Below, in pieces: positions 1-55,661 of a stretch of DNA of 55,661 nt. The first letter of the stretch is position 1. Every line of letters begins with the position of its first letter. The stretch is from the NCBI GenBank assembly GCA_038209015.1, contig JBBQYC010000002.1, positions 1-55,661 on the forward strand. Direction: 5' to 3'. Below the pieces are notes generated by a model, which made no database searches, was not told the DNA's origin, and saw nothing but the letters and a program-made list of their open reading frames with translations. The DNA comes from Candidatus Saccharimonadales bacterium (GTDB lineage Bacteria > Patescibacteriota > Saccharimonadia > Saccharimonadales > JBBQYC01). Position numbers and translations under genes: made by a program.

Positions 1-4
1 TGGT

Positions 5-187
5 ATGTCAGAAAGACAGCGACGTAAACTCAGAAAAACCTTCAAAGAAGAAGGTGCGTCAGCCTACCAAACAATGATGGTGCGAAATTATGAGATCGAT
101 GTCAGTTCATTCCACAAGAAGTACAGGTGCCCGGCTCTCCCACAGCTACTGCCATTGACGGAAACAGCTGTCAAAATCCAACACTAG
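5..187 (+). CDS. hypothetical protein, possibly truncated by the window edge
   Basis: The ORF from the track is open almost from base 1. I recognise no motif. Its stop codon (185-187) directly abuts the 18-bp repeat at 188. Confidence 0.2.
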   Translation: MSERQRRKLRKTFKEEGASAYQTMMVRNYEIDVSSFHKKYRCPALPQLLPLTETAVKIQH

Positions 188-205
188 TTTGGTGACCTCT
201 CGGGG
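188..205. repeat. att-like direct repeat, copy 1 (TTTGGTGACCTCTCGGGG)
   Basis: It matches 1851-1868 at 17 of 18 positions. It resembles the reverse complement of a tRNA 3' end (TGGTGA...GGGGAAT), but no cloverleaf follows. Confidence 0.6.
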
Positions 206-221
206 AATACTACGGTATAAT

Positions 222-337
222 CCGCCCGTTTGCCGCTAAAGCGGCGGGGATTAGCGAACCGCCTGGGGTTCGATTCGTTTCTCGTTAGAAACCACCAATT
301 CAAAAACCCGACTTTACAGTCGGGCGCTTGAATTGGT
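222..337. other. cluster of four consecutive stem-loops (structured RNA or DNA element)
   Basis: The four hairpins are GCCGC/GCGGC (about 232-245), CGAACC/GGTTCG (255-272), GTTTCT/AGAAAC (277-292), and a nested one. In the nested hairpin ACCAATTCAA/TTGAATTGGT (294-303/328-337) encloses CCCGACT/AGTCGGG (307-313/318-324). Confidence 0.5.
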
Positions 338-557
338 GAACCTAATAAAGTCGAAGTGGAACCTGATCTGTGAGGAAATTATACGGTGGAACAGATTACT
401 GGGTAAACAACAGTGGTCATTAGAATACCCTGCTGTTAGTAGAACTGTAGCGTATTCTAGTTAGTGGTTCTGTCTGTACTGTTTGTTATTTCAAGTGAAC
501 GAGTGGTTGGACTATATTGTCCAGACCCTATAAATATATTATACAATATCGGCGATA

Positions 558-1517
558 TTACTCTTCGTCACACTCGATTAGATTAGGGTCAATTTGTATG
601 ACCTTCTTCATTATCTCAGGTCCGTGGTCCAGCTCTAACTCCGACATAACGTCCATAACAGCATGGTCTTTTTCGCCGACCTTACCTACTCTTAAGAATG
701 GATCACCGTTCATGCCTTCAGTAACAGCGTGTAACCACTTGTACAGGCTTAGGCTATCAGTAATTGTTTCAGGCACTTCAGAGTACGCCTTAATTGCTTC
801 GCCAAGTTGCTGTTCTAAATAAGGCTTGCACTCTTCGGCAAAGCGACCTAACTGGGTGGTAAACGGACTATCATCAGTCATGTAGCCAAGAATGTCGTAG
901 ATACCGTCCATTCCTCTCGGTGAAGTAAGTCTACCAGTAGTGATAGAGAGAATGTCTCCTACATGGAAACGCCTAGAGCCATCTTCAGCTTGCTCTTCTA
1001 CTAGCGGTCCTAGCTTCATAAGTTCAGCGTCTTCTTCGACGCTAAGCTCCTTAGTTGCTGCTGCGTCACGAGCTAACGCTGTAAGCTCATCTTCACTAAC
1101 TCTTCGGGTGTATCGCATGGTACTTCCATTAACACCATCAAAACGCTGTCGCTGTATGAACTGGAGTCCTTCTGCTGTCTTCACAAAGTCGAGGTTGAGC
1201 ATTTGTCCTACCCCTGATTTACGAGCATCAAAATCAACTACAACAGTTGCTGCTATCTCAAATCCTTCTACATAACTCTTCTGAGGTGAATAGTGGGGTG
1301 GGTCTTGAGGCTCCTGTGCAACTGCATGGGTTGAAATACGTGTCCTAAGACCATCAGGAGCTACTTCACCAGTAAACGCAACATAGAAGTCACTTACTGC
1401 TTTACCTGGTCCCATTTCTTGAAATTCGTTCAAGTCTAGTAATGCCGACAGAGTAGCCTCTTCGGGAGTAAGGTTAGGTTGCAGTGCTTCTAAGCGTCGT
1501 TCCATTGGGTCATTCAT
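558..1517 (-). CDS. hypothetical protein
   Basis: Long ORF. The track start at 1535 is TTG, and the first ATG is at 1517. No family recognised and no clear SD sequence. Confidence 0.5.
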   Translation of the reverse strand: MNDPMERRLEALQPNLTPEEATLSALLDLNEFQEMGPGKAVSDFYVAFTGEVAPDGLRTRISTHAVAQEPQDPPHYSPQKSYVEGFEIAATVVVDFDARKSGVGQMLNLDFVKTAEGLQFIQRQRFDGVNGSTMRYTRRVSEDELTALARDAAATKELSVEEDAELMKLGPLVEEQAEDGSRRFHVGDILSITTGRLTSPRGMDGIYDILGYMTDDSPFTTQLGRFAEECKPYLEQQLGEAIKAYSEVPETITDSLSLYKWLHAVTEGMNGDPFLRVGKVGEKDHAVMDVMSELELDHGPEIMKKVIQIDPNLIECDEE

Positions 1518-1665
1518 GATGTTATAATAGCACAATATAGATATTTAGTCAAGCATACTCAGTTGTTTTTCGGCGGTATTGTGTATATACACATAAGTAA
1601 GCACTAAAGCCTGTCCTAGACGCTCTCAATGCGTCCAGAGTGCGATAGAATACGCTCTTAACTTC

Positions 1666-1959
1666 ATGCACGACGTACAGCGTTTATGGGTAGACGCTGA
1701 CCCAGACCTAAAGATAAGGTTCCAAAAAATGATATTCCCAGAGGGGCTTACATTCGATACATCTACGTTAACTTTTGGAACCTCTACAATTAGCCCACTT
1801 TACACCTACGCACCAATCAAAAAAGACCTCTCTGTGAAGGAGAAGTCTCTTTTGGTGAACTCTCGGGGCCTAACCTGGAAACACTTTGAGCCTGAGGTAG
1901 TGTTATTTGATCGACTTCTTGAGGATGCAGGGATTGACAAGGATATTGAACAGAGGTGA
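1666..1959 (+). pseudogene. remnant of a serine-recombinase C-terminus
   Basis: The translation ...KIRFQKMIFPEGLTF...KSLLVNSRGL parallels the C-terminus of the intact recombinase (...SLFFKALFTKLPTY...NSLMVIPRGI). The same CTCTTnTGGTGAnCnCnnGGGG nucleotide block is present at the equivalent position. No catalytic domain lies upstream. Confidence 0.45.
1851..1868. repeat. att-like direct repeat, copy 2 (TTTGGTGAACTCTCGGGG)
   Basis: It matches 188-205 at 17 of 18 positions. In a 22-nt alignment starting 5 nt upstream of the repeat (at CTCTT), 17 of 22 positions match the recombinase/tRNA-Glu junction at about 12986-13007. Confidence 0.6.
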
Positions 1960-1973
1960 TATACTGGAGTTCT

Positions 1974-2177
1974 ATGAGTGGATATGAATTAAACGACAAA
2001 GACATCGACATAGTCCTGGAGAACTTGAGGAAGGTTCAGCCCGATGCAACACGTGAAGATGCAATCCAGAAGCTCCTCAAGACAAAAATGGATGCTCGTG
2101 AAAAGGCTCAGACTGACCATGCTGGACTAGCTGATGATTTGGAAAAACTAAATTCTAAAGAAGAGACTGAAAACTAA
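1974..2177 (+). CDS. small hypothetical protein (67 aa)
   Basis: ATG at 1974 is preceded by GGAG at 1966-1969, whereas the track start at 1956 is GTG. Charged helical sequence. It converges on the XRE gene with a 4-nt overlap. Confidence 0.35.
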   Translation: MSGYELNDKDIDIVLENLRKVQPDATREDAIQKLLKTKMDAREKAQTDHAGLADDLEKLNSKEETEN

Positions 2178-2389
2178 AACGGTAAAACATCCGAAGATTT
2201 AAGTTTCAGCACCTTCAACACTTTTTCTAGCATTTTTAGAGATGGCACAGCCTCGCCGCGTTCAAGCTTGGCATAATAGGTAACGTCCGTGCCGACCTTT
2301 TCGGCAACCTCTAGCTGAGTCAAATCAACAGCCCTGCGGGCTTTTCGAAGCGTAGCCTCAAGTGAGGCTTTTATTTCCTTATCAATCAT
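2174..2389 (-). CDS. XRE/Cro-C1 family helix-turn-helix regulator
   Basis: LRKARRAVDLTQLEVAEKVGTDVTYYAKLERGEAVPSLKMLEKVLKVL is a typical HTH_3 pattern. The likely start is the internal ATG at 2389 (MIDKEI...). Confidence 0.7.
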   Translation of the reverse strand: MIDKEIKASLEATLRKARRAVDLTQLEVAEKVGTDVTYYAKLERGEAVPSLKMLEKVLKVLKLKSSDVLPF

Positions 2390-2539
2390 GTATCCAATTA
2401 TACCTAATTTTATTGATAGTTTTCTGCTGGATTTACGACAATAAAGAAAGGTTGCTGTCATATCGCAACGCTAGTCGCTGACACCAACCCATCTCAAGGT
2501 TAAATATACACTATCTTGTTCCAGTAAAAATTGTCGGGG

Positions 2540-5500
2540 CTAAAAGGGCAGTCCAGCAACTACAAACCCAGTTGACGAAGAAGTTGACCAGTTGCCGGCA
2601 CTATCTTGTACTCTTACGTAAACCGTATGCTGGCCCGTAGACAAGGATGCGGCGTTGCCACTCGCACTAGCGTTGCCGCCACTGTACGACATCTGTGTGC
2701 CGTTTCCTTGGCCAGGATCCGTGTCAATGTAGTATTCAACGTACTTTACTCCAGACAGCTGATCAGCAGCGTTTGCTGATACAACAAAGAATGGGTTAGT
2801 ATTTTTGATCACTACGTTTGGATTAACCTGAACATTAGTGACGGTCGGATTTGTCTTGTCTATACTGATAGTTGCGGTAACGGAGACGGAGTTACCTGCA
2901 TTATCAACTGCTGAACCGGTCACGGTTTGGTTTGCGCCCTCGTTCGTCAAGGTTGTTGATCCTAAGCAAGTGTCAATGCCTGACAGTGCATCGGAGCAAC
3001 TAAAAGTTACAGTTACGTCAGAATTATTCCAACCATCTGTGTTAGGTGCGGGGGTTAGTGTGTAGGTTATTGCAGGGTTTGTTTTGTCTAGGCTTATGTC
3101 AACAGATGTACTAACAGTGTTACCTGCATTATCAACTGCTGTACCGGTCACGGTTTGGTTTGCGCCCTCGGTGCTAACAGTAATTGGACTTGTGCAGCTA
3201 CTAATCCCGGAGAGCTCGTCAGCACATGTAAATGTTACCGTTACATTTGAGCCATACCATCCATTTGCATTCGGAGTTGAACTCGAAGAGTAATTAATTG
3301 TTGGGTTTGTCTTATCTAGATTAATAGTTGCGTTAATAGTGGTTGAGTTGCCCGCATTATCTACAGCAGTTCCTGTAGCAATCTGGCTTTCCCCTTCTGT
3401 CGTAACAGTTACAGGATTTGTACAACTACTAATACCAGATGAGGTATCAGAGCAATTGAAAGTAACTGTGACATTAGAGTTATTCCAGCCATTTGTGTTT
3501 GCAGCAGGGCTTAAAGTATAGGTTATATCAGGATCGGTTTTATCAACCAAAATGCTAATTGTATTGCTTGGATCACTTTCTCCGCCAGCATTTACTGCTG
3601 TTACGTAATAGTCGTGAGTACCTTCGGTAACACCGCTATCAATATGATTGGTTGCTGTTACTGTCTCGAGGTATGTTCCATCACGGTAAACCTTATAAGA
3701 GGTCGCACCATTAGCAGCGTTCCATGTAAGGTATGGGTTGTTTGTTGGGCTTGATGCTGACAAGTTCATAGGCGCGTCTGGAACAGCCTGTATCGTGATA
3801 GAAGTATCTTGGCTGATTGTCTGATTGTTTGCACAGTAGGTATTGCCATTAATAACTGCACATATTGAGTAATAGACGCCAGATAATAAAGCAAAAGATG
3901 TTTCTCCATTTGAATCCGTGTTACCACCGTTAGAAATCATGCCGTTATTTGTAACCGCTGGAGTTTCAAACTGAATAATTCCGCTCGAATCAGTAAAGGT
4001 ACTTTGGCCTATAGAGGTGGCACTGACTGAAGTGTTAGACACCTTGTTCCCATCCAAGTCTTTAACGGTAACCTCAGTATTAGCTAGGTCGAAAGTGATG
4101 TCTTGAATGGCATCATTCTGATCCGATATAGACACAGGACTATTGGTACTTGTAAGATTTTCTATTCGAGGCAGTTGGTCATTATTACTGCTGGGAGTGA
4201 AGACTCGTACACGATAGCTGCCATTCGGCATGTTACCCACAGTATAGTTGCCAGATGTATCAGTGTTAGATATGCCACTAAAAACATCGTTAAAGATTTG
4301 AACATAAGGCTTACTAGGTGAAGTAGTAGTATCCGCGTAATATGTGTTTGAGCTATCTTGGAACTTCATGACACCTGATGTATTTGCTTCGGCAAAAACA
4401 ATCTCATCCGTTATATCTGAGCTAACAATTTGATTATCCAGGCACTTTTGGACAGAGTTGTATGAGGCGCAAATCGAATAATTCACATCTGTCAGTATTG
4501 GTACCACCGCAACGCCACTAACATTTGTTGATGCTCCGTTACCTATAACGCCATTGTTATAAGTTGTGGGTGTGCTGAATTCTATTGAACCGGAACTATC
4601 AGTAAAAACACTTTGACCTTTGGAAGACAAATTTACACTAGCTCCTTCAACAAGATTACCGTTTGCATCCTTAACGGTGATGGTTACATATGACAATCTA
4701 ATTACTACATCTTTAGTTAAATCAGATCCATTCACTACAAACGGTGAGTTAGAACTAGAAAGATTTGAGAGTGACGGAAGTTTAACACCATAGCCATTGC
4801 TTGAACCTGATGTCCAGATGCGCGTATTAAAACTACCGTCAGGTACATTGCTCATAGAATAGTTGCCTGCACTATCGGGAGTCGACGTACCAGAAAAATC
4901 ATTATTATATATCTGTATATTGTTATTAACGTTTGTATCAAAAAATATATCATTCGCTCCATCGCTGTACTTAACGACCCCTGATACGTTGGTGTTTGGA
5001 ATATTAATCTGGACGTTGGTATCATCTGACACGGTTTGTCTTGGTGCACAATATTGCTTACCGTTATAAGCCGCACATATGGAATAATAGACATTCGTGA
5101 GAATTGGAATTACTCCAACACCATTTGGGCCTGTGGTTGCCGAATTAGATATCTTCCCATTGTTAATTGCGTATGATGTTTCGAACTGAATAGTACCACT
5201 GGTATCTGTAAATTGGCTGTAGCCAATAGATGACATGCTTACTGCTAAGTTATCAGCAGGGTTACCATCTGGGCCTAATACTGTAACTGATACATTTGAC
5301 AAATCAAACGTTACATCTCGCGTAACTGAAGAGCCACTAACTCCGACCGGATAATTAAGACTGGTTAAATTATCCAGTTTAGGCATATTATCAGCACCAG
5401 GATTGTTTACCCTTACTCTATATGTACCATCGGGTACTCCACCAACAGAGTATGCACCAAGAGCGTCGGGATGGGACAATCCACTAAAAGTACCATTAAA

Positions 5501-5710
5501 TATCTGCACGTAATAGGAATTATCCGTAGTTGCAAAGTAATCGGTAGTATCATGCTGAAACTTTGCTATTCCAGAAACGCTAGAGCCTGTAGCAAACACT
5601 GTAGGCACAAAGGTTAATTGACTTACTAGCAGCACACCCACAAGAAGAAGGGGTCTGAGCCTTGTTCGTAAGTTCCTTGCAAAGCTTAAGTTTAATGACT
5701 TGCCTATCAT
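2540..5710 (-). CDS. large secreted repetitive surface protein (adhesin-like)
   Basis: It has an N-terminal signal/anchor (RLRPLLLVGVLLVSQLTFVPTVFA). Three ~200-aa modules each show a carboxypeptidase-regulatory-like beta-sandwich signature and a Cys pair. There is one FN3-like domain (PDAPMNLSASS...YKVYRDG). Three 76-aa Ig-like repeats (DKTNPxIxY...NGWxxSxVTVTFxCxD...GTAVDNAGN) are followed by a terminal Ig-like domain. Confidence 0.85.
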   Translation of the reverse strand: MIGKSLNLSFARNLRTRLRPLLLVGVLLVSQLTFVPTVFATGSSVSGIAKFQHDTTDYFATTDNSYYVQIFNGTFSGLSHPDALGAYSVGGVPDGTYRVRVNNPGADNMPKLDNLTSLNYPVGVSGSSVTRDVTFDLSNVSVTVLGPDGNPADNLAVSMSSIGYSQFTDTSGTIQFETSYAINNGKISNSATTGPNGVGVIPILTNVYYSICAAYNGKQYCAPRQTVSDDTNVQINIPNTNVSGVVKYSDGANDIFFDTNVNNNIQIYNNDFSGTSTPDSAGNYSMSNVPDGSFNTRIWTSGSSNGYGVKLPSLSNLSSSNSPFVVNGSDLTKDVVIRLSYVTITVKDANGNLVEGASVNLSSKGQSVFTDSSGSIEFSTPTTYNNGVIGNGASTNVSGVAVVPILTDVNYSICASYNSVQKCLDNQIVSSDITDEIVFAEANTSGVMKFQDSSNTYYADTTTSPSKPYVQIFNDVFSGISNTDTSGNYTVGNMPNGSYRVRVFTPSSNNDQLPRIENLTSTNSPVSISDQNDAIQDITFDLANTEVTVKDLDGNKVSNTSVSATSIGQSTFTDSSGIIQFETPAVTNNGMISNGGNTDSNGETSFALLSGVYYSICAVINGNTYCANNQTISQDTSITIQAVPDAPMNLSASSPTNNPYLTWNAANGATSYKVYRDGTYLETVTATNHIDSGVTEGTHDYYVTAVNAGGESDPSNTISILVDKTDPDITYTLSPAANTNGWNNSNVTVTFNCSDTSSGISSCTNPVTVTTEGESQIATGTAVDNAGNSTTINATINLDKTNPTINYSSSSTPNANGWYGSNVTVTFTCADELSGISSCTSPITVSTEGANQTVTGTAVDNAGNTVSTSVDISLDKTNPAITYTLTPAPNTDGWNNSDVTVTFSCSDALSGIDTCLGSTTLTNEGANQTVTGSAVDNAGNSVSVTATISIDKTNPTVTNVQVNPNVVIKNTNPFFVVSANAADQLSGVKYVEYYIDTDPGQGNGTQMSYSGGNASASGNAASLSTGQHTVYVRVQDSAGNWSTSSSTGFVVAGLPF
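2861..3544. repeat. three tandem 228-bp coding repeats inside the surface-protein gene
   Basis: The period is 228 bp, with unit starts at about 2861, 3089 and 3317. The cores at 2891-2942 and 3119-3170 are identical except for one base. The third unit is more diverged. Confidence 0.85.
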
Positions 5711-5814
5711 TTAGCGCCCCTCCTCAATTTATGAATATATTGTACTGTAACCAACTATTTAACACAAAACATTGGTGTATTGATGAAACGTTTGAAGAAA
5801 TTAGGTAGGCTTTG

Positions 5815-7701
5815 TTAATAAAGCACAATCACTTTGTTGAGAACATTAATAGTGAATTTCTTTTCATTCTTGATACTATCGGACAAAGAATTTTCACTAG
5901 CTCCATACCTGATGGCATTATCAATCGCAATTGAAGCCTCTTTTTTGTTTCCCCTCGAAGCCTCAAGTATTGCCAGGTATGTCCATACGTCTGGGCTATT
6001 AGGCATTTGGTTCAGAACTTCATTTATATGCCTTGCTCCTAGTTCCTTGTCATCAAGCAATAGTGAAGCCTGGCTGAGCAGCAGATATGAATTTCTCGCT
6101 GAATATACACTAGCATAAGGTATGCTTTGGTTTAGTAATTCTATAGACTTCTCGTATTCTCCCGTCATGGCCCTAATTAGACCCAGATTGTAGTAATTCT
6201 GATAATTTGGATATGTTTTCAGGGCCTCTTCAGCATAAGGAACGGCTCGCTCGTAATTATTTTGCTTTCCATAGTTAACTGCAACTAGTGAGTTTGCCCT
6301 GTAGTTGTCTGTTGAGTTTTGTATGTCTTTAAGCGCAACTGTCATCTCAGTTTGCCAATCACTACCCCTGTTGTAAGACATTATGCCAAATACTAATACA
6401 ACAATCGCCGCAATAGGCATGAGCTTATTGTAGGTTTCTTCTTTGATAAGTATTGATATGGCAACCCCTAACATACCCAAAATACCAGCTAGTGGCATGT
6501 ACATCCAAGGTAGACTGGCAGTCATGTCTAGTGGTAATAGCTGTGATACGATGACAAGGCCAATAAAAGTCCATAAACTAAAGAATAAATAGACTTTTAA
6601 CGCTTTTTTGTCCTTAGCACTTATTCTAATAGCTAAGTATATAAAGAATGAAACGACGGCTAAGTTAATCATGAAAGGCACAAGCACATCTCTAATGCTA
6701 AACGAGCGAACTACCCAGTAGTAGGAAGAGGCCAGATCAATCGGTGCAATAAGTTTAGTAAAATAAAGTGTATGTATTGAAGGTATAGTAAGCAATCTTT
6801 CGAGGATATTGGCCCTACCAATAGGAGCACTGTGTGCTGCAGAAAATAATCCAACGGCAGTTACTCTCATGATTAGGTAAAATAAGGCAACTGGTAAAAA
6901 AGTGTAGGAAAAAGTTTTAAGATACTTTCTTTTCCATATCGTTATAAACGAGAATGCAAGCAAGACAAACACGAAACTAGCTTCTTTTGTTAGCATAGCA
7001 AGGAGCAAAAATATGGCGCTGTACACAAGTTTTTTATTAGAGTCGGCATTTACAATGAGTAAAAGCGCAGAAATACCAAAAATGAAAAATAATGGATCTT
7101 GAAGTGATGGTATTGCGTACACACTTTGTGAATTTAGGGGGTGTACTAAGTAGATGAGCCCAAGTAGCAAAGCAAGAGGCTTTCTGAGTATTTTCTGGAA
7201 AAACAGAAACAGTAGAAAGGCTGCAAATATATGAAGTAATAGCTGAAAAGCATGAAAGTAAAATGGATTATCTCCAAATAGCGTGTATATGATGGAGAAG
7301 GATGTCGACATCATCGGCCTATAAAACCCTCCTTCCAGTTTGTCGGGCGTTAATCCTGTATAAAAAGTGCCACCTCTGAAAAACATTCCAATATTAGAAA
7401 TTGAATGAACGGGAGTATTTTCGACTATCTGCCTAGTATCATCCCCTTGGAATTCTCCATGCAAACCAGATGAAAACACGATAAAACCAAATATAAACAG
7501 AATCAAGAAAACTTGTTTTCTTGAAAGACTGTGCAAGAATCTAGCTAGGATGGAATCAGTTGCATCTGGTTTATCGTAATGATCGTTTGTCGGTTCTACC
7601 TCTTTCACGCTCCCCGCAGCAGAACCTTTTTTTGCGCTCTCAGACTTACTGGTTTTTTGCGCTGCCACCCTGTTTATTTTACTAGTAAATTTTTTTCCCA
7701 T
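5815..7701 (-). CDS. GT-C fold membrane glycosyltransferase (PMT/ArnT/TMTC-like) with C-terminal TPR repeats
   Basis: About 10 or more hydrophobic helices, a motif FYRPMMSTSFSIIYTLFGDNPFYFH typical of GT39/DUF1736-type enzymes, and a C-terminal TPR-like block (YNLGLIRAMTGEYEKSIELL...). The track start at 7740 is TTG, and the first ATG is at 7701. Confidence 0.7.
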   Translation of the reverse strand: MGKKFTSKINRVAAQKTSKSESAKKGSAAGSVKEVEPTNDHYDKPDATDSILARFLHSLSRKQVFLILFIFGFIVFSSGLHGEFQGDDTRQIVENTPVHSISNIGMFFRGGTFYTGLTPDKLEGGFYRPMMSTSFSIIYTLFGDNPFYFHAFQLLLHIFAAFLLFLFFQKILRKPLALLLGLIYLVHPLNSQSVYAIPSLQDPLFFIFGISALLLIVNADSNKKLVYSAIFLLLAMLTKEASFVFVLLAFSFITIWKRKYLKTFSYTFLPVALFYLIMRVTAVGLFSAAHSAPIGRANILERLLTIPSIHTLYFTKLIAPIDLASSYYWVVRSFSIRDVLVPFMINLAVVSFFIYLAIRISAKDKKALKVYLFFSLWTFIGLVIVSQLLPLDMTASLPWMYMPLAGILGMLGVAISILIKEETYNKLMPIAAIVVLVFGIMSYNRGSDWQTEMTVALKDIQNSTDNYRANSLVAVNYGKQNNYERAVPYAEEALKTYPNYQNYYNLGLIRAMTGEYEKSIELLNQSIPYASVYSARNSYLLLSQASLLLDDKELGARHINEVLNQMPNSPDVWTYLAILEASRGNKKEASIAIDNAIRYGASENSLSDSIKNEKKFTINVLNKVIVLY

Positions 7702-7793
7702 AGCTAAAGTAAGGATATCAGTACTGCTTCGCGAGTGCAAAGAATTAAACTTGACGCCCTTCTAGTATAATATGCGTATGTGAGGGGGTTACC

Positions 7794-8267
7794 ATGATAA
7801 TGATAAGGGGCTACATAGCAAGAAGAAGGTTTGCAAGATTTCTTGCTGTAGGTGCCGTTAATACCATCACGAACTTCGTGTTTCTAAACCTCGCCTTTTT
7901 CGTGCTAGGTTTTAGTAAACTATTATCAATCGTAATGGGTACAGCTACGGCAATAATCATCAGCTTCTTGTTGAATCGTTCTTTTGTTTTTAAGGATAAA
8001 TCACGGCCATTTAAAAAATTTATAATGTTCATCAACGTAGCTACGATCGGTACGTTCGCAATACAAACGTTTGTCTTTATTCAAGCATCGAATGTAGTAG
8101 GCCGATTTTTCGATAACAACGTAATCGTTATTAATATTTCGAATTTATTGGCATCTTTTTTCGTGTTGTTTTGGAACTACAACGGTTATAAGTATCTTGT
8201 ATTTAGAAAACCTGATCAAAATTACTATGAAAAGCCTTTGAGCGAACCAGATGCCACCCGATCTTAG
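7794..8267 (+). CDS. GtrA-family membrane protein (polyprenol-sugar flippase-like)
   Basis: 157 aa with four hydrophobic helices. The N-terminus FARFLAVGAVNTITNFVFLNLAFF is typical of the GtrA family. The SD GAGGGGG lies upstream. Confidence 0.75.
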   Translation: MIMIRGYIARRRFARFLAVGAVNTITNFVFLNLAFFVLGFSKLLSIVMGTATAIIISFLLNRSFVFKDKSRPFKKFIMFINVATIGTFAIQTFVFIQASNVVGRFFDNNVIVINISNLLASFFVLFWNYNGYKYLVFRKPDQNYYEKPLSEPDATRS

Positions 8268-8988
8268 TATTGTTATACCTGCCTATAGCGAGGAAAGGCG
8301 CATTGGCGCTTCTCTGGATGAGTTATCAGTATTTCTGAAGAAAGATGGGTTATTAAGAACCCTATCCGTAGAAGTTATAGTTGTCGTTGCTGACTCAATT
8401 GATAATACAAAGAGTATAGTCACCTCTAAGCAAAACAAAATTGAATCGCTTAGTTTGCTCGAGCCAGGGCCTAGGGTTGGAAAAGGACGTGATACCAAGT
8501 TTGGTATGCTTGCCGCAAAGGGAGAAATAGTTATATTCATGGATGCGGACCTTGCTACGCCACTACGCCACATACCTAGCTTTTACAAGGAGATAAAGAG
8601 AGGTAATAGAGAGATAGTTATAGGGACCAGGAATCTATTAAAATACAGGAATAATAAGTTACGAGGTCTGTTAACTGTAATTGTAAGTAAAATGTATCAG
8701 TTTTTAGGTAGTGTAAAAGTGGAGGATACTCAATGTGGCTTTAAAATGTTTACTAAAGCATCAGCAAGGGCGTGCTTTACTAGATTGACTATAATGGGGT
8801 GGGGTTTCGATATGGAATTGCTAGCCATTGCTCGTATAAAAGGGTTTCCGGTCAAAGCTATTAGAATTGAAGACTGGAAGCACATGCCCTACAGTACACA
8901 TACAGATGGAATCCCAAGGATACTAATTAGGCTTATTAGGGATCATAGTCTTATTCTATACAATTCGGTTACAGGCAAATATAATTAA
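8251..8988 (+). CDS. GT2 polyprenol-phosphate glycosyltransferase (GtrB/DPM1-like)
   Basis: LSIVIPAYSEERRI..., ...VVVADSIDNT..., and IVIFMDADLATP (DxD motif). It overlaps the GtrA-like gene by 17 nt. Confidence 0.8.
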   Translation: MPPDLSIVIPAYSEERRIGASLDELSVFLKKDGLLRTLSVEVIVVVADSIDNTKSIVTSKQNKIESLSLLEPGPRVGKGRDTKFGMLAAKGEIVIFMDADLATPLRHIPSFYKEIKRGNREIVIGTRNLLKYRNNKLRGLLTVIVSKMYQFLGSVKVEDTQCGFKMFTKASARACFTRLTIMGWGFDMELLAIARIKGFPVKAIRIEDWKHMPYSTHTDGIPRILIRLIRDHSLILYNSVTGKYN

Positions 8989-9084
8989 GAGATGTGTGAG
9001 CAAAGTATTTAGATTCATGATTGGTAATATCTATTAGAATTTATTGTATATTGCAACTTTTCAATCTTACTTGAAACTATTGTC

Positions 9085-9121
9085 AAAAAAGGCTTTTGTG
9101 ATCTCGTGAGTCACACAAGCC
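9085..9121 (-). terminator. terminator-like hairpin oriented for the minus strand
   Basis: GGCTTTTGTGA/TCACACAAGCC pairs at 10 of 11 positions, with a run of six A on the plus strand 5' side (a U-tract on the minus strand). The transcript it would terminate is unclear. Confidence 0.3.
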
Positions 9122-9276
9122 CTTAGTGTGATGATACAGCTTTTTCTTTAAGTAGGTCTTTTAGCGTACTTACCGCCTCTGACAGTCAAGGTAGTATAAG
9201 TCTCCACCTTAACATAAGCGAACCTGGCCCGTGCTCCCTAGGCGTTAAAAAAGTAAAGCGCCAAAGGAGGTGTAGT

Positions 9277-9576
9277 ATGAATTTATTAACTAAAAACGAG
9301 TTGGCAAAAATGCCACTTATCAACACTCAAGAAGAAGTAGAGCTTGATGAGAAAATGGCGTATTTCAAATTCTTTACACCATGGACGCATTGGACGTGGT
9401 ACGCCATGGAGTCCGACGGTTCACACTACTGCTTCGGCTTTGTCGAAGGCATGGAGGACGAGCTAGGCTACTTCTCACTAAGGGAGCTAGCCAAGGTCAA
9501 AGGGCCGTTTGGTCTCAAGATCGAGAAAGATCGGTACTTTGAGCCGACCAAGTTCAAAGACATAAAGCGTCTTTAG
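9277..9576 (+). CDS. DUF2958 family protein
   Basis: The pattern FKFFTPWTHWTWYAMESDGS..CFGFVEG.EDELGYFSLRELA......LKIEKDRYFEP matches my memory of the DUF2958 signature, which is common on plasmids and ICEs. Strong SD AAGGAGG. Confidence 0.65.
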   Translation: MNLLTKNELAKMPLINTQEEVELDEKMAYFKFFTPWTHWTWYAMESDGSHYCFGFVEGMEDELGYFSLRELAKVKGPFGLKIEKDRYFEPTKFKDIKRL

Positions 9577-9607
9577 CTTTACAGTCCTGAGCAAGACTAA
9601 AAACTGC

Positions 9608-10330
9608 TTACTTATTAAAACGATTTTTGATTTTCCAATAAGGACTACTCCAAAAGCGGTACCTTACAATATCCAGCTTCTTAACTTTTGGTAGATAAGA
9701 TACTTTTCCATTAATGACTTTTTTGGCTTGCCTCTTGCCACCCTCAATTTTGGCGCCAGGTAAACGTTCAAATCTTCTTTTGATAATTCTAGGAGGTTTG
9801 ATACTGGATGCATCTCCTCTAGGGCTGGGAGGTATGCTGACAACCCTAAAGTTGACCCCCACCGAATTCTCATACTCAACCCATATTTGCTGATCGCAAG
9901 TAGCATTACAGCCCTCAAACTGTACTCCAGCTAACTTAAATTCCAAAGAGTCTCTAATACCTAAGACTGCTCTGGATATCTCTTCTTCAGCATCAAGAGC
10001 TTTTACAGAAAATCGTTCACCAGCAAACTGTTCATAAAAATGCACATACAGATTGTAAGCGGGTTCGTTACTTGCGTTACTCACAGTTATGTAGCTAGTC
10101 CAGTTATTTCCTTTAGTTTTTTTACTGCGAACCTCAAAGTTTACGTGTGGAACTTTGCTCTCCAGCCTAGGTATAAGTTTTTTTAAAGTGTTAAAAATAG
10201 TGTTCTTAAATATAAATGCAAGCAAAGCTATAGAAGCGGCCGCTAGAACAGCCTCTAGAATATTCAGAATTAAACCGTTACTGTACAGCCAGATCCAGAT
10301 AGAATTTAAAGCGTTTAGTGCTGTCTCCAT
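9608..10330 (-). CDS. membrane-anchored hypothetical protein
   Basis: It has an N-terminal hydrophobic helix and a basic C-terminus. It lies immediately downstream of the replication-relaxation gene with a 2-nt gap. Confidence 0.5.
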   Translation of the reverse strand: METALNALNSIWIWLYSNGLILNILEAVLAAASIALLAFIFKNTIFNTLKKLIPRLESKVPHVNFEVRSKKTKGNNWTSYITVSNASNEPAYNLYVHFYEQFAGERFSVKALDAEEEISRAVLGIRDSLEFKLAGVQFEGCNATCDQQIWVEYENSVGVNFRVVSIPPSPRGDASSIKPPRIIKRRFERLPGAKIEGGKRQAKKVINGKVSYLPKVKKLDIVRYRFWSSPYWKIKNRFNK

Positions 10331-10332
10331 GC

Positions 10333-11034
10333 TTAGTAGTTTACTTTTTTAGGTACTACTTTAAAAGAAAGGTCATCCTCGTCTAAATATGACTCTTCCA
10401 TCTTCTCATCAACATATTCTTTTAGCTTGCGGCAGTCGGCCTTAGACTTGCGGATAATGTGAACATCTGGGTATTTATCCCACTCCCAATCATCTGATTC
10501 ATAGTGATCTATATATTTTCTGATACGTTTTTTAGCTATGAACAAGTGCTGGCCGTCGGTTAGCTCAATAAAGTAGTGGTTTCCATTCTTTGGCTTCACA
10601 TACAAGCTCGGTAGGGGTTTTATCATACCTTCGATAGTAGATATTTCTGGTCCGGTCATAATCACTACACCAGTGCCTACTATGGCAATGTAAGCGCCAT
10701 GTATGGATACCTGCAGGTCTATAAAGTCTTCCGACTTTGTGCGCTCTCTCAGCCGGCTAGCTAGGCTGTCCTTGTCTATGTCTGGCATGTTTTGCTGAAT
10801 ATACTTAATAGCTTTTGGCGCTAGGTAATACCTGGCTGATTTGTTCTGTAGGCGATAGCTCTTTTTATATATCTTACCTAAGTAGTCTCTACTGTGAAGT
10901 ATCTGTAGGGCACTGTAGGCAGCATTGGTTGAAGTGTTTCTATGTTTAGCTAGATTATCTGTAGTTACATAACGAAAGCGGTAGACGAGTTGTAGTAAGT
11001 TGGATTGTTTTTGGTTTAGTTTTCTCTCGTACAT
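10333..11034 (-). CDS. replication-relaxation family protein
   Basis: The N-terminal winged-helix-like region QSNLLQLVYRFRYVTTDNLAKH....AYSALQILHSRDYLGKI resembles the Replic_Relax family of actinobacterial plasmids and AICEs. Confidence 0.55.
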   Translation of the reverse strand: MYERKLNQKQSNLLQLVYRFRYVTTDNLAKHRNTSTNAAYSALQILHSRDYLGKIYKKSYRLQNKSARYYLAPKAIKYIQQNMPDIDKDSLASRLRERTKSEDFIDLQVSIHGAYIAIVGTGVVIMTGPEISTIEGMIKPLPSLYVKPKNGNHYFIELTDGQHLFIAKKRIRKYIDHYESDDWEWDKYPDVHIIRKSKADCRKLKEYVDEKMEESYLDEDDLSFKVVPKKVNY

Positions 11035-11097
11035 ATACGTAGTATAAAGGAGAGAACAAGAATTAGTATAATAAACAGGGGTGAATGTAGTTAAAAG

Positions 11098-11117
11098 TTA
11101 TAATTTCGGAATTATAA
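11098..11117. promoter_or_regulatory. 8-bp-arm palindrome in the divergent control region
   Basis: TTATAATT tcgg AATTATAA lies between the divergent replication-relaxation and recombinase operons. A second inverted repeat, CTATAAC...GTTATAG, is at about 11165-11189. A possible promoter TTGAAT-17-TAAACT is at 11139-11167. Confidence 0.35.
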
Positions 11118-11198
11118 GAATAATACAACGTTTTATCCTTGAATAATGCTTATTTAGGTAGTAAACTATAACTATATAGGTAGGTTATAGGGGGTAAA

Positions 11199-11336
11199 AT
11201 GGGTAGAAGAAAAGGATCAACCAACAAGCCAAAACCGGAACTCAGTCTAGAGGACCGAATGGAAATACTTGCCAAACTACTCATTGAAACCGTTGAAGAC
11301 GAACTAAAGGGTCACGGGCATGCTACAGAAAGCTAA
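11199..11336 (+). CDS. small basic protein (45 aa), candidate recombination directionality/DNA-binding factor
   Basis: This ORF is not in the track because it is under 60 aa. ATG at 11199 is preceded by AGGGGG. It translates to MGRRKGSTNKPKPELSLEDRMEILAKLLIETVEDELKGHGHATES. It overlaps the recombinase start by 17 nt. Confidence 0.4.
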   Translation: MGRRKGSTNKPKPELSLEDRMEILAKLLIETVEDELKGHGHATES

Positions 11337-13032
11337 TGTAAATGCCGTAGCAGCCATACGCGTGTCTACAACCAAACAAGGCACAGACGGTGACTCGCCC
11401 GAAGCCCAACGTGAACAAATTGAACGCTTCGCAGAAACCCGTGGTATTAACATCAAGCAATACTTCGTTTTCCTAGAATCAGCTAGCAAAGAGCAGCAAC
11501 CCATTCAGCAAGCGATTGATTTCTGCAAGAACCCTAAGAACGGCATAAACCTGTTCATTATTAAATCGATTGACCGTTTTACGCGCGGTGGCTCTGATGT
11601 ATACAATCCGCTAAAACTACAACTCGACCAGGCAGGAGTGTCACTAGTAGACATTTACGGTGTTATTGGTGGCCAGAAAGTTAACACACTGGACCACCTT
11701 GGATTTGAATACAACTGGAGCATATATTCACCAACTAAAAAGTCCGAGATACTGGAAGCCGAAAGGTCAAAGGACGAACTACGCGACATATTGAGCCGTG
11801 TTATCGGTGCCGAAATACGCTACACCCAGCTCGGCTACTGGATGCGCCAGACACCTTATGGATTTACAAGCGAGAAAGTCGAAACACAGCACGGTAAACG
11901 CACAATACTAAAACCTCACCCAGAAGAAGCTACATTCATAGAACAGATATTTAAGCTAAGAGCCGGAAACTACCTAACGGACCAACAAATTGTCGATAAA
12001 CTGAACGACCAGGGCTTTAAAACTCGAGTCCGCAACGTTCGTAGTAAACATGACCGTACCAAGATAGTCCGTCAAACTGGCGGTCAACCACTCAGCGTAA
12101 AGGCGATGCAGAAGTTACTGCACAATCATCTGTATGCAGGCATCATTTGCGAGAAATGGTCTGACAATAAGCCCACTAAAGCCGCGTTTGATGGCCTGGT
12201 AAGTATTGCACTGTTCAATAAAGCTAACCGTGGCAAGAAAGTTATAGACGTTGATGAGCAAGGCGACTACACAATCACTAAGTCCGAAGCACCCAAAAAC
12301 GTGCTCAATCGAGGCAAAAAGACTATGGAGTTTTCATTCAGAAGGTTTGTACTGTGCCCAGAGTGCGAAAAGCCGCTACTTGGTAGTGCGTCTAGAGGGA
12401 AAAACGGAAAATACTATCCGGCCTATCACTGTAGTAATCATGGCCACTATTTTAGAGTGCCGAAGGATGAACTAGAAGAAAGCGTCGATGCGTTTGTGAA
12501 GCAGTTTGTTGTGCCCAAAGAACGCGTGGATGATGTTATGACACTAGTGCGCAAACTGTACGAAAAGCACCGCGAGGAAGCCCTGAAAGAGCTAGAAACC
12601 ATAGACGAACGTATAACTGCACTACGCACAGAGTCAGAGATGATTATAAATAAGCTGAAGGTGCTGAATAATCAGACAGCGTTGCAGTACCTAGAGGCAG
12701 ACCTCGAACGTATCGAAAAACAAATAACTGTATTGCAGGCCAAGAAAAATAAGCAAGATAACGAAAAAGACGTAAAAATGGAGCATGCACTGGACCGCAT
12801 AGAATATTTCCTGGAAAACCTTGATGAACTACTGCTAAAACAGAGGTCACCAGTTAAAAAATCACTGTTTTTCAAGGCACTATTCACAAAACTGCCAACC
12901 TACGAAGAAATAAAACCTGGAAACACAAAAACACCCCTTTTTACAGGGGTGAATTCGCTTGCTCAGATGGTAACATCTAAAAATTCTCTTATGGTGATCC
13001 CGAGGGGAATCGAACCCCTATTGCCAGGATGA
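11320..13032 (+). CDS. large serine recombinase
   Basis: It has the resolvase catalytic motif AAIRVSTTKQG and a recombinase domain. A zinc-ribbon is present (CPECEKPLLGSASRGKNGKYYPAYHCSNHGH), followed by a C-terminal coiled coil. The last 41 nt overlap the tRNA-Glu on the opposite strand. Confidence 0.85.
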   Translation: MLQKANVNAVAAIRVSTTKQGTDGDSPEAQREQIERFAETRGINIKQYFVFLESASKEQQPIQQAIDFCKNPKNGINLFIIKSIDRFTRGGSDVYNPLKLQLDQAGVSLVDIYGVIGGQKVNTLDHLGFEYNWSIYSPTKKSEILEAERSKDELRDILSRVIGAEIRYTQLGYWMRQTPYGFTSEKVETQHGKRTILKPHPEEATFIEQIFKLRAGNYLTDQQIVDKLNDQGFKTRVRNVRSKHDRTKIVRQTGGQPLSVKAMQKLLHNHLYAGIICEKWSDNKPTKAAFDGLVSIALFNKANRGKKVIDVDEQGDYTITKSEAPKNVLNRGKKTMEFSFRRFVLCPECEKPLLGSASRGKNGKYYPAYHCSNHGHYFRVPKDELEESVDAFVKQFVVPKERVDDVMTLVRKLYEKHREEALKELETIDERITALRTESEMIINKLKVLNNQTALQYLEADLERIEKQITVLQAKKNKQDNEKDVKMEHALDRIEYFLENLDELLLKQRSPVKKSLFFKALFTKLPTYEEIKPGNTKTPLFTGVNSLAQMVTSKNSLMVIPRGIEPLLPG

Positions 13033-13066
13033 GAACCTGGTGTCCTAACCGTTAGACGACGGGACC
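12992..13066 (-). tRNA. tRNA-Glu (anticodon CUC), CCA encoded
   Basis: The hand-folded cloverleaf is GGTCCCG TC GTCT AACGGTTA GGAC A CCAGG TTCTCAT CCTGG CAAT AGGGG TTCGATT CCCCT CGGGATC A CCA. All stems pair, with one G-U in the acceptor stem and one in the D stem. Confidence 0.9.
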
Positions 13067-13109
13067 GTATTGGTCTGTGTTGATTTTAAAGTACTTGCTC
13101 GTTCTGGCC

Positions 13110-13192
13110 ATTGCCAGGATGGCTTATTTATTTTCCTTGTCTCCGACAAGAGCTGGTGTCCCTGCCTACCGGCAGGCAGGCTAACCGTTAGA
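13110..13192 (-). pseudogene. tRNA-Glu-derived mosaic fragment (5' two-thirds, interrupted)
   Basis: Three blocks are identical to the real tRNA. They are ATTGCCAGGATG (13110-13121), CTGGTGTCC (13153-13161) and CTAACCGTTAGA (13181-13192). Hairpin-containing insertions of 31 nt and 19 nt separate them. There is no T-arm or 3' acceptor strand. Confidence 0.5.
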
Positions 13193-13254
13193 TGTATCCC
13201 GTAGTATCTTAACAAGATTACTACTGGGACGATGAGGCCGCGTCGATTGTGTAA

Positions 13255-13314
13255 TTCTTTGGTTTTCAAGTTTGCCGAAAAACAAGTTGCTCGGCAAACT
13301 TGAAAACCAAAGAA
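13255..13314. repeat. perfect 24-bp-stem palindrome
   Basis: TTCTTTGGTTTTCAAGTTTGCCGA (13255-13278) and its exact reverse complement (13291-13314) flank a 12-nt loop. There is no flanking T-tract on either strand. Confidence 0.85.
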
Positions 13315-13530
13315 AGCCATCTCCTTTACATATTCTAAACACACAAGTCTTGGTATGGAAATATCTAAACCAGCCGAAGCATATCATAACAGGGGTAGAG
13401 CGTCTACTCAATATTCATTGAATTCGTGTATACTTAAGCGTAAGCACTCAATAGAGAATAAATGTATGGTGGGAACAAAAATACCTAATAATAAATCAGA
13501 CCAGTTTAGCGCAGAACAGGATACTTTTAC

Positions 13531-15261
13531 ATGCAGTATGTAGCTGATAAATGGTATGTATATTTTACGCGTATTACCACGGTATTTGCGCTGGTATTCT
13601 TTATAGCGACTATTGTTGACCTCACTGTTCCAGGCTTAAAAGAAATAGGCCTGGAGTATGGCCTTTCGCTCGTAACGCTCGGTCTCACGGGGCTGCATCT
13701 GTTGTTTGTGGTCACGCTATACCGTTATGTTAAACGTAATAATGGCATAGCGGCCGCTTCACTCTTACTGGCTTTTTTATTCATGATGAACCTCGTAAAT
13801 CTCATCCATAGCACCGGCAGGCTTCATTCGTACTACCATGGCGTATGGATCCTGCTTGTACTAGCGAGCGGCATGTTCGGCCCGTATGCAATGATTGGGT
13901 TCTGTTTCTTAACGACCTTATACATGTTGCTTATAGCTACAGATATACCAGGACAGTTCTCGCTCGATCTATTCAGTTTCATTGCCGCCTTAGCGGTATA
14001 CCTGATAGCAATTGGAGGTTACTATGCATGGAGGCGTGTCTGTATCGACCAGGAAAGCGCGCAGGTAACTAAGCTTTCCGGGCAGCTTCAGGACACAAAA
14101 AAGCAAGCAGAAATATTAGTGCAGAGTATTAAAGACGGCGTCATCGTGACTGATCATACAGGTCAGATTAAACTCATTAACCCTGCTGCCGCAAAGATGA
14201 TTGGATGGCCGGTGGCTGAAGCGCAGGGAATTGACGTGAATCTTGTCTTGAAACTAAAGCAAGAAAATGGCTCCGAGCTTTCTGATGAGCTCAATCCGTT
14301 TAAGACAGTACTGTCGAGTGGACAACCCGCAGATGCATCATATCAGTTGATGAAGAAAGATAATTCGTCGGTCATTGTCTCATTGGCTGTAACACCGGTT
14401 CTGAACAAACAGGGTCAAAAGCCAACTGGCACAGCCGCGATTATTCGAGATATAAGTGTGTCGCGGGCTGAAGAAGCTAAGCGTGCTGAGTTTATTAGCA
14501 CTGCTAGCCATGAAATGCGCACGCCAGTCGCGGCAATCGAAGGGTATTTACAACTGGCACTGAATGATAAAGTAGCAACCATCGATACCAAAGCGCGCAG
14601 TTTTCTTGATAAAGCCCTGGATTCAACTCACCATCTAGGCAAACTCTTCCAAGACTTACTTACGAGCGCTAAGGCTGAAGATGGACGACTTGTTAGCCAT
14701 CCGACAGTTGTTGAGATGTCTGAATACTTACAAAAGCTCACCGATGGGCTTAAGTTCGCTGCCGAAAAAAAAGGTTTGCTTCTTGAATTCAAACTCGGAG
14801 CCGGGCAGGGTGAAACAACGAGTAATGTGAACGGTAACTTAGTGCGGCCTCTTTACTATGTCCATGTAGATCCGGATAGGCTGCGCGAAGTTATCACCAA
14901 TTTGTTTGATAATGCTGTCAAATACACTGAGCGCGGCAAAATAACGGTCGGCCTCACCGGTAACCCTGATGTTGTACAGCTATTTGTACGAGATACAGGA
15001 GCCGGTATTCCTAAAGATGATGTTCCACATTTGTTCCAAAAGTTCTACCGTGTAGACAATTCATCGACACGAACAATAGGTGGTACAGGCCTAGGCCTAT
15101 TTATATGTAAGCAGATAATTGACCTCTATCACGGAAACATCTGGGTCGATAGCGATACCGGCAAGGGTAGTACGTTTTATATAAATTTGCCACGATTATC
15201 TACACAGAAAGCAACTGATTTACAAAAAGTAGAACAGGAACAGTCAGCTTTAACCAATTAA
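13531..15261 (+). CDS. membrane sensor histidine kinase with PAS domain
   Basis: The N-terminus has about 5-6 TM helices, followed by a PAS-like segment (ILVQSIKDGVIVTDHTGQIKLINPAAAKMIGW). The H-box is SHEMRTPV, the N-box NLFDNAVKYT, and the G-boxes DTGAGI and GGTGLGL. Confidence 0.85.
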   Translation: MQYVADKWYVYFTRITTVFALVFFIATIVDLTVPGLKEIGLEYGLSLVTLGLTGLHLLFVVTLYRYVKRNNGIAAASLLLAFLFMMNLVNLIHSTGRLHSYYHGVWILLVLASGMFGPYAMIGFCFLTTLYMLLIATDIPGQFSLDLFSFIAALAVYLIAIGGYYAWRRVCIDQESAQVTKLSGQLQDTKKQAEILVQSIKDGVIVTDHTGQIKLINPAAAKMIGWPVAEAQGIDVNLVLKLKQENGSELSDELNPFKTVLSSGQPADASYQLMKKDNSSVIVSLAVTPVLNKQGQKPTGTAAIIRDISVSRAEEAKRAEFISTASHEMRTPVAAIEGYLQLALNDKVATIDTKARSFLDKALDSTHHLGKLFQDLLTSAKAEDGRLVSHPTVVEMSEYLQKLTDGLKFAAEKKGLLLEFKLGAGQGETTSNVNGNLVRPLYYVHVDPDRLREVITNLFDNAVKYTERGKITVGLTGNPDVVQLFVRDTGAGIPKDDVPHLFQKFYRVDNSSTRTIGGTGLGLFICKQIIDLYHGNIWVDSDTGKGSTFYINLPRLSTQKATDLQKVEQEQSALTN

Positions 15262-15332
15262 CTCTTTGATAGGCCCGTCCAGCATGATAAAATATATGAA
15301 ATTAAGCATGAGCAAGATATACTGAGAAACAT

Positions 15333-17081
15333 ATGACAAAAGTAATGCTTGTCGAAGACGACAACAATTTAAGAGAAATTTATGAAGCCCGCCTATTAGC
15401 GGAAGGGTACGACATCGTAACAGCCAAAGATGGCGAAGAAGCGCTGGCGATGGCAGTTAAAGAAAAACCAGACCTTATCATTTCAGATGTCATGATGCCG
15501 AAAATAAGCGGGTTTGATATGCTCGATATTTTGCGTAGCACTCCTGAAACCAAAAATACGAAGGTTATAATGATGACAGCCCTAAGCCAAGCTGAAGACA
15601 AAATCCGAGCTGACAAGCTGGGAGCTGATAAATATCTTGTAAAGTCACAGGTAACGCTTGAAGATGTAGCCCGGGCCGCTCGCGAAGTTATAAGCGGCGA
15701 AACAACTCCACCGCCAGTGCAAGAAGAAACTCCAGAAGTACAATCACCAGAACCAGTTAATACTACTCCGCAACCCGCACCGGCTATGCCAGATCCTTTG
15801 GCAGTAGCGCCACCGGTGGTGCCAACGACTATCCAGCCTACTCCACCAGTACCTTTAGATGAACCTGTACAGGCTCCGCCAGTACAAACGCCAGTCCAAG
15901 ATATGGCTGCAATGCAACCTGACCCATTAGTCGTCAATCCATTACAACAACCTAATGATACGGCAGCTCAAGGTGGTGGAGATGCAACAATTATTCAACC
16001 AGCACCGGGAGGCGCGCCGCCTGACCCAAAAGCTGATGTCGCCTCGGCAGTTCCAGCTGAGAGCGACGCAACACCAGAACTACCATCTCTTACAGAAGAA
16101 AACCAAATAGTCGAAGATCAAATTCATAAGTTTGAAGAGTCCATTGTAGCTGATACGCCCACTCATCTAGAAGTGAGTGAAGAAGCTACAAACTTTGCTA
16201 TACCTACTACAGAGACAAATGAATCGCAATCAGAGCAACCTGTGCAGCTACCTGCGCCAGTGACCGCAGAAGTACCAGAAGAAGCAGCCCCACAGCCTCC
16301 GGCAGATTTAAGCGTCCCGCTTGATTTATCTATAAATGAACCTGATGTACCTTTGTCTGATGTACCTCAAACATCACCTGGTTCGGTAAGCGTCGCCGCC
16401 GATCCGTATGCAGTTGCTCCTCCGCCTCCACCACCTCTAGTTGCTTCTCCAGTTATGAACGGCTCTCAGGCAGTCGATACCGTTGTTGCAGCGCCAATCA
16501 ACCAGCCAGCGGCTACTGTTCCCGCACCGAACCAACCAGCTCCAGCTCCTAATACGATCAGTCCGACTGTTATTGCACCTACAAACCCTCCATCTCCTAA
16601 CGAAACTGGCGTAGCGGTTGATGCTTACGGCGTAGCTCAACCCCCGCAAACCGCCCCGCAACGTAATGCACCGACATATGCAGGAAGCGTACCTATTGCT
16701 AATAAGAAGGTAATCCAGCCGTTGACCGATCCGAGCAAGCCTAGCTTCCAAGATATCCTCGCTAAACAAGCTCAGCCCCAAGTCCCTACCGGCGATACAA
16801 ACGCCCAGCCAGCTCCGGTCATGTCATCTGCTGTCCCGGCACCAAGCGAAGCCGCTCCGAATATTCCTATACAGCAAACAAACCCTGTAGCGCAACAGAC
16901 TTTAGCTATACAAAACGATGCGAGGACCATAGTTCAGGAACCGCGATCGAATCCAAACGCTCCACAAGCACCCCCGCAGAGCCAAATTGAAAAACAAGTG
17001 CCAGGCAGTCAATCGCCTAACCAACCTGCAGCAGCAAACCCTGCTGAAGCGACCTTTGATCCAAGCAATATCGCCTTATAG
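15333..17081 (+). CDS. response regulator receiver domain fused to a ~460-aa Pro/Ala/Gln-rich low-complexity tail
   Basis: A canonical REC domain occupies the first ~120 aa (VEDD..., IISDVMMP, MMTALS, KYLVKS). The remainder is P/A/Q/T-rich with no recognisable output domain. Confidence 0.8.
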   Translation: MTKVMLVEDDNNLREIYEARLLAEGYDIVTAKDGEEALAMAVKEKPDLIISDVMMPKISGFDMLDILRSTPETKNTKVIMMTALSQAEDKIRADKLGADKYLVKSQVTLEDVARAAREVISGETTPPPVQEETPEVQSPEPVNTTPQPAPAMPDPLAVAPPVVPTTIQPTPPVPLDEPVQAPPVQTPVQDMAAMQPDPLVVNPLQQPNDTAAQGGGDATIIQPAPGGAPPDPKADVASAVPAESDATPELPSLTEENQIVEDQIHKFEESIVADTPTHLEVSEEATNFAIPTTETNESQSEQPVQLPAPVTAEVPEEAAPQPPADLSVPLDLSINEPDVPLSDVPQTSPGSVSVAADPYAVAPPPPPPLVASPVMNGSQAVDTVVAAPINQPAATVPAPNQPAPAPNTISPTVIAPTNPPSPNETGVAVDAYGVAQPPQTAPQRNAPTYAGSVPIANKKVIQPLTDPSKPSFQDILAKQAQPQVPTGDTNAQPAPVMSSAVPAPSEAAPNIPIQQTNPVAQQTLAIQNDARTIVQEPRSNPNAPQAPPQSQIEKQVPGSQSPNQPAAANPAEATFDPSNIAL

Positions 17082-17095
17082 CGTATACTTTTGCC

Positions 17096-17755
17096 ATGAG
17101 AATCAATAAATATGTGGCAGATGCACTCGGAATTGCCAGACGCAAAGCCGATATTCTCATTGATGAAGGCAAAATAACTTTAAATGGCACGGTTGCAGAG
17201 CAGGGGGTAAGCGTTTCTGAAACAGATACGGTTGTGTACAATGGCTCCCAGCTAAAGCCGCAGCTAAGCTCACTAACAATTGCTCTGCATAAACCGACTG
17301 GTTACGTTTGTTCGCGTAATGGCCAGGGTAGCCGTACAATTTATGATTTGCTGCCAGCCGACTACCAACATCTCAATCCTGCCGGACGCCTCGATAAAGA
17401 TTCTTCAGGACTACTACTGCTTTCAAGTGATGGAAAACTCATCGAACAGTTAACCCACCCACGCTACGACAAAGACAAAGTGTATCGTATTACAACCAAC
17501 AGGGAACTGACTGAGGATGAGCTACAACGGCTCCGCACCGGCATCCAGCTCGATGATGGCATCAGTATCTTCAAGCAAGCTACCGCTATTGGGTCAAAGC
17601 AATATGAAGTTGTACTAACAGAGGGACGGAATCGTCAAATTAGGAGAACATTCGGTGCCTTGAAGCACTGGGTTAAAGAATTGCACCGAACCCAGTTCGG
17701 ACCATATAAGTTAAACAATCTTAAACCTGGTGACTTTCGAATCGTTACTCATTAG
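17096..17755 (+). CDS. RsuA/RluB-family pseudouridine synthase (S4 domain + catalytic domain)
   Basis: The S4-like N-terminus is MRINKYVADALGIARRKADILIDEGKITLNG. The catalytic motif is GRLDKDSSGLLLLSSDG. Confidence 0.8.
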   Translation: MRINKYVADALGIARRKADILIDEGKITLNGTVAEQGVSVSETDTVVYNGSQLKPQLSSLTIALHKPTGYVCSRNGQGSRTIYDLLPADYQHLNPAGRLDKDSSGLLLLSSDGKLIEQLTHPRYDKDKVYRITTNRELTEDELQRLRTGIQLDDGISIFKQATAIGSKQYEVVLTEGRNRQIRRTFGALKHWVKELHRTQFGPYKLNNLKPGDFRIVTH

Positions 17756-17822
17756 CAAACTCTGTGTGTCCGTTTTGAAATCTTGTTGTAAATTTAGTAA
17801 TTTTATTGTAAAGTAACACCTT

Positions 17823-18539
17823 ATGTCTATGATACGTCAGTCAGAAATGCTGTTCGATTTTGCCCCAAAACCACCGGAGTTAACCGCCGAGTCTATCGGT
17901 GTTACAGCTGCTGAATGGGTTGATAGTACAATTTCGTATGACGCGAATTGTACTGTTTTTGATGCCGAGGACTGCCTTAAAGCGGGCAAGGGGACGTGCT
18001 ATGGGCAAGCACTAGGCGGCGTTGCACTACTGGAGCACTGGAATATACCCACAGGAATTGCGATTAGAAATTCCCCATTACATCATGCGTCAACCGTTTT
18101 TGAAGCTCAGGAAGGTCCACTCCTGGACAGTATAGGCTTCATAGAACCAGCCTACAGCCATTATTCGGATGTTTTAAGCTATTGCAGCATTGCAAATGAG
18201 GGGATGCCCCTCGATATCGCTAGGGATGTGCTCAAATCAGCGCGACGCGTTGTGGGAGGTGACATAGATCATGTGGTATTTGCTAAGATGCCCAGCGATC
18301 TACGGTGGACGAAAAAAGAAAATGTGCCGTATCAGCAAGATAAGCAACTGGCAAAATACTCAAAAGCATTCACTATCGCCAGTCCATCAGACGGATACAA
18401 TTCACTTGAAGCAATTGCTACGCTTAAAACATTATTCCATAGCGACAAAACACATTATAATGACGTGTACTCGGCATATATTTCTGATGTACCCGATTTT
18501 ATATATTTTCCAAAACCAAAACCTGGATATGAAGAGTAG
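17823..18539 (+). CDS. hypothetical protein with transglutaminase-like Cys-His core
   Basis: CLKAGKGTCYGQALGGVALLEHWNIPTGIAIRNSPLHHASTVF fits the C...GIP.R......H pattern of transglutaminase-like peptidases. Motif-level evidence only. Confidence 0.4.
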   Translation: MSMIRQSEMLFDFAPKPPELTAESIGVTAAEWVDSTISYDANCTVFDAEDCLKAGKGTCYGQALGGVALLEHWNIPTGIAIRNSPLHHASTVFEAQEGPLLDSIGFIEPAYSHYSDVLSYCSIANEGMPLDIARDVLKSARRVVGGDIDHVVFAKMPSDLRWTKKENVPYQQDKQLAKYSKAFTIASPSDGYNSLEAIATLKTLFHSDKTHYNDVYSAYISDVPDFIYFPKPKPGYEE

Positions 18540-18551
18540 TATAAGGAAGCA

Positions 18552-19907
18552 ATGAGTACGACTAAAACACCAATAGTAGCGATTGTAGGCCGCGCCAATG
18601 TCGGCAAATCAAGTCTGTTCAACAATATCCTAAAACGCCGCGAAGCCATTGTTGCAAAAGAAGCTGGTACTACTCGCGACAGCGTATGGGCGCGGGCCGA
18701 GCATGACGGGCAAAATTTTTGGCTTATAGACACTGCCGGAATGAAAATTGCAGAGGATGATTTTGAACTAACTATCCAAGAACAAATTCAGCAGGCGGCT
18801 GATTCGGCAGATGTTATATGGGTTGTAATCGAAGCCGATACTGTACTCACAGAAGAAGACAGACGCGTCGCTAAGACTGCTCTAAAGAGCCGTAAGCCAG
18901 TCTTTTTGCTCGTAAACAAAGCCGATAAAGCACCTCGCAATACTGCCGCGGATTATATGCGACTTGGTATCAAGCAGATTTATCTCACCAGCACGACCCA
19001 AAACAGTGGTATAGCAGAACTTTTGGATGATCTTACGGAGGTTATTCCACGAGTCACCAAAAAATCTTCTGACGATATATATGTAGCCCTACTCGGCCGG
19101 CCGAATGTCGGAAAATCTGCGCTATTTAATGCACTGGTGAAGAAACAACAGGCTATAGTAGCCGACAGAGCAGGGACGACCCGCGATGTTAACCGGCTTA
19201 GCATCAAATACAAGCTAAAAAATATCCAACTGATGGACACTGCCGGTATACGCCGACAAGGTAAGATTGAACGCGGCATAGAACATTTCAGCGTATTGCG
19301 TAGCCTTGCAGCAATTGAGCAGGCCGATGTCTGCTTACTCCTGATAGATTCAAATGAACTCAGTGTGGCGTTAGATCAGCGTATTGCGGGTATGGTTAAG
19401 GAATCAGGCAAGGGCTTAGTTCTAGTGGTCAGTAAATGGGATAGCCTGGATAAAGACGCCTACACGCGCGACGGACTAGCTCCTAAAATTGCAGCTGATT
19501 TTCGCTTTACCCCCTGGGCGCCACTCATTTTCACCAGTTCAGTCACCGGGCAGAACGTTACCAAGTTATTTGATCTAATCCTTGAAATTGATCAAAGACG
19601 CCAAACGCAGATAAAAACACCAGAGCTCAACAGGTGGTTGCGTCAGGTTGTAAATAAACACCCGCCGGCTGGTCTTAAGAGTTCACAGCCACATCTAAAT
19701 TATATTGTTCAAGAGTCGGATAATCCTATTAACTTCAAGATATTTGGACGGCAGACAAAGTTGCTCCACTGGAGTTACAAACGCTATATGGAACGGGAAC
19801 TTCGAGAGAAATTTGGCTTTGAAGGCACAGCGCTCAAGCTATGGTTTTTTGATAAGGACCAACCCGGCTCACACCGCTACAAAGATAAAGACAAACAAAC
19901 AGATTAG
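18552..19907 (+). CDS. der: ribosome-associated GTPase Der (EngA)
   Basis: There are two tandem G domains (GRANVGKSSLFN and GRPNVGKSALFN; DTAG twice; NKAD and SKWD) plus a KH-like C-terminus. The last ~45 codons lie in or after a duplicated segment. Confidence 0.9.
   Translation: MSTTKTPIVAIVGRANVGKSSLFNNILKRREAIVAKEAGTTRDSVWARAEHDGQNFWLIDTAGMKIAEDDFELTIQEQIQQAADSADVIWVVIEADTVLTEEDRRVAKTALKSRKPVFLLVNKADKAPRNTAADYMRLGIKQIYLTSTTQNSGIAELLDDLTEVIPRVTKKSSDDIYVALLGRPNVGKSALFNALVKKQQAIVADRAGTTRDVNRLSIKYKLKNIQLMDTAGIRRQGKIERGIEHFSVLRSLAAIEQADVCLLLIDSNELSVALDQRIAGMVKESGKGLVLVVSKWDSLDKDAYTRDGLAPKIAADFRFTPWAPLIFTSSVTGQNVTKLFDLILEIDQRRQTQIKTPELNRWLRQVVNKHPPAGLKSSQPHLNYIVQESDNPINFKIFGRQTKLLHWSYKRYMERELREKFGFEGTALKLWFFDKDQPGSHRYKDKDKQTD
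19773..19879 (+). repeat. 107-bp direct repeat, copy A (inside der 3' end)
   Basis: It matches 21565-21671 at 104 of 107 positions when aligned by eye. The mismatches are G/A, C/T and G/A. Confidence 0.9.
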
Positions 19908-19916
19908 AACACACTA

Positions 19917-19945
19917 TTGACAATACTGTCCTCATGTACTATAAT
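19917..19945 (+). promoter_or_regulatory. consensus sigma70-type promoter (TTGACA-17-TATAAT)
   Basis: TTGACA at 19917-19922, a 17-nt spacer, then TATAAT at 19940-19945. It lies about 185 nt upstream of the first cassette ORF. Confidence 0.6.
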
Positions 19946-19951
19946 ACATAC

Positions 19952-20131
19952 TGAAGACAGTAGTCTTTAGCAGGTAAGGACATCCAGTGTTCCTGCCAGC
20001 TACCGAAACAGTTCTAACCCAAGCCAGAAGCGGCCTGATCAAGTATCAATAGGCGCCTCCGCGATAAGGGATAAGTTAGTCCAAACTAAGGCAATTAACT
20101 TAACTCTAGACGCATTAGGAGGCGTTTTTCT
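19952..20131 (+). promoter_or_regulatory. structured 5' leader with an anti-SD element
   Basis: CGCCTCC (20054-20060) is complementary to the SD region GGAGGCG (20118-20124). Additional hairpins are at 19951-19970 and about 19970-19996. Confidence 0.3.
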
Positions 20132-20473
20132 ATGGAAAAAGATAAGAAGCAATTTTGGAAAGGCTATTTTTGGGGCGCTGCATTTTTGATGCCAGGCGCA
20201 ATCCTGAATTTGGTTGATACGTTTATTGAAGAAGACAAGATTAAAGACCGTGTCATTGAGACCCAGGTTTACCATGAACAGATTGAGGAGACTTTAACCC
20301 AGGACTTTGAGTCACTGAGTGATTTAAGACTGGATGGTTATGGCAACTTCACGTTTAAAACCGAAGAAAGTTCACAGCTCGAAGTCTGCAAAGGCAACTA
20401 TAAAGTGCAAGAAAATCTTGCCCTCATTGCCGGTGACTTGGTGTGTTCACGATCGTTAGAAAGTAATAGGTAA
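20132..20473 (+). CDS. small membrane-anchored protein, paralog 1
   Basis: SD AGGAGG. It has an N-terminal hydrophobic helix and a C-terminal ~60 aa with two Cys. This region aligns with the next ORF (DF...L.LD....FTF.T.....LEVC.G.Y......A..AG...C.R.L). Confidence 0.6.
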   Translation: MEKDKKQFWKGYFWGAAFLMPGAILNLVDTFIEEDKIKDRVIETQVYHEQIEETLTQDFESLSDLRLDGYGNFTFKTEESSQLEVCKGNYKVQENLALIAGDLVCSRSLESNR

Positions 20474-20484
20474 GGAGTTCAGCA

Positions 20485-20844
20485 ATGTCAGAATACAAAT
20501 CAAGCATCGAAAAATGGCGCCCTTCAGGTTTTGTGAGAGGTATGTGGTTTGGGATAGCAATAATGTTCACATCCAACATACTAGTTGAAGCCATGAGGGA
20601 TGACGATGTAAACCCAACGGAGCTACAAGCTAACAACCACCATTTGCAAGAAGAACTAGCTGGTGACTTCAATGATGTCGATGGCCTGATATTAGACTCG
20701 TCTAATAAGTCATTTACTTTTGAAACTCAAAATGGTGACGTACTAGAAGTCTGTACTGGTCAATATGAGATCAGCCAAGAAATAGCTACCGTAGCAGGCA
20801 ACATTGCTTGTACCAGAACGTTACAGCCACAAGGGAATAAATGA
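20485..20844 (+). CDS. small membrane-anchored protein, paralog 2
   Basis: SD AAGGAG. Same architecture and conserved Cys pair as the ORF at 20132-20473. Confidence 0.6.
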   Translation: MSEYKSSIEKWRPSGFVRGMWFGIAIMFTSNILVEAMRDDDVNPTELQANNHHLQEELAGDFNDVDGLILDSSNKSFTFETQNGDVLEVCTGQYEISQEIATVAGNIACTRTLQPQGNK

Positions 20845-21194
20845 TGTACGAACGTCTTAATTGGCGCTCTCGAGCGCTTTGCGGGTTAGTGTTAGGCGGT
20901 GTTGCTCTAAACTTCACCGCCCGCACTGAACAACCTAGATTAAACACCGAGATACCTGCCGTAGTCATAGATAAAGAATACGATGACCCCGACACTTGGA
21001 CTGTCATGGTCGGCAATAAGCCTAACATGCACTATGACCCAGCACGCTATTACCTGAAATTACGACAGTGCCAAGAAGTATATGACTCACAAGCCGATAG
21101 CAACAGTTGCGTAACAGTGACCGAAGAAGTCTCTGAAAAGATATATGAGGCGTATCCAGTTAGTTCAAATATAACTACGAATGAAAGGAAGTAA
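20841..21194 (+). CDS. small membrane-anchored hypothetical protein
   Basis: SD AAGGGA and a 4-nt overlap with the preceding ORF. It has an N-terminal hydrophobic segment and a Cys pair (CQEV...NSCV). Confidence 0.55.
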   Translation: MMYERLNWRSRALCGLVLGGVALNFTARTEQPRLNTEIPAVVIDKEYDDPDTWTVMVGNKPNMHYDPARYYLKLRQCQEVYDSQADSNSCVTVTEEVSEKIYEAYPVSSNITTNERK

Positions 21195-21196
21195 TT

Positions 21197-21556
21197 ATGA
21201 GAAAGAAGCACTACGAATCATCCAGCGAAAGAATAAAAGACTATGGTTTGTTTGCAGGGTTCTACGCAGTCGCCTTTGGGGCTGCAGTTGCAGTGAGCGT
21301 ACCTGCTCAATATGGGGCCGCAAAACTATCTGAAAGGTCATATGACGGGTCAGATGCCCAAGAGTACCTAGAAGATGCAGGTTATACGGACGTGGAATAT
21401 CAAGATACCAGTCGTCTGTTTGTGCAACTAACCGGCTGTGGCCGTGATGACGTCATCAAGTTTGAGTTTGAGGCCATTGCACCAGCCACTGGCAGGGAAG
21501 TGCAGCTGGCGGTATGCGACAACATCTTCAAGGGTGCGACTATCCGCCAAGACTAG
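21197..21556 (+). CDS. small membrane-anchored hypothetical protein
   Basis: SD AAAGGAAG. It has an N-terminal hydrophobic segment and a Cys pair (TGCG...AVCD). Confidence 0.55.
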   Translation: MRKKHYESSSERIKDYGLFAGFYAVAFGAAVAVSVPAQYGAAKLSERSYDGSDAQEYLEDAGYTDVEYQDTSRLFVQLTGCGRDDVIKFEFEAIAPATGREVQLAVCDNIFKGATIRQD

Positions 21557-21564
21557 TTGTGGCA

Positions 21565-21671
21565 AGTTACAAACGCTATATGGAACGAGAACTTCGAGAG
21601 AAATTTGGCTTTGAAGGCACAGTGCTCAAACTATGGTTTTTTGATAAGGACCAACCCGGCTCACACCGCTA
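21565..21671 (+). repeat. 107-bp direct repeat, copy B
   Basis: See copy A at 19773-19879. Confidence 0.9.
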
Positions 21672-21693
21672 TAAGAAAACAGAGGAAAACTAA
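21565..21693 (+). pseudogene. displaced original 3' end of der
   Basis: It reads in frame as SYKRYMERELREKFGFEGTVLKLWFFDKDQPGSHRYKKTEEN to its own stop at 21691-21693. No upstream der body is attached. Confidence 0.7.
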
Positions 21694-22231
21694 AGCGTGT
21701 AGGGGCGGGCTTTTTTAGAAGATATAAGAACTCATCAACACCTGTTTCATTGAACACTGCACTACAATCAGTACCTTGTCTTTCATTTGCATAGACGTAC
21801 AGAGTTCGCCCGTCGTTTAATGAAACTTCGTCTAGCTGCTTACCATAATCACTGACTTCTTGATTGGTTACTGTTACAACCCGGCTACAATAAAAATGAG
21901 GCATGTCGAAAGCACTTGCATCTCCCATCCCTTTAGGCTGTGTCGATGCAACGATAATATCACTCGTAGTAAATGAAGCTTCCTGAAAACCGTTTTCGGT
22001 ATAAGCGTTGTAGCGCAAATTATAAAAGCTATCTTCATACGGCAATGCAATGTCTATTTCAGGTAGAACAAAGACACCTTCGGATGCAGATACCACTGGT
22101 TGCCGGAAACTATCGTCCATGCCGCTACGCACCAAGCGTGAATATTCATTGAAATCACCCTGGATGGCTATTTTGATTGCATCCCAACTCCATAATGCAC
22201 TAAGAACTGTCAATGCAATCAATAAAACCAA
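21626..22231 (-). CDS. membrane-anchored hypothetical protein
   Basis: The track start is TTG. The frame stays open upstream (…KKSKNKIQKFHRPSWRAVAVITW) without an ATG, so the true start is uncertain. The last ~22 codons are antisense to the displaced der tail. Confidence 0.55.
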   Translation of the reverse strand: MVLLIALTVLSALWSWDAIKIAIQGDFNEYSRLVRSGMDDSFRQPVVSASEGVFVLPEIDIALPYEDSFYNLRYNAYTENGFQEASFTTSDIIVASTQPKGMGDASAFDMPHFYCSRVVTVTNQEVSDYGKQLDEVSLNDGRTLYVYANERQGTDCSAVFNETGVDEFLYLLKKPAPTRFSFPLFSYSGVSRVGPYQKTIV

Positions 22232-22367
22232 CCATGTTATAACAGCAACTGCTCGCCATGATGGTCTATGAAATTTTTGTATCTTATTTTTCGATTTTTT
22301 TATGTTATTGCCTGGAATCAGTATTTACCGGCTTGCATAGAAGGTATATATCAAAGATACTTGCCCT

Positions 22368-23009
22368 ATGGGACTAATTCGCAAGAATCCTTTCAACACT
22401 GAAAATAATAAGCCGCTATATACTTTGGGGTTAAGCACCACGGTTATTCTTGTGGGTCTTGGGAACGATGGGGCGAAGTATCAGAATACTCGTCATAACA
22501 TAGGTTTTGCTTGTTTGGATCAGTTTATTAAAGCCCAAAATATGGAATCTTGGATTCATAAAAAGGATTTGAAAAGCCATGTTAGTACAGGGACCGTTGG
22601 CAGCACGCGGGTAATAGCCATTAAGCCAACAACAATGATGAATCTCTCTGGTGAAGCAGTGCAGGCAGTCAGCGCATATTACAAAGTCCAAACAAACAAC
22701 CTCATTGTAGTACATGATGAGCTAGACGTTGTGTTTGGCCACATACGATGCCGCATGGGGGGCGGAGCAGCCGGTAATAACGGTGTCAAATCAATCATCC
22801 AGCATTTGGGTGAGGAGTTCGGCAGAGTGCGCGTTGGAATTGGCCCAAAGACTCCTGAACAAATCGATAGCGCCGATTTTGTATTGGGAACATTCAATCA
22901 AACCGAGCAAAAAACCGTACCGCTTATACTCCAGGAAGTAACAGCGCTATTAACTGAATTTGTTGCTACCACGCAAGTACCTCACGATACGAGGAACGTA
23001 TTGTTTTAG
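22368..23009 (+). CDS. pth: peptidyl-tRNA hydrolase
   Basis: LVGLGNDGAKYQNTRHNIGF, and ...VVHDELD...GGAAGNNGVKS. Confidence 0.9.
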   Translation: MGLIRKNPFNTENNKPLYTLGLSTTVILVGLGNDGAKYQNTRHNIGFACLDQFIKAQNMESWIHKKDLKSHVSTGTVGSTRVIAIKPTTMMNLSGEAVQAVSAYYKVQTNNLIVVHDELDVVFGHIRCRMGGGAAGNNGVKSIIQHLGEEFGRVRVGIGPKTPEQIDSADFVLGTFNQTEQKTVPLILQEVTALLTEFVATTQVPHDTRNVLF

Positions 23010-23048
23010 TTCATGCAGAAGTCGGACAAGATTACCACACCGAGCGAT

Positions 23049-23342
23049 CTAGTTGCTAAGAAAGTACTCGGTTTCTTCTGCTAATACATGTCCGGCGGCT
23101 ACGCCTACTGTATCAAGCAGCTCATTCATTTGTTTATAGATATCGCCGTAATATGCCTGCATAGCAATATCACCTACTTCGCCTGCATTCAAATAACCCT
23201 GACGTTCTTGCTCGCGGGCATCTTCAAGCAGTCCTATAAGACTGCCCACCTCATTAAAATGGTAATAAATATCTAGATGCTGTACGAGACTCCTATCATC
23301 GTCTTCTGGCTGGAGCAGCCTGAACCGTTCATTGATGATCAT
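23049..23342 (-). CDS. hypothetical acidic protein
   Basis: The ORF overlaps the upstream gene by 4 nt, which suggests translational coupling. No family recognised. Confidence 0.45.
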   Translation of the reverse strand: MIINERFRLLQPEDDDRSLVQHLDIYYHFNEVGSLIGLLEDAREQERQGYLNAGEVGDIAMQAYYGDIYKQMNELLDTVGVAAGHVLAEETEYFLSN

Positions 23343-23902
23343 GCTACTACCTCTGTTAAGAGTCTGTTCGGCACGTGTAATGTATCTTCAAAATAAACAT
23401 CACAGATTAATAAATCACGGGGTTCAAATGCAATGCCAGCGTGATATATTTGCGGTACTACTTTGTACGATTCACCGTCGTTATATTCAATCTTTTGACG
23501 GATTAAGGCTGCGTCTCCAGGACCATACGAGAATTGGTCTGCCTGTGTTAATGCGTGACGCATTTTCAATGGCTCATCAGCAAAACAGAAGTCTGCATTC
23601 GGGCCAGTTAGCGGTAGCAATACACTGAGACCGTGTGTGATATTTGAATCAATGTGCAGTGAACCATATAGGTCAGAACTTCTTTGCGCTGAGATAGGTT
23701 CCAAAGATAGCGTTGTTATGGATTCTGGAATACCGCCTGTTAGACGTGTAATAAATTCACCTAACACAGGAGCAATAAGCTGTAACCGCTTCATGTAAAG
23801 CGGCGGGGAATCCTGTAGCCGATATAGTTCGGTAGGCTGTACAAGCTCAGGAAGCTTCACGGCTCCCTGATTGATCATAGTATGTAGTAAACGTTCATTC
23901 AT
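23339..23902 (-). CDS. hypothetical protein with HxD...H motif (possible cupin/2OG-Fe(II)-oxygenase-like)
   Basis: SLHIDSN, and about 70 aa later IYHAG. This is motif spacing only, not a domain match. Confidence 0.45.
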   Translation of the reverse strand: MNERLLHTMINQGAVKLPELVQPTELYRLQDSPPLYMKRLQLIAPVLGEFITRLTGGIPESITTLSLEPISAQRSSDLYGSLHIDSNITHGLSVLLPLTGPNADFCFADEPLKMRHALTQADQFSYGPGDAALIRQKIEYNDGESYKVVPQIYHAGIAFEPRDLLICDVYFEDTLHVPNRLLTEVVA

Positions 23903-23913
23903 ATAAGTTTATC

Positions 23914-23954
23914 CAAAAAGAGCCTCCAGAGGGGGTGGGCACCGCTGGAGGCTC
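23914..23954 (-). terminator. intrinsic terminator-like hairpin directly upstream of the 23902 start codon
   Basis: On the minus strand the sequence reads GAGCCTCCAG-15 nt-CTGGAGGCTC followed by TTTTTGG. The U-tract ends 12 nt before the ATG at 23902. Confidence 0.55.
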
Positions 23955-23961
23955 ATTTCAA

Positions 23962-23994
23962 AGCTCGTGCATTCTCGCAAAAGATGCACGAGCT
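23962..23994 (-). terminator. second 11-bp hairpin in tandem (weak U-tract)
   Basis: On the minus strand the sequence reads AGCTCGTGCAT-11 nt-ATGCACGAGCT followed by TTTGAAAT. Confidence 0.35.
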
Positions 23995-24388
23995 CGGAAA
24001 ACACCCTTCAACCCACCCAGACAAAGCGTAGATACATATCCACAGATGATCACGCCTCCGCACGCGGAGTACTGGATACTTGCCATTGATTGGTAGTTAA
24101 AGGGGTTAGTTTGTTTTAGAGCCTGCATTCATGAGCCAAACCGAAGTTTTTCTCAATATACTGAGGTCTGGAAATCCATAACTCAGTACTCTTTTCCTAA
24201 TTTGAGAAAAAGATAGTGCAAGAGTATAAAGTGGAGGGTAACAACTTTAGACGACTCTAAAACAATCTAACAAATAGTCTCACTTGCGTGAGAACTGTTA
24301 GAATAGGTATGTAAGGTACATAAAACGGGTATACCGCTTACGAGTTGCAATTTTAGCAAATTTATATTATTTGTCAATAGGTATTTGT

Positions 24389-25252
24389 ATGAATGTCAAT
24401 ATAGTAGTACGCGACAACAGTAGTTTCCCTAACAAACTCAAAACTATCTATTCTGTGCCTGAAAAATTATATTATCGCGGATCAATTCAAGGACTTACAT
24501 CTAGCCCTGTGGTCAGCATTGTTGGCAGCAGGGCTGTTTCTCCTTATGGGCGGGCTGTAACATCAAAATTTTCCGCTGAACTAGCCAGTAAAGGGGTTGT
24601 GGTTGTTAGTGGATTAGCTCTGGGGGTTGATTCTATAGCCCACCAAAGCTGTCTTGAAGCTGGGGGAATCACTATAGCCGTACTGCCATCCCCTGTGGAC
24701 AAGGTGTATCCTGCGAGCCATCGGCAGTTATCAGAAAGGATTATTGAAAAGGGCGGGGGACTCATAAGTGAATATGGCCAGGACGACCGCTCAGAAGCCT
24801 TCAAATCGCGTTTTATAGCGCGAAACCGGATTGTGTCCGGTTTATGCGATATTTTGCTAATTACCGAAGCCTCAGAGCGTAGCGGAACACTACATACCGC
24901 CAACTTTGCACTTGAGCAGGGAAGAACTGTCATGGTTGTACCGGGGAATATAACCAGTCCGGGCAGCAAGGGAACAAACAACCTCATAAAAGCTGGTGCT
25001 CTGCCGGTTACGGGCACAGACGATATCTTACATCAGTTAGGTGAGTTCGATTTCCAGTCAGACAATGACATTGTTGCAGCGAATGAGCACGAAGCTCTCA
25101 TCTTAAACAGTATGAAGGAGGGCGTAACCGATGCAGGTATCATTCAAACTTCTATTGGTATTGATCCCGCCTTATTCAATCAAACAATGACCATGCTTGA
25201 AATTACCGGAAAAATTCGCCCCTTGGGCGCCGGACATTGGACACTTAGTTGA
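24389..25252 (+). CDS. dprA: DNA processing protein DprA (Smf)
   Basis: IVGSRAVSPYG, SGLALGVDSIAHQ, GTLHTANFALEQGR. The track start at 24371 is TTG, and the first ATG is at 24389. Confidence 0.85.
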   Translation: MNVNIVVRDNSSFPNKLKTIYSVPEKLYYRGSIQGLTSSPVVSIVGSRAVSPYGRAVTSKFSAELASKGVVVVSGLALGVDSIAHQSCLEAGGITIAVLPSPVDKVYPASHRQLSERIIEKGGGLISEYGQDDRSEAFKSRFIARNRIVSGLCDILLITEASERSGTLHTANFALEQGRTVMVVPGNITSPGSKGTNNLIKAGALPVTGTDDILHQLGEFDFQSDNDIVAANEHEALILNSMKEGVTDAGIIQTSIGIDPALFNQTMTMLEITGKIRPLGAGHWTLS

Positions 25253-25306
25253 CTATCTAGTTATATTTTGCTTGACGCTTGAAAGATGGCATAGTATGTT
25301 AATTGA

Positions 25307-25921
25307 ATGTCATTAGAAACTTTAACTGCTCCAGTACTCGGGAGCGAGCTTGATACTGATTTAATTCCGGCACTTAGAACTCGAACGGAGTTGATTATGG
25401 GTAAGCTTAGCTGCGCACAGTATCTAGAAGTTTCACTCGGCTACGATGGCCAGCTTCGAAACAGCCAGTACGCACCACTTCAACCCTATATAGATGGAAT
25501 AATAGAACCTCAAACCCCTGTAACTAGTCGAGTTAAAGAAGGGGGAGGGCGTTGCTGGATTATGTACCAAGACGTTTTACCTAATCAGGCTCAAGCATCA
25601 TTTAGTTGGCATGTTGATAAATTCGGAGGCCTCATTATGTGCGACACTCTGCCTACGCAATACCTGTATGGGGCTCCTGAGCGTGACAGTGAGATAGCAT
25701 CATGGGTGACAAGCTTTGCTAAACGTTCTCAAAGCAAACATAACCCTACGGACTTACAAATAATTGATAGCGGCTTGGATATCAAAGATATAAAAACGCA
25801 TACCTCGTATGATCTTGCTCCTGGGGTTATTCATCGACCAGTGGTCAATAGAAGTCCGTTGCCCGTAGCTAGGACGTTCGTAGCCCTCATACCAAATCAA
25901 CCACACCCACAAGCAGCTTAG
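25307..25921 (+). CDS. hypothetical protein with HxD...H motif
   Basis: FSWHVDKFGG, and about 75 aa later GVIHRP. There is no SD. A TTGACG-17-TATGTT promoter ends 6 nt before the ATG. Confidence 0.45.
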   Translation: MSLETLTAPVLGSELDTDLIPALRTRTELIMGKLSCAQYLEVSLGYDGQLRNSQYAPLQPYIDGIIEPQTPVTSRVKEGGGRCWIMYQDVLPNQAQASFSWHVDKFGGLIMCDTLPTQYLYGAPERDSEIASWVTSFAKRSQSKHNPTDLQIIDSGLDIKDIKTHTSYDLAPGVIHRPVVNRSPLPVARTFVALIPNQPHPQAA

Positions 25922-25999
25922 CTAGACTTGTGTTTGCATTTATGGCTAATACGCGGTAGTGTCTTGTCGTTATACATTAAATAGGTAAACTACTACGTA

Positions 26000-28279
26000 A
26001 TGGCGAAAAACCTTGTAATCGTTGAGTCACCGGCAAAAGCTAAGACTATAGAAAAATATTTAGGATCCGACTACCAGGTGAAGAGTAGTGTCGGACATGT
26101 AAGAGATCTGCCAAAAAAGGGACTCAATATTGATAAAGAGAATGATTTCGAGCCACATTACGCTATAAGTCCAGATAAGAAAAAGGTTATAGCAGACCTA
26201 AAAAAAGCAGCTAAAGGCAAACAAGTTTGGCTAGCGACTGACGAAGACCGCGAAGGGGAGGCGATAGCCTGGCATTTGTGTGAGGCACTTAAACTCGACC
26301 CATCAAGCACAAAACGTATTGTCTTTCATGAGATTACGAAATCTGCTATCCAAGCTGCCATAGAAAAACCGCGGACCGTAGATATGAAGCTCGTTGATGC
26401 GCAACAAGCGCGGCGCATCCTGGATAGATTGGTTGGATATGAGTTAAGTCCGGTCCTTTGGAAAAAAGTACGTCCAGGTTTATCTGCTGGCCGCGTTCAA
26501 TCTGTAGCCGTACGGTTGATATTGGAGCGAGAACGCGAAATCAAAGCATTTGAGCCCGAAAGCTCGTACAAAATTTCCGGTGTGTTCACATCAAAAGATG
26601 AAATTCCCGCTGAACTCGATCAAAAACTAACTGATGAAATGACAACCGAAACATTCCTAAATAAAATAACTTCATCCGTTTTTACCGTCGCGTCAATTAC
26701 CAAAAAGCCAGGTAGCCGCAACCCCGGAGCACCTTTCACCACCAGTAGTTTGCAGCAGGAAGCTGCTCGGAAACTCGGTTTTAGCGTTCGACAGACAATG
26801 ACGCTCGCACAACGATTATATGAAAACGGCCATATTACATACATGCGTACCGACAGCACGATTTTATCTGGTGAAGCAATTGCTGCGGCAAAGGAATTTA
26901 TCACGAAAGAATACGGGGCAAAGTACCACCAGATACGCCAATATAAGACTAAAAACTCAAGTGCCCAGGAAGCTCATGAAGCAATCCGCCCCACAAGCTT
27001 TAGTAACATGGCAGCCGGCGCAGACGAATCGCAAAAAAAACTGTACGGCCTTATTTGGCGGCGCACATTAGCCAGTCAAATGGCTCCTGCTGCTGTTGAT
27101 AAAACAGAGATTGATATTGCGATAAGTAATAAACCAGAGAAGTTCGTAGCTAAGGGTGAAGTTCTGAAGTTTGATGGTTTCTTCAAAGTGTACGGTGGGA
27201 CAAAGGACGATGTTATCCTGCCGGATCTTAAAGAAGGTGAGGTTGTAGAGCGACAGATTATAACCGCAACGCAGACATTTAGCCGAGCACCTGCACGCTT
27301 TAGCGAAGCAAGCCTCGTGAAAAAACTGGAAGAACTGGGCATTGGGCGGCCAAGTACGTATGCGCCGACAATTTCGACCGTACAGAGCAGGGGATATGTT
27401 GAAAAGGGCGATATAGAAGGCGAGCAGCGGCAGATTATCAGTTTTGTTCTGCAAAATTCTACAGTTACCAAAAGCCAAGAAGAGACAATGTATGGAGCAG
27501 ATAAAAATAAGTTATTTCCAACTCCTATGGCGGAAGTCACGACTGATTTTTTGGTAAATCATTTTTCTTCAATTGTCGATTATGATTTTACAAAAAAGGT
27601 TGAAGCGCAGTTTGACCATATTGCCGAAGGTGACGAATCACGCGTTAAAATGCTCAAAGATTTTTATGAGACGTTCCATCCGATGGTTGAAAAGGGCGAA
27701 AATGTCAGTCGAGCTGAATCGAGCCAGGCTCGTGAGCTCGGTAAAGATCCTTCAAGCGGCAAACCGATTGTGGCCCGATATGGCCGATATGGACCAATGT
27801 TGCAGCGGGGGGAAACAGAGAGTGAAGACAAACCTGATTTTGCGCCCATGCCCAAAGGCGTTAGCTTAGAGGATGTAACATTCGAGCAAGCCTTAGAAAT
27901 GTTCAAATTACCGCGCACCGTGGGCAAAACTGAGGACGGAGAAGAGATCATCTCTAATATTGGCCGTTTTGGTCCCTACATCAAGGTCGGTAAGCTCTTC
28001 GTTTCCATGAAAGAACACGATCCAATGAAAATCACTGAAGCTGAAGCCCGTGAACTGTACCAAGAGAAACAACAGCAAGAGAAAGATAAATACATCGCTC
28101 AGTTTAGCGGCGGCATTAGTATTATCAAAGGTCCTTATGGTCCCTATATCACCGATGGTAAGAAAAATGCCCGCATACCGAAAGATCAGGAACCGAAAGA
28201 TATAACTGAGGAACAAGCCAAAGAGTTATTAGCAAAAGCGCCAGCTAAGAAAAAACGATTCACTCGTCGTAAGAAATAG
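26000..28279 (+). CDS. topA: DNA topoisomerase I
   Basis: The TOPRIM N-terminus is MAKNLVIVESPAKAKTIEKYLG, followed by DEDREGEAIAWH, the active-site region ITYMRTDS, and a basic C-terminal tail. Confidence 0.92.
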   Translation: MAKNLVIVESPAKAKTIEKYLGSDYQVKSSVGHVRDLPKKGLNIDKENDFEPHYAISPDKKKVIADLKKAAKGKQVWLATDEDREGEAIAWHLCEALKLDPSSTKRIVFHEITKSAIQAAIEKPRTVDMKLVDAQQARRILDRLVGYELSPVLWKKVRPGLSAGRVQSVAVRLILEREREIKAFEPESSYKISGVFTSKDEIPAELDQKLTDEMTTETFLNKITSSVFTVASITKKPGSRNPGAPFTTSSLQQEAARKLGFSVRQTMTLAQRLYENGHITYMRTDSTILSGEAIAAAKEFITKEYGAKYHQIRQYKTKNSSAQEAHEAIRPTSFSNMAAGADESQKKLYGLIWRRTLASQMAPAAVDKTEIDIAISNKPEKFVAKGEVLKFDGFFKVYGGTKDDVILPDLKEGEVVERQIITATQTFSRAPARFSEASLVKKLEELGIGRPSTYAPTISTVQSRGYVEKGDIEGEQRQIISFVLQNSTVTKSQEETMYGADKNKLFPTPMAEVTTDFLVNHFSSIVDYDFTKKVEAQFDHIAEGDESRVKMLKDFYETFHPMVEKGENVSRAESSQARELGKDPSSGKPIVARYGRYGPMLQRGETESEDKPDFAPMPKGVSLEDVTFEQALEMFKLPRTVGKTEDGEEIISNIGRFGPYIKVGKLFVSMKEHDPMKITEAEARELYQEKQQQEKDKYIAQFSGGISIIKGPYGPYITDGKKNARIPKDQEPKDITEEQAKELLAKAPAKKKRFTRRKK

Positions 28280-28988
28280 CCGTCGGGACTGGTTCTACCA
28301 GAACGTCATGGCGAATATAGTAGAATTTTTTATGGGTTTTACCCAAGCTCTCCAAAACTATCGACTCCCACAGTGGGTAACTTTTAAGCCGAATGAGTGA
28401 TTTCCCATATTTTTCCCGCGCATACGATTCGCTAGTTCGACTACCATCCCGCATTCTATAATAATCATTTAGTGTTATCTGACGCCGATTTACTCCCAAC
28501 CGGTTATTTATGAGCATGTTAAGCATGAATCTATCATCAGGCTCATCAGTAGTCAGTTCCAGCTCATTCAGTACTAATCTCTTGGGGTATACCTTAAGAA
28601 TTTGTACCTTGGGCACTTCTTCACTGAGATTAATATTAATCTCGTCGTTACGAGTTGGATTTAATACTACGAACGTCTTGAAAAAACGACCGTCAGACAC
28701 TGGTGGTAGGGTACTTTGTTTTTCTTGGAGTTGTTCGCGGATGATTTTAGGAGATGCATATATACCGTAGCGATTTTCAATCATTTCTTTAACAGTTGCT
28801 AACTGCTCATCATAATCAGTTAACTCTTCTTTCAATGTTGCAACCCGACCCAGCAGAGCATGCATTTCACTCTCTACTGAGTCTCGTTTCTCATAGAGTT
28901 CATATAACTGATTTACCGCCGTGTTGAGCGTTTCATGTGTTTCTCCCATAGCAGGGCCTATCTTACAGCATGTGCATGTATTTTTCAT
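28260..28988 (-). CDS. hypothetical protein with N-terminal coiled coil
   Basis: Long ORF that converges on topA with a 20-nt overlap. No family recognised. Confidence 0.5.
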   Translation of the reverse strand: MKNTCTCCKIGPAMGETHETLNTAVNQLYELYEKRDSVESEMHALLGRVATLKEELTDYDEQLATVKEMIENRYGIYASPKIIREQLQEKQSTLPPVSDGRFFKTFVVLNPTRNDEININLSEEVPKVQILKVYPKRLVLNELELTTDEPDDRFMLNMLINNRLGVNRRQITLNDYYRMRDGSRTSESYAREKYGKSLIRLKSYPLWESIVLESLGKTHKKFYYIRHDVLVEPVPTAISYDE

Positions 28989-29087
28989 ACACGCAATATA
29001 AACTTATAGCTATACAGCATGAACAGGATTTAGGCATGGTTGTCGATTACGTGCTATAATTTTTATACAATTGTGGGATAAAAAGTA

Positions 29088-29116
29088 TTGACTTTTAGGA
29101 CATTTAGTTTTAAAAT
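29088..29116 (+). promoter_or_regulatory. sigma70-type promoter (TTGACT-17-TAAAAT)
   Basis: TTGACT at 29088-29093 and TAAAAT at 29111-29116, 28 nt upstream of the ATG at 29145. Confidence 0.45.
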
Positions 29117-29144
29117 AGTGTAAACACATGAAGGAGCAGGAATA

Positions 29145-30176
29145 ATGCCTGAAGCTGTAAAACTACAGATAGAACGGATAGTAAACGACGTCCTAGATAC
29201 GATAGACCGTGAACGAGAACGCGAAATTATTGCGCGTCGTTTTGGTTTATTCGATAGAAAAGAAACCCTTGAACAGATTGGTGAATTGCTCGGAATAACG
29301 AGAGAACGAGTTCGGCAGCTCGAAAAAGCTGTTGTTGCACGCATGAAAGCACAGGCTGATAGTGACGAACTACCTCATATTGGTACCGTTCAGGCTGTTT
29401 TCATCGAGAAGCTCGGCGAAACAGGGAACATTGCTACAATTAGTAATTTTACGAGTAATTTTACAAATGATACTAACAAAATCAATCAGGCACGTATTTC
29501 ATTCCTCTCACAACTATGTCCAAAACTTGTCGTTATAGATGAAAATGATAGCTATTACTTATCTGTTGGGCGGCGCTCATATCACAATGAAAAAGAGTAT
29601 AAACAATACGTCGACAAGATACTGAAAGCCATTAAAACAATTGGCGAACCTACTACTATTGAGGCTATCGCTAAACAGGCCGGTATTGATAATCATCATC
29701 ATGCAGCTGCTCTAGCAAGTACAAGTAAGAAGATGGCTACGCTAAATGGTCGCTGGGGTCTCATAAAGTGGCCGATGGTAAATCCTAAGAATATTCGCGA
29801 TAAAATCTATGTAATCCTGAAAGAACACGGCAAGCACATGCACTTCAATGAAATTGCAGGGGCTATTAAAGACAGCGATTTCAAGCGAAAAGATGTCACG
29901 ACACAAGCAATTCACAACGAACTAATCAAAGATAAGCGATTTGTACTTATTGGACGCGGTATTTATGCACTCAAAGAATGGGGTTATAAAAAGGGAACTG
30001 TGGCCGATATTATTACAGAGGTGTTACAGAAGTCAGGCGAGCCTCTCCATCGTGACGAGATCGTTAAACAGGTTCTTAAGAGCCGTTATGTTAAAGAAAC
30101 GACAATCTTATTGAATCTGCAGGGCAAGTCTCAGTTTAAGCGCGTTGCCAAAGCTACTTACGCATTAGCTGAATAA
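29145..30176 (+). CDS. sigma-70 region-4-like HTH protein with two HARE-HTH-like winged-helix domains
   Basis: REREIIARRFGLFDRKETLEQIGELLGITRERVRQLEKAVVARMK is a region-4 signature. The C-terminal segments (HMHFNEIAGAIKD...GRGIYALKEWGY, and PLHRDEIVKQVL...ATYALAE) look HARE-HTH-like. Confidence 0.5.
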   Translation: MPEAVKLQIERIVNDVLDTIDREREREIIARRFGLFDRKETLEQIGELLGITRERVRQLEKAVVARMKAQADSDELPHIGTVQAVFIEKLGETGNIATISNFTSNFTNDTNKINQARISFLSQLCPKLVVIDENDSYYLSVGRRSYHNEKEYKQYVDKILKAIKTIGEPTTIEAIAKQAGIDNHHHAAALASTSKKMATLNGRWGLIKWPMVNPKNIRDKIYVILKEHGKHMHFNEIAGAIKDSDFKRKDVTTQAIHNELIKDKRFVLIGRGIYALKEWGYKKGTVADIITEVLQKSGEPLHRDEIVKQVLKSRYVKETTILLNLQGKSQFKRVAKATYALAE

Positions 30177-30183
30177 ACAGGAT

Positions 30184-31215
30184 ATGACTTCTCCTGAAAA
30201 TGCGCCTATTGCAGTTGCTTGTGATATTAAATTAAGTGAACTGTTTAGAAGCCACCCAGATTTACAGGGCAAATACATAGATATTGATACGGATTCTGTA
30301 GAACATATATACAGTGAGCTGGCCGGTGATAAACCATTAGATGCCCCATTATTACTGCGCGTTGTGCACAACAGTACTATGCACAATGACAATGCAATTG
30401 GTGAATTTATAGCTAAGAAAAAAGGGAGGTACTGCAAACTCACTACCAAACCTGACCAGATGTACATAAATGTAAATCTAGGCGGTGAACGGAACATCCA
30501 AGAAACCTATGATTCCGATCATGAAGCATACGGTCTTAAAGATATATACCTTAAAAGTATGACTTTATATGATGAGATGAATGACAAAATTATGGCAAGT
30601 TTAGATCGCTTACTCCAAGATGATGAAAGTCAGGCGGAACATATAAAAAGAAATCTATTCCATCTATATAATCTACAATTCAACAAGCGCAAAATTGCCC
30701 GAGAACTCGGGTGTTATGTTTTACCAGAACCGAAAGCTGAACATACATTAGACGGTGTGAGCCCCGGATCTACAGTTCATAGCCTGCCAGATTTGCAGGA
30801 AACGGTTGTTCACGAGATTCAACATGCCATTGATAGAATACATCCCGATAATCGGGATATACAGAAAGATAGGCAGATTAGAAGTCGTATCTTAGGGGGT
30901 CGATTCTTAGCACTCGCGTGTGTTTCTATTGGTAGCTACGCCGCTGGAATACAGATGAAAGATGAGTTAATGGATGTTCCTTTGATTGCAGATCTTGTTG
31001 CAAGTGTAGGAATAGCAGGTGCATCAGTTTACCTTACGGGCCTTGCACGCGATAAATTAATACACCAGGGAGTTCTTAATAGGTTATACGAAGAATCTAT
31101 ATGGGAAGCGCGCGCTCGGAATGCTGAAAATATGTCAGATACACTACCTGTGGTTATTTCACTAAAAAAACAGGCGAGTGAACCGTCGGTCACGCCCGTT
31201 GCAGTTTCTCTATAG
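30184..31215 (+). CDS. HExxH-motif protein with two C-terminal TM helices
   Basis: VVHEIQHAIDR (HExxH) is followed by two hydrophobic helices. It lies 7 nt downstream of the preceding gene. Confidence 0.5.
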   Translation: MTSPENAPIAVACDIKLSELFRSHPDLQGKYIDIDTDSVEHIYSELAGDKPLDAPLLLRVVHNSTMHNDNAIGEFIAKKKGRYCKLTTKPDQMYINVNLGGERNIQETYDSDHEAYGLKDIYLKSMTLYDEMNDKIMASLDRLLQDDESQAEHIKRNLFHLYNLQFNKRKIARELGCYVLPEPKAEHTLDGVSPGSTVHSLPDLQETVVHEIQHAIDRIHPDNRDIQKDRQIRSRILGGRFLALACVSIGSYAAGIQMKDELMDVPLIADLVASVGIAGASVYLTGLARDKLIHQGVLNRLYEESIWEARARNAENMSDTLPVVISLKKQASEPSVTPVAVSL

Positions 31216-31230
31216 TGCATGTATAAACCA

Positions 31231-31244
31231 AACATTTTGCGAAC
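31231..31244. repeat. 14-bp direct repeat AACATTTTGCGAAC, copy 1
   Basis: An identical 14-mer is at 31794-31807. A partial third copy, ATTTTGCGAC, is at about 31439-31448. Confidence 0.7.
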
Positions 31245-31793
31245 AGAGTTAGCAATAAGTAAACAATCCATAAATCGAGGGTTTGTATATACAAATTGAA
31301 TATGCTAAACCGAAAGCGGGCAGTGAAGGTTTGAAAAATTTTGATTAATAAAAATAGAAAACAATATGACAAAAATCTTAAATAGATTATGTAAAAAGAG
31401 CACTTCAATGCGGTAGCAACGGAGTGTCGCACAATGTATATTTTGCGACGTACTATATAGTTTTAACAGATGATTCAGTATACCCTCCTGTAGGGGATTG
31501 CTCAGCTATATACCCGCACTTATTGTTATAAACGTCATATACACGTGTCTTGTAGGTCTATATATGCTATTTGTGTACTAATTCAAATGCTTCCATTATG
31601 CGCCTAGTGTCCGGTGTGCTATTGCTCACGCTATAGTTTTCCACAACAAGCCGTGAAATGTTTGCTTTTTCACGCACTTGATTATAAAAATTTGCTTTTC
31701 CCCCACTCTCCTGCTTTTATATATTTTTTTGACATTTACACGTTTTTGTTTGAATATATAGTTTTTATGTGTGGTATCGTATGATTTAATACG

Positions 31794-31807
31794 AACATTT
31801 TGCGAAC
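31794..31807. repeat. 14-bp direct repeat AACATTTTGCGAAC, copy 2
   Basis: See copy 1. Together they bracket about 550 bp of AT-rich sequence with no credible gene. Confidence 0.7.
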
Positions 31808-31837
31808 TAGGCAGGGCGTAACAGGGGGCTACAGCAC

Positions 31838-32461
31838 TTAACTATCCATTATGCTTTCCAGATGTCTTCGTGCACGAGTAAACTTCTGCTCTATGCTTGT
31901 ATACCCCTGAACAAAGTACCAGTTCGGGTGCCCTTCCCAAGCATCTATAGTCCTCTTCTCTACTTCTTGTGCGATCATCATGGATTCATACCTATTCTGA
32001 TTTGAATCCGTTTCATACAACCTTGGGGCTGCAGTTGCTAATGATTCAAGATGGATAACACCATAATACCTAGACAGAGCACTTACGGCTGTATGTCCTA
32101 TTGACTGATATATTTCAGATGTATTGCTGGTGTAAGCTTCAGCATCTCGCAGCCCACGATCACATATAATATATTCTTTTCCATCCGTAGCTGCTGATCG
32201 TTTGTACGTTTCTTCAAGATCGTATTGGAGACGAGTAACTGACGACTGTAGACTGTACTGCCATTCTGAATCACGACCAGTTTCGACACTGTGCTGGACT
32301 GCTAAAAAACCAGGGAGTATTAAGGTAGCTGCTTCAGGTACAAATAGCGATTTAGATGCTATTCGCTCGTCTCTTCTGAGGCGTTCCATAAACGAACTTT
32401 TCCCGCTACATGGGCCTCCTGTGATGGCTATCAACTTCTGTTTTTTTAATTGTGACTTCAT
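31838..32461 (-). CDS. AAA_28-type P-loop ATPase/kinase (NadR C-terminal-like)
   Basis: Walker A is ITGGPCSGKSS, followed by PEAATLIL. The size and pattern resemble AAA_28. Confidence 0.55.
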   Translation of the reverse strand: MKSQLKKQKLIAITGGPCSGKSSFMERLRRDERIASKSLFVPEAATLILPGFLAVQHSVETGRDSEWQYSLQSSVTRLQYDLEETYKRSAATDGKEYIICDRGLRDAEAYTSNTSEIYQSIGHTAVSALSRYYGVIHLESLATAAPRLYETDSNQNRYESMMIAQEVEKRTIDAWEGHPNWYFVQGYTSIEQKFTRARRHLESIMDS

Positions 32462-32580
32462 ATGCTATATCCTGTTTACTCTCAGGACTTTAGCCAAAAA
32501 ATATCACTACATCTAGTACAGAGAAGTTTAGTAAAATGTATTTTACCAACAGTCTTACTCTCCCCTGCTACACTTAAATA

Positions 32581-33243
32581 ATGCACGAGATTCAAAAATT
32601 TATCATCGTACAACTCATGGGTAGCGAATCAGCACGCTACAGTCAGCTAAAACCACCTACCATGGAAGGTAGTAAATTCACCTATCACCTCAAGCAATTG
32701 ATAGAAAATGACCTGGTCCGCTATAGTGAAAAAAGTAAACGTTATACGCTATCAAGTGACGGACGTATGCTTGCAGACAGATTTGACACCATCCTGCTGG
32801 AAGAAGCGCTCCAACCTGCAATTATTGTCCTCGCGGCTGTAGAGCGGCGTCAAAACGAATGGTTGATAGCAAAACGTCATATTCATCCTGCATTCAACAT
32901 GAGTGGCTTTCCGCATGTCCACGTGCAGCTGGGTTCGGATCTTATTAAACAAGCGGAGCAAAATCTGCAAACTTCGGTGTCTATAATAAGCAGATTAGAG
33001 TATCGCGGACACGCTTACGTAACCCAGTACAAAGATAACGAACCTGAAAGCATGGTACTGGTTCATTTTCTCCGTGGATCGTATGTTAGTGGAGATATAA
33101 CGAATCTTACAGATGAATATACCTACAAATGGAGTCAGGATCCGGACTGGAAAAGCAGCACTATAATTCCCAGCAGTGGTGATTTGATTCAGCTATCACA
33201 GAAAAAATCTATGTTCTTTGCCGAACTAACCTATCACTTGTAA
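32581..33243 (+). CDS. winged-helix (MarR/ArsR-like) protein with Nudix-fold-like C-terminal domain
   Basis: The N-terminal region ARYSQLKPPTMEGSKFTYHLKQLIENDLV looks like a wHTH. The C-terminal beta-rich domain has no clear Nudix box. Confidence 0.4.
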   Translation: MHEIQKFIIVQLMGSESARYSQLKPPTMEGSKFTYHLKQLIENDLVRYSEKSKRYTLSSDGRMLADRFDTILLEEALQPAIIVLAAVERRQNEWLIAKRHIHPAFNMSGFPHVHVQLGSDLIKQAEQNLQTSVSIISRLEYRGHAYVTQYKDNEPESMVLVHFLRGSYVSGDITNLTDEYTYKWSQDPDWKSSTIIPSSGDLIQLSQKKSMFFAELTYHL

Positions 33244-34142
33244 AACACCTTTTCTGGGACTCGTACGTCTATATATTGAGATGGTTTCTGTTGGTTTTGA
33301 ATCGTGTCCTGGGCGGCTATGAAAGCTCCGATGCTTTGCCGGACGTCCTCCAAGAAATTGAACTTGATGTAGTATGATTCTTTTTTTAAGTATATATCTA
33401 GCTGATTAATTTCTGTTGGGAGCACAATACTCTCAACCGCGATGCTATTATCTTCAAGCCCTTGCTCGTACATACGAAGCGCACGCATCTGATTATGATT
33501 CAGGACATACTCACCAGCTTCCGGATGAAGACCTGAATTATCTGTTACAGCTACGATTTTTGATGTGCCGGTATATGAGTAATCTCCGCCAACACGTGCA
33601 AGTATTTTACCGTCCTGGGATACATAATATGCCCCTGTCATGTTCGTGAGAATCGCTACCGATGGTTCAGTGTGAAGTGTAATTAGTGGCCGACGGCCGA
33701 TAACTGGCATTTCGATTTGCACAGAAGCAAGCTCGGGAAACGTGGTAAGTATTTCTTGCTCTACGGATGTAGTATCAGCAGTAATCTTGGTCAAATTATT
33801 CAGCGATCCGCTCCATATTTTATTTATTTCTGTCTGGTAAGATGCTGCCTCAGTCCGCTCTATACCACCTTCGACCTGCACCAATCGTACCCCAGGCTCT
33901 CCTCCGAGCAAGAGTAGTGATACTAAGCACCCAGCGATTATGACGACTGTTACAACTAATAACCAGTTCCTTCTCGGAAATGCTTCTACGCGACTGTTTT
34001 CATCTGCACTGTCTTTTTGGTGTCTGCGCCCAAGATTTGTATCACGCCGAGAACTACTGCGGTACGACCGATACGCAAAGACTTTGGTCGACTGTTTTCT
34101 ATCAGATTCGTTGGTATTATTTGTTTTTTTAAAGAATTTCAT
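33234..34142 (-). CDS. ftsQ: FtsQ/DivIB-like cell-division protein
   Basis: It has a basic cytoplasmic N-terminus, a single TM helix, and an extracytoplasmic POTRA-like domain. It lies directly after murG. Confidence 0.55.
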   Translation of the reverse strand: MKFFKKTNNTNESDRKQSTKVFAYRSYRSSSRRDTNLGRRHQKDSADENSRVEAFPRRNWLLVVTVVIIAGCLVSLLLLGGEPGVRLVQVEGGIERTEAASYQTEINKIWSGSLNNLTKITADTTSVEQEILTTFPELASVQIEMPVIGRRPLITLHTEPSVAILTNMTGAYYVSQDGKILARVGGDYSYTGTSKIVAVTDNSGLHPEAGEYVLNHNQMRALRMYEQGLEDNSIAVESIVLPTEINQLDIYLKKESYYIKFNFLEDVRQSIGAFIAAQDTIQNQQKPSQYIDVRVPEKVFYK

Positions 34143-34145
34143 TGG

Positions 34146-35270
34146 TTATTTTTGAAGTAACATCTTGGCAATTTTTAACGATGCATCGGTTTTAGTTAGA
34201 GACTGCAGCTGCTCTCCGAGCTGCTCCCTTTCCGCGTTAGACTTAAATATCTCCGTAACAACACGGATTAAATCAGCATTCAATTTTGATTCTGGTACTA
34301 CTAAGGCTGCGTTAACCTGTTTTAATAATTCAGCATTTTTTGTCTGATGCCCGTCGGTAAGCTGATCATTTGGTACGACTATGCAGGCTTTGCCTTGAAC
34401 TCCGAGTTCGGCAAGAGTGTTGGCTCCCGCCCGTGTTATCACTGCATCTGCAGCTCCAGTAAAAACATGCATCGGGGATAGGAATTCATAAACCATCAAC
34501 CTATCGTAAGCTTCGCCGTCGTACATATGGATGTTTCCTTTTCCTACCTGATGAATTATGTATAGATCATCAAACTCCATAAGTTCAGCTATACTATTTT
34601 TTACTGCTGTATTAATCCGCTGCGCGCCCAAACTGCCGCCGGTAACTAGGAGTACCTTAGCCGCTTCCTCAATACCAAGTTGACGTTTATAATCACGCTG
34701 CATACTGCGCGAGACTGGCTGGTAATCACTGCTCACGATTACTCCAACCTGCTGCACTTTATTGGATGTATATGGATAATCTTCGGGTGGGCCAGCTGTT
34801 GCATGAATAGTCGCCCAACGGGCTACTAAGCGATTTGCTAATCCTGGAACAGCATCTGAGTCGTGCGTAATAAACGGAATTTTGAGCATTGCAGATGCTA
34901 AGCCTATAGGAACACCGACATATCCCCCTTTCAGAAAAACCATATCAGGACGAATCCTACGCAGTAGCAAAACGCTCTGAATTAAACCAATTAGAAAATA
35001 GATAGCATCACGGACATTAAGCATATTGGTTTTTATATCAAACAGTCGTTGCACCACTGAGTCGCCGTTATATCGACGAAATTTACCGCTGAAAACCGTA
35101 TGTACAACATCAATTGCTGCCTGACCATCTGTTAGATGTGCAAACTTACCATGACGTTCGCCAATATAGGTTACATGAACACTTGCTTCCAAAGTTTTAA
35201 GCTCCTTAGCTACGGCTAGCAGTGGAGTAATGTGGCCGCCTGTTCCGCCGCCAGTCAGTACTACCTTCAT
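34146..35270 (-). CDS. murG: UDP-GlcNAc:lipid I GlcNAc transferase MurG
   Basis: MKVVLTGGGTGGHITP. ATG at 35270 has the SD AAGGGAG, whereas the track start at 35294 is GTG. Confidence 0.9.
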   Translation of the reverse strand: MKVVLTGGGTGGHITPLLAVAKELKTLEASVHVTYIGERHGKFAHLTDGQAAIDVVHTVFSGKFRRYNGDSVVQRLFDIKTNMLNVRDAIYFLIGLIQSVLLLRRIRPDMVFLKGGYVGVPIGLASAMLKIPFITHDSDAVPGLANRLVARWATIHATAGPPEDYPYTSNKVQQVGVIVSSDYQPVSRSMQRDYKRQLGIEEAAKVLLVTGGSLGAQRINTAVKNSIAELMEFDDLYIIHQVGKGNIHMYDGEAYDRLMVYEFLSPMHVFTGAADAVITRAGANTLAELGVQGKACIVVPNDQLTDGHQTKNAELLKQVNAALVVPESKLNADLIRVVTEIFKSNAEREQLGEQLQSLTKTDASLKIAKMLLQK

Positions 35271-36444
35271 GCATGCTCCCTTCTGATCCCGCACTTATTT
35301 CATACGTGGTATACCGGGATATCTCAAACACAATGCCTATTGCGGCCGCCACAAAGACGACGCTTGTGCCACCATAGCTTATAAACGGAAGTGTAATGCC
35401 CTTCAATGGGACTAATCCGATCATAGCACCCACATTCATGAATGCTTGCGTACTCAACCATGCCAATACACCGACTACAATGAAACGACTTTGTTCATCT
35501 GGCGCTCGTTCAATGATCCGCTTTAGCCGTGAAAACAATCCGGCAAATAATAGCAAGATTATACTCATGCCTATAAAGCCAAATTTTTCACTCATAATTG
35601 CAAAAATTGAGTCATTGGCCGCCTCTGGCAAATACCCAAACGCTTGGCCACTACTGGCCAATCCCCTGCCGGTCAGACCACCCGACCCTACAGCGATTAA
35701 TGCCTGACAGGTTTGATAACCCGCATCTTGACAGTCGCTCTCAGGGTTTAAATACGTATAAAATCTGTCACGCCGGTATTCGCTCGATGCAATAAACAGA
35801 CCTGCGACTCCAATGAGCACCACGGCAAGTACAGCGACGCGTTTTAATGGTAAACCAGCCACAAACAGCATAATAGCCACAATCGCTGCAATAACACCGG
35901 TTGAACCTAAGTCGCTTTGTAACCCAGCTATTACCACAATACAAGCTGCACCAACGATACCAAGAGGTTTCAAGCTTTTCGCATAATCTTCAAGGTCTCG
36001 CTCCTTAAGTCGTGCTGCCAAAAAACCAGCTAGCCATATTATCAATGCTAATTTAACCAATTCCACCGGCTGGAATGACATACCGCCAATTTGTATCCAG
36101 CGGTACGCGCCATTCACCTGCTCACCCACTATGCGAACCGCTACTGAACTTACGCCGGCAGCAATGATTAATGGCCACTGAATCCTCTGCCATATAGATG
36201 TGGGTAGTCGCGATGTAATGCCAAACGCCACTAATCCTAGCAAGATAGCTACAAACTGCTTTGATACATAGTAATTGTTGCTAACATTATTTTGAGCGGC
36301 GAGACCTGGGCTAATTGCATACACAACTATTAAACCAATTACCAGCAGTAAAGCTGAAAGAATTAACAATATATAATCAGGTTTATGGCGGCGCTGGTGA
36401 GCGGCAGTTTTTTCGATATAAGATCGGCGCTGGCGCGGCCTCAT
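35206..36444 (-). CDS. ftsW: SEDS-family peptidoglycan polymerase FtsW/RodA
   Basis: About ten TM helices and conserved motifs SDLGS, PEAANDSIF and LPFISYGGTS. Its 3' end overlaps the murG start. Confidence 0.85.
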   Translation of the reverse strand: MRPRQRRSYIEKTAAHQRRHKPDYILLILSALLLVIGLIVVYAISPGLAAQNNVSNNYYVSKQFVAILLGLVAFGITSRLPTSIWQRIQWPLIIAAGVSSVAVRIVGEQVNGAYRWIQIGGMSFQPVELVKLALIIWLAGFLAARLKERDLEDYAKSLKPLGIVGAACIVVIAGLQSDLGSTGVIAAIVAIMLFVAGLPLKRVAVLAVVLIGVAGLFIASSEYRRDRFYTYLNPESDCQDAGYQTCQALIAVGSGGLTGRGLASSGQAFGYLPEAANDSIFAIMSEKFGFIGMSIILLLFAGLFSRLKRIIERAPDEQSRFIVVGVLAWLSTQAFMNVGAMIGLVPLKGITLPFISYGGTSVVFVAAAIGIVFEISRYTTYEISAGSEGSMHEGSTDWRRNRRPHYSTASRS

Positions 36445-37484
36445 ACTCGATTACCTACCAGGTATAGAATAATTCCAAGCACGCCTACAACCTGCCCCAC
36501 AATCCAAAAACGCATAGTAACTTTTGCCTCGGGCCAGCCGATAGCTTCAAAATGATGGTGAATTGGCGCAATTCTGAATATTTTCCTACCGTTGCGGAGT
36601 TTTTTAGATGCCACCTGAAGAATAACGGAACCAGTCTCAGCCACAAACACTGCACCAATAACTGGGAGCAGTAATATACTGTCGGTAAGCATTGCCACTA
36701 CCCCAAGCGCCGTACCCAGTGCAAACGAACCGATATCTCCCATAAAAAATCGCGCAGGATGCACATTAAACCACGTATAACTGAGCAATGCTCCTACTAT
36801 ACTCATACAAAAACCAGCAATTCCATAGCGTTGTTCAAACAGGGCAATGACTGCATAAATAGCAAATGCAATCGAAGCTAGACCACCCGCCAACCCGTCG
36901 AGCCCGTCACTTATATTAACTGCATTTGCAGTGGCCACGACGACAAATACAAACAACGGGATAATCAGCCAGCCTACGCCGATATCTCCTACGAATGGAA
37001 CGAAGACGCTCGTGACTTCAAGCTTATAAAAAAAGAACCACCCGCCAACAGCCGCAACGGCCGTCATCATCAAAAACTTTAGCCTTGACGGTAATCCAGC
37101 TACTCCCTTGCCTGTTCCTCTGATGTTTATAACATCATCCAGTAAACCTATTGCACCTGCACCTACGAGCGCTGCAAGCGGCAACCAGGTTTCAGACCTA
37201 TCTAGGTTGAATAATAATGTCGAAACTGCCGCGGATGTAACAAAGATAATTCCGGCCATAGTCGGGATATTGCGCTTGTGCTTTTCGGCATGAAGCTTTT
37301 GAAATACCGTTGCCTGCTCGCCTGTCACCGTGCTCTGTCTGGCTTTTTTCCACCACTGATAGTGAAACGCAAGGGTCGTATACAAAGGCGTAAGTAACAT
37401 ACTCAAAATAAAACTAAAGAAGCCTAGCGCGAAAATACGGGATATTGTGTCTACATTGATTGATATATTGAGTATGGTATCCAT
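36441..37484 (-). CDS. mraY: phospho-N-acetylmuramoyl-pentapeptide transferase MraY
   Basis: PTMAGI, DDVINI, NAVNISDGLDGLA, PIHHHFE. Confidence 0.92.
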   Translation of the reverse strand: MDTILNISINVDTISRIFALGFFSFILSMLLTPLYTTLAFHYQWWKKARQSTVTGEQATVFQKLHAEKHKRNIPTMAGIIFVTSAAVSTLLFNLDRSETWLPLAALVGAGAIGLLDDVINIRGTGKGVAGLPSRLKFLMMTAVAAVGGWFFFYKLEVTSVFVPFVGDIGVGWLIIPLFVFVVVATANAVNISDGLDGLAGGLASIAFAIYAVIALFEQRYGIAGFCMSIVGALLSYTWFNVHPARFFMGDIGSFALGTALGVVAMLTDSILLLPVIGAVFVAETGSVILQVASKKLRNGRKIFRIAPIHHHFEAIGWPEAKVTMRFWIVGQVVGVLGIILYLVGNRV

Positions 37485-37529
37485 GAATTTCTTTCTCTTT
37501 ATTATACGCCGATTCGCCTGTTTTCGCGA

Positions 37530-39287
37530 CTACAAAGCGGGCATTATCCCTATGTTATTTATGAGCATGTCGGTTATAGTTCCAAAAATCGGTGCGGCAG
37601 CTTGCGAGCCCGCATAACCAGGTATTTTGGGCTCGTTGACCTGCACAACAATAACGTACTCCGGCTCTGCACCACCCACGAACCCCATGAACGTTCCGTT
37701 ATACCTGTCTTCGTAATAACCACCTTCGGGATTTGCAATTTCTGCAGTACCGGTTTTTCCACCAATACTATAGCCAGCTCTCGGCTTGGTCATGCGGTAA
37801 CTTATATAATTTTTTTCAACGACATTTTCCATCATCGAAATAATCTGCTGACTCGTCTCAGGACGGATCACTTGATCATTCACTATTTTGGGTGATGTTG
37901 CTTCCGTACTACCATCAGCACCCACATACCCGTCTATTAGACTTGGTTGAAAGTATGTCCCACCGTTCACCATGCTCACCAAACCTGCGCCAACCTGCAG
38001 GGATGTAGCCGTCATGCCTTGCCCGAAACTCGTATTGGCGTAGCGCAGATTCAAACCAAATCCTTCGTTTGGATCGGGAATTGTTCCCGTAGCCTCATAT
38101 CCTTGTTCAATGCCGGTTAACTGGCCGAAACGGAAATGCTCAGTCATGTAACTATGCCACGTGTTTCTTCCCTTTTCATTTAATTCGCCACCACCGAGTT
38201 GCATGAGCAGCCACGTGGCTCCGGTGTTTAATGAATACTGTAAAATATCCGAAACACTTCTTGTGGCAGCTCCACCATCTTCCTCAATATTCGTAATTTT
38301 ATAGCCATCTACAGAATAAACCGCTGGGTCATAATAAGTTGTTGATGGCGACACTACCCCCTCATTCACGGCGGCAGCCGCAGTAAACGGTTTCATAACT
38401 GAACCTATTTCTAATGGAGCGCTGGCGGCAGGATTCGTGAACACACTAGCGTCTTTTACCTCATAATATTTGTCGGGATTATATGTAGGATAATTAGCCA
38501 TTGCTTTAACTCTTCCCGTCTTAACGTCTAGTACTAACGCGCTGCCTGACGTGCTCTGAGCGTTCTTGAGCCCTTCTTCTAACAATGTCTCCAGTTGCGA
38601 CTGTATGCCGATATCGATGCTTAGGACTACATCTCGACCATCGACCGGTTCTATCTCAATATTTTCTTGGTTGGCAGCCAGCGGTACACCGCTTACATCC
38701 GTTATAGCCTTTAATTGGCCTGATTCTCCCGTTAGCTCGTCGTTAAGTGCTTGCTCAATTCCATATGTACCAACGCCTTCGTTATTTACGAAACCAAGTA
38801 CCTGAGCCGCAACCCTTCCTTGTGGATAGGTGCGGTAATTTTCCGGCTGCGCACCAATCCCTTTTAATTTTAACTGCCGGATTGCTTCGGCGTGTTCTTT
38901 CGTGATTTGTTTTGCCAAAATTTGATAACGGCTGCCTGACTGCGTCATTGACTGCTGATATCCAGTAGCATCACCACCAATAATCTGCTGTATTTTCAAA
39001 GCGTCTTCGGCGGCATTCTCTATATACTGCGGATCGGCATATACGGTATAGCGAATTTCATTAAGAACAAGCGGGACTCGCTCGCCATTGAGATTACCGT
39101 AAATAGCTCCTCTTTCGGCTGTAATTTCATACTGTTTTAATTGGTTAGCCTGAGCAGCGGCACGGTAATAAGAATGCTTGATAACCTGAAGGTCGAACAA
39201 TCTAATGCCAAACAGCAAAAGAATCGCTATTAGTAAACCATACCAAAAGCGAATCCTGAGTACGCTGGCTGTTTGATTCTGTTTCAT
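37530..39287 (-). CDS. ftsI: class B penicillin-binding protein (FtsI-like transpeptidase)
   Basis: It has an N-terminal TM helix plus the SxxK (SVMK), SxN (SLN) and KTGTA motifs. Confidence 0.88.
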   Translation of the reverse strand: MKQNQTASVLRIRFWYGLLIAILLLFGIRLFDLQVIKHSYYRAAAQANQLKQYEITAERGAIYGNLNGERVPLVLNEIRYTVYADPQYIENAAEDALKIQQIIGGDATGYQQSMTQSGSRYQILAKQITKEHAEAIRQLKLKGIGAQPENYRTYPQGRVAAQVLGFVNNEGVGTYGIEQALNDELTGESGQLKAITDVSGVPLAANQENIEIEPVDGRDVVLSIDIGIQSQLETLLEEGLKNAQSTSGSALVLDVKTGRVKAMANYPTYNPDKYYEVKDASVFTNPAASAPLEIGSVMKPFTAAAAVNEGVVSPSTTYYDPAVYSVDGYKITNIEEDGGAATRSVSDILQYSLNTGATWLLMQLGGGELNEKGRNTWHSYMTEHFRFGQLTGIEQGYEATGTIPDPNEGFGLNLRYANTSFGQGMTATSLQVGAGLVSMVNGGTYFQPSLIDGYVGADGSTEATSPKIVNDQVIRPETSQQIISMMENVVEKNYISYRMTKPRAGYSIGGKTGTAEIANPEGGYYEDRYNGTFMGFVGGAEPEYVIVVQVNEPKIPGYAGSQAAAPIFGTITDMLINNIGIMPAL

Positions 39288-39298
39288 AAATGCTTGTA

Positions 39299-39646
39299 CT
39301 AATTTTGAGCGGTAGCACTTGGCGTCACGTTAACAAGGCCGGCTGTCACCTTACTATCTTTTGCTCGTTCGAGCGAAAGTAGTCTGGCTGCATTGACTTG
39401 CAATTCATTATTCTCTTCTTGAAGACTTCCCTGTTTCGTCTTGAGGTCATTTAGTTGATAACTCAAAGCGTTTGTCTTTGTCACTTGCGTGAGATACAGC
39501 AAGCCGAGTAGGCAGGCCATAATGAGAAGCACAATCGTATTACTTACCGGTCCCAGCGCTCGTGCCTGCGTCGTGAAGCGCGTGGTATTTTGTTGTCTTG
39601 CAGCAAACCGCTTGCGGTTCATTGCAAGTGTATTTGAGTATGTCAT
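39299..39646 (-). CDS. ftsL: FtsL-like septation protein
   Basis: It has a single TM helix followed by a leucine-zipper-like coiled coil. The position between rsmH and ftsI is the expected one. Confidence 0.6.
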   Translation of the reverse strand: MTYSNTLAMNRKRFAARQQNTTRFTTQARALGPVSNTIVLLIMACLLGLLYLTQVTKTNALSYQLNDLKTKQGSLQEENNELQVNAARLLSLERAKDSKVTAGLVNVTPSATAQN

Positions 39647-39678
39647 ATATATTTGTTTATTTTTATTTTTATGTTCGT

Positions 39679-39702
39679 CCGGCCCCTGTTGCCAGAGGCC
39701 GG
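39679..39702. other. GC-rich 10-bp hairpin between rsmH and ftsL
   Basis: CCGGCCCCTG ttgc CAGAGGCCGG, with one G-U pair. There is no U-tract on either strand. Confidence 0.5.
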
Positions 39703-39788
39703 TAGTACAATGCTAGAGTACTTTGACTCTAACCTTGTATGAACGGGAGAGGTTTTTGACCTGGATTGGCATTCCTCTTCCTTTCTCC

Positions 39789-40676
39789 CTATTTTTGGGA
39801 TGTTTTTATTTTTGCTGCGGCTCGGAGTTTTGCACTCCTTGCACGCGGATTAATAGCTATTTCGTCGGCGTTGGCCTTGACGGGCTTTTTAGTAAGAAGC
39901 CGCAAGTCAGCGTCGTAGCGATCACCAGTGGTTTCCCTCATAGCTTGTTTGACAATTCTGTCTTCCAAACTATGAAAACTGATAATCACTATTCGCCCAC
40001 CCGGCTTGAGTAACGAAAACCATAATGGTAGTGCGCTCTCGAGCAGTTTTAACTCGTCATTTACTTCAATTCTTATAGCTTGAAATAAACGAGTTGCTGG
40101 ATGTACCTTACTCCCAGATGGCCATATGTTTAAGGCTATCTTAGCCAACTGCGAAGTACTCTGAATTGGCCGAGCATCTACAATGGCATCTGCCATTTTC
40201 CGAGCCTTCGGTTCCTCTCCATATACCTTAAGTATGCGAGTGATGTCGTCCGCACTATAGGTATTAACGACATGGTCAGCCGTTTTGTATTGCTGCTGAT
40301 TCATTCTCATGTCCAACTCAGCATCAGCTGCAAAGCTGAATCCACGCTGCGACTTGTCAAGGTGCAGTGACGAGACCCCGAGGTCCGCCAGTATCATGTC
40401 AAATGTCTTGTTCTTACCAACAAGCATCTGGCTGGCGTTCAGAAAATCGTTATGTAAGATCTGAACGTCCTGCCCTGCAAACACCGCTTCTAGGTATGCA
40501 ATAGCTTCGTGGTCGCGATCGACGAGTGTTGCGCGCTGTGAGGCTTCCGTAACCGCGACTATTTCTGCTGCATGCCCACCATACCCAGCAGTAAGGTCAA
40601 GATAACTCTCGCCCTTACCAGGTTGTAGGTACTTCATAACATCATTAAGAAGTACGGGTGTGTGAGGACTTTCCAT
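39789..40676 (-). CDS. rsmH: 16S rRNA (cytosine1402-N4)-methyltransferase RsmH
   Basis: HTPVLLNDV, DLTAGYGGHA, ADLGVSS, SFHSLEDR. ATG at 40676, whereas the track start at 40709 is TTG. Confidence 0.9.
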   Translation of the reverse strand: MESPHTPVLLNDVMKYLQPGKGESYLDLTAGYGGHAAEIVAVTEASQRATLVDRDHEAIAYLEAVFAGQDVQILHNDFLNASQMLVGKNKTFDMILADLGVSSLHLDKSQRGFSFAADAELDMRMNQQQYKTADHVVNTYSADDITRILKVYGEEPKARKMADAIVDARPIQSTSQLAKIALNIWPSGSKVHPATRLFQAIRIEVNDELKLLESALPLWFSLLKPGGRIVIISFHSLEDRIVKQAMRETTGDRYDADLRLLTKKPVKANADEIAINPRARSAKLRAAAKIKTSQK

Positions 40677-41133
40677 ATTTGTTTTTGTTTTGGTGATTTT
40701 TATTTTCAAACTGTACCGTTCGATTTAAGGTCACCTATCTAGTAATCAACTTTTTGTTTTTTGGTTGTTTTTGTTTTTGTGTTTCCTTAAGTTTTGATGC
40801 TTAAAGAATAAGTACATTGGTGTCAGTGAGAACGTATTTTGTGATTTTAAAAATCATCGAAATTCTTACTTCCGCCAAGTTGAGAGACTTATGTGTGAGG
40901 TGGAGTTTTGGGAGGTGTTTATGTAATGTGCTAGAAATTTTGAAATGATTCCTATAACATTCGTTGATTACCAGATAGCTAACCTTTCGTAATGAGACAA
41001 ACCTGCGGTTTTTCTCATCTTGCCGGGATTATGGCTTAGCCAAAGTCTCGGGCTGCTCTTTTCCCTTACTGGGATTGAACTTACTGCAAAGAACTATATT
41101 CTCTATTGGTGCCGAATTGTTAATGTTCTTGGG

Positions 41134-41496
41134 TTAATCTGTCGGTTTTTGGATGCGCCAATACAGGCCTGCACGTACGCATTCCACTTCTGAGGTGATT
41201 CCTGAATAATCCAACAAATGTTTTTCAATCAGCACCCTGCCCTGTTTTTGGTCAAGTGATGCTTCTGTTTTACCGGTTCTAAACTGAACGTTTAGGTCGG
41301 CCGTCCGCTCGTCAAGGATGTTGCCTTGCAATTGTGACTCCATTTGCTGATCCCATACCTGTTTTGGGTAGAGATGCAGATAATTCTTGAATCCTCGTGT
41401 CACGACTACGCCGCTTGAAAACTCAGTACGAACATCGGTAGGTATGGTTAACCTGCGTTTGTCGTCTAGTTTCCTCCGGAAGTAGTCTGTGGCCAT
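41134..41496 (-). CDS. mraZ: transcriptional regulator MraZ
   Basis: LDDKRRLTIP and LDQKQGRVLI mark the two SpoVT/AbrB-like halves. SD AAGGGG. First gene of the dcw cluster. Confidence 0.8.
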   Translation of the reverse strand: MATDYFRRKLDDKRRLTIPTDVRTEFSSGVVVTRGFKNYLHLYPKQVWDQQMESQLQGNILDERTADLNVQFRTGKTEASLDQKQGRVLIEKHLLDYSGITSEVECVRAGLYWRIQKPTD

Positions 41497-41555
41497 CAGA
41501 TCCCCTTGTTATTGATAGTGGTTTTTGTTTTATGGTTGGTAGGCTGTTTTGGCTT

Positions 41556-41601
41556 ACCCACATTTACCCACTAGACCCAGTGTACAACCCACTACTACCC
41601 A
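41556..41601 (-). promoter_or_regulatory. five phased TGGGT boxes (putative MraZ operator)
   Basis: ACCCA occurs on the plus strand at 41556, 41566, 41575, 41587 and 41597, with spacings of 10, 9, 12 and 10 bp. The boxes lie 60-105 nt upstream of the mraZ ATG. Confidence 0.6.
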
Positions 41602-41661
41602 CTTGCAAGCATTTTAAGATGAAAAGCTGTAAGAAATAAACAACTTATCCACAGTAATCAA

Positions 41662-41697
41662 TAAAAAGACATAACACCACAACATGTGGTGTTATGT
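41662..41697 (-). terminator. intrinsic terminator
   Basis: A 13-bp perfect stem ACATAACACCACA/TGTGGTGTTATGT with a 3-nt loop is followed on the minus strand by CTTTTTATT. It lies downstream of the gene ending at 41717. Confidence 0.75.
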
Positions 41698-41716
41698 ACG
41701 TCATTCAGTACGCTAT

Positions 41717-42064
41717 TTATTCGCGTTCGCCAGTAGATGGTTGAGCAGTAATGACTTCCTGAGCTGGATTAGACTGTAACTGTCTATATTGATCATCTGC
41801 GATTTCTACTGTATTACCATTCGGTAACGTAACTACATCTTCTTGAGGAGCTAAGGGGTTGGGAGTCTCAGTTTTTGGCTGCCCTTCTCCTCCACCCATG
41901 GTAGCTAAAGCTAATGCAGCACCAGTGGCAGCTACACCTAAGCCATAACGTAATGTTTTTTTCTCACGATCAGCACGTGCCTGATTTCGAGCCTCATATG
42001 CCTTATACTCCGTGCGAAGCGGTATTTCTGTGTGATATTGGGCTGACTGGTTATATTCTTTCAT
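41717..42064 (-). CDS. small membrane-anchored hypothetical protein
   Basis: One central hydrophobic helix (LGVAATGAALALATMGGG). No family recognised. Confidence 0.45.
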   Translation of the reverse strand: MKEYNQSAQYHTEIPLRTEYKAYEARNQARADREKKTLRYGLGVAATGAALALATMGGGEGQPKTETPNPLAPQEDVVTLPNGNTVEIADDQYRQLQSNPAQEVITAQPSTGERE

Positions 42065-42101
42065 GCTTTCATTATACTAAGCATTAGCGTATTTGTCAAT
42101 A

Positions 42102-43373
42102 TTATACGTTAGACTGGAATCGGGCGATCTTTTTTGCGAACCATGCAGCGCTGGGGCGAATAGTGCGTTTCATCCCCTTTTCCCGGTCGACACTAACGAG
42201 TCCGAACTTTGGCCACCAACCGTAGGCCCATTCAAAATTGTCTAGCAAGCTCCAGTGAAAATATCCCCTCAAATCAACCCCTTCACTAATAGCCTTTTCC
42301 ATAGCCACTAAAGATTCTTCTATCCACCAACGCCGGTATTCATCCTTGCTATCGGCAAGACCATTTTCTGTTATAAATATGGGTTTCTTATACCGCGACC
42401 AGACACGTATGAGTAATGGATACAGCCCTTCTGGCTCCATATACCACCCCAAATCATTAAGTGGAACTTTTGGATTATCTCTTTTAACACCTTTCCAGTA
42501 ATCTGTGAAGTAATAATTGAAGCCAACGTAATCCTGGTACTTATTTACCCTGTTTAAAAACCACCAGTTCCAAAAATATCGCATCCACCTCGTTGACAAT
42601 TGATCCAATGAGTTATGCGGCCGCTTAGCCTGGATATTTGCTAGTTGTGCAGCTATGCCCACCTGCAAATGAGGTTTCGCTTTTTTAAGTATTTTATAGG
42701 CGCGCTTATGAGCTTGGGCTAAATTCCAGTACACTCTCATAAAACTAACATAACTTTTCTCTTCTGGCGGCCAATCTCCAGTAATGTAGCTGAAGCTGGC
42801 ATATACATTAGGTTCATTCAGGGTAATGACATATGTTACATCATCAAGAAGCTCGTCGGCTACTTTCTGTACAAATCTCTCAAAATACTGCAAATTGGAC
42901 TTCTTTTTGAAGCCGCCCTTATCTGCGAACCAGGTCGGCAACGTCCAGTGCCATAGGTTCATAAATGGTTCAATGCCCTGGCTGCGGATTTCGGCTATAT
43001 AATGTTTGTAGTGCTCAAGTTCGGTTTTATTCCACTTTCCTTCTTCAGGTTCGATTCTGGACCACTCGATACCAAATCGAAATGAATTCATATTAAGTTT
43101 TTTTACAATCTGCAAGTCTTCTTTATACCGTTTAAAATGATCGACTCCCCGACCTGAAACATAATTATTAGGATCTTCGGCATACGGTTTGATTTCGTGC
43201 CAGTTTGGCAACCAACTAAGTCTTTGGTGAGCAAGTTGCGCGTGTTGTTTGGCGACTGATAGTTCCCACTCTGTCCACTGGTTTACAGTACCGCCTTCAA
43301 CCTGATGGCTGGCGGTACTTGCACCCCAGAAAAACTGATCCCCAAATAGATCATTCGATTCGTCTTGTCTCAT
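42102..43373 (-). CDS. glycoside hydrolase family 1 (beta-glucosidase-like)
   Basis: FFWGASTASHQVEGG, acid/base motif TLNEPN, nucleophile motif ITENG. Confidence 0.88.
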   Translation of the reverse strand: MRQDESNDLFGDQFFWGASTASHQVEGGTVNQWTEWELSVAKQHAQLAHQRLSWLPNWHEIKPYAEDPNNYVSGRGVDHFKRYKEDLQIVKKLNMNSFRFGIEWSRIEPEEGKWNKTELEHYKHYIAEIRSQGIEPFMNLWHWTLPTWFADKGGFKKKSNLQYFERFVQKVADELLDDVTYVITLNEPNVYASFSYITGDWPPEEKSYVSFMRVYWNLAQAHKRAYKILKKAKPHLQVGIAAQLANIQAKRPHNSLDQLSTRWMRYFWNWWFLNRVNKYQDYVGFNYYFTDYWKGVKRDNPKVPLNDLGWYMEPEGLYPLLIRVWSRYKKPIFITENGLADSKDEYRRWWIEESLVAMEKAISEGVDLRGYFHWSLLDNFEWAYGWWPKFGLVSVDREKGMKRTIRPSAAWFAKKIARFQSNV

Positions 43374-43969
43374 TTCTTCCCTTTGTTTTTGCTTCCAGAC
43401 CGACGATCTGAATATGCAAGACGCCGCTTCAGTGTGTCCAGGCGTACAACATACGAGTCATATCTGTTATACAAGCCAGAATAGTGATCGTTTGGAGTTA
43501 AAATCTTACCGAGTTTTTTCTGTGCCTCAAGGTACTCAACCAGGCAAAAGAAGTCTCCATCACCAGACACAATAACAGCCTTACTGTAGTGCGGGAATTC
43601 TTTCATAGCCCAAAGTACTAAATCTGCATCGATATTACCCTTTGCCGGTGATTGTTCAGCCGTTGGTTTGTCGGTATGCTCAAGCATCATTTCCGGGTGT
43701 GGTTTTGTCATGTCAAAGGTTGGCTTAAGGACAATCTTATAACCGGAATCGTGCAGCTGTTGATACATTGGCTCAAATTCTGGAACGTACCCGATGAACA
43801 TGAAAGCCTCAGTGACACCTTGGTCTTTTTCTAAATACTGGCGAAACTTCCGCCAATCCATCTTAAATCCGGCTTTTTGTATACCTAAATTCAGATTTTG
43901 GCTGTCAATAAACGCGTAAATTTGTTTCTTTTTACCAGGCATATTGATAATCATATCAGATAACGCCAT
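43370..43969 (-). CDS. NYN/LabA-like domain protein
   Basis: IYAFIDSQNLNLG and ...VIVSGDGDFFCLVEYL. It overlaps the GH1 gene by 4 nt. Confidence 0.65.
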   Translation of the reverse strand: MALSDMIINMPGKKKQIYAFIDSQNLNLGIQKAGFKMDWRKFRQYLEKDQGVTEAFMFIGYVPEFEPMYQQLHDSGYKIVLKPTFDMTKPHPEMMLEHTDKPTAEQSPAKGNIDADLVLWAMKEFPHYSKAVIVSGDGDFFCLVEYLEAQKKLGKILTPNDHYSGLYNRYDSYVVRLDTLKRRLAYSDRRSGSKNKGKK

Positions 43970-44099
43970 TTCATTGCGCGAACAATTCGCGTGAAAGCAA
44001 TATCAGTTTGTCATCATCTATTGCCTCGTCTCCTCGTCCATCTCTATTGGATGCAGTGATTAAGAGGCTATCGTTATCTGCTGGCATCACCCCGAAATC

Positions 44100-44534
44100 T
44101 TAAATAGACAGTAGTAGCACGAGTAAGAGCGATTGGACCAAAGCAGATGCTGCCACCAATTTAATTTTTTCAGTTTGATCGAGCGGTTGGAAGAATACCG
44201 TGTCGCGCTCAGGTTTATATATATCCCCTGTTAAAACAATTCCACCCAGTATAAGCAACCCCAGTGGCGCAAGTAATGCTACGAGTGCTACCGGTTTAAA
44301 ACGGCGCCACTTAGGAACGATTCCTGCAGGAACACCAGTAATACTAGTAACCTGCTGCACCAGCAGTTTCTCTGACGGGTTGCCTTCTACATTCTGAGTT
44401 GTTTCTTCTGTTGTATTAGTCTGTGGTTTTGAGGACTGACTTTCAGCTTCAATTGGATGCTCAAATACAGCAGCACACGACGGACAAGTAGTCATGCCTG
44501 GCTCTACAGCCACTTGGCATTGCGGACAATTCAT
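44100..44534 (-). CDS. zinc-ribbon protein with C-terminal TM helices
   Basis: MNCPQCQVAVEPGMTTCPSCAAVF is followed by a linker and two hydrophobic segments. Confidence 0.55.
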   Translation of the reverse strand: MNCPQCQVAVEPGMTTCPSCAAVFEHPIEAESQSSKPQTNTTEETTQNVEGNPSEKLLVQQVTSITGVPAGIVPKWRRFKPVALVALLAPLGLLILGGIVLTGDIYKPERDTVFFQPLDQTEKIKLVAASALVQSLLLVLLLSI

Positions 44535-44572
44535 ATATTAAACTTATGGCTATAGCGTATAAAAGTCAATGA

Positions 44573-45526
44573 TTAATCCTCTTGATCAGCAACTATTGTG
44601 TATTTAGAATCGGATGGTATAAAGATCTGACCGGGGTCGTCCTGATGGATAACAAAGTAAACATCCAGTTCGTTATCGCCATCTAGTACCGTTTCATCTA
44701 CAACGCGGATGGCTGATCGAACCGTTAAGCCACTCGGTCGTTTCAGATGATAGGTGTTTCGTCGAATAAACCGTGCGTGATACTCGTCCTCCGACTGGTA
44801 TATAAAGATTGAACTTAGTAAATCAATGTTATCGAACAACCCAAGTGAGTTAACGTAACTGAATATATTTCTTCTCAGTTCAGGGTCGCGCATAATATCG
44901 TTTAGATTAGTCTTCAAGTAAGTGATGATTTGATTGGTTTTTTGTGCCGGTGAAGCATCAGAAGCAACGATAATATCGATACTTTCGGCGGCCGAACCAG
45001 CCAGCCAGTTGCTCTCACCACTCAAATACCGAAAACTGTGAGCATTTATAACAGAGTTAGTCTCTAATGAAGTACCTGGGACAGTAAAATACGTACTCCT
45101 CGTAATGCAGTGTCTATCTCCTAAATGGTCGAAATATATTTCAGGTTCGTGCTTCAGTCGATGCAATACTCTGGTTTTGATAAAAATATCGCCGTTTATC
45201 TCATGAAGCATCGGGAAGACATACACTCCTTTATATATCCCATTAATTTCTCCGACCGTTCCGTCCATGAACAACAGCTCATTTCCGTCTTCATCCTCCT
45301 TCCGTACCGCATATTCGCCGTTCAGCGTAACGCGCATGTTCATCATAGGGCTTCCAAACACTGCTTCGAGCTCGTTCACATAATCTTTAACATCTTCGTA
45401 ATCTTCGTCGGTATAAAGTTCAGTATCCAGGAGCTCATCAATCTGGATTGCTTCATGCATAAACCGTTCATACATATCATACGGCCCGGGGTGGCGCTCA
45501 TTTACCAACGGATACAGCTCGCTCAT
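44573..45526 (-). CDS. hypothetical protein
   Basis: Long ORF. The track start at 45574 is TTG, and the first ATG is at 45526 (MSELYPL...). No family recognised. Confidence 0.5.
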   Translation of the reverse strand: MSELYPLVNERHPGPYDMYERFMHEAIQIDELLDTELYTDEDYEDVKDYVNELEAVFGSPMMNMRVTLNGEYAVRKEDEDGNELLFMDGTVGEINGIYKGVYVFPMLHEINGDIFIKTRVLHRLKHEPEIYFDHLGDRHCITRSTYFTVPGTSLETNSVINAHSFRYLSGESNWLAGSAAESIDIIVASDASPAQKTNQIITYLKTNLNDIMRDPELRRNIFSYVNSLGLFDNIDLLSSIFIYQSEDEYHARFIRRNTYHLKRPSGLTVRSAIRVVDETVLDGDNELDVYFVIHQDDPGQIFIPSDSKYTIVADQED

Positions 45527-45631
45527 ATACCCTAAGTGTACAACAACACATGCAATAAAATGCAGGATTTTCAAATCTATGTAGCCTTTGTTACACTGAT
45601 ATTACATAGCATAACTAAAAGGAGGTGTATC

Positions 45632-46333
45632 ATGGATCAAGCCCAAAGCGTGGTTGATCAGTTGTTTGACGCATCAGGCGAATTCTGGACAACTGTCAGC
45701 GGCTATTTGCCTGATCTGATCGCAGCAATTGTACTGCTCATAATGGCGCTTGTCGTCGCAAAACTTGTACAGTCGCTTGTTGTGAAGGGACTTACAATGG
45801 TCGGTGTAAACAAGCTCACTAAGAATAAGCGAGTTTCAAATACATTAAAGCTCGCCGAAGTGAACGTAGATTTCATTGATCTAGCCGGAAGAATTCTGTT
45901 CTGGGTCGTTATGATTATCTTCGCATTAACGATTGCCGATGTTCTCGGTTTAACCGCTATGCGAGATGTCATACGTGAAATCCTCGGCTACCTACCTAAT
46001 GTCTTGGCGGCAGTTATCGTGCTTACCATTACGGTAGCCGGTGCTCGTTTGCTCCAAGATTTAATCGCGGCAGCTCTTGTACGTATGCAGGTGGATTATG
46101 CGCGGCCGATATCGTCTGTCGCTTTCTACGTGCTCGTCATATTCGGTACATTGATGGCAGTAAATCAGCTTGGTTTTGATACAACCATCCTTACCGCCAA
46201 TATTACCGTGATTGTCGCCGGTATTATGCTAGCGCTCGCCTTGGCCTTTGGCCTAGGTGGACGTGACGTTGCAGGACGCATCGTCGAAGATGTCTATACA
46301 CATGTTCGCAAGAACAATCGTACTCGACGTTAA
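45632..46333 (+). CDS. multi-pass membrane protein (TM-helix-repeat / mechanosensitive-channel-like)
   Basis: ATG at 45632 has the SD AAAGGAGG. There are four or more hydrophobic helices with a repeated LxxxIxAxxVLxI pattern. Confidence 0.5.
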   Translation: MDQAQSVVDQLFDASGEFWTTVSGYLPDLIAAIVLLIMALVVAKLVQSLVVKGLTMVGVNKLTKNKRVSNTLKLAEVNVDFIDLAGRILFWVVMIIFALTIADVLGLTAMRDVIREILGYLPNVLAAVIVLTITVAGARLLQDLIAAALVRMQVDYARPISSVAFYVLVIFGTLMAVNQLGFDTTILTANITVIVAGIMLALALAFGLGGRDVAGRIVEDVYTHVRKNNRTRR

Positions 46334-46346
46334 CCTACATTAATGA

Positions 46347-46378
46347 AAAGACCGCTAGCTATGGGCGGTCTTTTGTTG
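46347..46378. terminator. bidirectional intrinsic terminator
   Basis: AAAGACCGC-9 nt-GCGGTCTTT has an A-run on one side and a T-run on the other. It lies between convergent genes. Confidence 0.7.
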
Positions 46379-46406
46379 TGCCCCCTCATAAGCTACTCAT
46401 CACTGT

Positions 46407-46961
46407 TCAATAGGTATTAATTGCTTTTACTTGTTCTAGTATCGCGCTTGTAAATGCATGTAGATCATCGGGGGTGCGGCTTGTGATCAAGTTTTCATCA
46501 ACAACCACTGGTTCGTCAAGCCATTCTGTAGCTCCTGCATTTACTAAATCCAGTTCTAAACTTGGATAACTCGTTAGTGTTTTCCCTTCTATGCAATCAG
46601 CGCTGATAAGTATCCATGGGCCATGGCATATTATCGCAAGAGGCTTATTTGAATTCATGAAATACTGCACCCATTCTTGGGCTGTTTCTTTCCCTCGCAA
46701 CTGGTCGCCGTTTATTGTTCCACCTGGGATGATTAACACATCATAGTCAGCGGGTTCTACCTCATCGATAAGATTATCTGCTTCGAATGTATCTGCAAGC
46801 TCTGCATGATTCATACCTTGAACCATTTTCTGCTCGGTCGATATAAGATGCACGCTTGCACCATGAGACTCCATAACATCTTTCGGTTCGGTCATTTCAA
46901 CCTGTTCAAAGTAATTATCTACCAAAATAGCAATGTTCATATTTTCAAGCTCGCTCATCAT
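46407..46961 (-). CDS. DJ-1/PfpI family protein
   Basis: VLIIPGG and the nucleophile elbow AIICHGPWILISA. Confidence 0.8.
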   Translation of the reverse strand: MMSELENMNIAILVDNYFEQVEMTEPKDVMESHGASVHLISTEQKMVQGMNHAELADTFEADNLIDEVEPADYDVLIIPGGTINGDQLRGKETAQEWVQYFMNSNKPLAIICHGPWILISADCIEGKTLTSYPSLELDLVNAGATEWLDEPVVVDENLITSRTPDDLHAFTSAILEQVKAINTY

Positions 46962-47042
46962 TCCCTCCGCATTAGTTTCATCAGCATAACGAACGGCTCA
47001 ATCTACTTCTGTGATGCACACAACACATAACCTGTAATGTTT

Positions 47043-47270
47043 TTATCTATAAAGATGTTGGTAATTACCAAGTTTTTTTGGTGGGAGTATTTTATACCCG
47101 TTGTGAGCCGGATTATATTTGGGCTGAGGTTTTTCTTGAGGTTCGTATCCAACTATTGGGATCATTGTTCGCGACGCTGATTCAACCCCCGTCGCCACTG
47201 CACCTAACGCTAACACCAGTGTTGATGCCAACAGCATGCTTTTCTCTGTAAGTGATTTGTTTTGTTCCAT
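47043..47270 (-). CDS. small membrane-anchored protein
   Basis: ATG at 47270 has GGAG 7 nt upstream, whereas the track start is TTG. One hydrophobic helix. Confidence 0.4.
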   Translation of the reverse strand: MEQNKSLTEKSMLLASTLVLALGAVATGVESASRTMIPIVGYEPQEKPQPKYNPAHNGYKILPPKKLGNYQHLYR

Positions 47271-47274
47271 AAGG

Positions 47275-47919
47275 CTACTCCGTAATCTTAGCAAACTTTA
47301 GAATTTCATCACATGATAATGGCGTCAGTTCCGATATAGTCTTCCCCGAATATTCAGTTGCCTTATCAATAATATAAGTGCCGACTTTATATACAATCCA
47401 CTTTCGCCCGTCTGGATGCGAATATAAATAATCATTCGTTCGGGCAGTGGTATGAGTATCTTGTATCTCATGCAGCCACGCTCCTATATCTTCGTTTTGA
47501 TACCTCCCCCACAATGGGTCAGAGCCGGCTTTATCGCGTTCAAATACAGTTGCCAACCCCTCCATAATAGCTTGTTGCAGCAGTGTTTCATGCCACTCAC
47601 CAGTAGCGAAACGAGCAGCATGGTTACTTTCATGGAAAACGGTGGCTCGTATATGGTTTAAAATGCTATCTAATCCGTGCCGTGGCCTGGGATGAAATCC
47701 TAATACTATAAGCTCGCTGTTCTTTGTATAGCCACTGTCTTGTGTTTCCTCAATAAGATCATACTCGCGTGGTTGCACCACATAATTTATGTGACTTGAA
47801 AGTGAAGGTAGCAACTCTGCTGCTTCGGCATAGGCATCGGTGACTTGTCTGGCATAGTTAATCTGGAAATTTGGTTCTAGCTCACCCCAATAATCAGATT
47901 CTACAAAATGAATTTTCAT
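47275..47919 (-). CDS. DUF2268-like predicted zinc metalloprotease
   Basis: The HExxH motif is in TVFHESNHAARF, followed downstream by EGLATVFE. Confidence 0.55.
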   Translation of the reverse strand: MKIHFVESDYWGELEPNFQINYARQVTDAYAEAAELLPSLSSHINYVVQPREYDLIEETQDSGYTKNSELIVLGFHPRPRHGLDSILNHIRATVFHESNHAARFATGEWHETLLQQAIMEGLATVFERDKAGSDPLWGRYQNEDIGAWLHEIQDTHTTARTNDYLYSHPDGRKWIVYKVGTYIIDKATEYSGKTISELTPLSCDEILKFAKITE

Positions 47920-48635
47920 GGCAATTTTTTTGAATTTACTTTCTCGTTCAGATTCACTGCATAGTCTATAAACTGCTGTCTGATCGTTTGGGTTTGCGGG
48001 TTCCCCGATTGTATCGTATAAAACAGCTCGTCACTATGTTCCGCTTCAAGCTCGGCCAAATGAATCAGTCTTTTAAATGATGGTGTGTTTAGCTTCTGCC
48101 GGTGCAGCTTCATTTCTTTTAGAACATGGGCTATAAAAAATGTCAGCCCCTGGACCGTCGCCATTTCTTTGTCATGTTCTTTAGCCGTCATATGAATGAC
48201 GTGTAAGTGAAGCTGTTTGGCGAAGTCTTCAATCTCTTGCAGTACTCTTGGGCTAGAGTCTTCTGGGCAGAGCACCAGCGTATGCCCTGCCAGCTCATCG
48301 GCAGACTGCGGTCCGAACAACGGGTGGGTGACGGCAAGCTGCTGGTCAGGCAAAATACCACGTATAATTTCGACCGATTTTTGCTTTACCGAGCATACGT
48401 CTACTAAAATCGTCTCTTTGCTCAGCAGCGGTTTTAGGTCTTTCAGCACGCTATGGTACGAATCAATCGGCACAGCTAGTAACAAATAATCAGCTTCTGC
48501 TACGTCTTTTAAGTCCGCCTGCCACTTGTTAGGCTTTATGGAATAGCTATAGACCAGCACCTTGCAATTAGCATCGAGTTGCTCTGCCAAGAACTTTCCA
48601 AAACTACCAAAACCAACAATCCCGACTGTTTTCAT
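47916..48635 (-). CDS. prephenate/arogenate dehydrogenase-family protein
   Basis: Rossmann motif VGIVGFGSFGKFLA and the TyrA-type motif THPLFGPQS. Confidence 0.65.
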   Translation of the reverse strand: MKTVGIVGFGSFGKFLAEQLDANCKVLVYSYSIKPNKWQADLKDVAEADYLLLAVPIDSYHSVLKDLKPLLSKETILVDVCSVKQKSVEIIRGILPDQQLAVTHPLFGPQSADELAGHTLVLCPEDSSPRVLQEIEDFAKQLHLHVIHMTAKEHDKEMATVQGLTFFIAHVLKEMKLHRQKLNTPSFKRLIHLAELEAEHSDELFYTIQSGNPQTQTIRQQFIDYAVNLNEKVNSKKLP

Positions 48636-48812
48636 ATTGAATCAATCATACCACTTCTCTGTTTCGTGCTACATTCGCTTATTAGAAGAAATTATAGTTG
48701 CTCTCTTCAGCTAGATTTTTAAATTGTACATTAAGAAAAAGCCACAGTCCAAACCAAATAACAAGACCATAATCCATATTGCTGTTTTCTAGGTTTTTTG
48801 GCGGAACATTAA

Positions 48813-50156
48813 CTACCTAATAAATTCATTAAGATCACTGATTTGTTGTCGTTGTTGTTCAGTGGTGTCGCGGTCTCTTACGGTAACTGTATTGTTCTCT
48901 AAGGTGTCGAAGTCTATCACTACACAGTATGGAGTTCCAATTTCGTCTTGTCTTCTATATCTTTTACCAATGTTTCCGTTATCGTCCCACATAACATTGC
49001 CAAACTCACTCTTGAGTATGTCGTAGACTTCACGAGCTTTTTCAACCAATTCTGGTTTGTTCTTTAGTAAAGGTGAAACTGCAACGCGGTACGGAGCCAA
49101 CTCTGGCTTCAGTTTTAATACAACCCGTTTGTCGCCGTTTATTTCTTCTTCATGGTAAGCATCGGTTAATACGGCTAGGAACATTCGCCCAACCCCGACG
49201 GATGATTCTATAACATACGGGATAAATCGCTCATTCTTCTCTTGGTCGATATACTGCAAATCTTTACCGCTGACTCGCTGATGATTACTAAGATCGTAAT
49301 CAGTTCGGTTATGAGTTCCCCATAATTCTTTGAATCCTTGCGGGAAGTTAAAGTAGACATCATGGGCAGCTGCTGCGTAGTGTGCACGCTCATCGTCACC
49401 ATGTTCATGCCACTCCAGGTTGTCTTTAGATATACCGAGCCTGTCAGTCAAAAAACTCCAGGCAAAACTGCGCCAGTCTTCATAAACAGATCCCTGAATA
49501 CTAGGAGGTATGAAGTATTGCATTTCCATTTGCTCAAGCTCGCGCACGCGGAAAATGAAGTCACGCGGACTAATTTCATTACGGAATGCTTTACCGATTT
49601 GAGCAATACCAAACGGTAGTTTTGCGCGCATCGTTTCTTGTACATTCTTGAAGTTCGTAAAGATTGAACCAGCTGTTTCAGGACGAAGATATGCGATTGA
49701 TTCATTGTCTTCAACGGGACCGATCCATGTCTTCATCATCATATTGTATGTTCGTGGCTCGGTTAGCTCCTGCTTGCCGCATGTCGGACATTTTATGCCT
49801 TCTAGTAGTTCCTTAAGCTCATTAAGGTCAGTAGAATCGGTGCCAGCTAAATGGTCGGCACGGTGCCGTGCCCCACAATTCTTACAGTCCACAAGCGGGT
49901 CTGTAAATCCAGCAACGTGCCCACTGGCTTCCCAAAGTTTAGGATTTTGAACTATCGCTCCATCAACACCAAAAATATTATCGCGCTCCGTCACGACCGC
50001 CTGCCACCATTCAGCCTTGATCTTATTAACCAATTCTATTCCGAGCGGGCCGTAATCGTAAAAACCTGCTAAGCCACCGTATATTTCACTTGCCTGAAAT
50101 ACAAATCCGCGGCGCTTGCATAAAGAAACAATATCTTCCATTTTGACGTTACTCAT
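48813..50156 (-). CDS. glyQS: glycine--tRNA ligase (dimeric class II)
   Basis: KRRGFVFQASEIYGG..GFYDYGPLG, FRNEISPR, GVGRMFLA. Confidence 0.92.
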   Translation of the reverse strand: MSNVKMEDIVSLCKRRGFVFQASEIYGGLAGFYDYGPLGIELVNKIKAEWWQAVVTERDNIFGVDGAIVQNPKLWEASGHVAGFTDPLVDCKNCGARHRADHLAGTDSTDLNELKELLEGIKCPTCGKQELTEPRTYNMMMKTWIGPVEDNESIAYLRPETAGSIFTNFKNVQETMRAKLPFGIAQIGKAFRNEISPRDFIFRVRELEQMEMQYFIPPSIQGSVYEDWRSFAWSFLTDRLGISKDNLEWHEHGDDERAHYAAAAHDVYFNFPQGFKELWGTHNRTDYDLSNHQRVSGKDLQYIDQEKNERFIPYVIESSVGVGRMFLAVLTDAYHEEEINGDKRVVLKLKPELAPYRVAVSPLLKNKPELVEKAREVYDILKSEFGNVMWDDNGNIGKRYRRQDEIGTPYCVVIDFDTLENNTVTVRDRDTTEQQRQQISDLNEFIR

Positions 50157-50183
50157 AATTACTCCGCATTATACGCGAACAGA

Positions 50184-50211
50184 TAAAAATAGCCCAGACA
50201 TGTCTGAGCTA
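50184..50211 (-). terminator. intrinsic terminator
   Basis: On the minus strand the sequence reads TAGCTCAGA catg TCTGGGCTA followed by TTTTTAT. It lies downstream of the gene ending at 50232. Confidence 0.55.
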
Positions 50212-50231
50212 TTTGTTCTAATTTGTCGGAA

Positions 50232-50651
50232 TTATTGCTGAGGATGCTGCTCTTCGAGCTGTTCATCCTGAACTGCAGGAACTTCTGGAGTTATTTCAGC
50301 TCCTGGCTGAGATGGCTCAACCGGCGTTTCCGTAACTGCAGCTTGCTCATCAATCATCCCCTGTTCTTCTGTTGCCTGGTTAGACTCATCAGAAACAGTT
50401 GTATCTTCCCCGGTAACTTCCTGATGCATAGTCTCATCTGACTGCTCAGTTTGCTCAACAGCAGCAACATCATCCGTCGGAGAATCGGCAGGCTGTTCAG
50501 ACGCTTGCACATCAGTAGAAGATGATGCTTCTACGGGTGCATGTTCTTCTGTTTCCGGCGTTTCTAATGATGAATCTAGACTACTCTCTGCGGCAGAAGT
50601 ATCTGCAGTTTGGTCGTTTGCTTTGTCATCATGATGGAATGGATTCCACAT
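50232..50651 (-). CDS. highly acidic low-complexity protein
   Basis: 139 aa rich in E/D/T/S/Q with no hydrophobic core. Confidence 0.45.
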   Translation of the reverse strand: MWNPFHHDDKANDQTADTSAAESSLDSSLETPETEEHAPVEASSSTDVQASEQPADSPTDDVAAVEQTEQSDETMHQEVTGEDTTVSDESNQATEEQGMIDEQAAVTETPVEPSQPGAEITPEVPAVQDEQLEEQHPQQ

Positions 50652-50717
50652 ACATAATTCCTTTTTGTTACTAAATTATACGCCGTAATACTACTATAAT
50701 GCTTACGTTTTGTCAAT

Positions 50718-51410
50718 TTAACGGACACGTAAGTGGTAATCGCACGTATCCACAGACAACCTGACAATTGCGTTCAAAACTGTTTCATCAACATTGATTC
50801 GGCTCATTTTATCCATCGGTTGTGTTAGTGCTAAACGTACAAGTTTTATATGGTTTGGAGTATACGGTCCGTCAGGCTGCTCTTCAAACATCATATCCTG
50901 ATAATCAAACCCATATAAAGCATCGGGTTTGAGTTGATGATTTTGGCTGTCCGTTGTAACGTTTGGCGCATGTCCACTTACTTGCAATAGTCTGAAATTG
51001 AACCACAGGTAAACCATATCTATGCTCAAGTGAGCTGTATTCAAACCCTCAAGCGATTCAGCCAGTAACTGAAAATAGGCTTCGTCTGTTTGGCTTTCGG
51101 TTGCTTTATGAATAATTTTTAAAATTTCATACCCGCGCATTGTCCTGTCTAAATCATTAGCAAGATACGTAAAGTGCGTCTGTAATCGGCTGCTGGTCAG
51201 AGTAGACACTTCGCCACGGCCTGGCAGATAGCTTAGTTCAGAGACGCTAAATAACTCGACACCGCCTGCGAGCTTAGATTTTTCTCTTCTGACGCCTTTT
51301 GCAATCAAACTCAACTTTCCCTTTTGAGGTGTTAGTACAGTTAATATCCGGTCAGCTTCACCATAATTTGTTCGCTGCAAAATAACTGCCGGTGTTATTA
51401 CATGTTGCAT
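50718..51410 (-). CDS. recO: DNA repair protein RecO
   Basis: The OB-fold N-terminus is AVILQRTNYGEADRILTVLTPQKGKLSLIAKGVRR. Confidence 0.8.
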   Translation of the reverse strand: MQHVITPAVILQRTNYGEADRILTVLTPQKGKLSLIAKGVRREKSKLAGGVELFSVSELSYLPGRGEVSTLTSSRLQTHFTYLANDLDRTMRGYEILKIIHKATESQTDEAYFQLLAESLEGLNTAHLSIDMVYLWFNFRLLQVSGHAPNVTTDSQNHQLKPDALYGFDYQDMMFEEQPDGPYTPNHIKLVRLALTQPMDKMSRINVDETVLNAIVRLSVDTCDYHLRVR

Positions 51411-51775
51411 TATCGGCCTCGTAAAACATGCATAACGAGCTGCTTAGGGGTTGTAGTGGGTTTGTAGAATACATCGGCTTTTGCGAGCTTCCATGAAGAC
51501 TGAAATCGTGCATCAAGTATATTGCGATTAGTAGAGTATATGTACACCGGAACAGCGTCCATATCCGCGTGTGATCGCATTTCATACACAAACTCGACAC
51601 CATTATGTTGTCCAAGTTGTGTGTCCAGAATCACGGCATCAGGTGCAAAATAATCTAACTGATCCAAGCCTTTTTGAGCACTTGAGACTACTTTTACTTC
51701 GCAGCCTCGTGCCTTCAATAACTGAGTTATGCTTTCAGCCATAATTTTATCTCCGTCAACAATGAGTATTTTCAC
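51410..51775 (-). CDS. stand-alone response regulator receiver protein
   Basis: ILIVDGD, the phospho-acceptor context AVILDTQL, and YST...FYKP. There is no output domain. It shares 1 nt with the recO start. Confidence 0.8.
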   Translation of the reverse strand: MKILIVDGDKIMAESITQLLKARGCEVKVVSSAQKGLDQLDYFAPDAVILDTQLGQHNGVEFVYEMRSHADMDAVPVYIYSTNRNILDARFQSSWKLAKADVFYKPTTTPKQLVMHVLRGR

Positions 51776-52407
51776 ACTATCAATTGTAACTGATTTGACT
51801 GGTTGAACGTTGCACCAAAACCAGTCATCGATACATGCTTGTATTGTTTGACCTGCGTTTGAAGTCGTTCACCGAGACGTGCAGCTACCGATAACAAAAC
51901 TTCGGCGTTATTCGTATTTTGAGTGTCTGCGCTACTCCTTAACTTTAGTTCGTTAAGGTCAGGAGAGAATGCCCCGAGTACAGTTCCGCGAACACTGCGG
52001 TGTGTGCCAAGAATAATACGCCCAGTGGTTAGCTGCTGACTCACGAGAGCCATGCCGACTAAATTCAAAAGATCACGTACTGATTGCCTATGGGCAAGGA
52101 TTGGCCGCGATGTCCCGCGTAGACTTACTTCCATTTCAATATTATTAGCTTTCGCCAACGGATAGAGATCGTGTGCCACATCTTCCAGAATGGAAACTGC
52201 TGTGACAGGTTCTAAAATCAGCTGAGTTTGTTGGCTTGCCAGCAAAAAAGCGTCCGCTACGCGCAACGACCCTTTCGCAAGTGCGGCTATGGTGGTTGTA
52301 TCAGATGCCGGTAGCTCAGCTAAAGACAAAATACGCAACATATCGTCACGGAGTTGTTCTGTGAGGCGAAGCGAAAATGTATCAATTTCTGTACTCAAAA
52401 GTAGCAC
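51772..52407 (-). CDS. degenerate histidine-kinase-like protein (no sensor domain; atypical N-box)
   Basis: EPVTAVSILEDVAHDLYPLAKANNIEMEVSL.....ILAHRQSVRDLLNLVGMAL follows the layout of an HK catalytic domain, but the conserved Asn and G-boxes are not evident. GTG start. Confidence 0.4.
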   Translation of the reverse strand: MLLLSTEIDTFSLRLTEQLRDDMLRILSLAELPASDTTTIAALAKGSLRVADAFLLASQQTQLILEPVTAVSILEDVAHDLYPLAKANNIEMEVSLRGTSRPILAHRQSVRDLLNLVGMALVSQQLTTGRIILGTHRSVRGTVLGAFSPDLNELKLRSSADTQNTNNAEVLLSVAARLGERLQTQVKQYKHVSMTGFGATFNQSNQLQLIV

Positions 52408-52441
52408 TACCCTTCACGTTATCTGTTATGAGTATAGCAAA

Positions 52442-53212
52442 CTATGGGGAGTACGTCAGTGATTTGAGCACAATCGAATCAAAGTCTTTAACGAAGTCTT
52501 GAGATTCAGTTGAGAGCACTAGGGTTTTATCCCGGAGAGGCAGCACCACCATCACTCCATTCGTTTTACCGGTAGCTACTTCTCCTGATAATCGTGCGCC
52601 CGGTTCTGCATTCATTACGTTCGGTGCGGTATAGGCTCCGGACGATATCTTTCCTGTTTTAATCTTTGAGGCATAACTTTTTATAACTTCGGCATAGCGC
52701 TTATCAATAACCTGCATGCGTAATGCAAACTTGGTATCACCTGCGACGTCAGGAACTAGATTCGGATGGAAATATCCGTTGAGCTGTTCTTGCGTAGTAT
52801 CCTTTTCTATCATGTAACCACTCCATGTTTTAGGATAATCAAAGCTGATGCTGCCATATGCCCCAGGACTGTTATACGTTTTGGTTGGTAGTTTTTCTTT
52901 CTCAACAAATTCTGCATCTTTCTTAGCTGCTTCCTCTTCAACTGCAACTTTTACTGCTGTAGCGACTTTGGAATCAGTATTGTCCTTGTAGTCATTACGT
53001 TCTAAAAAAGCCCAGACAGCAAAGCCGGTTACAACGAGCATAAACACTGTAACCACAATGAGAGCAATAAGCGTTAGTCTACTACCTGTTTTCTTCTGTG
53101 ACCCGGCGGTGTACTGAGGCACAGGCTGTTGACCATAGGGAGGCTGATACTGATTTTGCGGTTGCATATTACTGCTTATGGTATCCGAACTAGTGTCTGC
53201 AAGCAAGCTCAT
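52442..53212 (-). CDS. membrane-anchored hypothetical protein
   Basis: It has a Q/P-rich N-terminus, one TM helix and an extracytoplasmic domain. Confidence 0.5.
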   Translation of the reverse strand: MSLLADTSSDTISSNMQPQNQYQPPYGQQPVPQYTAGSQKKTGSRLTLIALIVVTVFMLVVTGFAVWAFLERNDYKDNTDSKVATAVKVAVEEEAAKKDAEFVEKEKLPTKTYNSPGAYGSISFDYPKTWSGYMIEKDTTQEQLNGYFHPNLVPDVAGDTKFALRMQVIDKRYAEVIKSYASKIKTGKISSGAYTAPNVMNAEPGARLSGEVATGKTNGVMVVLPLRDKTLVLSTESQDFVKDFDSIVLKSLTYSP

Positions 53213-53697
53213 TTATAGACATACAGGAACATTCCTCTCTTTTTTTTAGTAGGTGTTTTATGAGGTATTTCAAATGCATTACTCACAAGTTTGACCGGCA
53301 TGCGAACATCTTGAATAATTTTCTTATCCAATTTCGTCATGTATTTTTGTAATAAAAATGTATAAATTGCGTCAGATTCAGGCCAAGATACTGTCCAAAA
53401 ATTGCCAAATTTAACAGATACAAACTGTCGATATTTCCATGTCAGCAGTAGACTAATCACATACAGGAGAGGATTGAGTTCGTATCCAGTCGCTCTGATT
53501 CCTCGCTGCCCTGCTGCCCGCAGCACCCGTCCATCGCCGCTTCCCAGTTCTACTAAATGATCTCCGGGCTCAAGTTGCAATAAATCAAAAATATCTTCGG
53601 TGCTGGCTTTAAGGGTTGGCACATACGGCGCCCCAAATAAAACAACAAAACCAAAGAGCAATATGAGTCCGAGCGCTAGTACAACTATCAAATCCAT
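53209..53697 (-). CDS. class I SAM-dependent methyltransferase with N-terminal TM helix
   Basis: SAM motif I is LVELGSGDGRVL. Confidence 0.6.
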   Translation of the reverse strand: MDLIVVLALGLILLFGFVVLFGAPYVPTLKASTEDIFDLLQLEPGDHLVELGSGDGRVLRAAGQRGIRATGYELNPLLYVISLLLTWKYRQFVSVKFGNFWTVSWPESDAIYTFLLQKYMTKLDKKIIQDVRMPVKLVSNAFEIPHKTPTKKKRGMFLYVYK

Positions 53698-53707
53698 TGC
53701 ATTGATT

Positions 53708-53890
53708 CTATGAGGTTAGTTTTCGGATTTCGTTTTCTGCTAGTTTTAGTTGCTCTTCCAGCCTCTGGATCAGTTTATGGCCTTCTTTATAGAGCGTGAG
53801 TGCTCTATCGACGGATACATCCCCCGCTTGCAGCTCACCAAGGATTTTATTTAGTTCATCTTGCAGTTCTTTATATGCTTTGTTTGCCAT
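53708..53890 (-). CDS. xseB: exodeoxyribonuclease VII small subunit
   Basis: A 60-aa helical protein (LQAGDVSVDRALTLYKEGHKLIQ) directly downstream of xseA. Confidence 0.8.
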   Translation of the reverse strand: MANKAYKELQDELNKILGELQAGDVSVDRALTLYKEGHKLIQRLEEQLKLAENEIRKLTS

Positions 53891-55011
53891 TATCGTACCT
53901 CGTTTACGTTCTTTACAATTATATCAATAGTCCCATCCTTAAACTGTATTTGGAGATGTTGGTTAGATTTGACTTGGCCAATGGATGTAATCGAGGTTGC
54001 CTTATCTCGAACTAATACATAACCGCGCTTTAATACAGTGTCAGGATTAAGCTGATCAAGTAAGGTTGCAGAAGCCTTAAGCTCTGCTTGAGAATGTTTA
54101 ATCAACTGCTTCATTTCGGCCTGTAAATCAGTTTTATATTGTATTATTTCCTGCTTTGAATGTGTTAGAACTGCAAGCAAGTGTGAAGACATATACTGCT
54201 TGTACTGTACCAGCGCCTCTAGTTCTGCTGTACGATCCGGCACTAATAGCTCTGCCGCATTACTGGGAGTACTGGCGCGACGGTCAGCTGCCAGTTCAGC
54301 CAGACATATATCAATTTCATGCCCTATGGCGACCAGAGTGGGTGACCGACTTCCGGCGACTGCTCGGGTAACCTGTTCCGTGTTAAAAGCTGCGAGATCA
54401 TCTGCGCTCCCTCCGCCACGGGTAAGGACAACAACATCTGGAGGATGAGCGGAAGTATTGAACACATCAAAAGCTTTCATGATATCCGTGACCGCTTGAT
54501 CACCTTGTACCTGCACGTCTAAGTGATCAATTCTGACACCGCCCCAACGTGAATTAATTATCTTAATAAAATCGGCATAGGCAGCCGACTGTCCGGATGT
54601 GATTAACCCAATCCGGGTTGGTGGGTATGGCAGTACACGCTTGCGATCTTCAGCAAATAATCCTTCTCGTTCTAGTTTTGCTTGCAGCAACTGTGCCGCT
54701 TTGATCAAACTGCCCTCACCGACAGGTGTAATCTGCCGGCACGTAATACTAAACCCGTAGCGAGGATTCATTTGAGGTTGCCCAATAACACGGAGCATCA
54801 TGCCGTCTTCGAGTGGTCCAGGCAGATTGTAGACCGTCCCAAAAAACTTAACACTGGCATATTCATCTTTGAGATCAAAATAGACCCATTTTCCCTTGCT
54901 AACTTTATAGTTCGCGAGCTCCCCTTCAATCTGAACAGTCGGGTAGGCAAACTCCAGCGTTTGATTCAACGCAGACACAAAGTCCGAAGGAGTAATTATT
55001 ATATCCTGCAT
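53890..55011 (-). CDS. xseA: exodeoxyribonuclease VII large subunit
   Basis: The OB-fold N-terminus is VQIEGELANYKVSKGKWVYFDLKD. The catalytic region reads IGLITSGQSAAYADF...LTRGGGSADDL. Confidence 0.88.
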   Translation of the reverse strand: MQDIIITPSDFVSALNQTLEFAYPTVQIEGELANYKVSKGKWVYFDLKDEYASVKFFGTVYNLPGPLEDGMMLRVIGQPQMNPRYGFSITCRQITPVGEGSLIKAAQLLQAKLEREGLFAEDRKRVLPYPPTRIGLITSGQSAAYADFIKIINSRWGGVRIDHLDVQVQGDQAVTDIMKAFDVFNTSAHPPDVVVLTRGGGSADDLAAFNTEQVTRAVAGSRSPTLVAIGHEIDICLAELAADRRASTPSNAAELLVPDRTAELEALVQYKQYMSSHLLAVLTHSKQEIIQYKTDLQAEMKQLIKHSQAELKASATLLDQLNPDTVLKRGYVLVRDKATSITSIGQVKSNQHLQIQFKDGTIDIIVKNVNEVR

Positions 55012-55031
55012 ATTGTTACTCTAGCACTCTA

Positions 55032-55661
55032 TTAAGAATTATTTTCTTGAAGCTTGGCTATGGCTTGTTCAAACTTTTTATTATCGTGCAAGTTTTTCTG
55101 ATAGAAGTAATAGCCTGGCGGTAACTGAATACCCATACTTACAACACGAAATGCAATAACAACTGGCAAGCTAATCCCAGGCGGCACGCCAGCGGCTGCA
55201 AATACACCTGTCATAAGCCCTTCATATATACCGATGCCGCCCGGCAAAATAGACACAATACCGGCAAAATTTGCTACAGCATAGGCAATGATAATAGCGC
55301 CAGGATTGATGAGATACCCAAAAGCTGCAAACACTGAAAAAATTGCCGTGATTTCAAGTATGTTCGCCATAAGTGCATACCCCAGCGGCTGCTTAAGCTG
55401 ACGGATATTACGTTTTAATAACTGATAATTTTCATGGAGCTCGGTAAACACTCTCTCGACTCGGGTGATACTTATAGTTTCAGGATGTTTTGGCCGAATG
55501 ACATGAATAAGCCTATTGAGCCCACGAGTGAAACCAGTAAAGAATGCGTTCATTCGCTGCTTGTTGCTAATAAGATACAGAACAAGTGCGGTGCCAACAA
55601 ACAAGAGTGTAGCTAGGCTACCGGCTACCAACATAACAAAATTACTTGCATCGCCGCTGAA
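55032..55661 (-). CDS. UPF0104/LPG-synthase-TM-like flippase-like membrane protein (5' end outside the window)
   Basis: PGGIGIYEGLMTGVFAAAGVPPGISLPVVIAFRVVS. The reading frame is still open at the window edge. Confidence 0.6.
   Translation of the reverse strand, partial: FSGDASNFVMLVAGSLATLLFVGTALVLYLISNKQRMNAFFTGFTRGLNRLIHVIRPKHPETISITRVERVFTELHENYQLLKRNIRQLKQPLGYALMANILEITAIFSVFAAFGYLINPGAIIIAYAVANFAGIVSILPGGIGIYEGLMTGVFAAAGVPPGISLPVVIAFRVVSMGIQLPPGYYFYQKNLHDNKKFEQAIAKLQENNS

Follow-up and report, generated by a model that had tools for sequence, protein, structure and literature searches.

A strain-variable operon between der and pth in an uncultivated Saccharibacterium, bounded by a duplicated der 3' end

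A strain-variable insertion of 1,792 bp (one repeat unit plus its cargo, ~1.8 kb) lies at the der-pth junction of an uncultivated Saccharibacterium. The sequence studied was a window of 55.7 kb, the whole stretch of DNA that was analysed, in which the insertion is bounded by two copies of the 3' end of der. In the explanation that fits best, to which we give a probability of about 0.6, foreign DNA with its own der 3' end entered the locus, and is lost from it, by reciprocal recombination within 107 bp of homology. The features of the locus are collected in Table 1.

Table 1. Features of the der-pth region, numbered by position in the window.
Feature	Coordinates	Strand	Evidence
der, ribosome-biogenesis GTPase Der/EngA; essential gene, intact, with tail 1	18552..19907	+	TIGR03594
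Direct repeat copy 1, der codons 408-443, SNP states G-C-G	19773..19879	+	alignment
34-bp stretch common to both copies (= 21589-21622); crossover interval	19797..19830	.	SNP phasing
Tail 1, final 8 codons and stop of the current der; not alignable to tail 2	19880..19907	+	alignment
Sigma-70-type consensus promoter, TTGACA-17-TATAAT; begins 10 nt past the der stop	19917..19945	+	12/12 matches
Structured 5' leader, ~180 nt	19952..20131	+	folding, whole-leader z = -3.06
c1, 113 aa; N-terminal hydrophobic anchor, C-terminal domain with 2 Cys	20132..20473	+	c2 paralog
c2, 119 aa; c1 paralog	20485..20844	+	33% identity to c1
c3, 117 aa; orphan, hydrophobic N-terminus, Cys pair 77 and 90	20841..21194	+	
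c4, 119 aa; hydrophobic N-terminus	21197..21556	+	phrog_902, E 1.2e-4
Direct repeat copy 2, displaced der 3' fragment, A-T-A; 8 nt past the c4 stop	21565..21671	+	alignment
Tail 2 (ending KKTEEN), der ending in the empty allele	21672..21693	+	der of L167 has tail 2
conv, convergent ORF, 201 aa; hydrophobic N-terminus, 2 Cys	21626..22231	-	
pth, peptidyl-tRNA hydrolase; conserved downstream neighbour of der in Saccharibacteria	22368..23009	+	TIGR00447

An automated repeat search of the window returned one family, 19773-19891 and 21565-21683 (119 nt, 93% identity, spacing 1792), which in-register alignment resolves into 107 nt with exactly three mismatches between copy 1 and copy 2 (19796 G/A, 19831 C/T and 19838 G/A). 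The longest perfectly identical stretches between the copies are 34 and 41 bp, and beyond the 107 nt the similarity drops abruptly at both edges. As this pair is the sole long dispersed direct repeat within the window, it is not a product of chance. Read in the frame of der, copy 2 continues as far as a stop at 21691-21693 and ends in HRYKKTEEN, while der itself ends in HRYKDKDKQTD at its stop at 19907. The first-pass annotation of this DNA had described the 107-bp repeat with three mismatches, the in-frame downstream copy with its KKTEEN tail and, between the copies, a promoter, a leader of ~180 nt and four ORFs preceded by Shine-Dalgarno sequences with no integrase among them; all of this is borne out. 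The upstream gene encodes a true Der/EngA, matching the TIGR03594 equivalog with 458 bits over residues 7-432 and being 70-74% identical to Der of Saccharibacteria MAGs. Because TIGR03594 stops at residue 432 and the repeat spans residues 408-443, the difference between the two der ends is confined to the unconserved tail. On the integration reading, tail 1 arrived together with the cassette.

The promoter is the only TTGACA-17-TATAAT site in 18400-23100. Within the leader a long hairpin at 20051-20126 (z = -4.35, with 0 of 200 shuffles equally stable) is predicted to pair with the Shine-Dalgarno sequence of c1, with a U-run behind it. The leader may also contain a 21-codon ORF (19987-20052), and a search of the leader against Rfam gave no family. 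Purine-rich, Shine-Dalgarno-like stretches precede c1-c4 (AGGAGG, AAGGAG, AAGGGA and AAAGGAAG). The family to which c1 belongs comprises 108 clusters, and the AlphaFold2 model of c1 has a mean pLDDT of 83. Among 5.8 billion proteins no homolog of c3 was found beyond c3 itself. The C-terminal domain of c4, of ~65 aa, is common to hypothetical phage proteins, with matches in phages of Stenotrophomonas, Klebsiella and Rhizobium; P0002, part of the evidence for c4, sits within a phage-like contig. None of c1-c4 matched a recombinase family in Pfam, PHROGs, NCBIfam or PADLOC. The cargo is an operon of uncharacterised small membrane-anchored two-cysteine proteins, which are probably envelope or surface proteins.

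The empty site that had been predicted, with der ending in KKTEEN and converging on the ORF at 21626-22231, was found in a near-identical strain. It is represented by a single Logan contig from one run (L167, SRR21824655, 1377 nt), which aligns to 22521-21565 and 19879-19353 and comprises der, one repeat, tail 2, conv and pth. There are no mismatches in the 420 nt of der upstream of the repeat, nor in the right flank, and the flanks of the filled and empty alleles are identical over >1.2 kb. Since a near-identical strain lacks the block, the block is a real gain or loss variant. The last 68 nt of conv overlap copy 2 and tail 2, that is, the der 3' end, and conv is present and identical in the empty allele, hence outside the insertion; no homolog of conv was found in 160 related loci. 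The cassette with a copy-2-type end also occurs in the Logan assemblies of at least 10 runs from the same series. The contigs that carry it break at 19850 and 21618, exactly as k=31 shared nodes predict, and the contig of the left flank (L165) ends at 19826.

Phasing of the three SNPs gives G-T-A for the empty allele, G-C-G for copy 1 and A-T-A for copy 2. One reciprocal crossover in the 34-bp stretch 19797-19830 accounts for all three patterns without any extra mutation, so the crossover falls centrally within the homology and not at a repeat edge. The repeat copies differ at 3 of 107 positions (2.8%) and their tails are unalignable, while the strains differ at 17 of 14,004 positions (0.12%); at that strain divergence the Poisson probability of at least three differences in 107 bp is about 3e-4. 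The divergence of 2.8% against 0.12% therefore means that one der end originated in a diverged lineage and did not arise by recent duplication in situ.

Under the favoured explanation the incoming DNA would have carried a foreign der 3' end, 107 bp that are ~97% identical to the resident sequence followed by an unrelated 8-codon tail, together with the consensus promoter, the structured leader and the four-gene operon. A single reciprocal crossover of the Campbell type in the der homology would have inserted it, the der reading frame staying complete through the imported tail and the resident 3' end being pushed downstream as copy 2. The block would be deletable again through the repeat homology, so that filled and empty alleles, separated by a crossover in 19797-19830, would coexist in the population, and it could spread between strains by natural transformation using the long flanking homology. 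A homologous single crossover was among the options offered by the first-pass annotation and is the one that fits best. Of the proposed cassette with a replacement der 3' end, the insertion and its own gene end are upheld by L167 and by the divergence; the dedicated site-specific system is not. The agent is most likely host homologous recombination, the element itself encoding no recombinase. We infer a circular intermediate and the direction of the change, gain or loss, and it is just as possible that the empty allele is not the ancestral site but arose by secondary deletion between the repeats. No observation establishes the block as a self-contained mobile element.

Natural competence, with the use of ComEC/DprA, is documented for Saccharibacteria (PMC10633639). 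With DprA encoded in the window as well (24371-25252), homologous recombination is therefore plausible. The 34- and 41-bp identical stretches, on the other hand, approach the lower limit for efficient RecA recombination, so that a trans-acting site-specific enzyme is still a candidate. The layout is also compact, with the promoter 10 nt after the der stop and copy 2 only 8 nt after the c4 stop, which looks more like a maintained element than an accident and counts against the favoured explanation. It would also call for a source of the first circular intermediate.

The der-pth junction is a general hotspot for variable cargo. In 79 of 80 genome loci pth follows der. The gap between the two genes in 147 relatives has a median of 93 nt, measures 150-1000 nt in 45 and exceeds 1 kb in 15, and the cargo in the long gaps is unrelated. 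Neither the der-end duplication nor the cassette occurs in any of 160 related Saccharibacteria der loci, and the suggested check for the cassette at der in other lineages thus came back negative.

An element resembling a CIME or a pseudo-SCC is possible but unlikely. The 107-bp repeats would be attL and attR, and a recombinase acting in trans, whether from another part of the genome or from a co-resident element, would excise the block as a 1,792-bp circle and return it to the der 3' end. Tyrosine-integrase elements are characteristically flanked by direct repeats that take in the 3' end of a housekeeping gene, and CIMEs retain their att sites although they lack an integrase, as set out in the available text of PMC5704250. 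The empty site and the compact design with its own promoter agree with such an element. So do two contigs, L161, a closed 1792-nt cycle (1792 + 30 nt) in the k=31 graph, and L164, which has the reciprocal A-C-G junction. L161 could, however, be an excised circle, a tandem copy or a side effect of graph simplification, and bubble popping and tip clipping by Logan/Minia can yield contigs like both. Against a CIME-like element, the 55.7 kb hold no cognate integrase and no tyrosine recombinase, integron-type included. The sole recombinase is of the large serine type (11320-13032; Resolvase, Recombinase and Zn_ribbon_recom domains) and sits in its own apparent element beside a tRNA-Glu. The first-pass annotation had correctly identified this gene 7 kb upstream, but its suggestion that the enzyme might mobilise the block in trans finds no support: no further der-like repeat copy is present near the gene or elsewhere in the window, and the length of the repeat is unlike the sites of such enzymes. 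Large serine recombinases act on short att sites with little identity between attP and attB, and neither need nor create 107-bp repeats. A serine-recombinase-type core, which it had been suggested the repeat might contain, was not seen, there being no inverted repeat and no notable dyad symmetry in the 107 bp (fold z-score -0.98). The want of recurrence in the 160 relatives and the location of cargo-family arrays in other genomes, away from der, also weigh against a CIME-like element.

Less probable still is a one-off illegitimate join of two der-downstream haplotypes, der(tail 1)-cassette and der(tail 2)-conv-pth, from separate lineages. Homology would have anchored one side of a transformed fragment, the illegitimate join at 21564|21565 would have left a piece of der behind as a passenger, and later deletion between the accidental repeats would have given the empty allele. 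Copy 2 begins abruptly on its left, with microhomology of at most about 3 nt, the organism's group is naturally competent, and the arrangement recurs nowhere else, all of which would suit such a join. It would also be consistent with a relative (L006) that natively has a c1/c2-family gene between der and pth without a duplication, but the region past tail 1 shares no DNA similarity with the region past der in L006. Moreover, the join needs two events where the favoured explanation needs one, and the der(tail 1)-cassette-pth haplotype was never seen, all contigs that reach the right end of the cassette continuing into the der fragment.

It is similarly doubtful that the block represents a so far unrecognised class of Saccharibacteria cassettes, tiny operons that bring a promoter but no recombinase. 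These would excise as ~1.8-kb circles, as L161 would suggest, and re-insert at the der 3' end through a trans recombinase or a dedicated use of competence and recombination, and swap repertoires of surface proteins between strains.

An assembly artefact, in which strain variants were mis-joined or a free small circle was threaded in through the shared 107 bp, is very improbable. The metagenome is of a mixed population, filled- and empty-type sequences occur in the same run series, and in k=31 graphs a circle sharing the repeat looks the same as an integrated element. Nevertheless, the window links G(19796), C(19831), G(19838) and tail 1 to one another and der-specific sequence to the G. The markers being 36-42 nt apart, an assembler with k of at least 45 would need real reads for these links. 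Independent confirmation comes from Logan unitigs, which in at least 10 runs continue from c4 into der-like sequence with A at 21588, and which also lead from der into G. Same-orientation repeats and the lack of a recombinase would fit an ancient, inert tandem duplication of the der end whose copies have since diverged, but this is scarcely credible given 2.8% divergence and unalignable tails in a block that is present or absent among strains 0.12% apart with >1.2 kb of identical flanks, an existing empty site, and no relative with the arrangement.

Saccharibacteria and other CPR bacteria have tiny genomes with few recognisable mobile elements, and their exchange of accessory genes is poorly understood. 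The der locus is a cleanly resolved case, the filled allele, the empty allele and the crossover interval all coming from public data. An operon that encodes envelope-type proteins and has its own promoter is gained or lost at this conserved housekeeping junction without an element-encoded recombinase, and the essential gene stays intact because the insertion brings its own gene end. Should natural competence and host recombination be the cause, these epibionts would have a simple means of reshuffling their accessory genes, and the der-pth junction would be useful for finding strain-level variation in possible host-interaction proteins. The case shows, too, that short-k assemblies break at a 107-bp repeat and may then give the false impression of a circle.

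Among known systems, an IS or transposon was rejected, there being no terminal inverted repeats and no transposase domain, and the duplication being 107 bp and imperfect. An integron gene cassette was likewise rejected: the block has its own promoter and four ORFs, no inverted repeat of at least 20 nt at its ends, and no integron-type (tyrosine) integrase in the window. With islands in which a tyrosine integrase targets a gene 3' end the block shares repeats containing the target 3' end, an intact target and an unoccupied site in a conspecific strain (L167). Such islands, however, carry the integrase inside, next to the att site, and occupy the same site in other lineages, whereas the four ORFs of the block include none and 0 of 160 related loci are occupied. 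The islands of tRNA and tmRNA genes supply a replacement 3' end for the target gene, as the block does, but they have their own tyrosine integrase and sites occupied repeatedly across lineages. The view that the block follows their strategy is not sustained, given the missing integrase, the crossover in mid-homology, the lack of notable dyad symmetry and the absence of recurrence in 160 loci.

CIMEs, in the available text of PMC5704250, are short, lack integration and transfer genes, have direct repeats of which one restores a housekeeping 3' end and so keeps the target intact, and vary between strains, and the der block is alike in each respect, having attL/attR-like repeats and no genes for integration or transfer. 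CIMEs and decayed ICE/IME remnants lie at the 3' ends of housekeeping genes in Firmicutes, and CIMEs derive from an ICE or IME and are moved by the integrase of a related resident element. The integration targets named in the available text of PMC5704250 do not include der. The der block differs in having no helper or ancestry visible in the window, a long repeat, an internal crossover and a Saccharibacterium as host.

SCC and pseudo-SCC cassettes of staphylococci lie at the 3' end of rlmH (orfX) between direct repeats, which are integration-site sequences of about 15-27 bp. Some lack a recombinase of their own and depend for their movement on large serine recombinases (CcrAB) supplied in trans. 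The repeats of the der block are 107 bp, and the serine recombinase 7 kb off belongs to its own apparent element and has no der-like site. The short att, crossover at a central dinucleotide, imperfect dyad symmetry and cognate serine recombinase of an SCC-like cassette are not found at der.

Campbell-type integration duplicates the homology around the insert, leaves hybrid repeats, needs no recombinase of the element and is reversible by deletion between the repeats. It is known mainly from laboratory constructs and from plasmid or phage co-integrates, whereas at der the identical stretches are short, at 34 and 41 bp, and a natural, non-replicating 1.8-kb circle would have to come from somewhere. 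It nonetheless yields the exact layout of the der block, in which the duplicated segment is the homology itself and the markers switch at an internal crossover, as seen in G-T-A, G-C-G and A-T-A.

The ~1.8-kb block at the 3' end of der (the cassette) is a genuine insertion, gained or lost in the recent past, and it keeps der intact by means of a gene end of its own. A 107-bp stretch within der is found again 1792 nt downstream, with three mismatches between the two copies and with similarity that ends sharply on either side; no other long dispersed direct repeat is present in the window. The second copy keeps the frame of der up to a stop at 21691-21693 and ends ...HRYKKTEEN* (tail 2), while the functional der ends ...HRYKDKDKQTD* (tail 1). 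Since the repeat corresponds to residues 408-443 and the TIGR03594 model stops at residue 432, the endings differ only in the last 7-8 unconserved residues and in one A/V change. The repeat and the in-frame second copy with its own stop, as described in the first-pass annotation, were confirmed by alignment, and motif and domain searches likewise confirmed a promoter, a leader of about 180 nt and four ORFs preceded by Shine-Dalgarno-like sequences, with no recombinase, between the copies.

Features of the der locus and its surroundings, with the marker states of the repeat numbered as in copy 1
Feature	Position	Strand	Remarks
ORF without matches	9608-10330	-	
Replic_Relax protein	10333-11034	-	adjoins serine recombinase
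Large serine recombinase	11320-13032	+	3' end overlaps tRNA-Glu(CTC), 12992-13066, on the opposite strand
der	18552-19907	+	bona fide Der/EngA, TIGR03594, 458 bits
Repeat copy 1, inside der	19773-19879		19796 G, 19831 C, 19838 G; tail 1
Repeat copy 2	21565-21671		19796 A, 19831 T, 19838 A; tail 2
Repeat in empty allele (contig L167)			19796 G, 19831 T, 19838 A; tail 2
Leader	19952-20131	+	~180 nt, structured, z -3.06
c1	20132-20473	+	
c2	20485-20844	+	
c3	20841-21194	+	
c4	21197-21556	+	
conv, convergent ORF before pth	21626-22231	-	
c1/c2-family members, window	20132-20844		
c1/c2-family member, L006	7843-8304		
c1/c2-family members, L174	438-1905		
c1/c2-family members, L175	44-827		

Population data were taken from the Logan (k=31) assemblies of the run series SRR21824646 to SRR21824755 by exact-protein look-up, which found the cassette only in that Logan run series, in at least 10 runs. 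The repeat copies share two exact stretches of at least 31 nt, 19797-19830 (34 nt) and 19839-19879 (41 nt). The common cassette contig (L162, 5 runs) covers 19850-21618, exactly the unitig expected between these stretches, and the left flank contig (L165) stops at 19826, the end point predicted from the same branch. An empty site had been predicted, with der ending KKTEEN and converging on conv, and this was found as contig L167 (SRR21824655, 1377 nt). It aligns to 22521-21565 and 19879-19353, giving in order the start of pth, conv, tail 2, a single repeat and the der upstream sequence. The cassette is absent, and neither the 420 nt of der that precede the repeat nor the right flank shows a mismatch. 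If a run had the filled allele alone, L167 could arise as an artefact through the loss of the 1.77-kb cassette path at both ends and the survival of a chimeric path, a combination to which we give no more than a few percent. No record was returned for Der, pth or the 59-aa der' ORF in exact look-ups, since the Logan contigs are interrupted within or close to these genes; nor does the protein-cluster collection contain the truncated Der products encoded on L167 and L165.

No difference separates the filled from the empty allele before the crossover interval, and they diverge only beyond it; a single reciprocal crossover within the 34 identical base pairs of 19797-19830 interconverts them with no extra mutation. 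Such a crossover would be either the integration of a circle carrying A-C-G at the three markers followed by tail 1, or a deletion between the two repeats. That the block supplies a replacement der 3' end, as first proposed, holds: der is intact with tail 1, and the resident tail 2 is seen in the empty allele. Divergence between the window and the strains of the population amounts to 17 of 14,004 positions (0.12%). Between the repeat copies there are 3 mismatches in 107 positions, with unalignable tails, and the Poisson probability of at least three is 3e-4. The duplication therefore did not arise as a recent in-situ copy. An old inert tandem duplication is rejected by the same comparison and by the existence of the empty site. 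One of the two der ends is foreign: the der 3' end of a diverged relative arrived together with the cargo. The G+C content of the cassette does not differ from that of its surroundings, so composition gives no sign of foreign origin.

Two other contigs join the cassette to the repeat in further combinations. L161 (SRR21824705) is 1822 nt long with identical first and last 30 nt, a closed 1792-nt cycle of cassette, A-T-A and tail 1, and L164 (SRR21824708) carries the cassette end followed by A-C-G. Both are compatible with an excised circle or a tandem copy, and could equally be products of graph simplification; in Logan/Minia, popping of the bubble formed by the C-G/T-A variant pair together with tip clipping can yield contigs of this kind. 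Circles called from Logan contigs should be treated with care, as short-k assembly gives a self-closing contig and hybrid repeat haplotypes at this locus.

The window belongs to a Saccharibacterium, and its best Der matches are from Saccharibacteria or Saccharimonadales MAGs, at 70-74% identity. As Der-based scans of genome and metagenome contig collections gave nothing above 74% protein identity, these collections provide no filled or empty sites from the same genus. In the relatives pth, which in the window is confirmed as TIGR00447, follows der on the same strand at 79 of the 80 genome loci and at most metagenome loci long enough to show it. The gap between them has a median of 93 nt across 147 relatives, with 45 gaps of 150-1000 nt and 15 above 1 kb (maximum 3.07 kb). 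The ORFs in the larger gaps are lineage-specific and unrelated, a hydrophobic or signal-like N-terminus being frequent among them, and no such insertion has der duplications at its flanks. This makes the junction a general hotspot for variable cargo: it is conserved across Saccharibacteria yet a hotspot for lineage-specific insertions. The cassette was not seen at der in other lineages, with neither a second copy of the der end nor a close homolog of a cassette protein among the 160 related loci, one gene on L006 excepted. Self-BLAST (word 7) and the motif WF[FI][ED]K in the first 80 loci, and tblastn with Der in all 160, returned only chance 15-17-mers. In L006, whose Der is 72% identical, a gene of the family to which c1 and c2 belong (E 2.4e-21 with the family profile) lies exactly between der and pth without a duplication, and the region after der shows no DNA similarity to that after tail 1. 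Arrays of the cargo family on L174 and L175 sit elsewhere, not beside der or pth.

On the other side of der, the length of the rluB-der interval also varies among relatives, which makes it a second variable spot. In the window it holds an ORF of 238 aa (17823-18539) that matches the transglutaminase core weakly, short of the Pfam threshold, and has no counterpart in the 160 related loci. Upstream of the TTG start of conv, 31 in-frame codons (22232-22327, minus strand) contain no ATG, GTG or TTG: ILIPGNNIKKSKNKIQKFHRPSWRAVAVITW. Their translation resembles a positively charged membrane-anchor N-terminus; conv may in fact start at a non-canonical codon (ATT or CTG), or else be a damaged gene.

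The block carries a consensus promoter (19917-19945, 12/12 match), the sole such site in 18400-23100. In the leader that follows, a long hairpin at 20051-20126 (z -4.35) takes up the c1 Shine-Dalgarno sequence in its pairing and precedes UUUUU. A possible leader ORF of 21 codons, from GTG 19987 to TAG 20052 behind a Shine-Dalgarno-like motif, stops at the foot of the hairpin, and from this single sequence the two possibly form an attenuator-like layout. Rfam searches of leader and cassette at gathering and permissive thresholds gave only sub-threshold noise.

The four cassette ORFs encode 113-119 aa, each behind a purine-rich Shine-Dalgarno-like stretch. No recombinase domains were found in them, and PADLOC, NCBIfam and Pfam searches gave no match, including to known defence families. 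c1 and c2 are paralogs (33% identity). Their family, unannotated and without a Pfam model, comprises membrane-anchored proteins of ~110 aa that fall into 108 clusters (50% identity) and are often encoded in tandem arrays of 2-3 genes. Common to its members are a hydrophobic anchor at the N-terminus, two cysteines that never vary and the motif C-x-G-x-Y...G-x-[IL]-[AS]-C. The AlphaFold2 model of c1 is a helix packed on a four-stranded sheet (mean pLDDT 83), for which Foldseek found no significant match in the PDB, nothing falling below E = 0.2. c3 is an orphan. The C-terminal domain of c4 (residues about 52-117) is common to hypothetical proteins (phrog_902) of unrelated phages of Stenotrophomonas, Klebsiella (jumbo), Rhizobium and Xanthomonas, and occurs on L173, a phage-like contig with ERF and lysozyme genes; a viral-contig scan with c4, and c2 against phage genomes, gave no match. 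A hydrophobic N-terminus together with a cysteine pair, present in all four proteins, suggests envelope or surface proteins.

Elsewhere in the window, ORF 2540-5710 (minus strand), with three 228-nt tandem coding repeats of 63-71% identity at 2886-3502, encodes a probable surface protein of 1056 aa in which Ig-like and CarboxypepD_reg domains occur. A PAS histidine kinase (13531-15261) precedes a response-regulator receiver domain whose fused tail, ~470 aa long, is rich in Pro, Ala and Gln (15333-17081); this stretch is the local G+C maximum (0.52) and shows strong negative GC skew. Stretch 9608-13314 is probably a small integrated element, with a 29-nt inverted repeat (93% perfect) just past tRNA-Glu at 13255-13314, and the serine recombinase probably belongs to this element of its own.

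As to mechanism, recombination by host functions across the 107-bp homology is the reading that the evidence favours; the block would enter by Campbell-type insertion and be lost by repeat-mediated deletion. Homologous recombination fits because the crossover lies inside the homology and not at its edge, the arrangement does not recur in relatives and the cargo arrays lie away from der and pth. Saccharibacteria are naturally competent via ComEC/DprA (PMC10633639). DprA is encoded 2.7 kb downstream, and by transformation with flanking homology either allele could spread within the species. A CIME-like element moved in trans (PMC5704250) is a less likely alternative, in keeping with the short identical stretches, the compact layout and the cycle-like L161. 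A one-off illegitimate join of two haplotypes, with deletion afterwards, is a further alternative.

Of the two routes of mobilisation first envisaged, homologous crossover is thus favoured, and action in trans of the serine recombinase 7 kb upstream is rejected. That enzyme (Resolvase, Recombinase and Zn_ribbon_recom domains; phrog_95 integrase) is the window's sole recombinase. The att sites of serine integrases are short, with very little identity between attP and attB; the repeat is 107 bp long with no notable dyad symmetry to indicate a serine-recombinase-type core, and no der-like site lies near the recombinase gene in the window. An integron cassette is rejected, as the block has its own promoter and four ORFs and the window no tyrosine recombinase, as is an IS or transposon, with no end inverted repeats, no transposase domain and an imperfect duplication of 107 bp. 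With no dedicated recombination system visible and no recurrence in relatives, a mobile cassette following the strategy of tRNA-targeting islands is not demonstrated. Such insertion events are poorly documented in this phylum, and the locus is akin to Campbell-type insertions and to CIME-like repeat-flanked islets.
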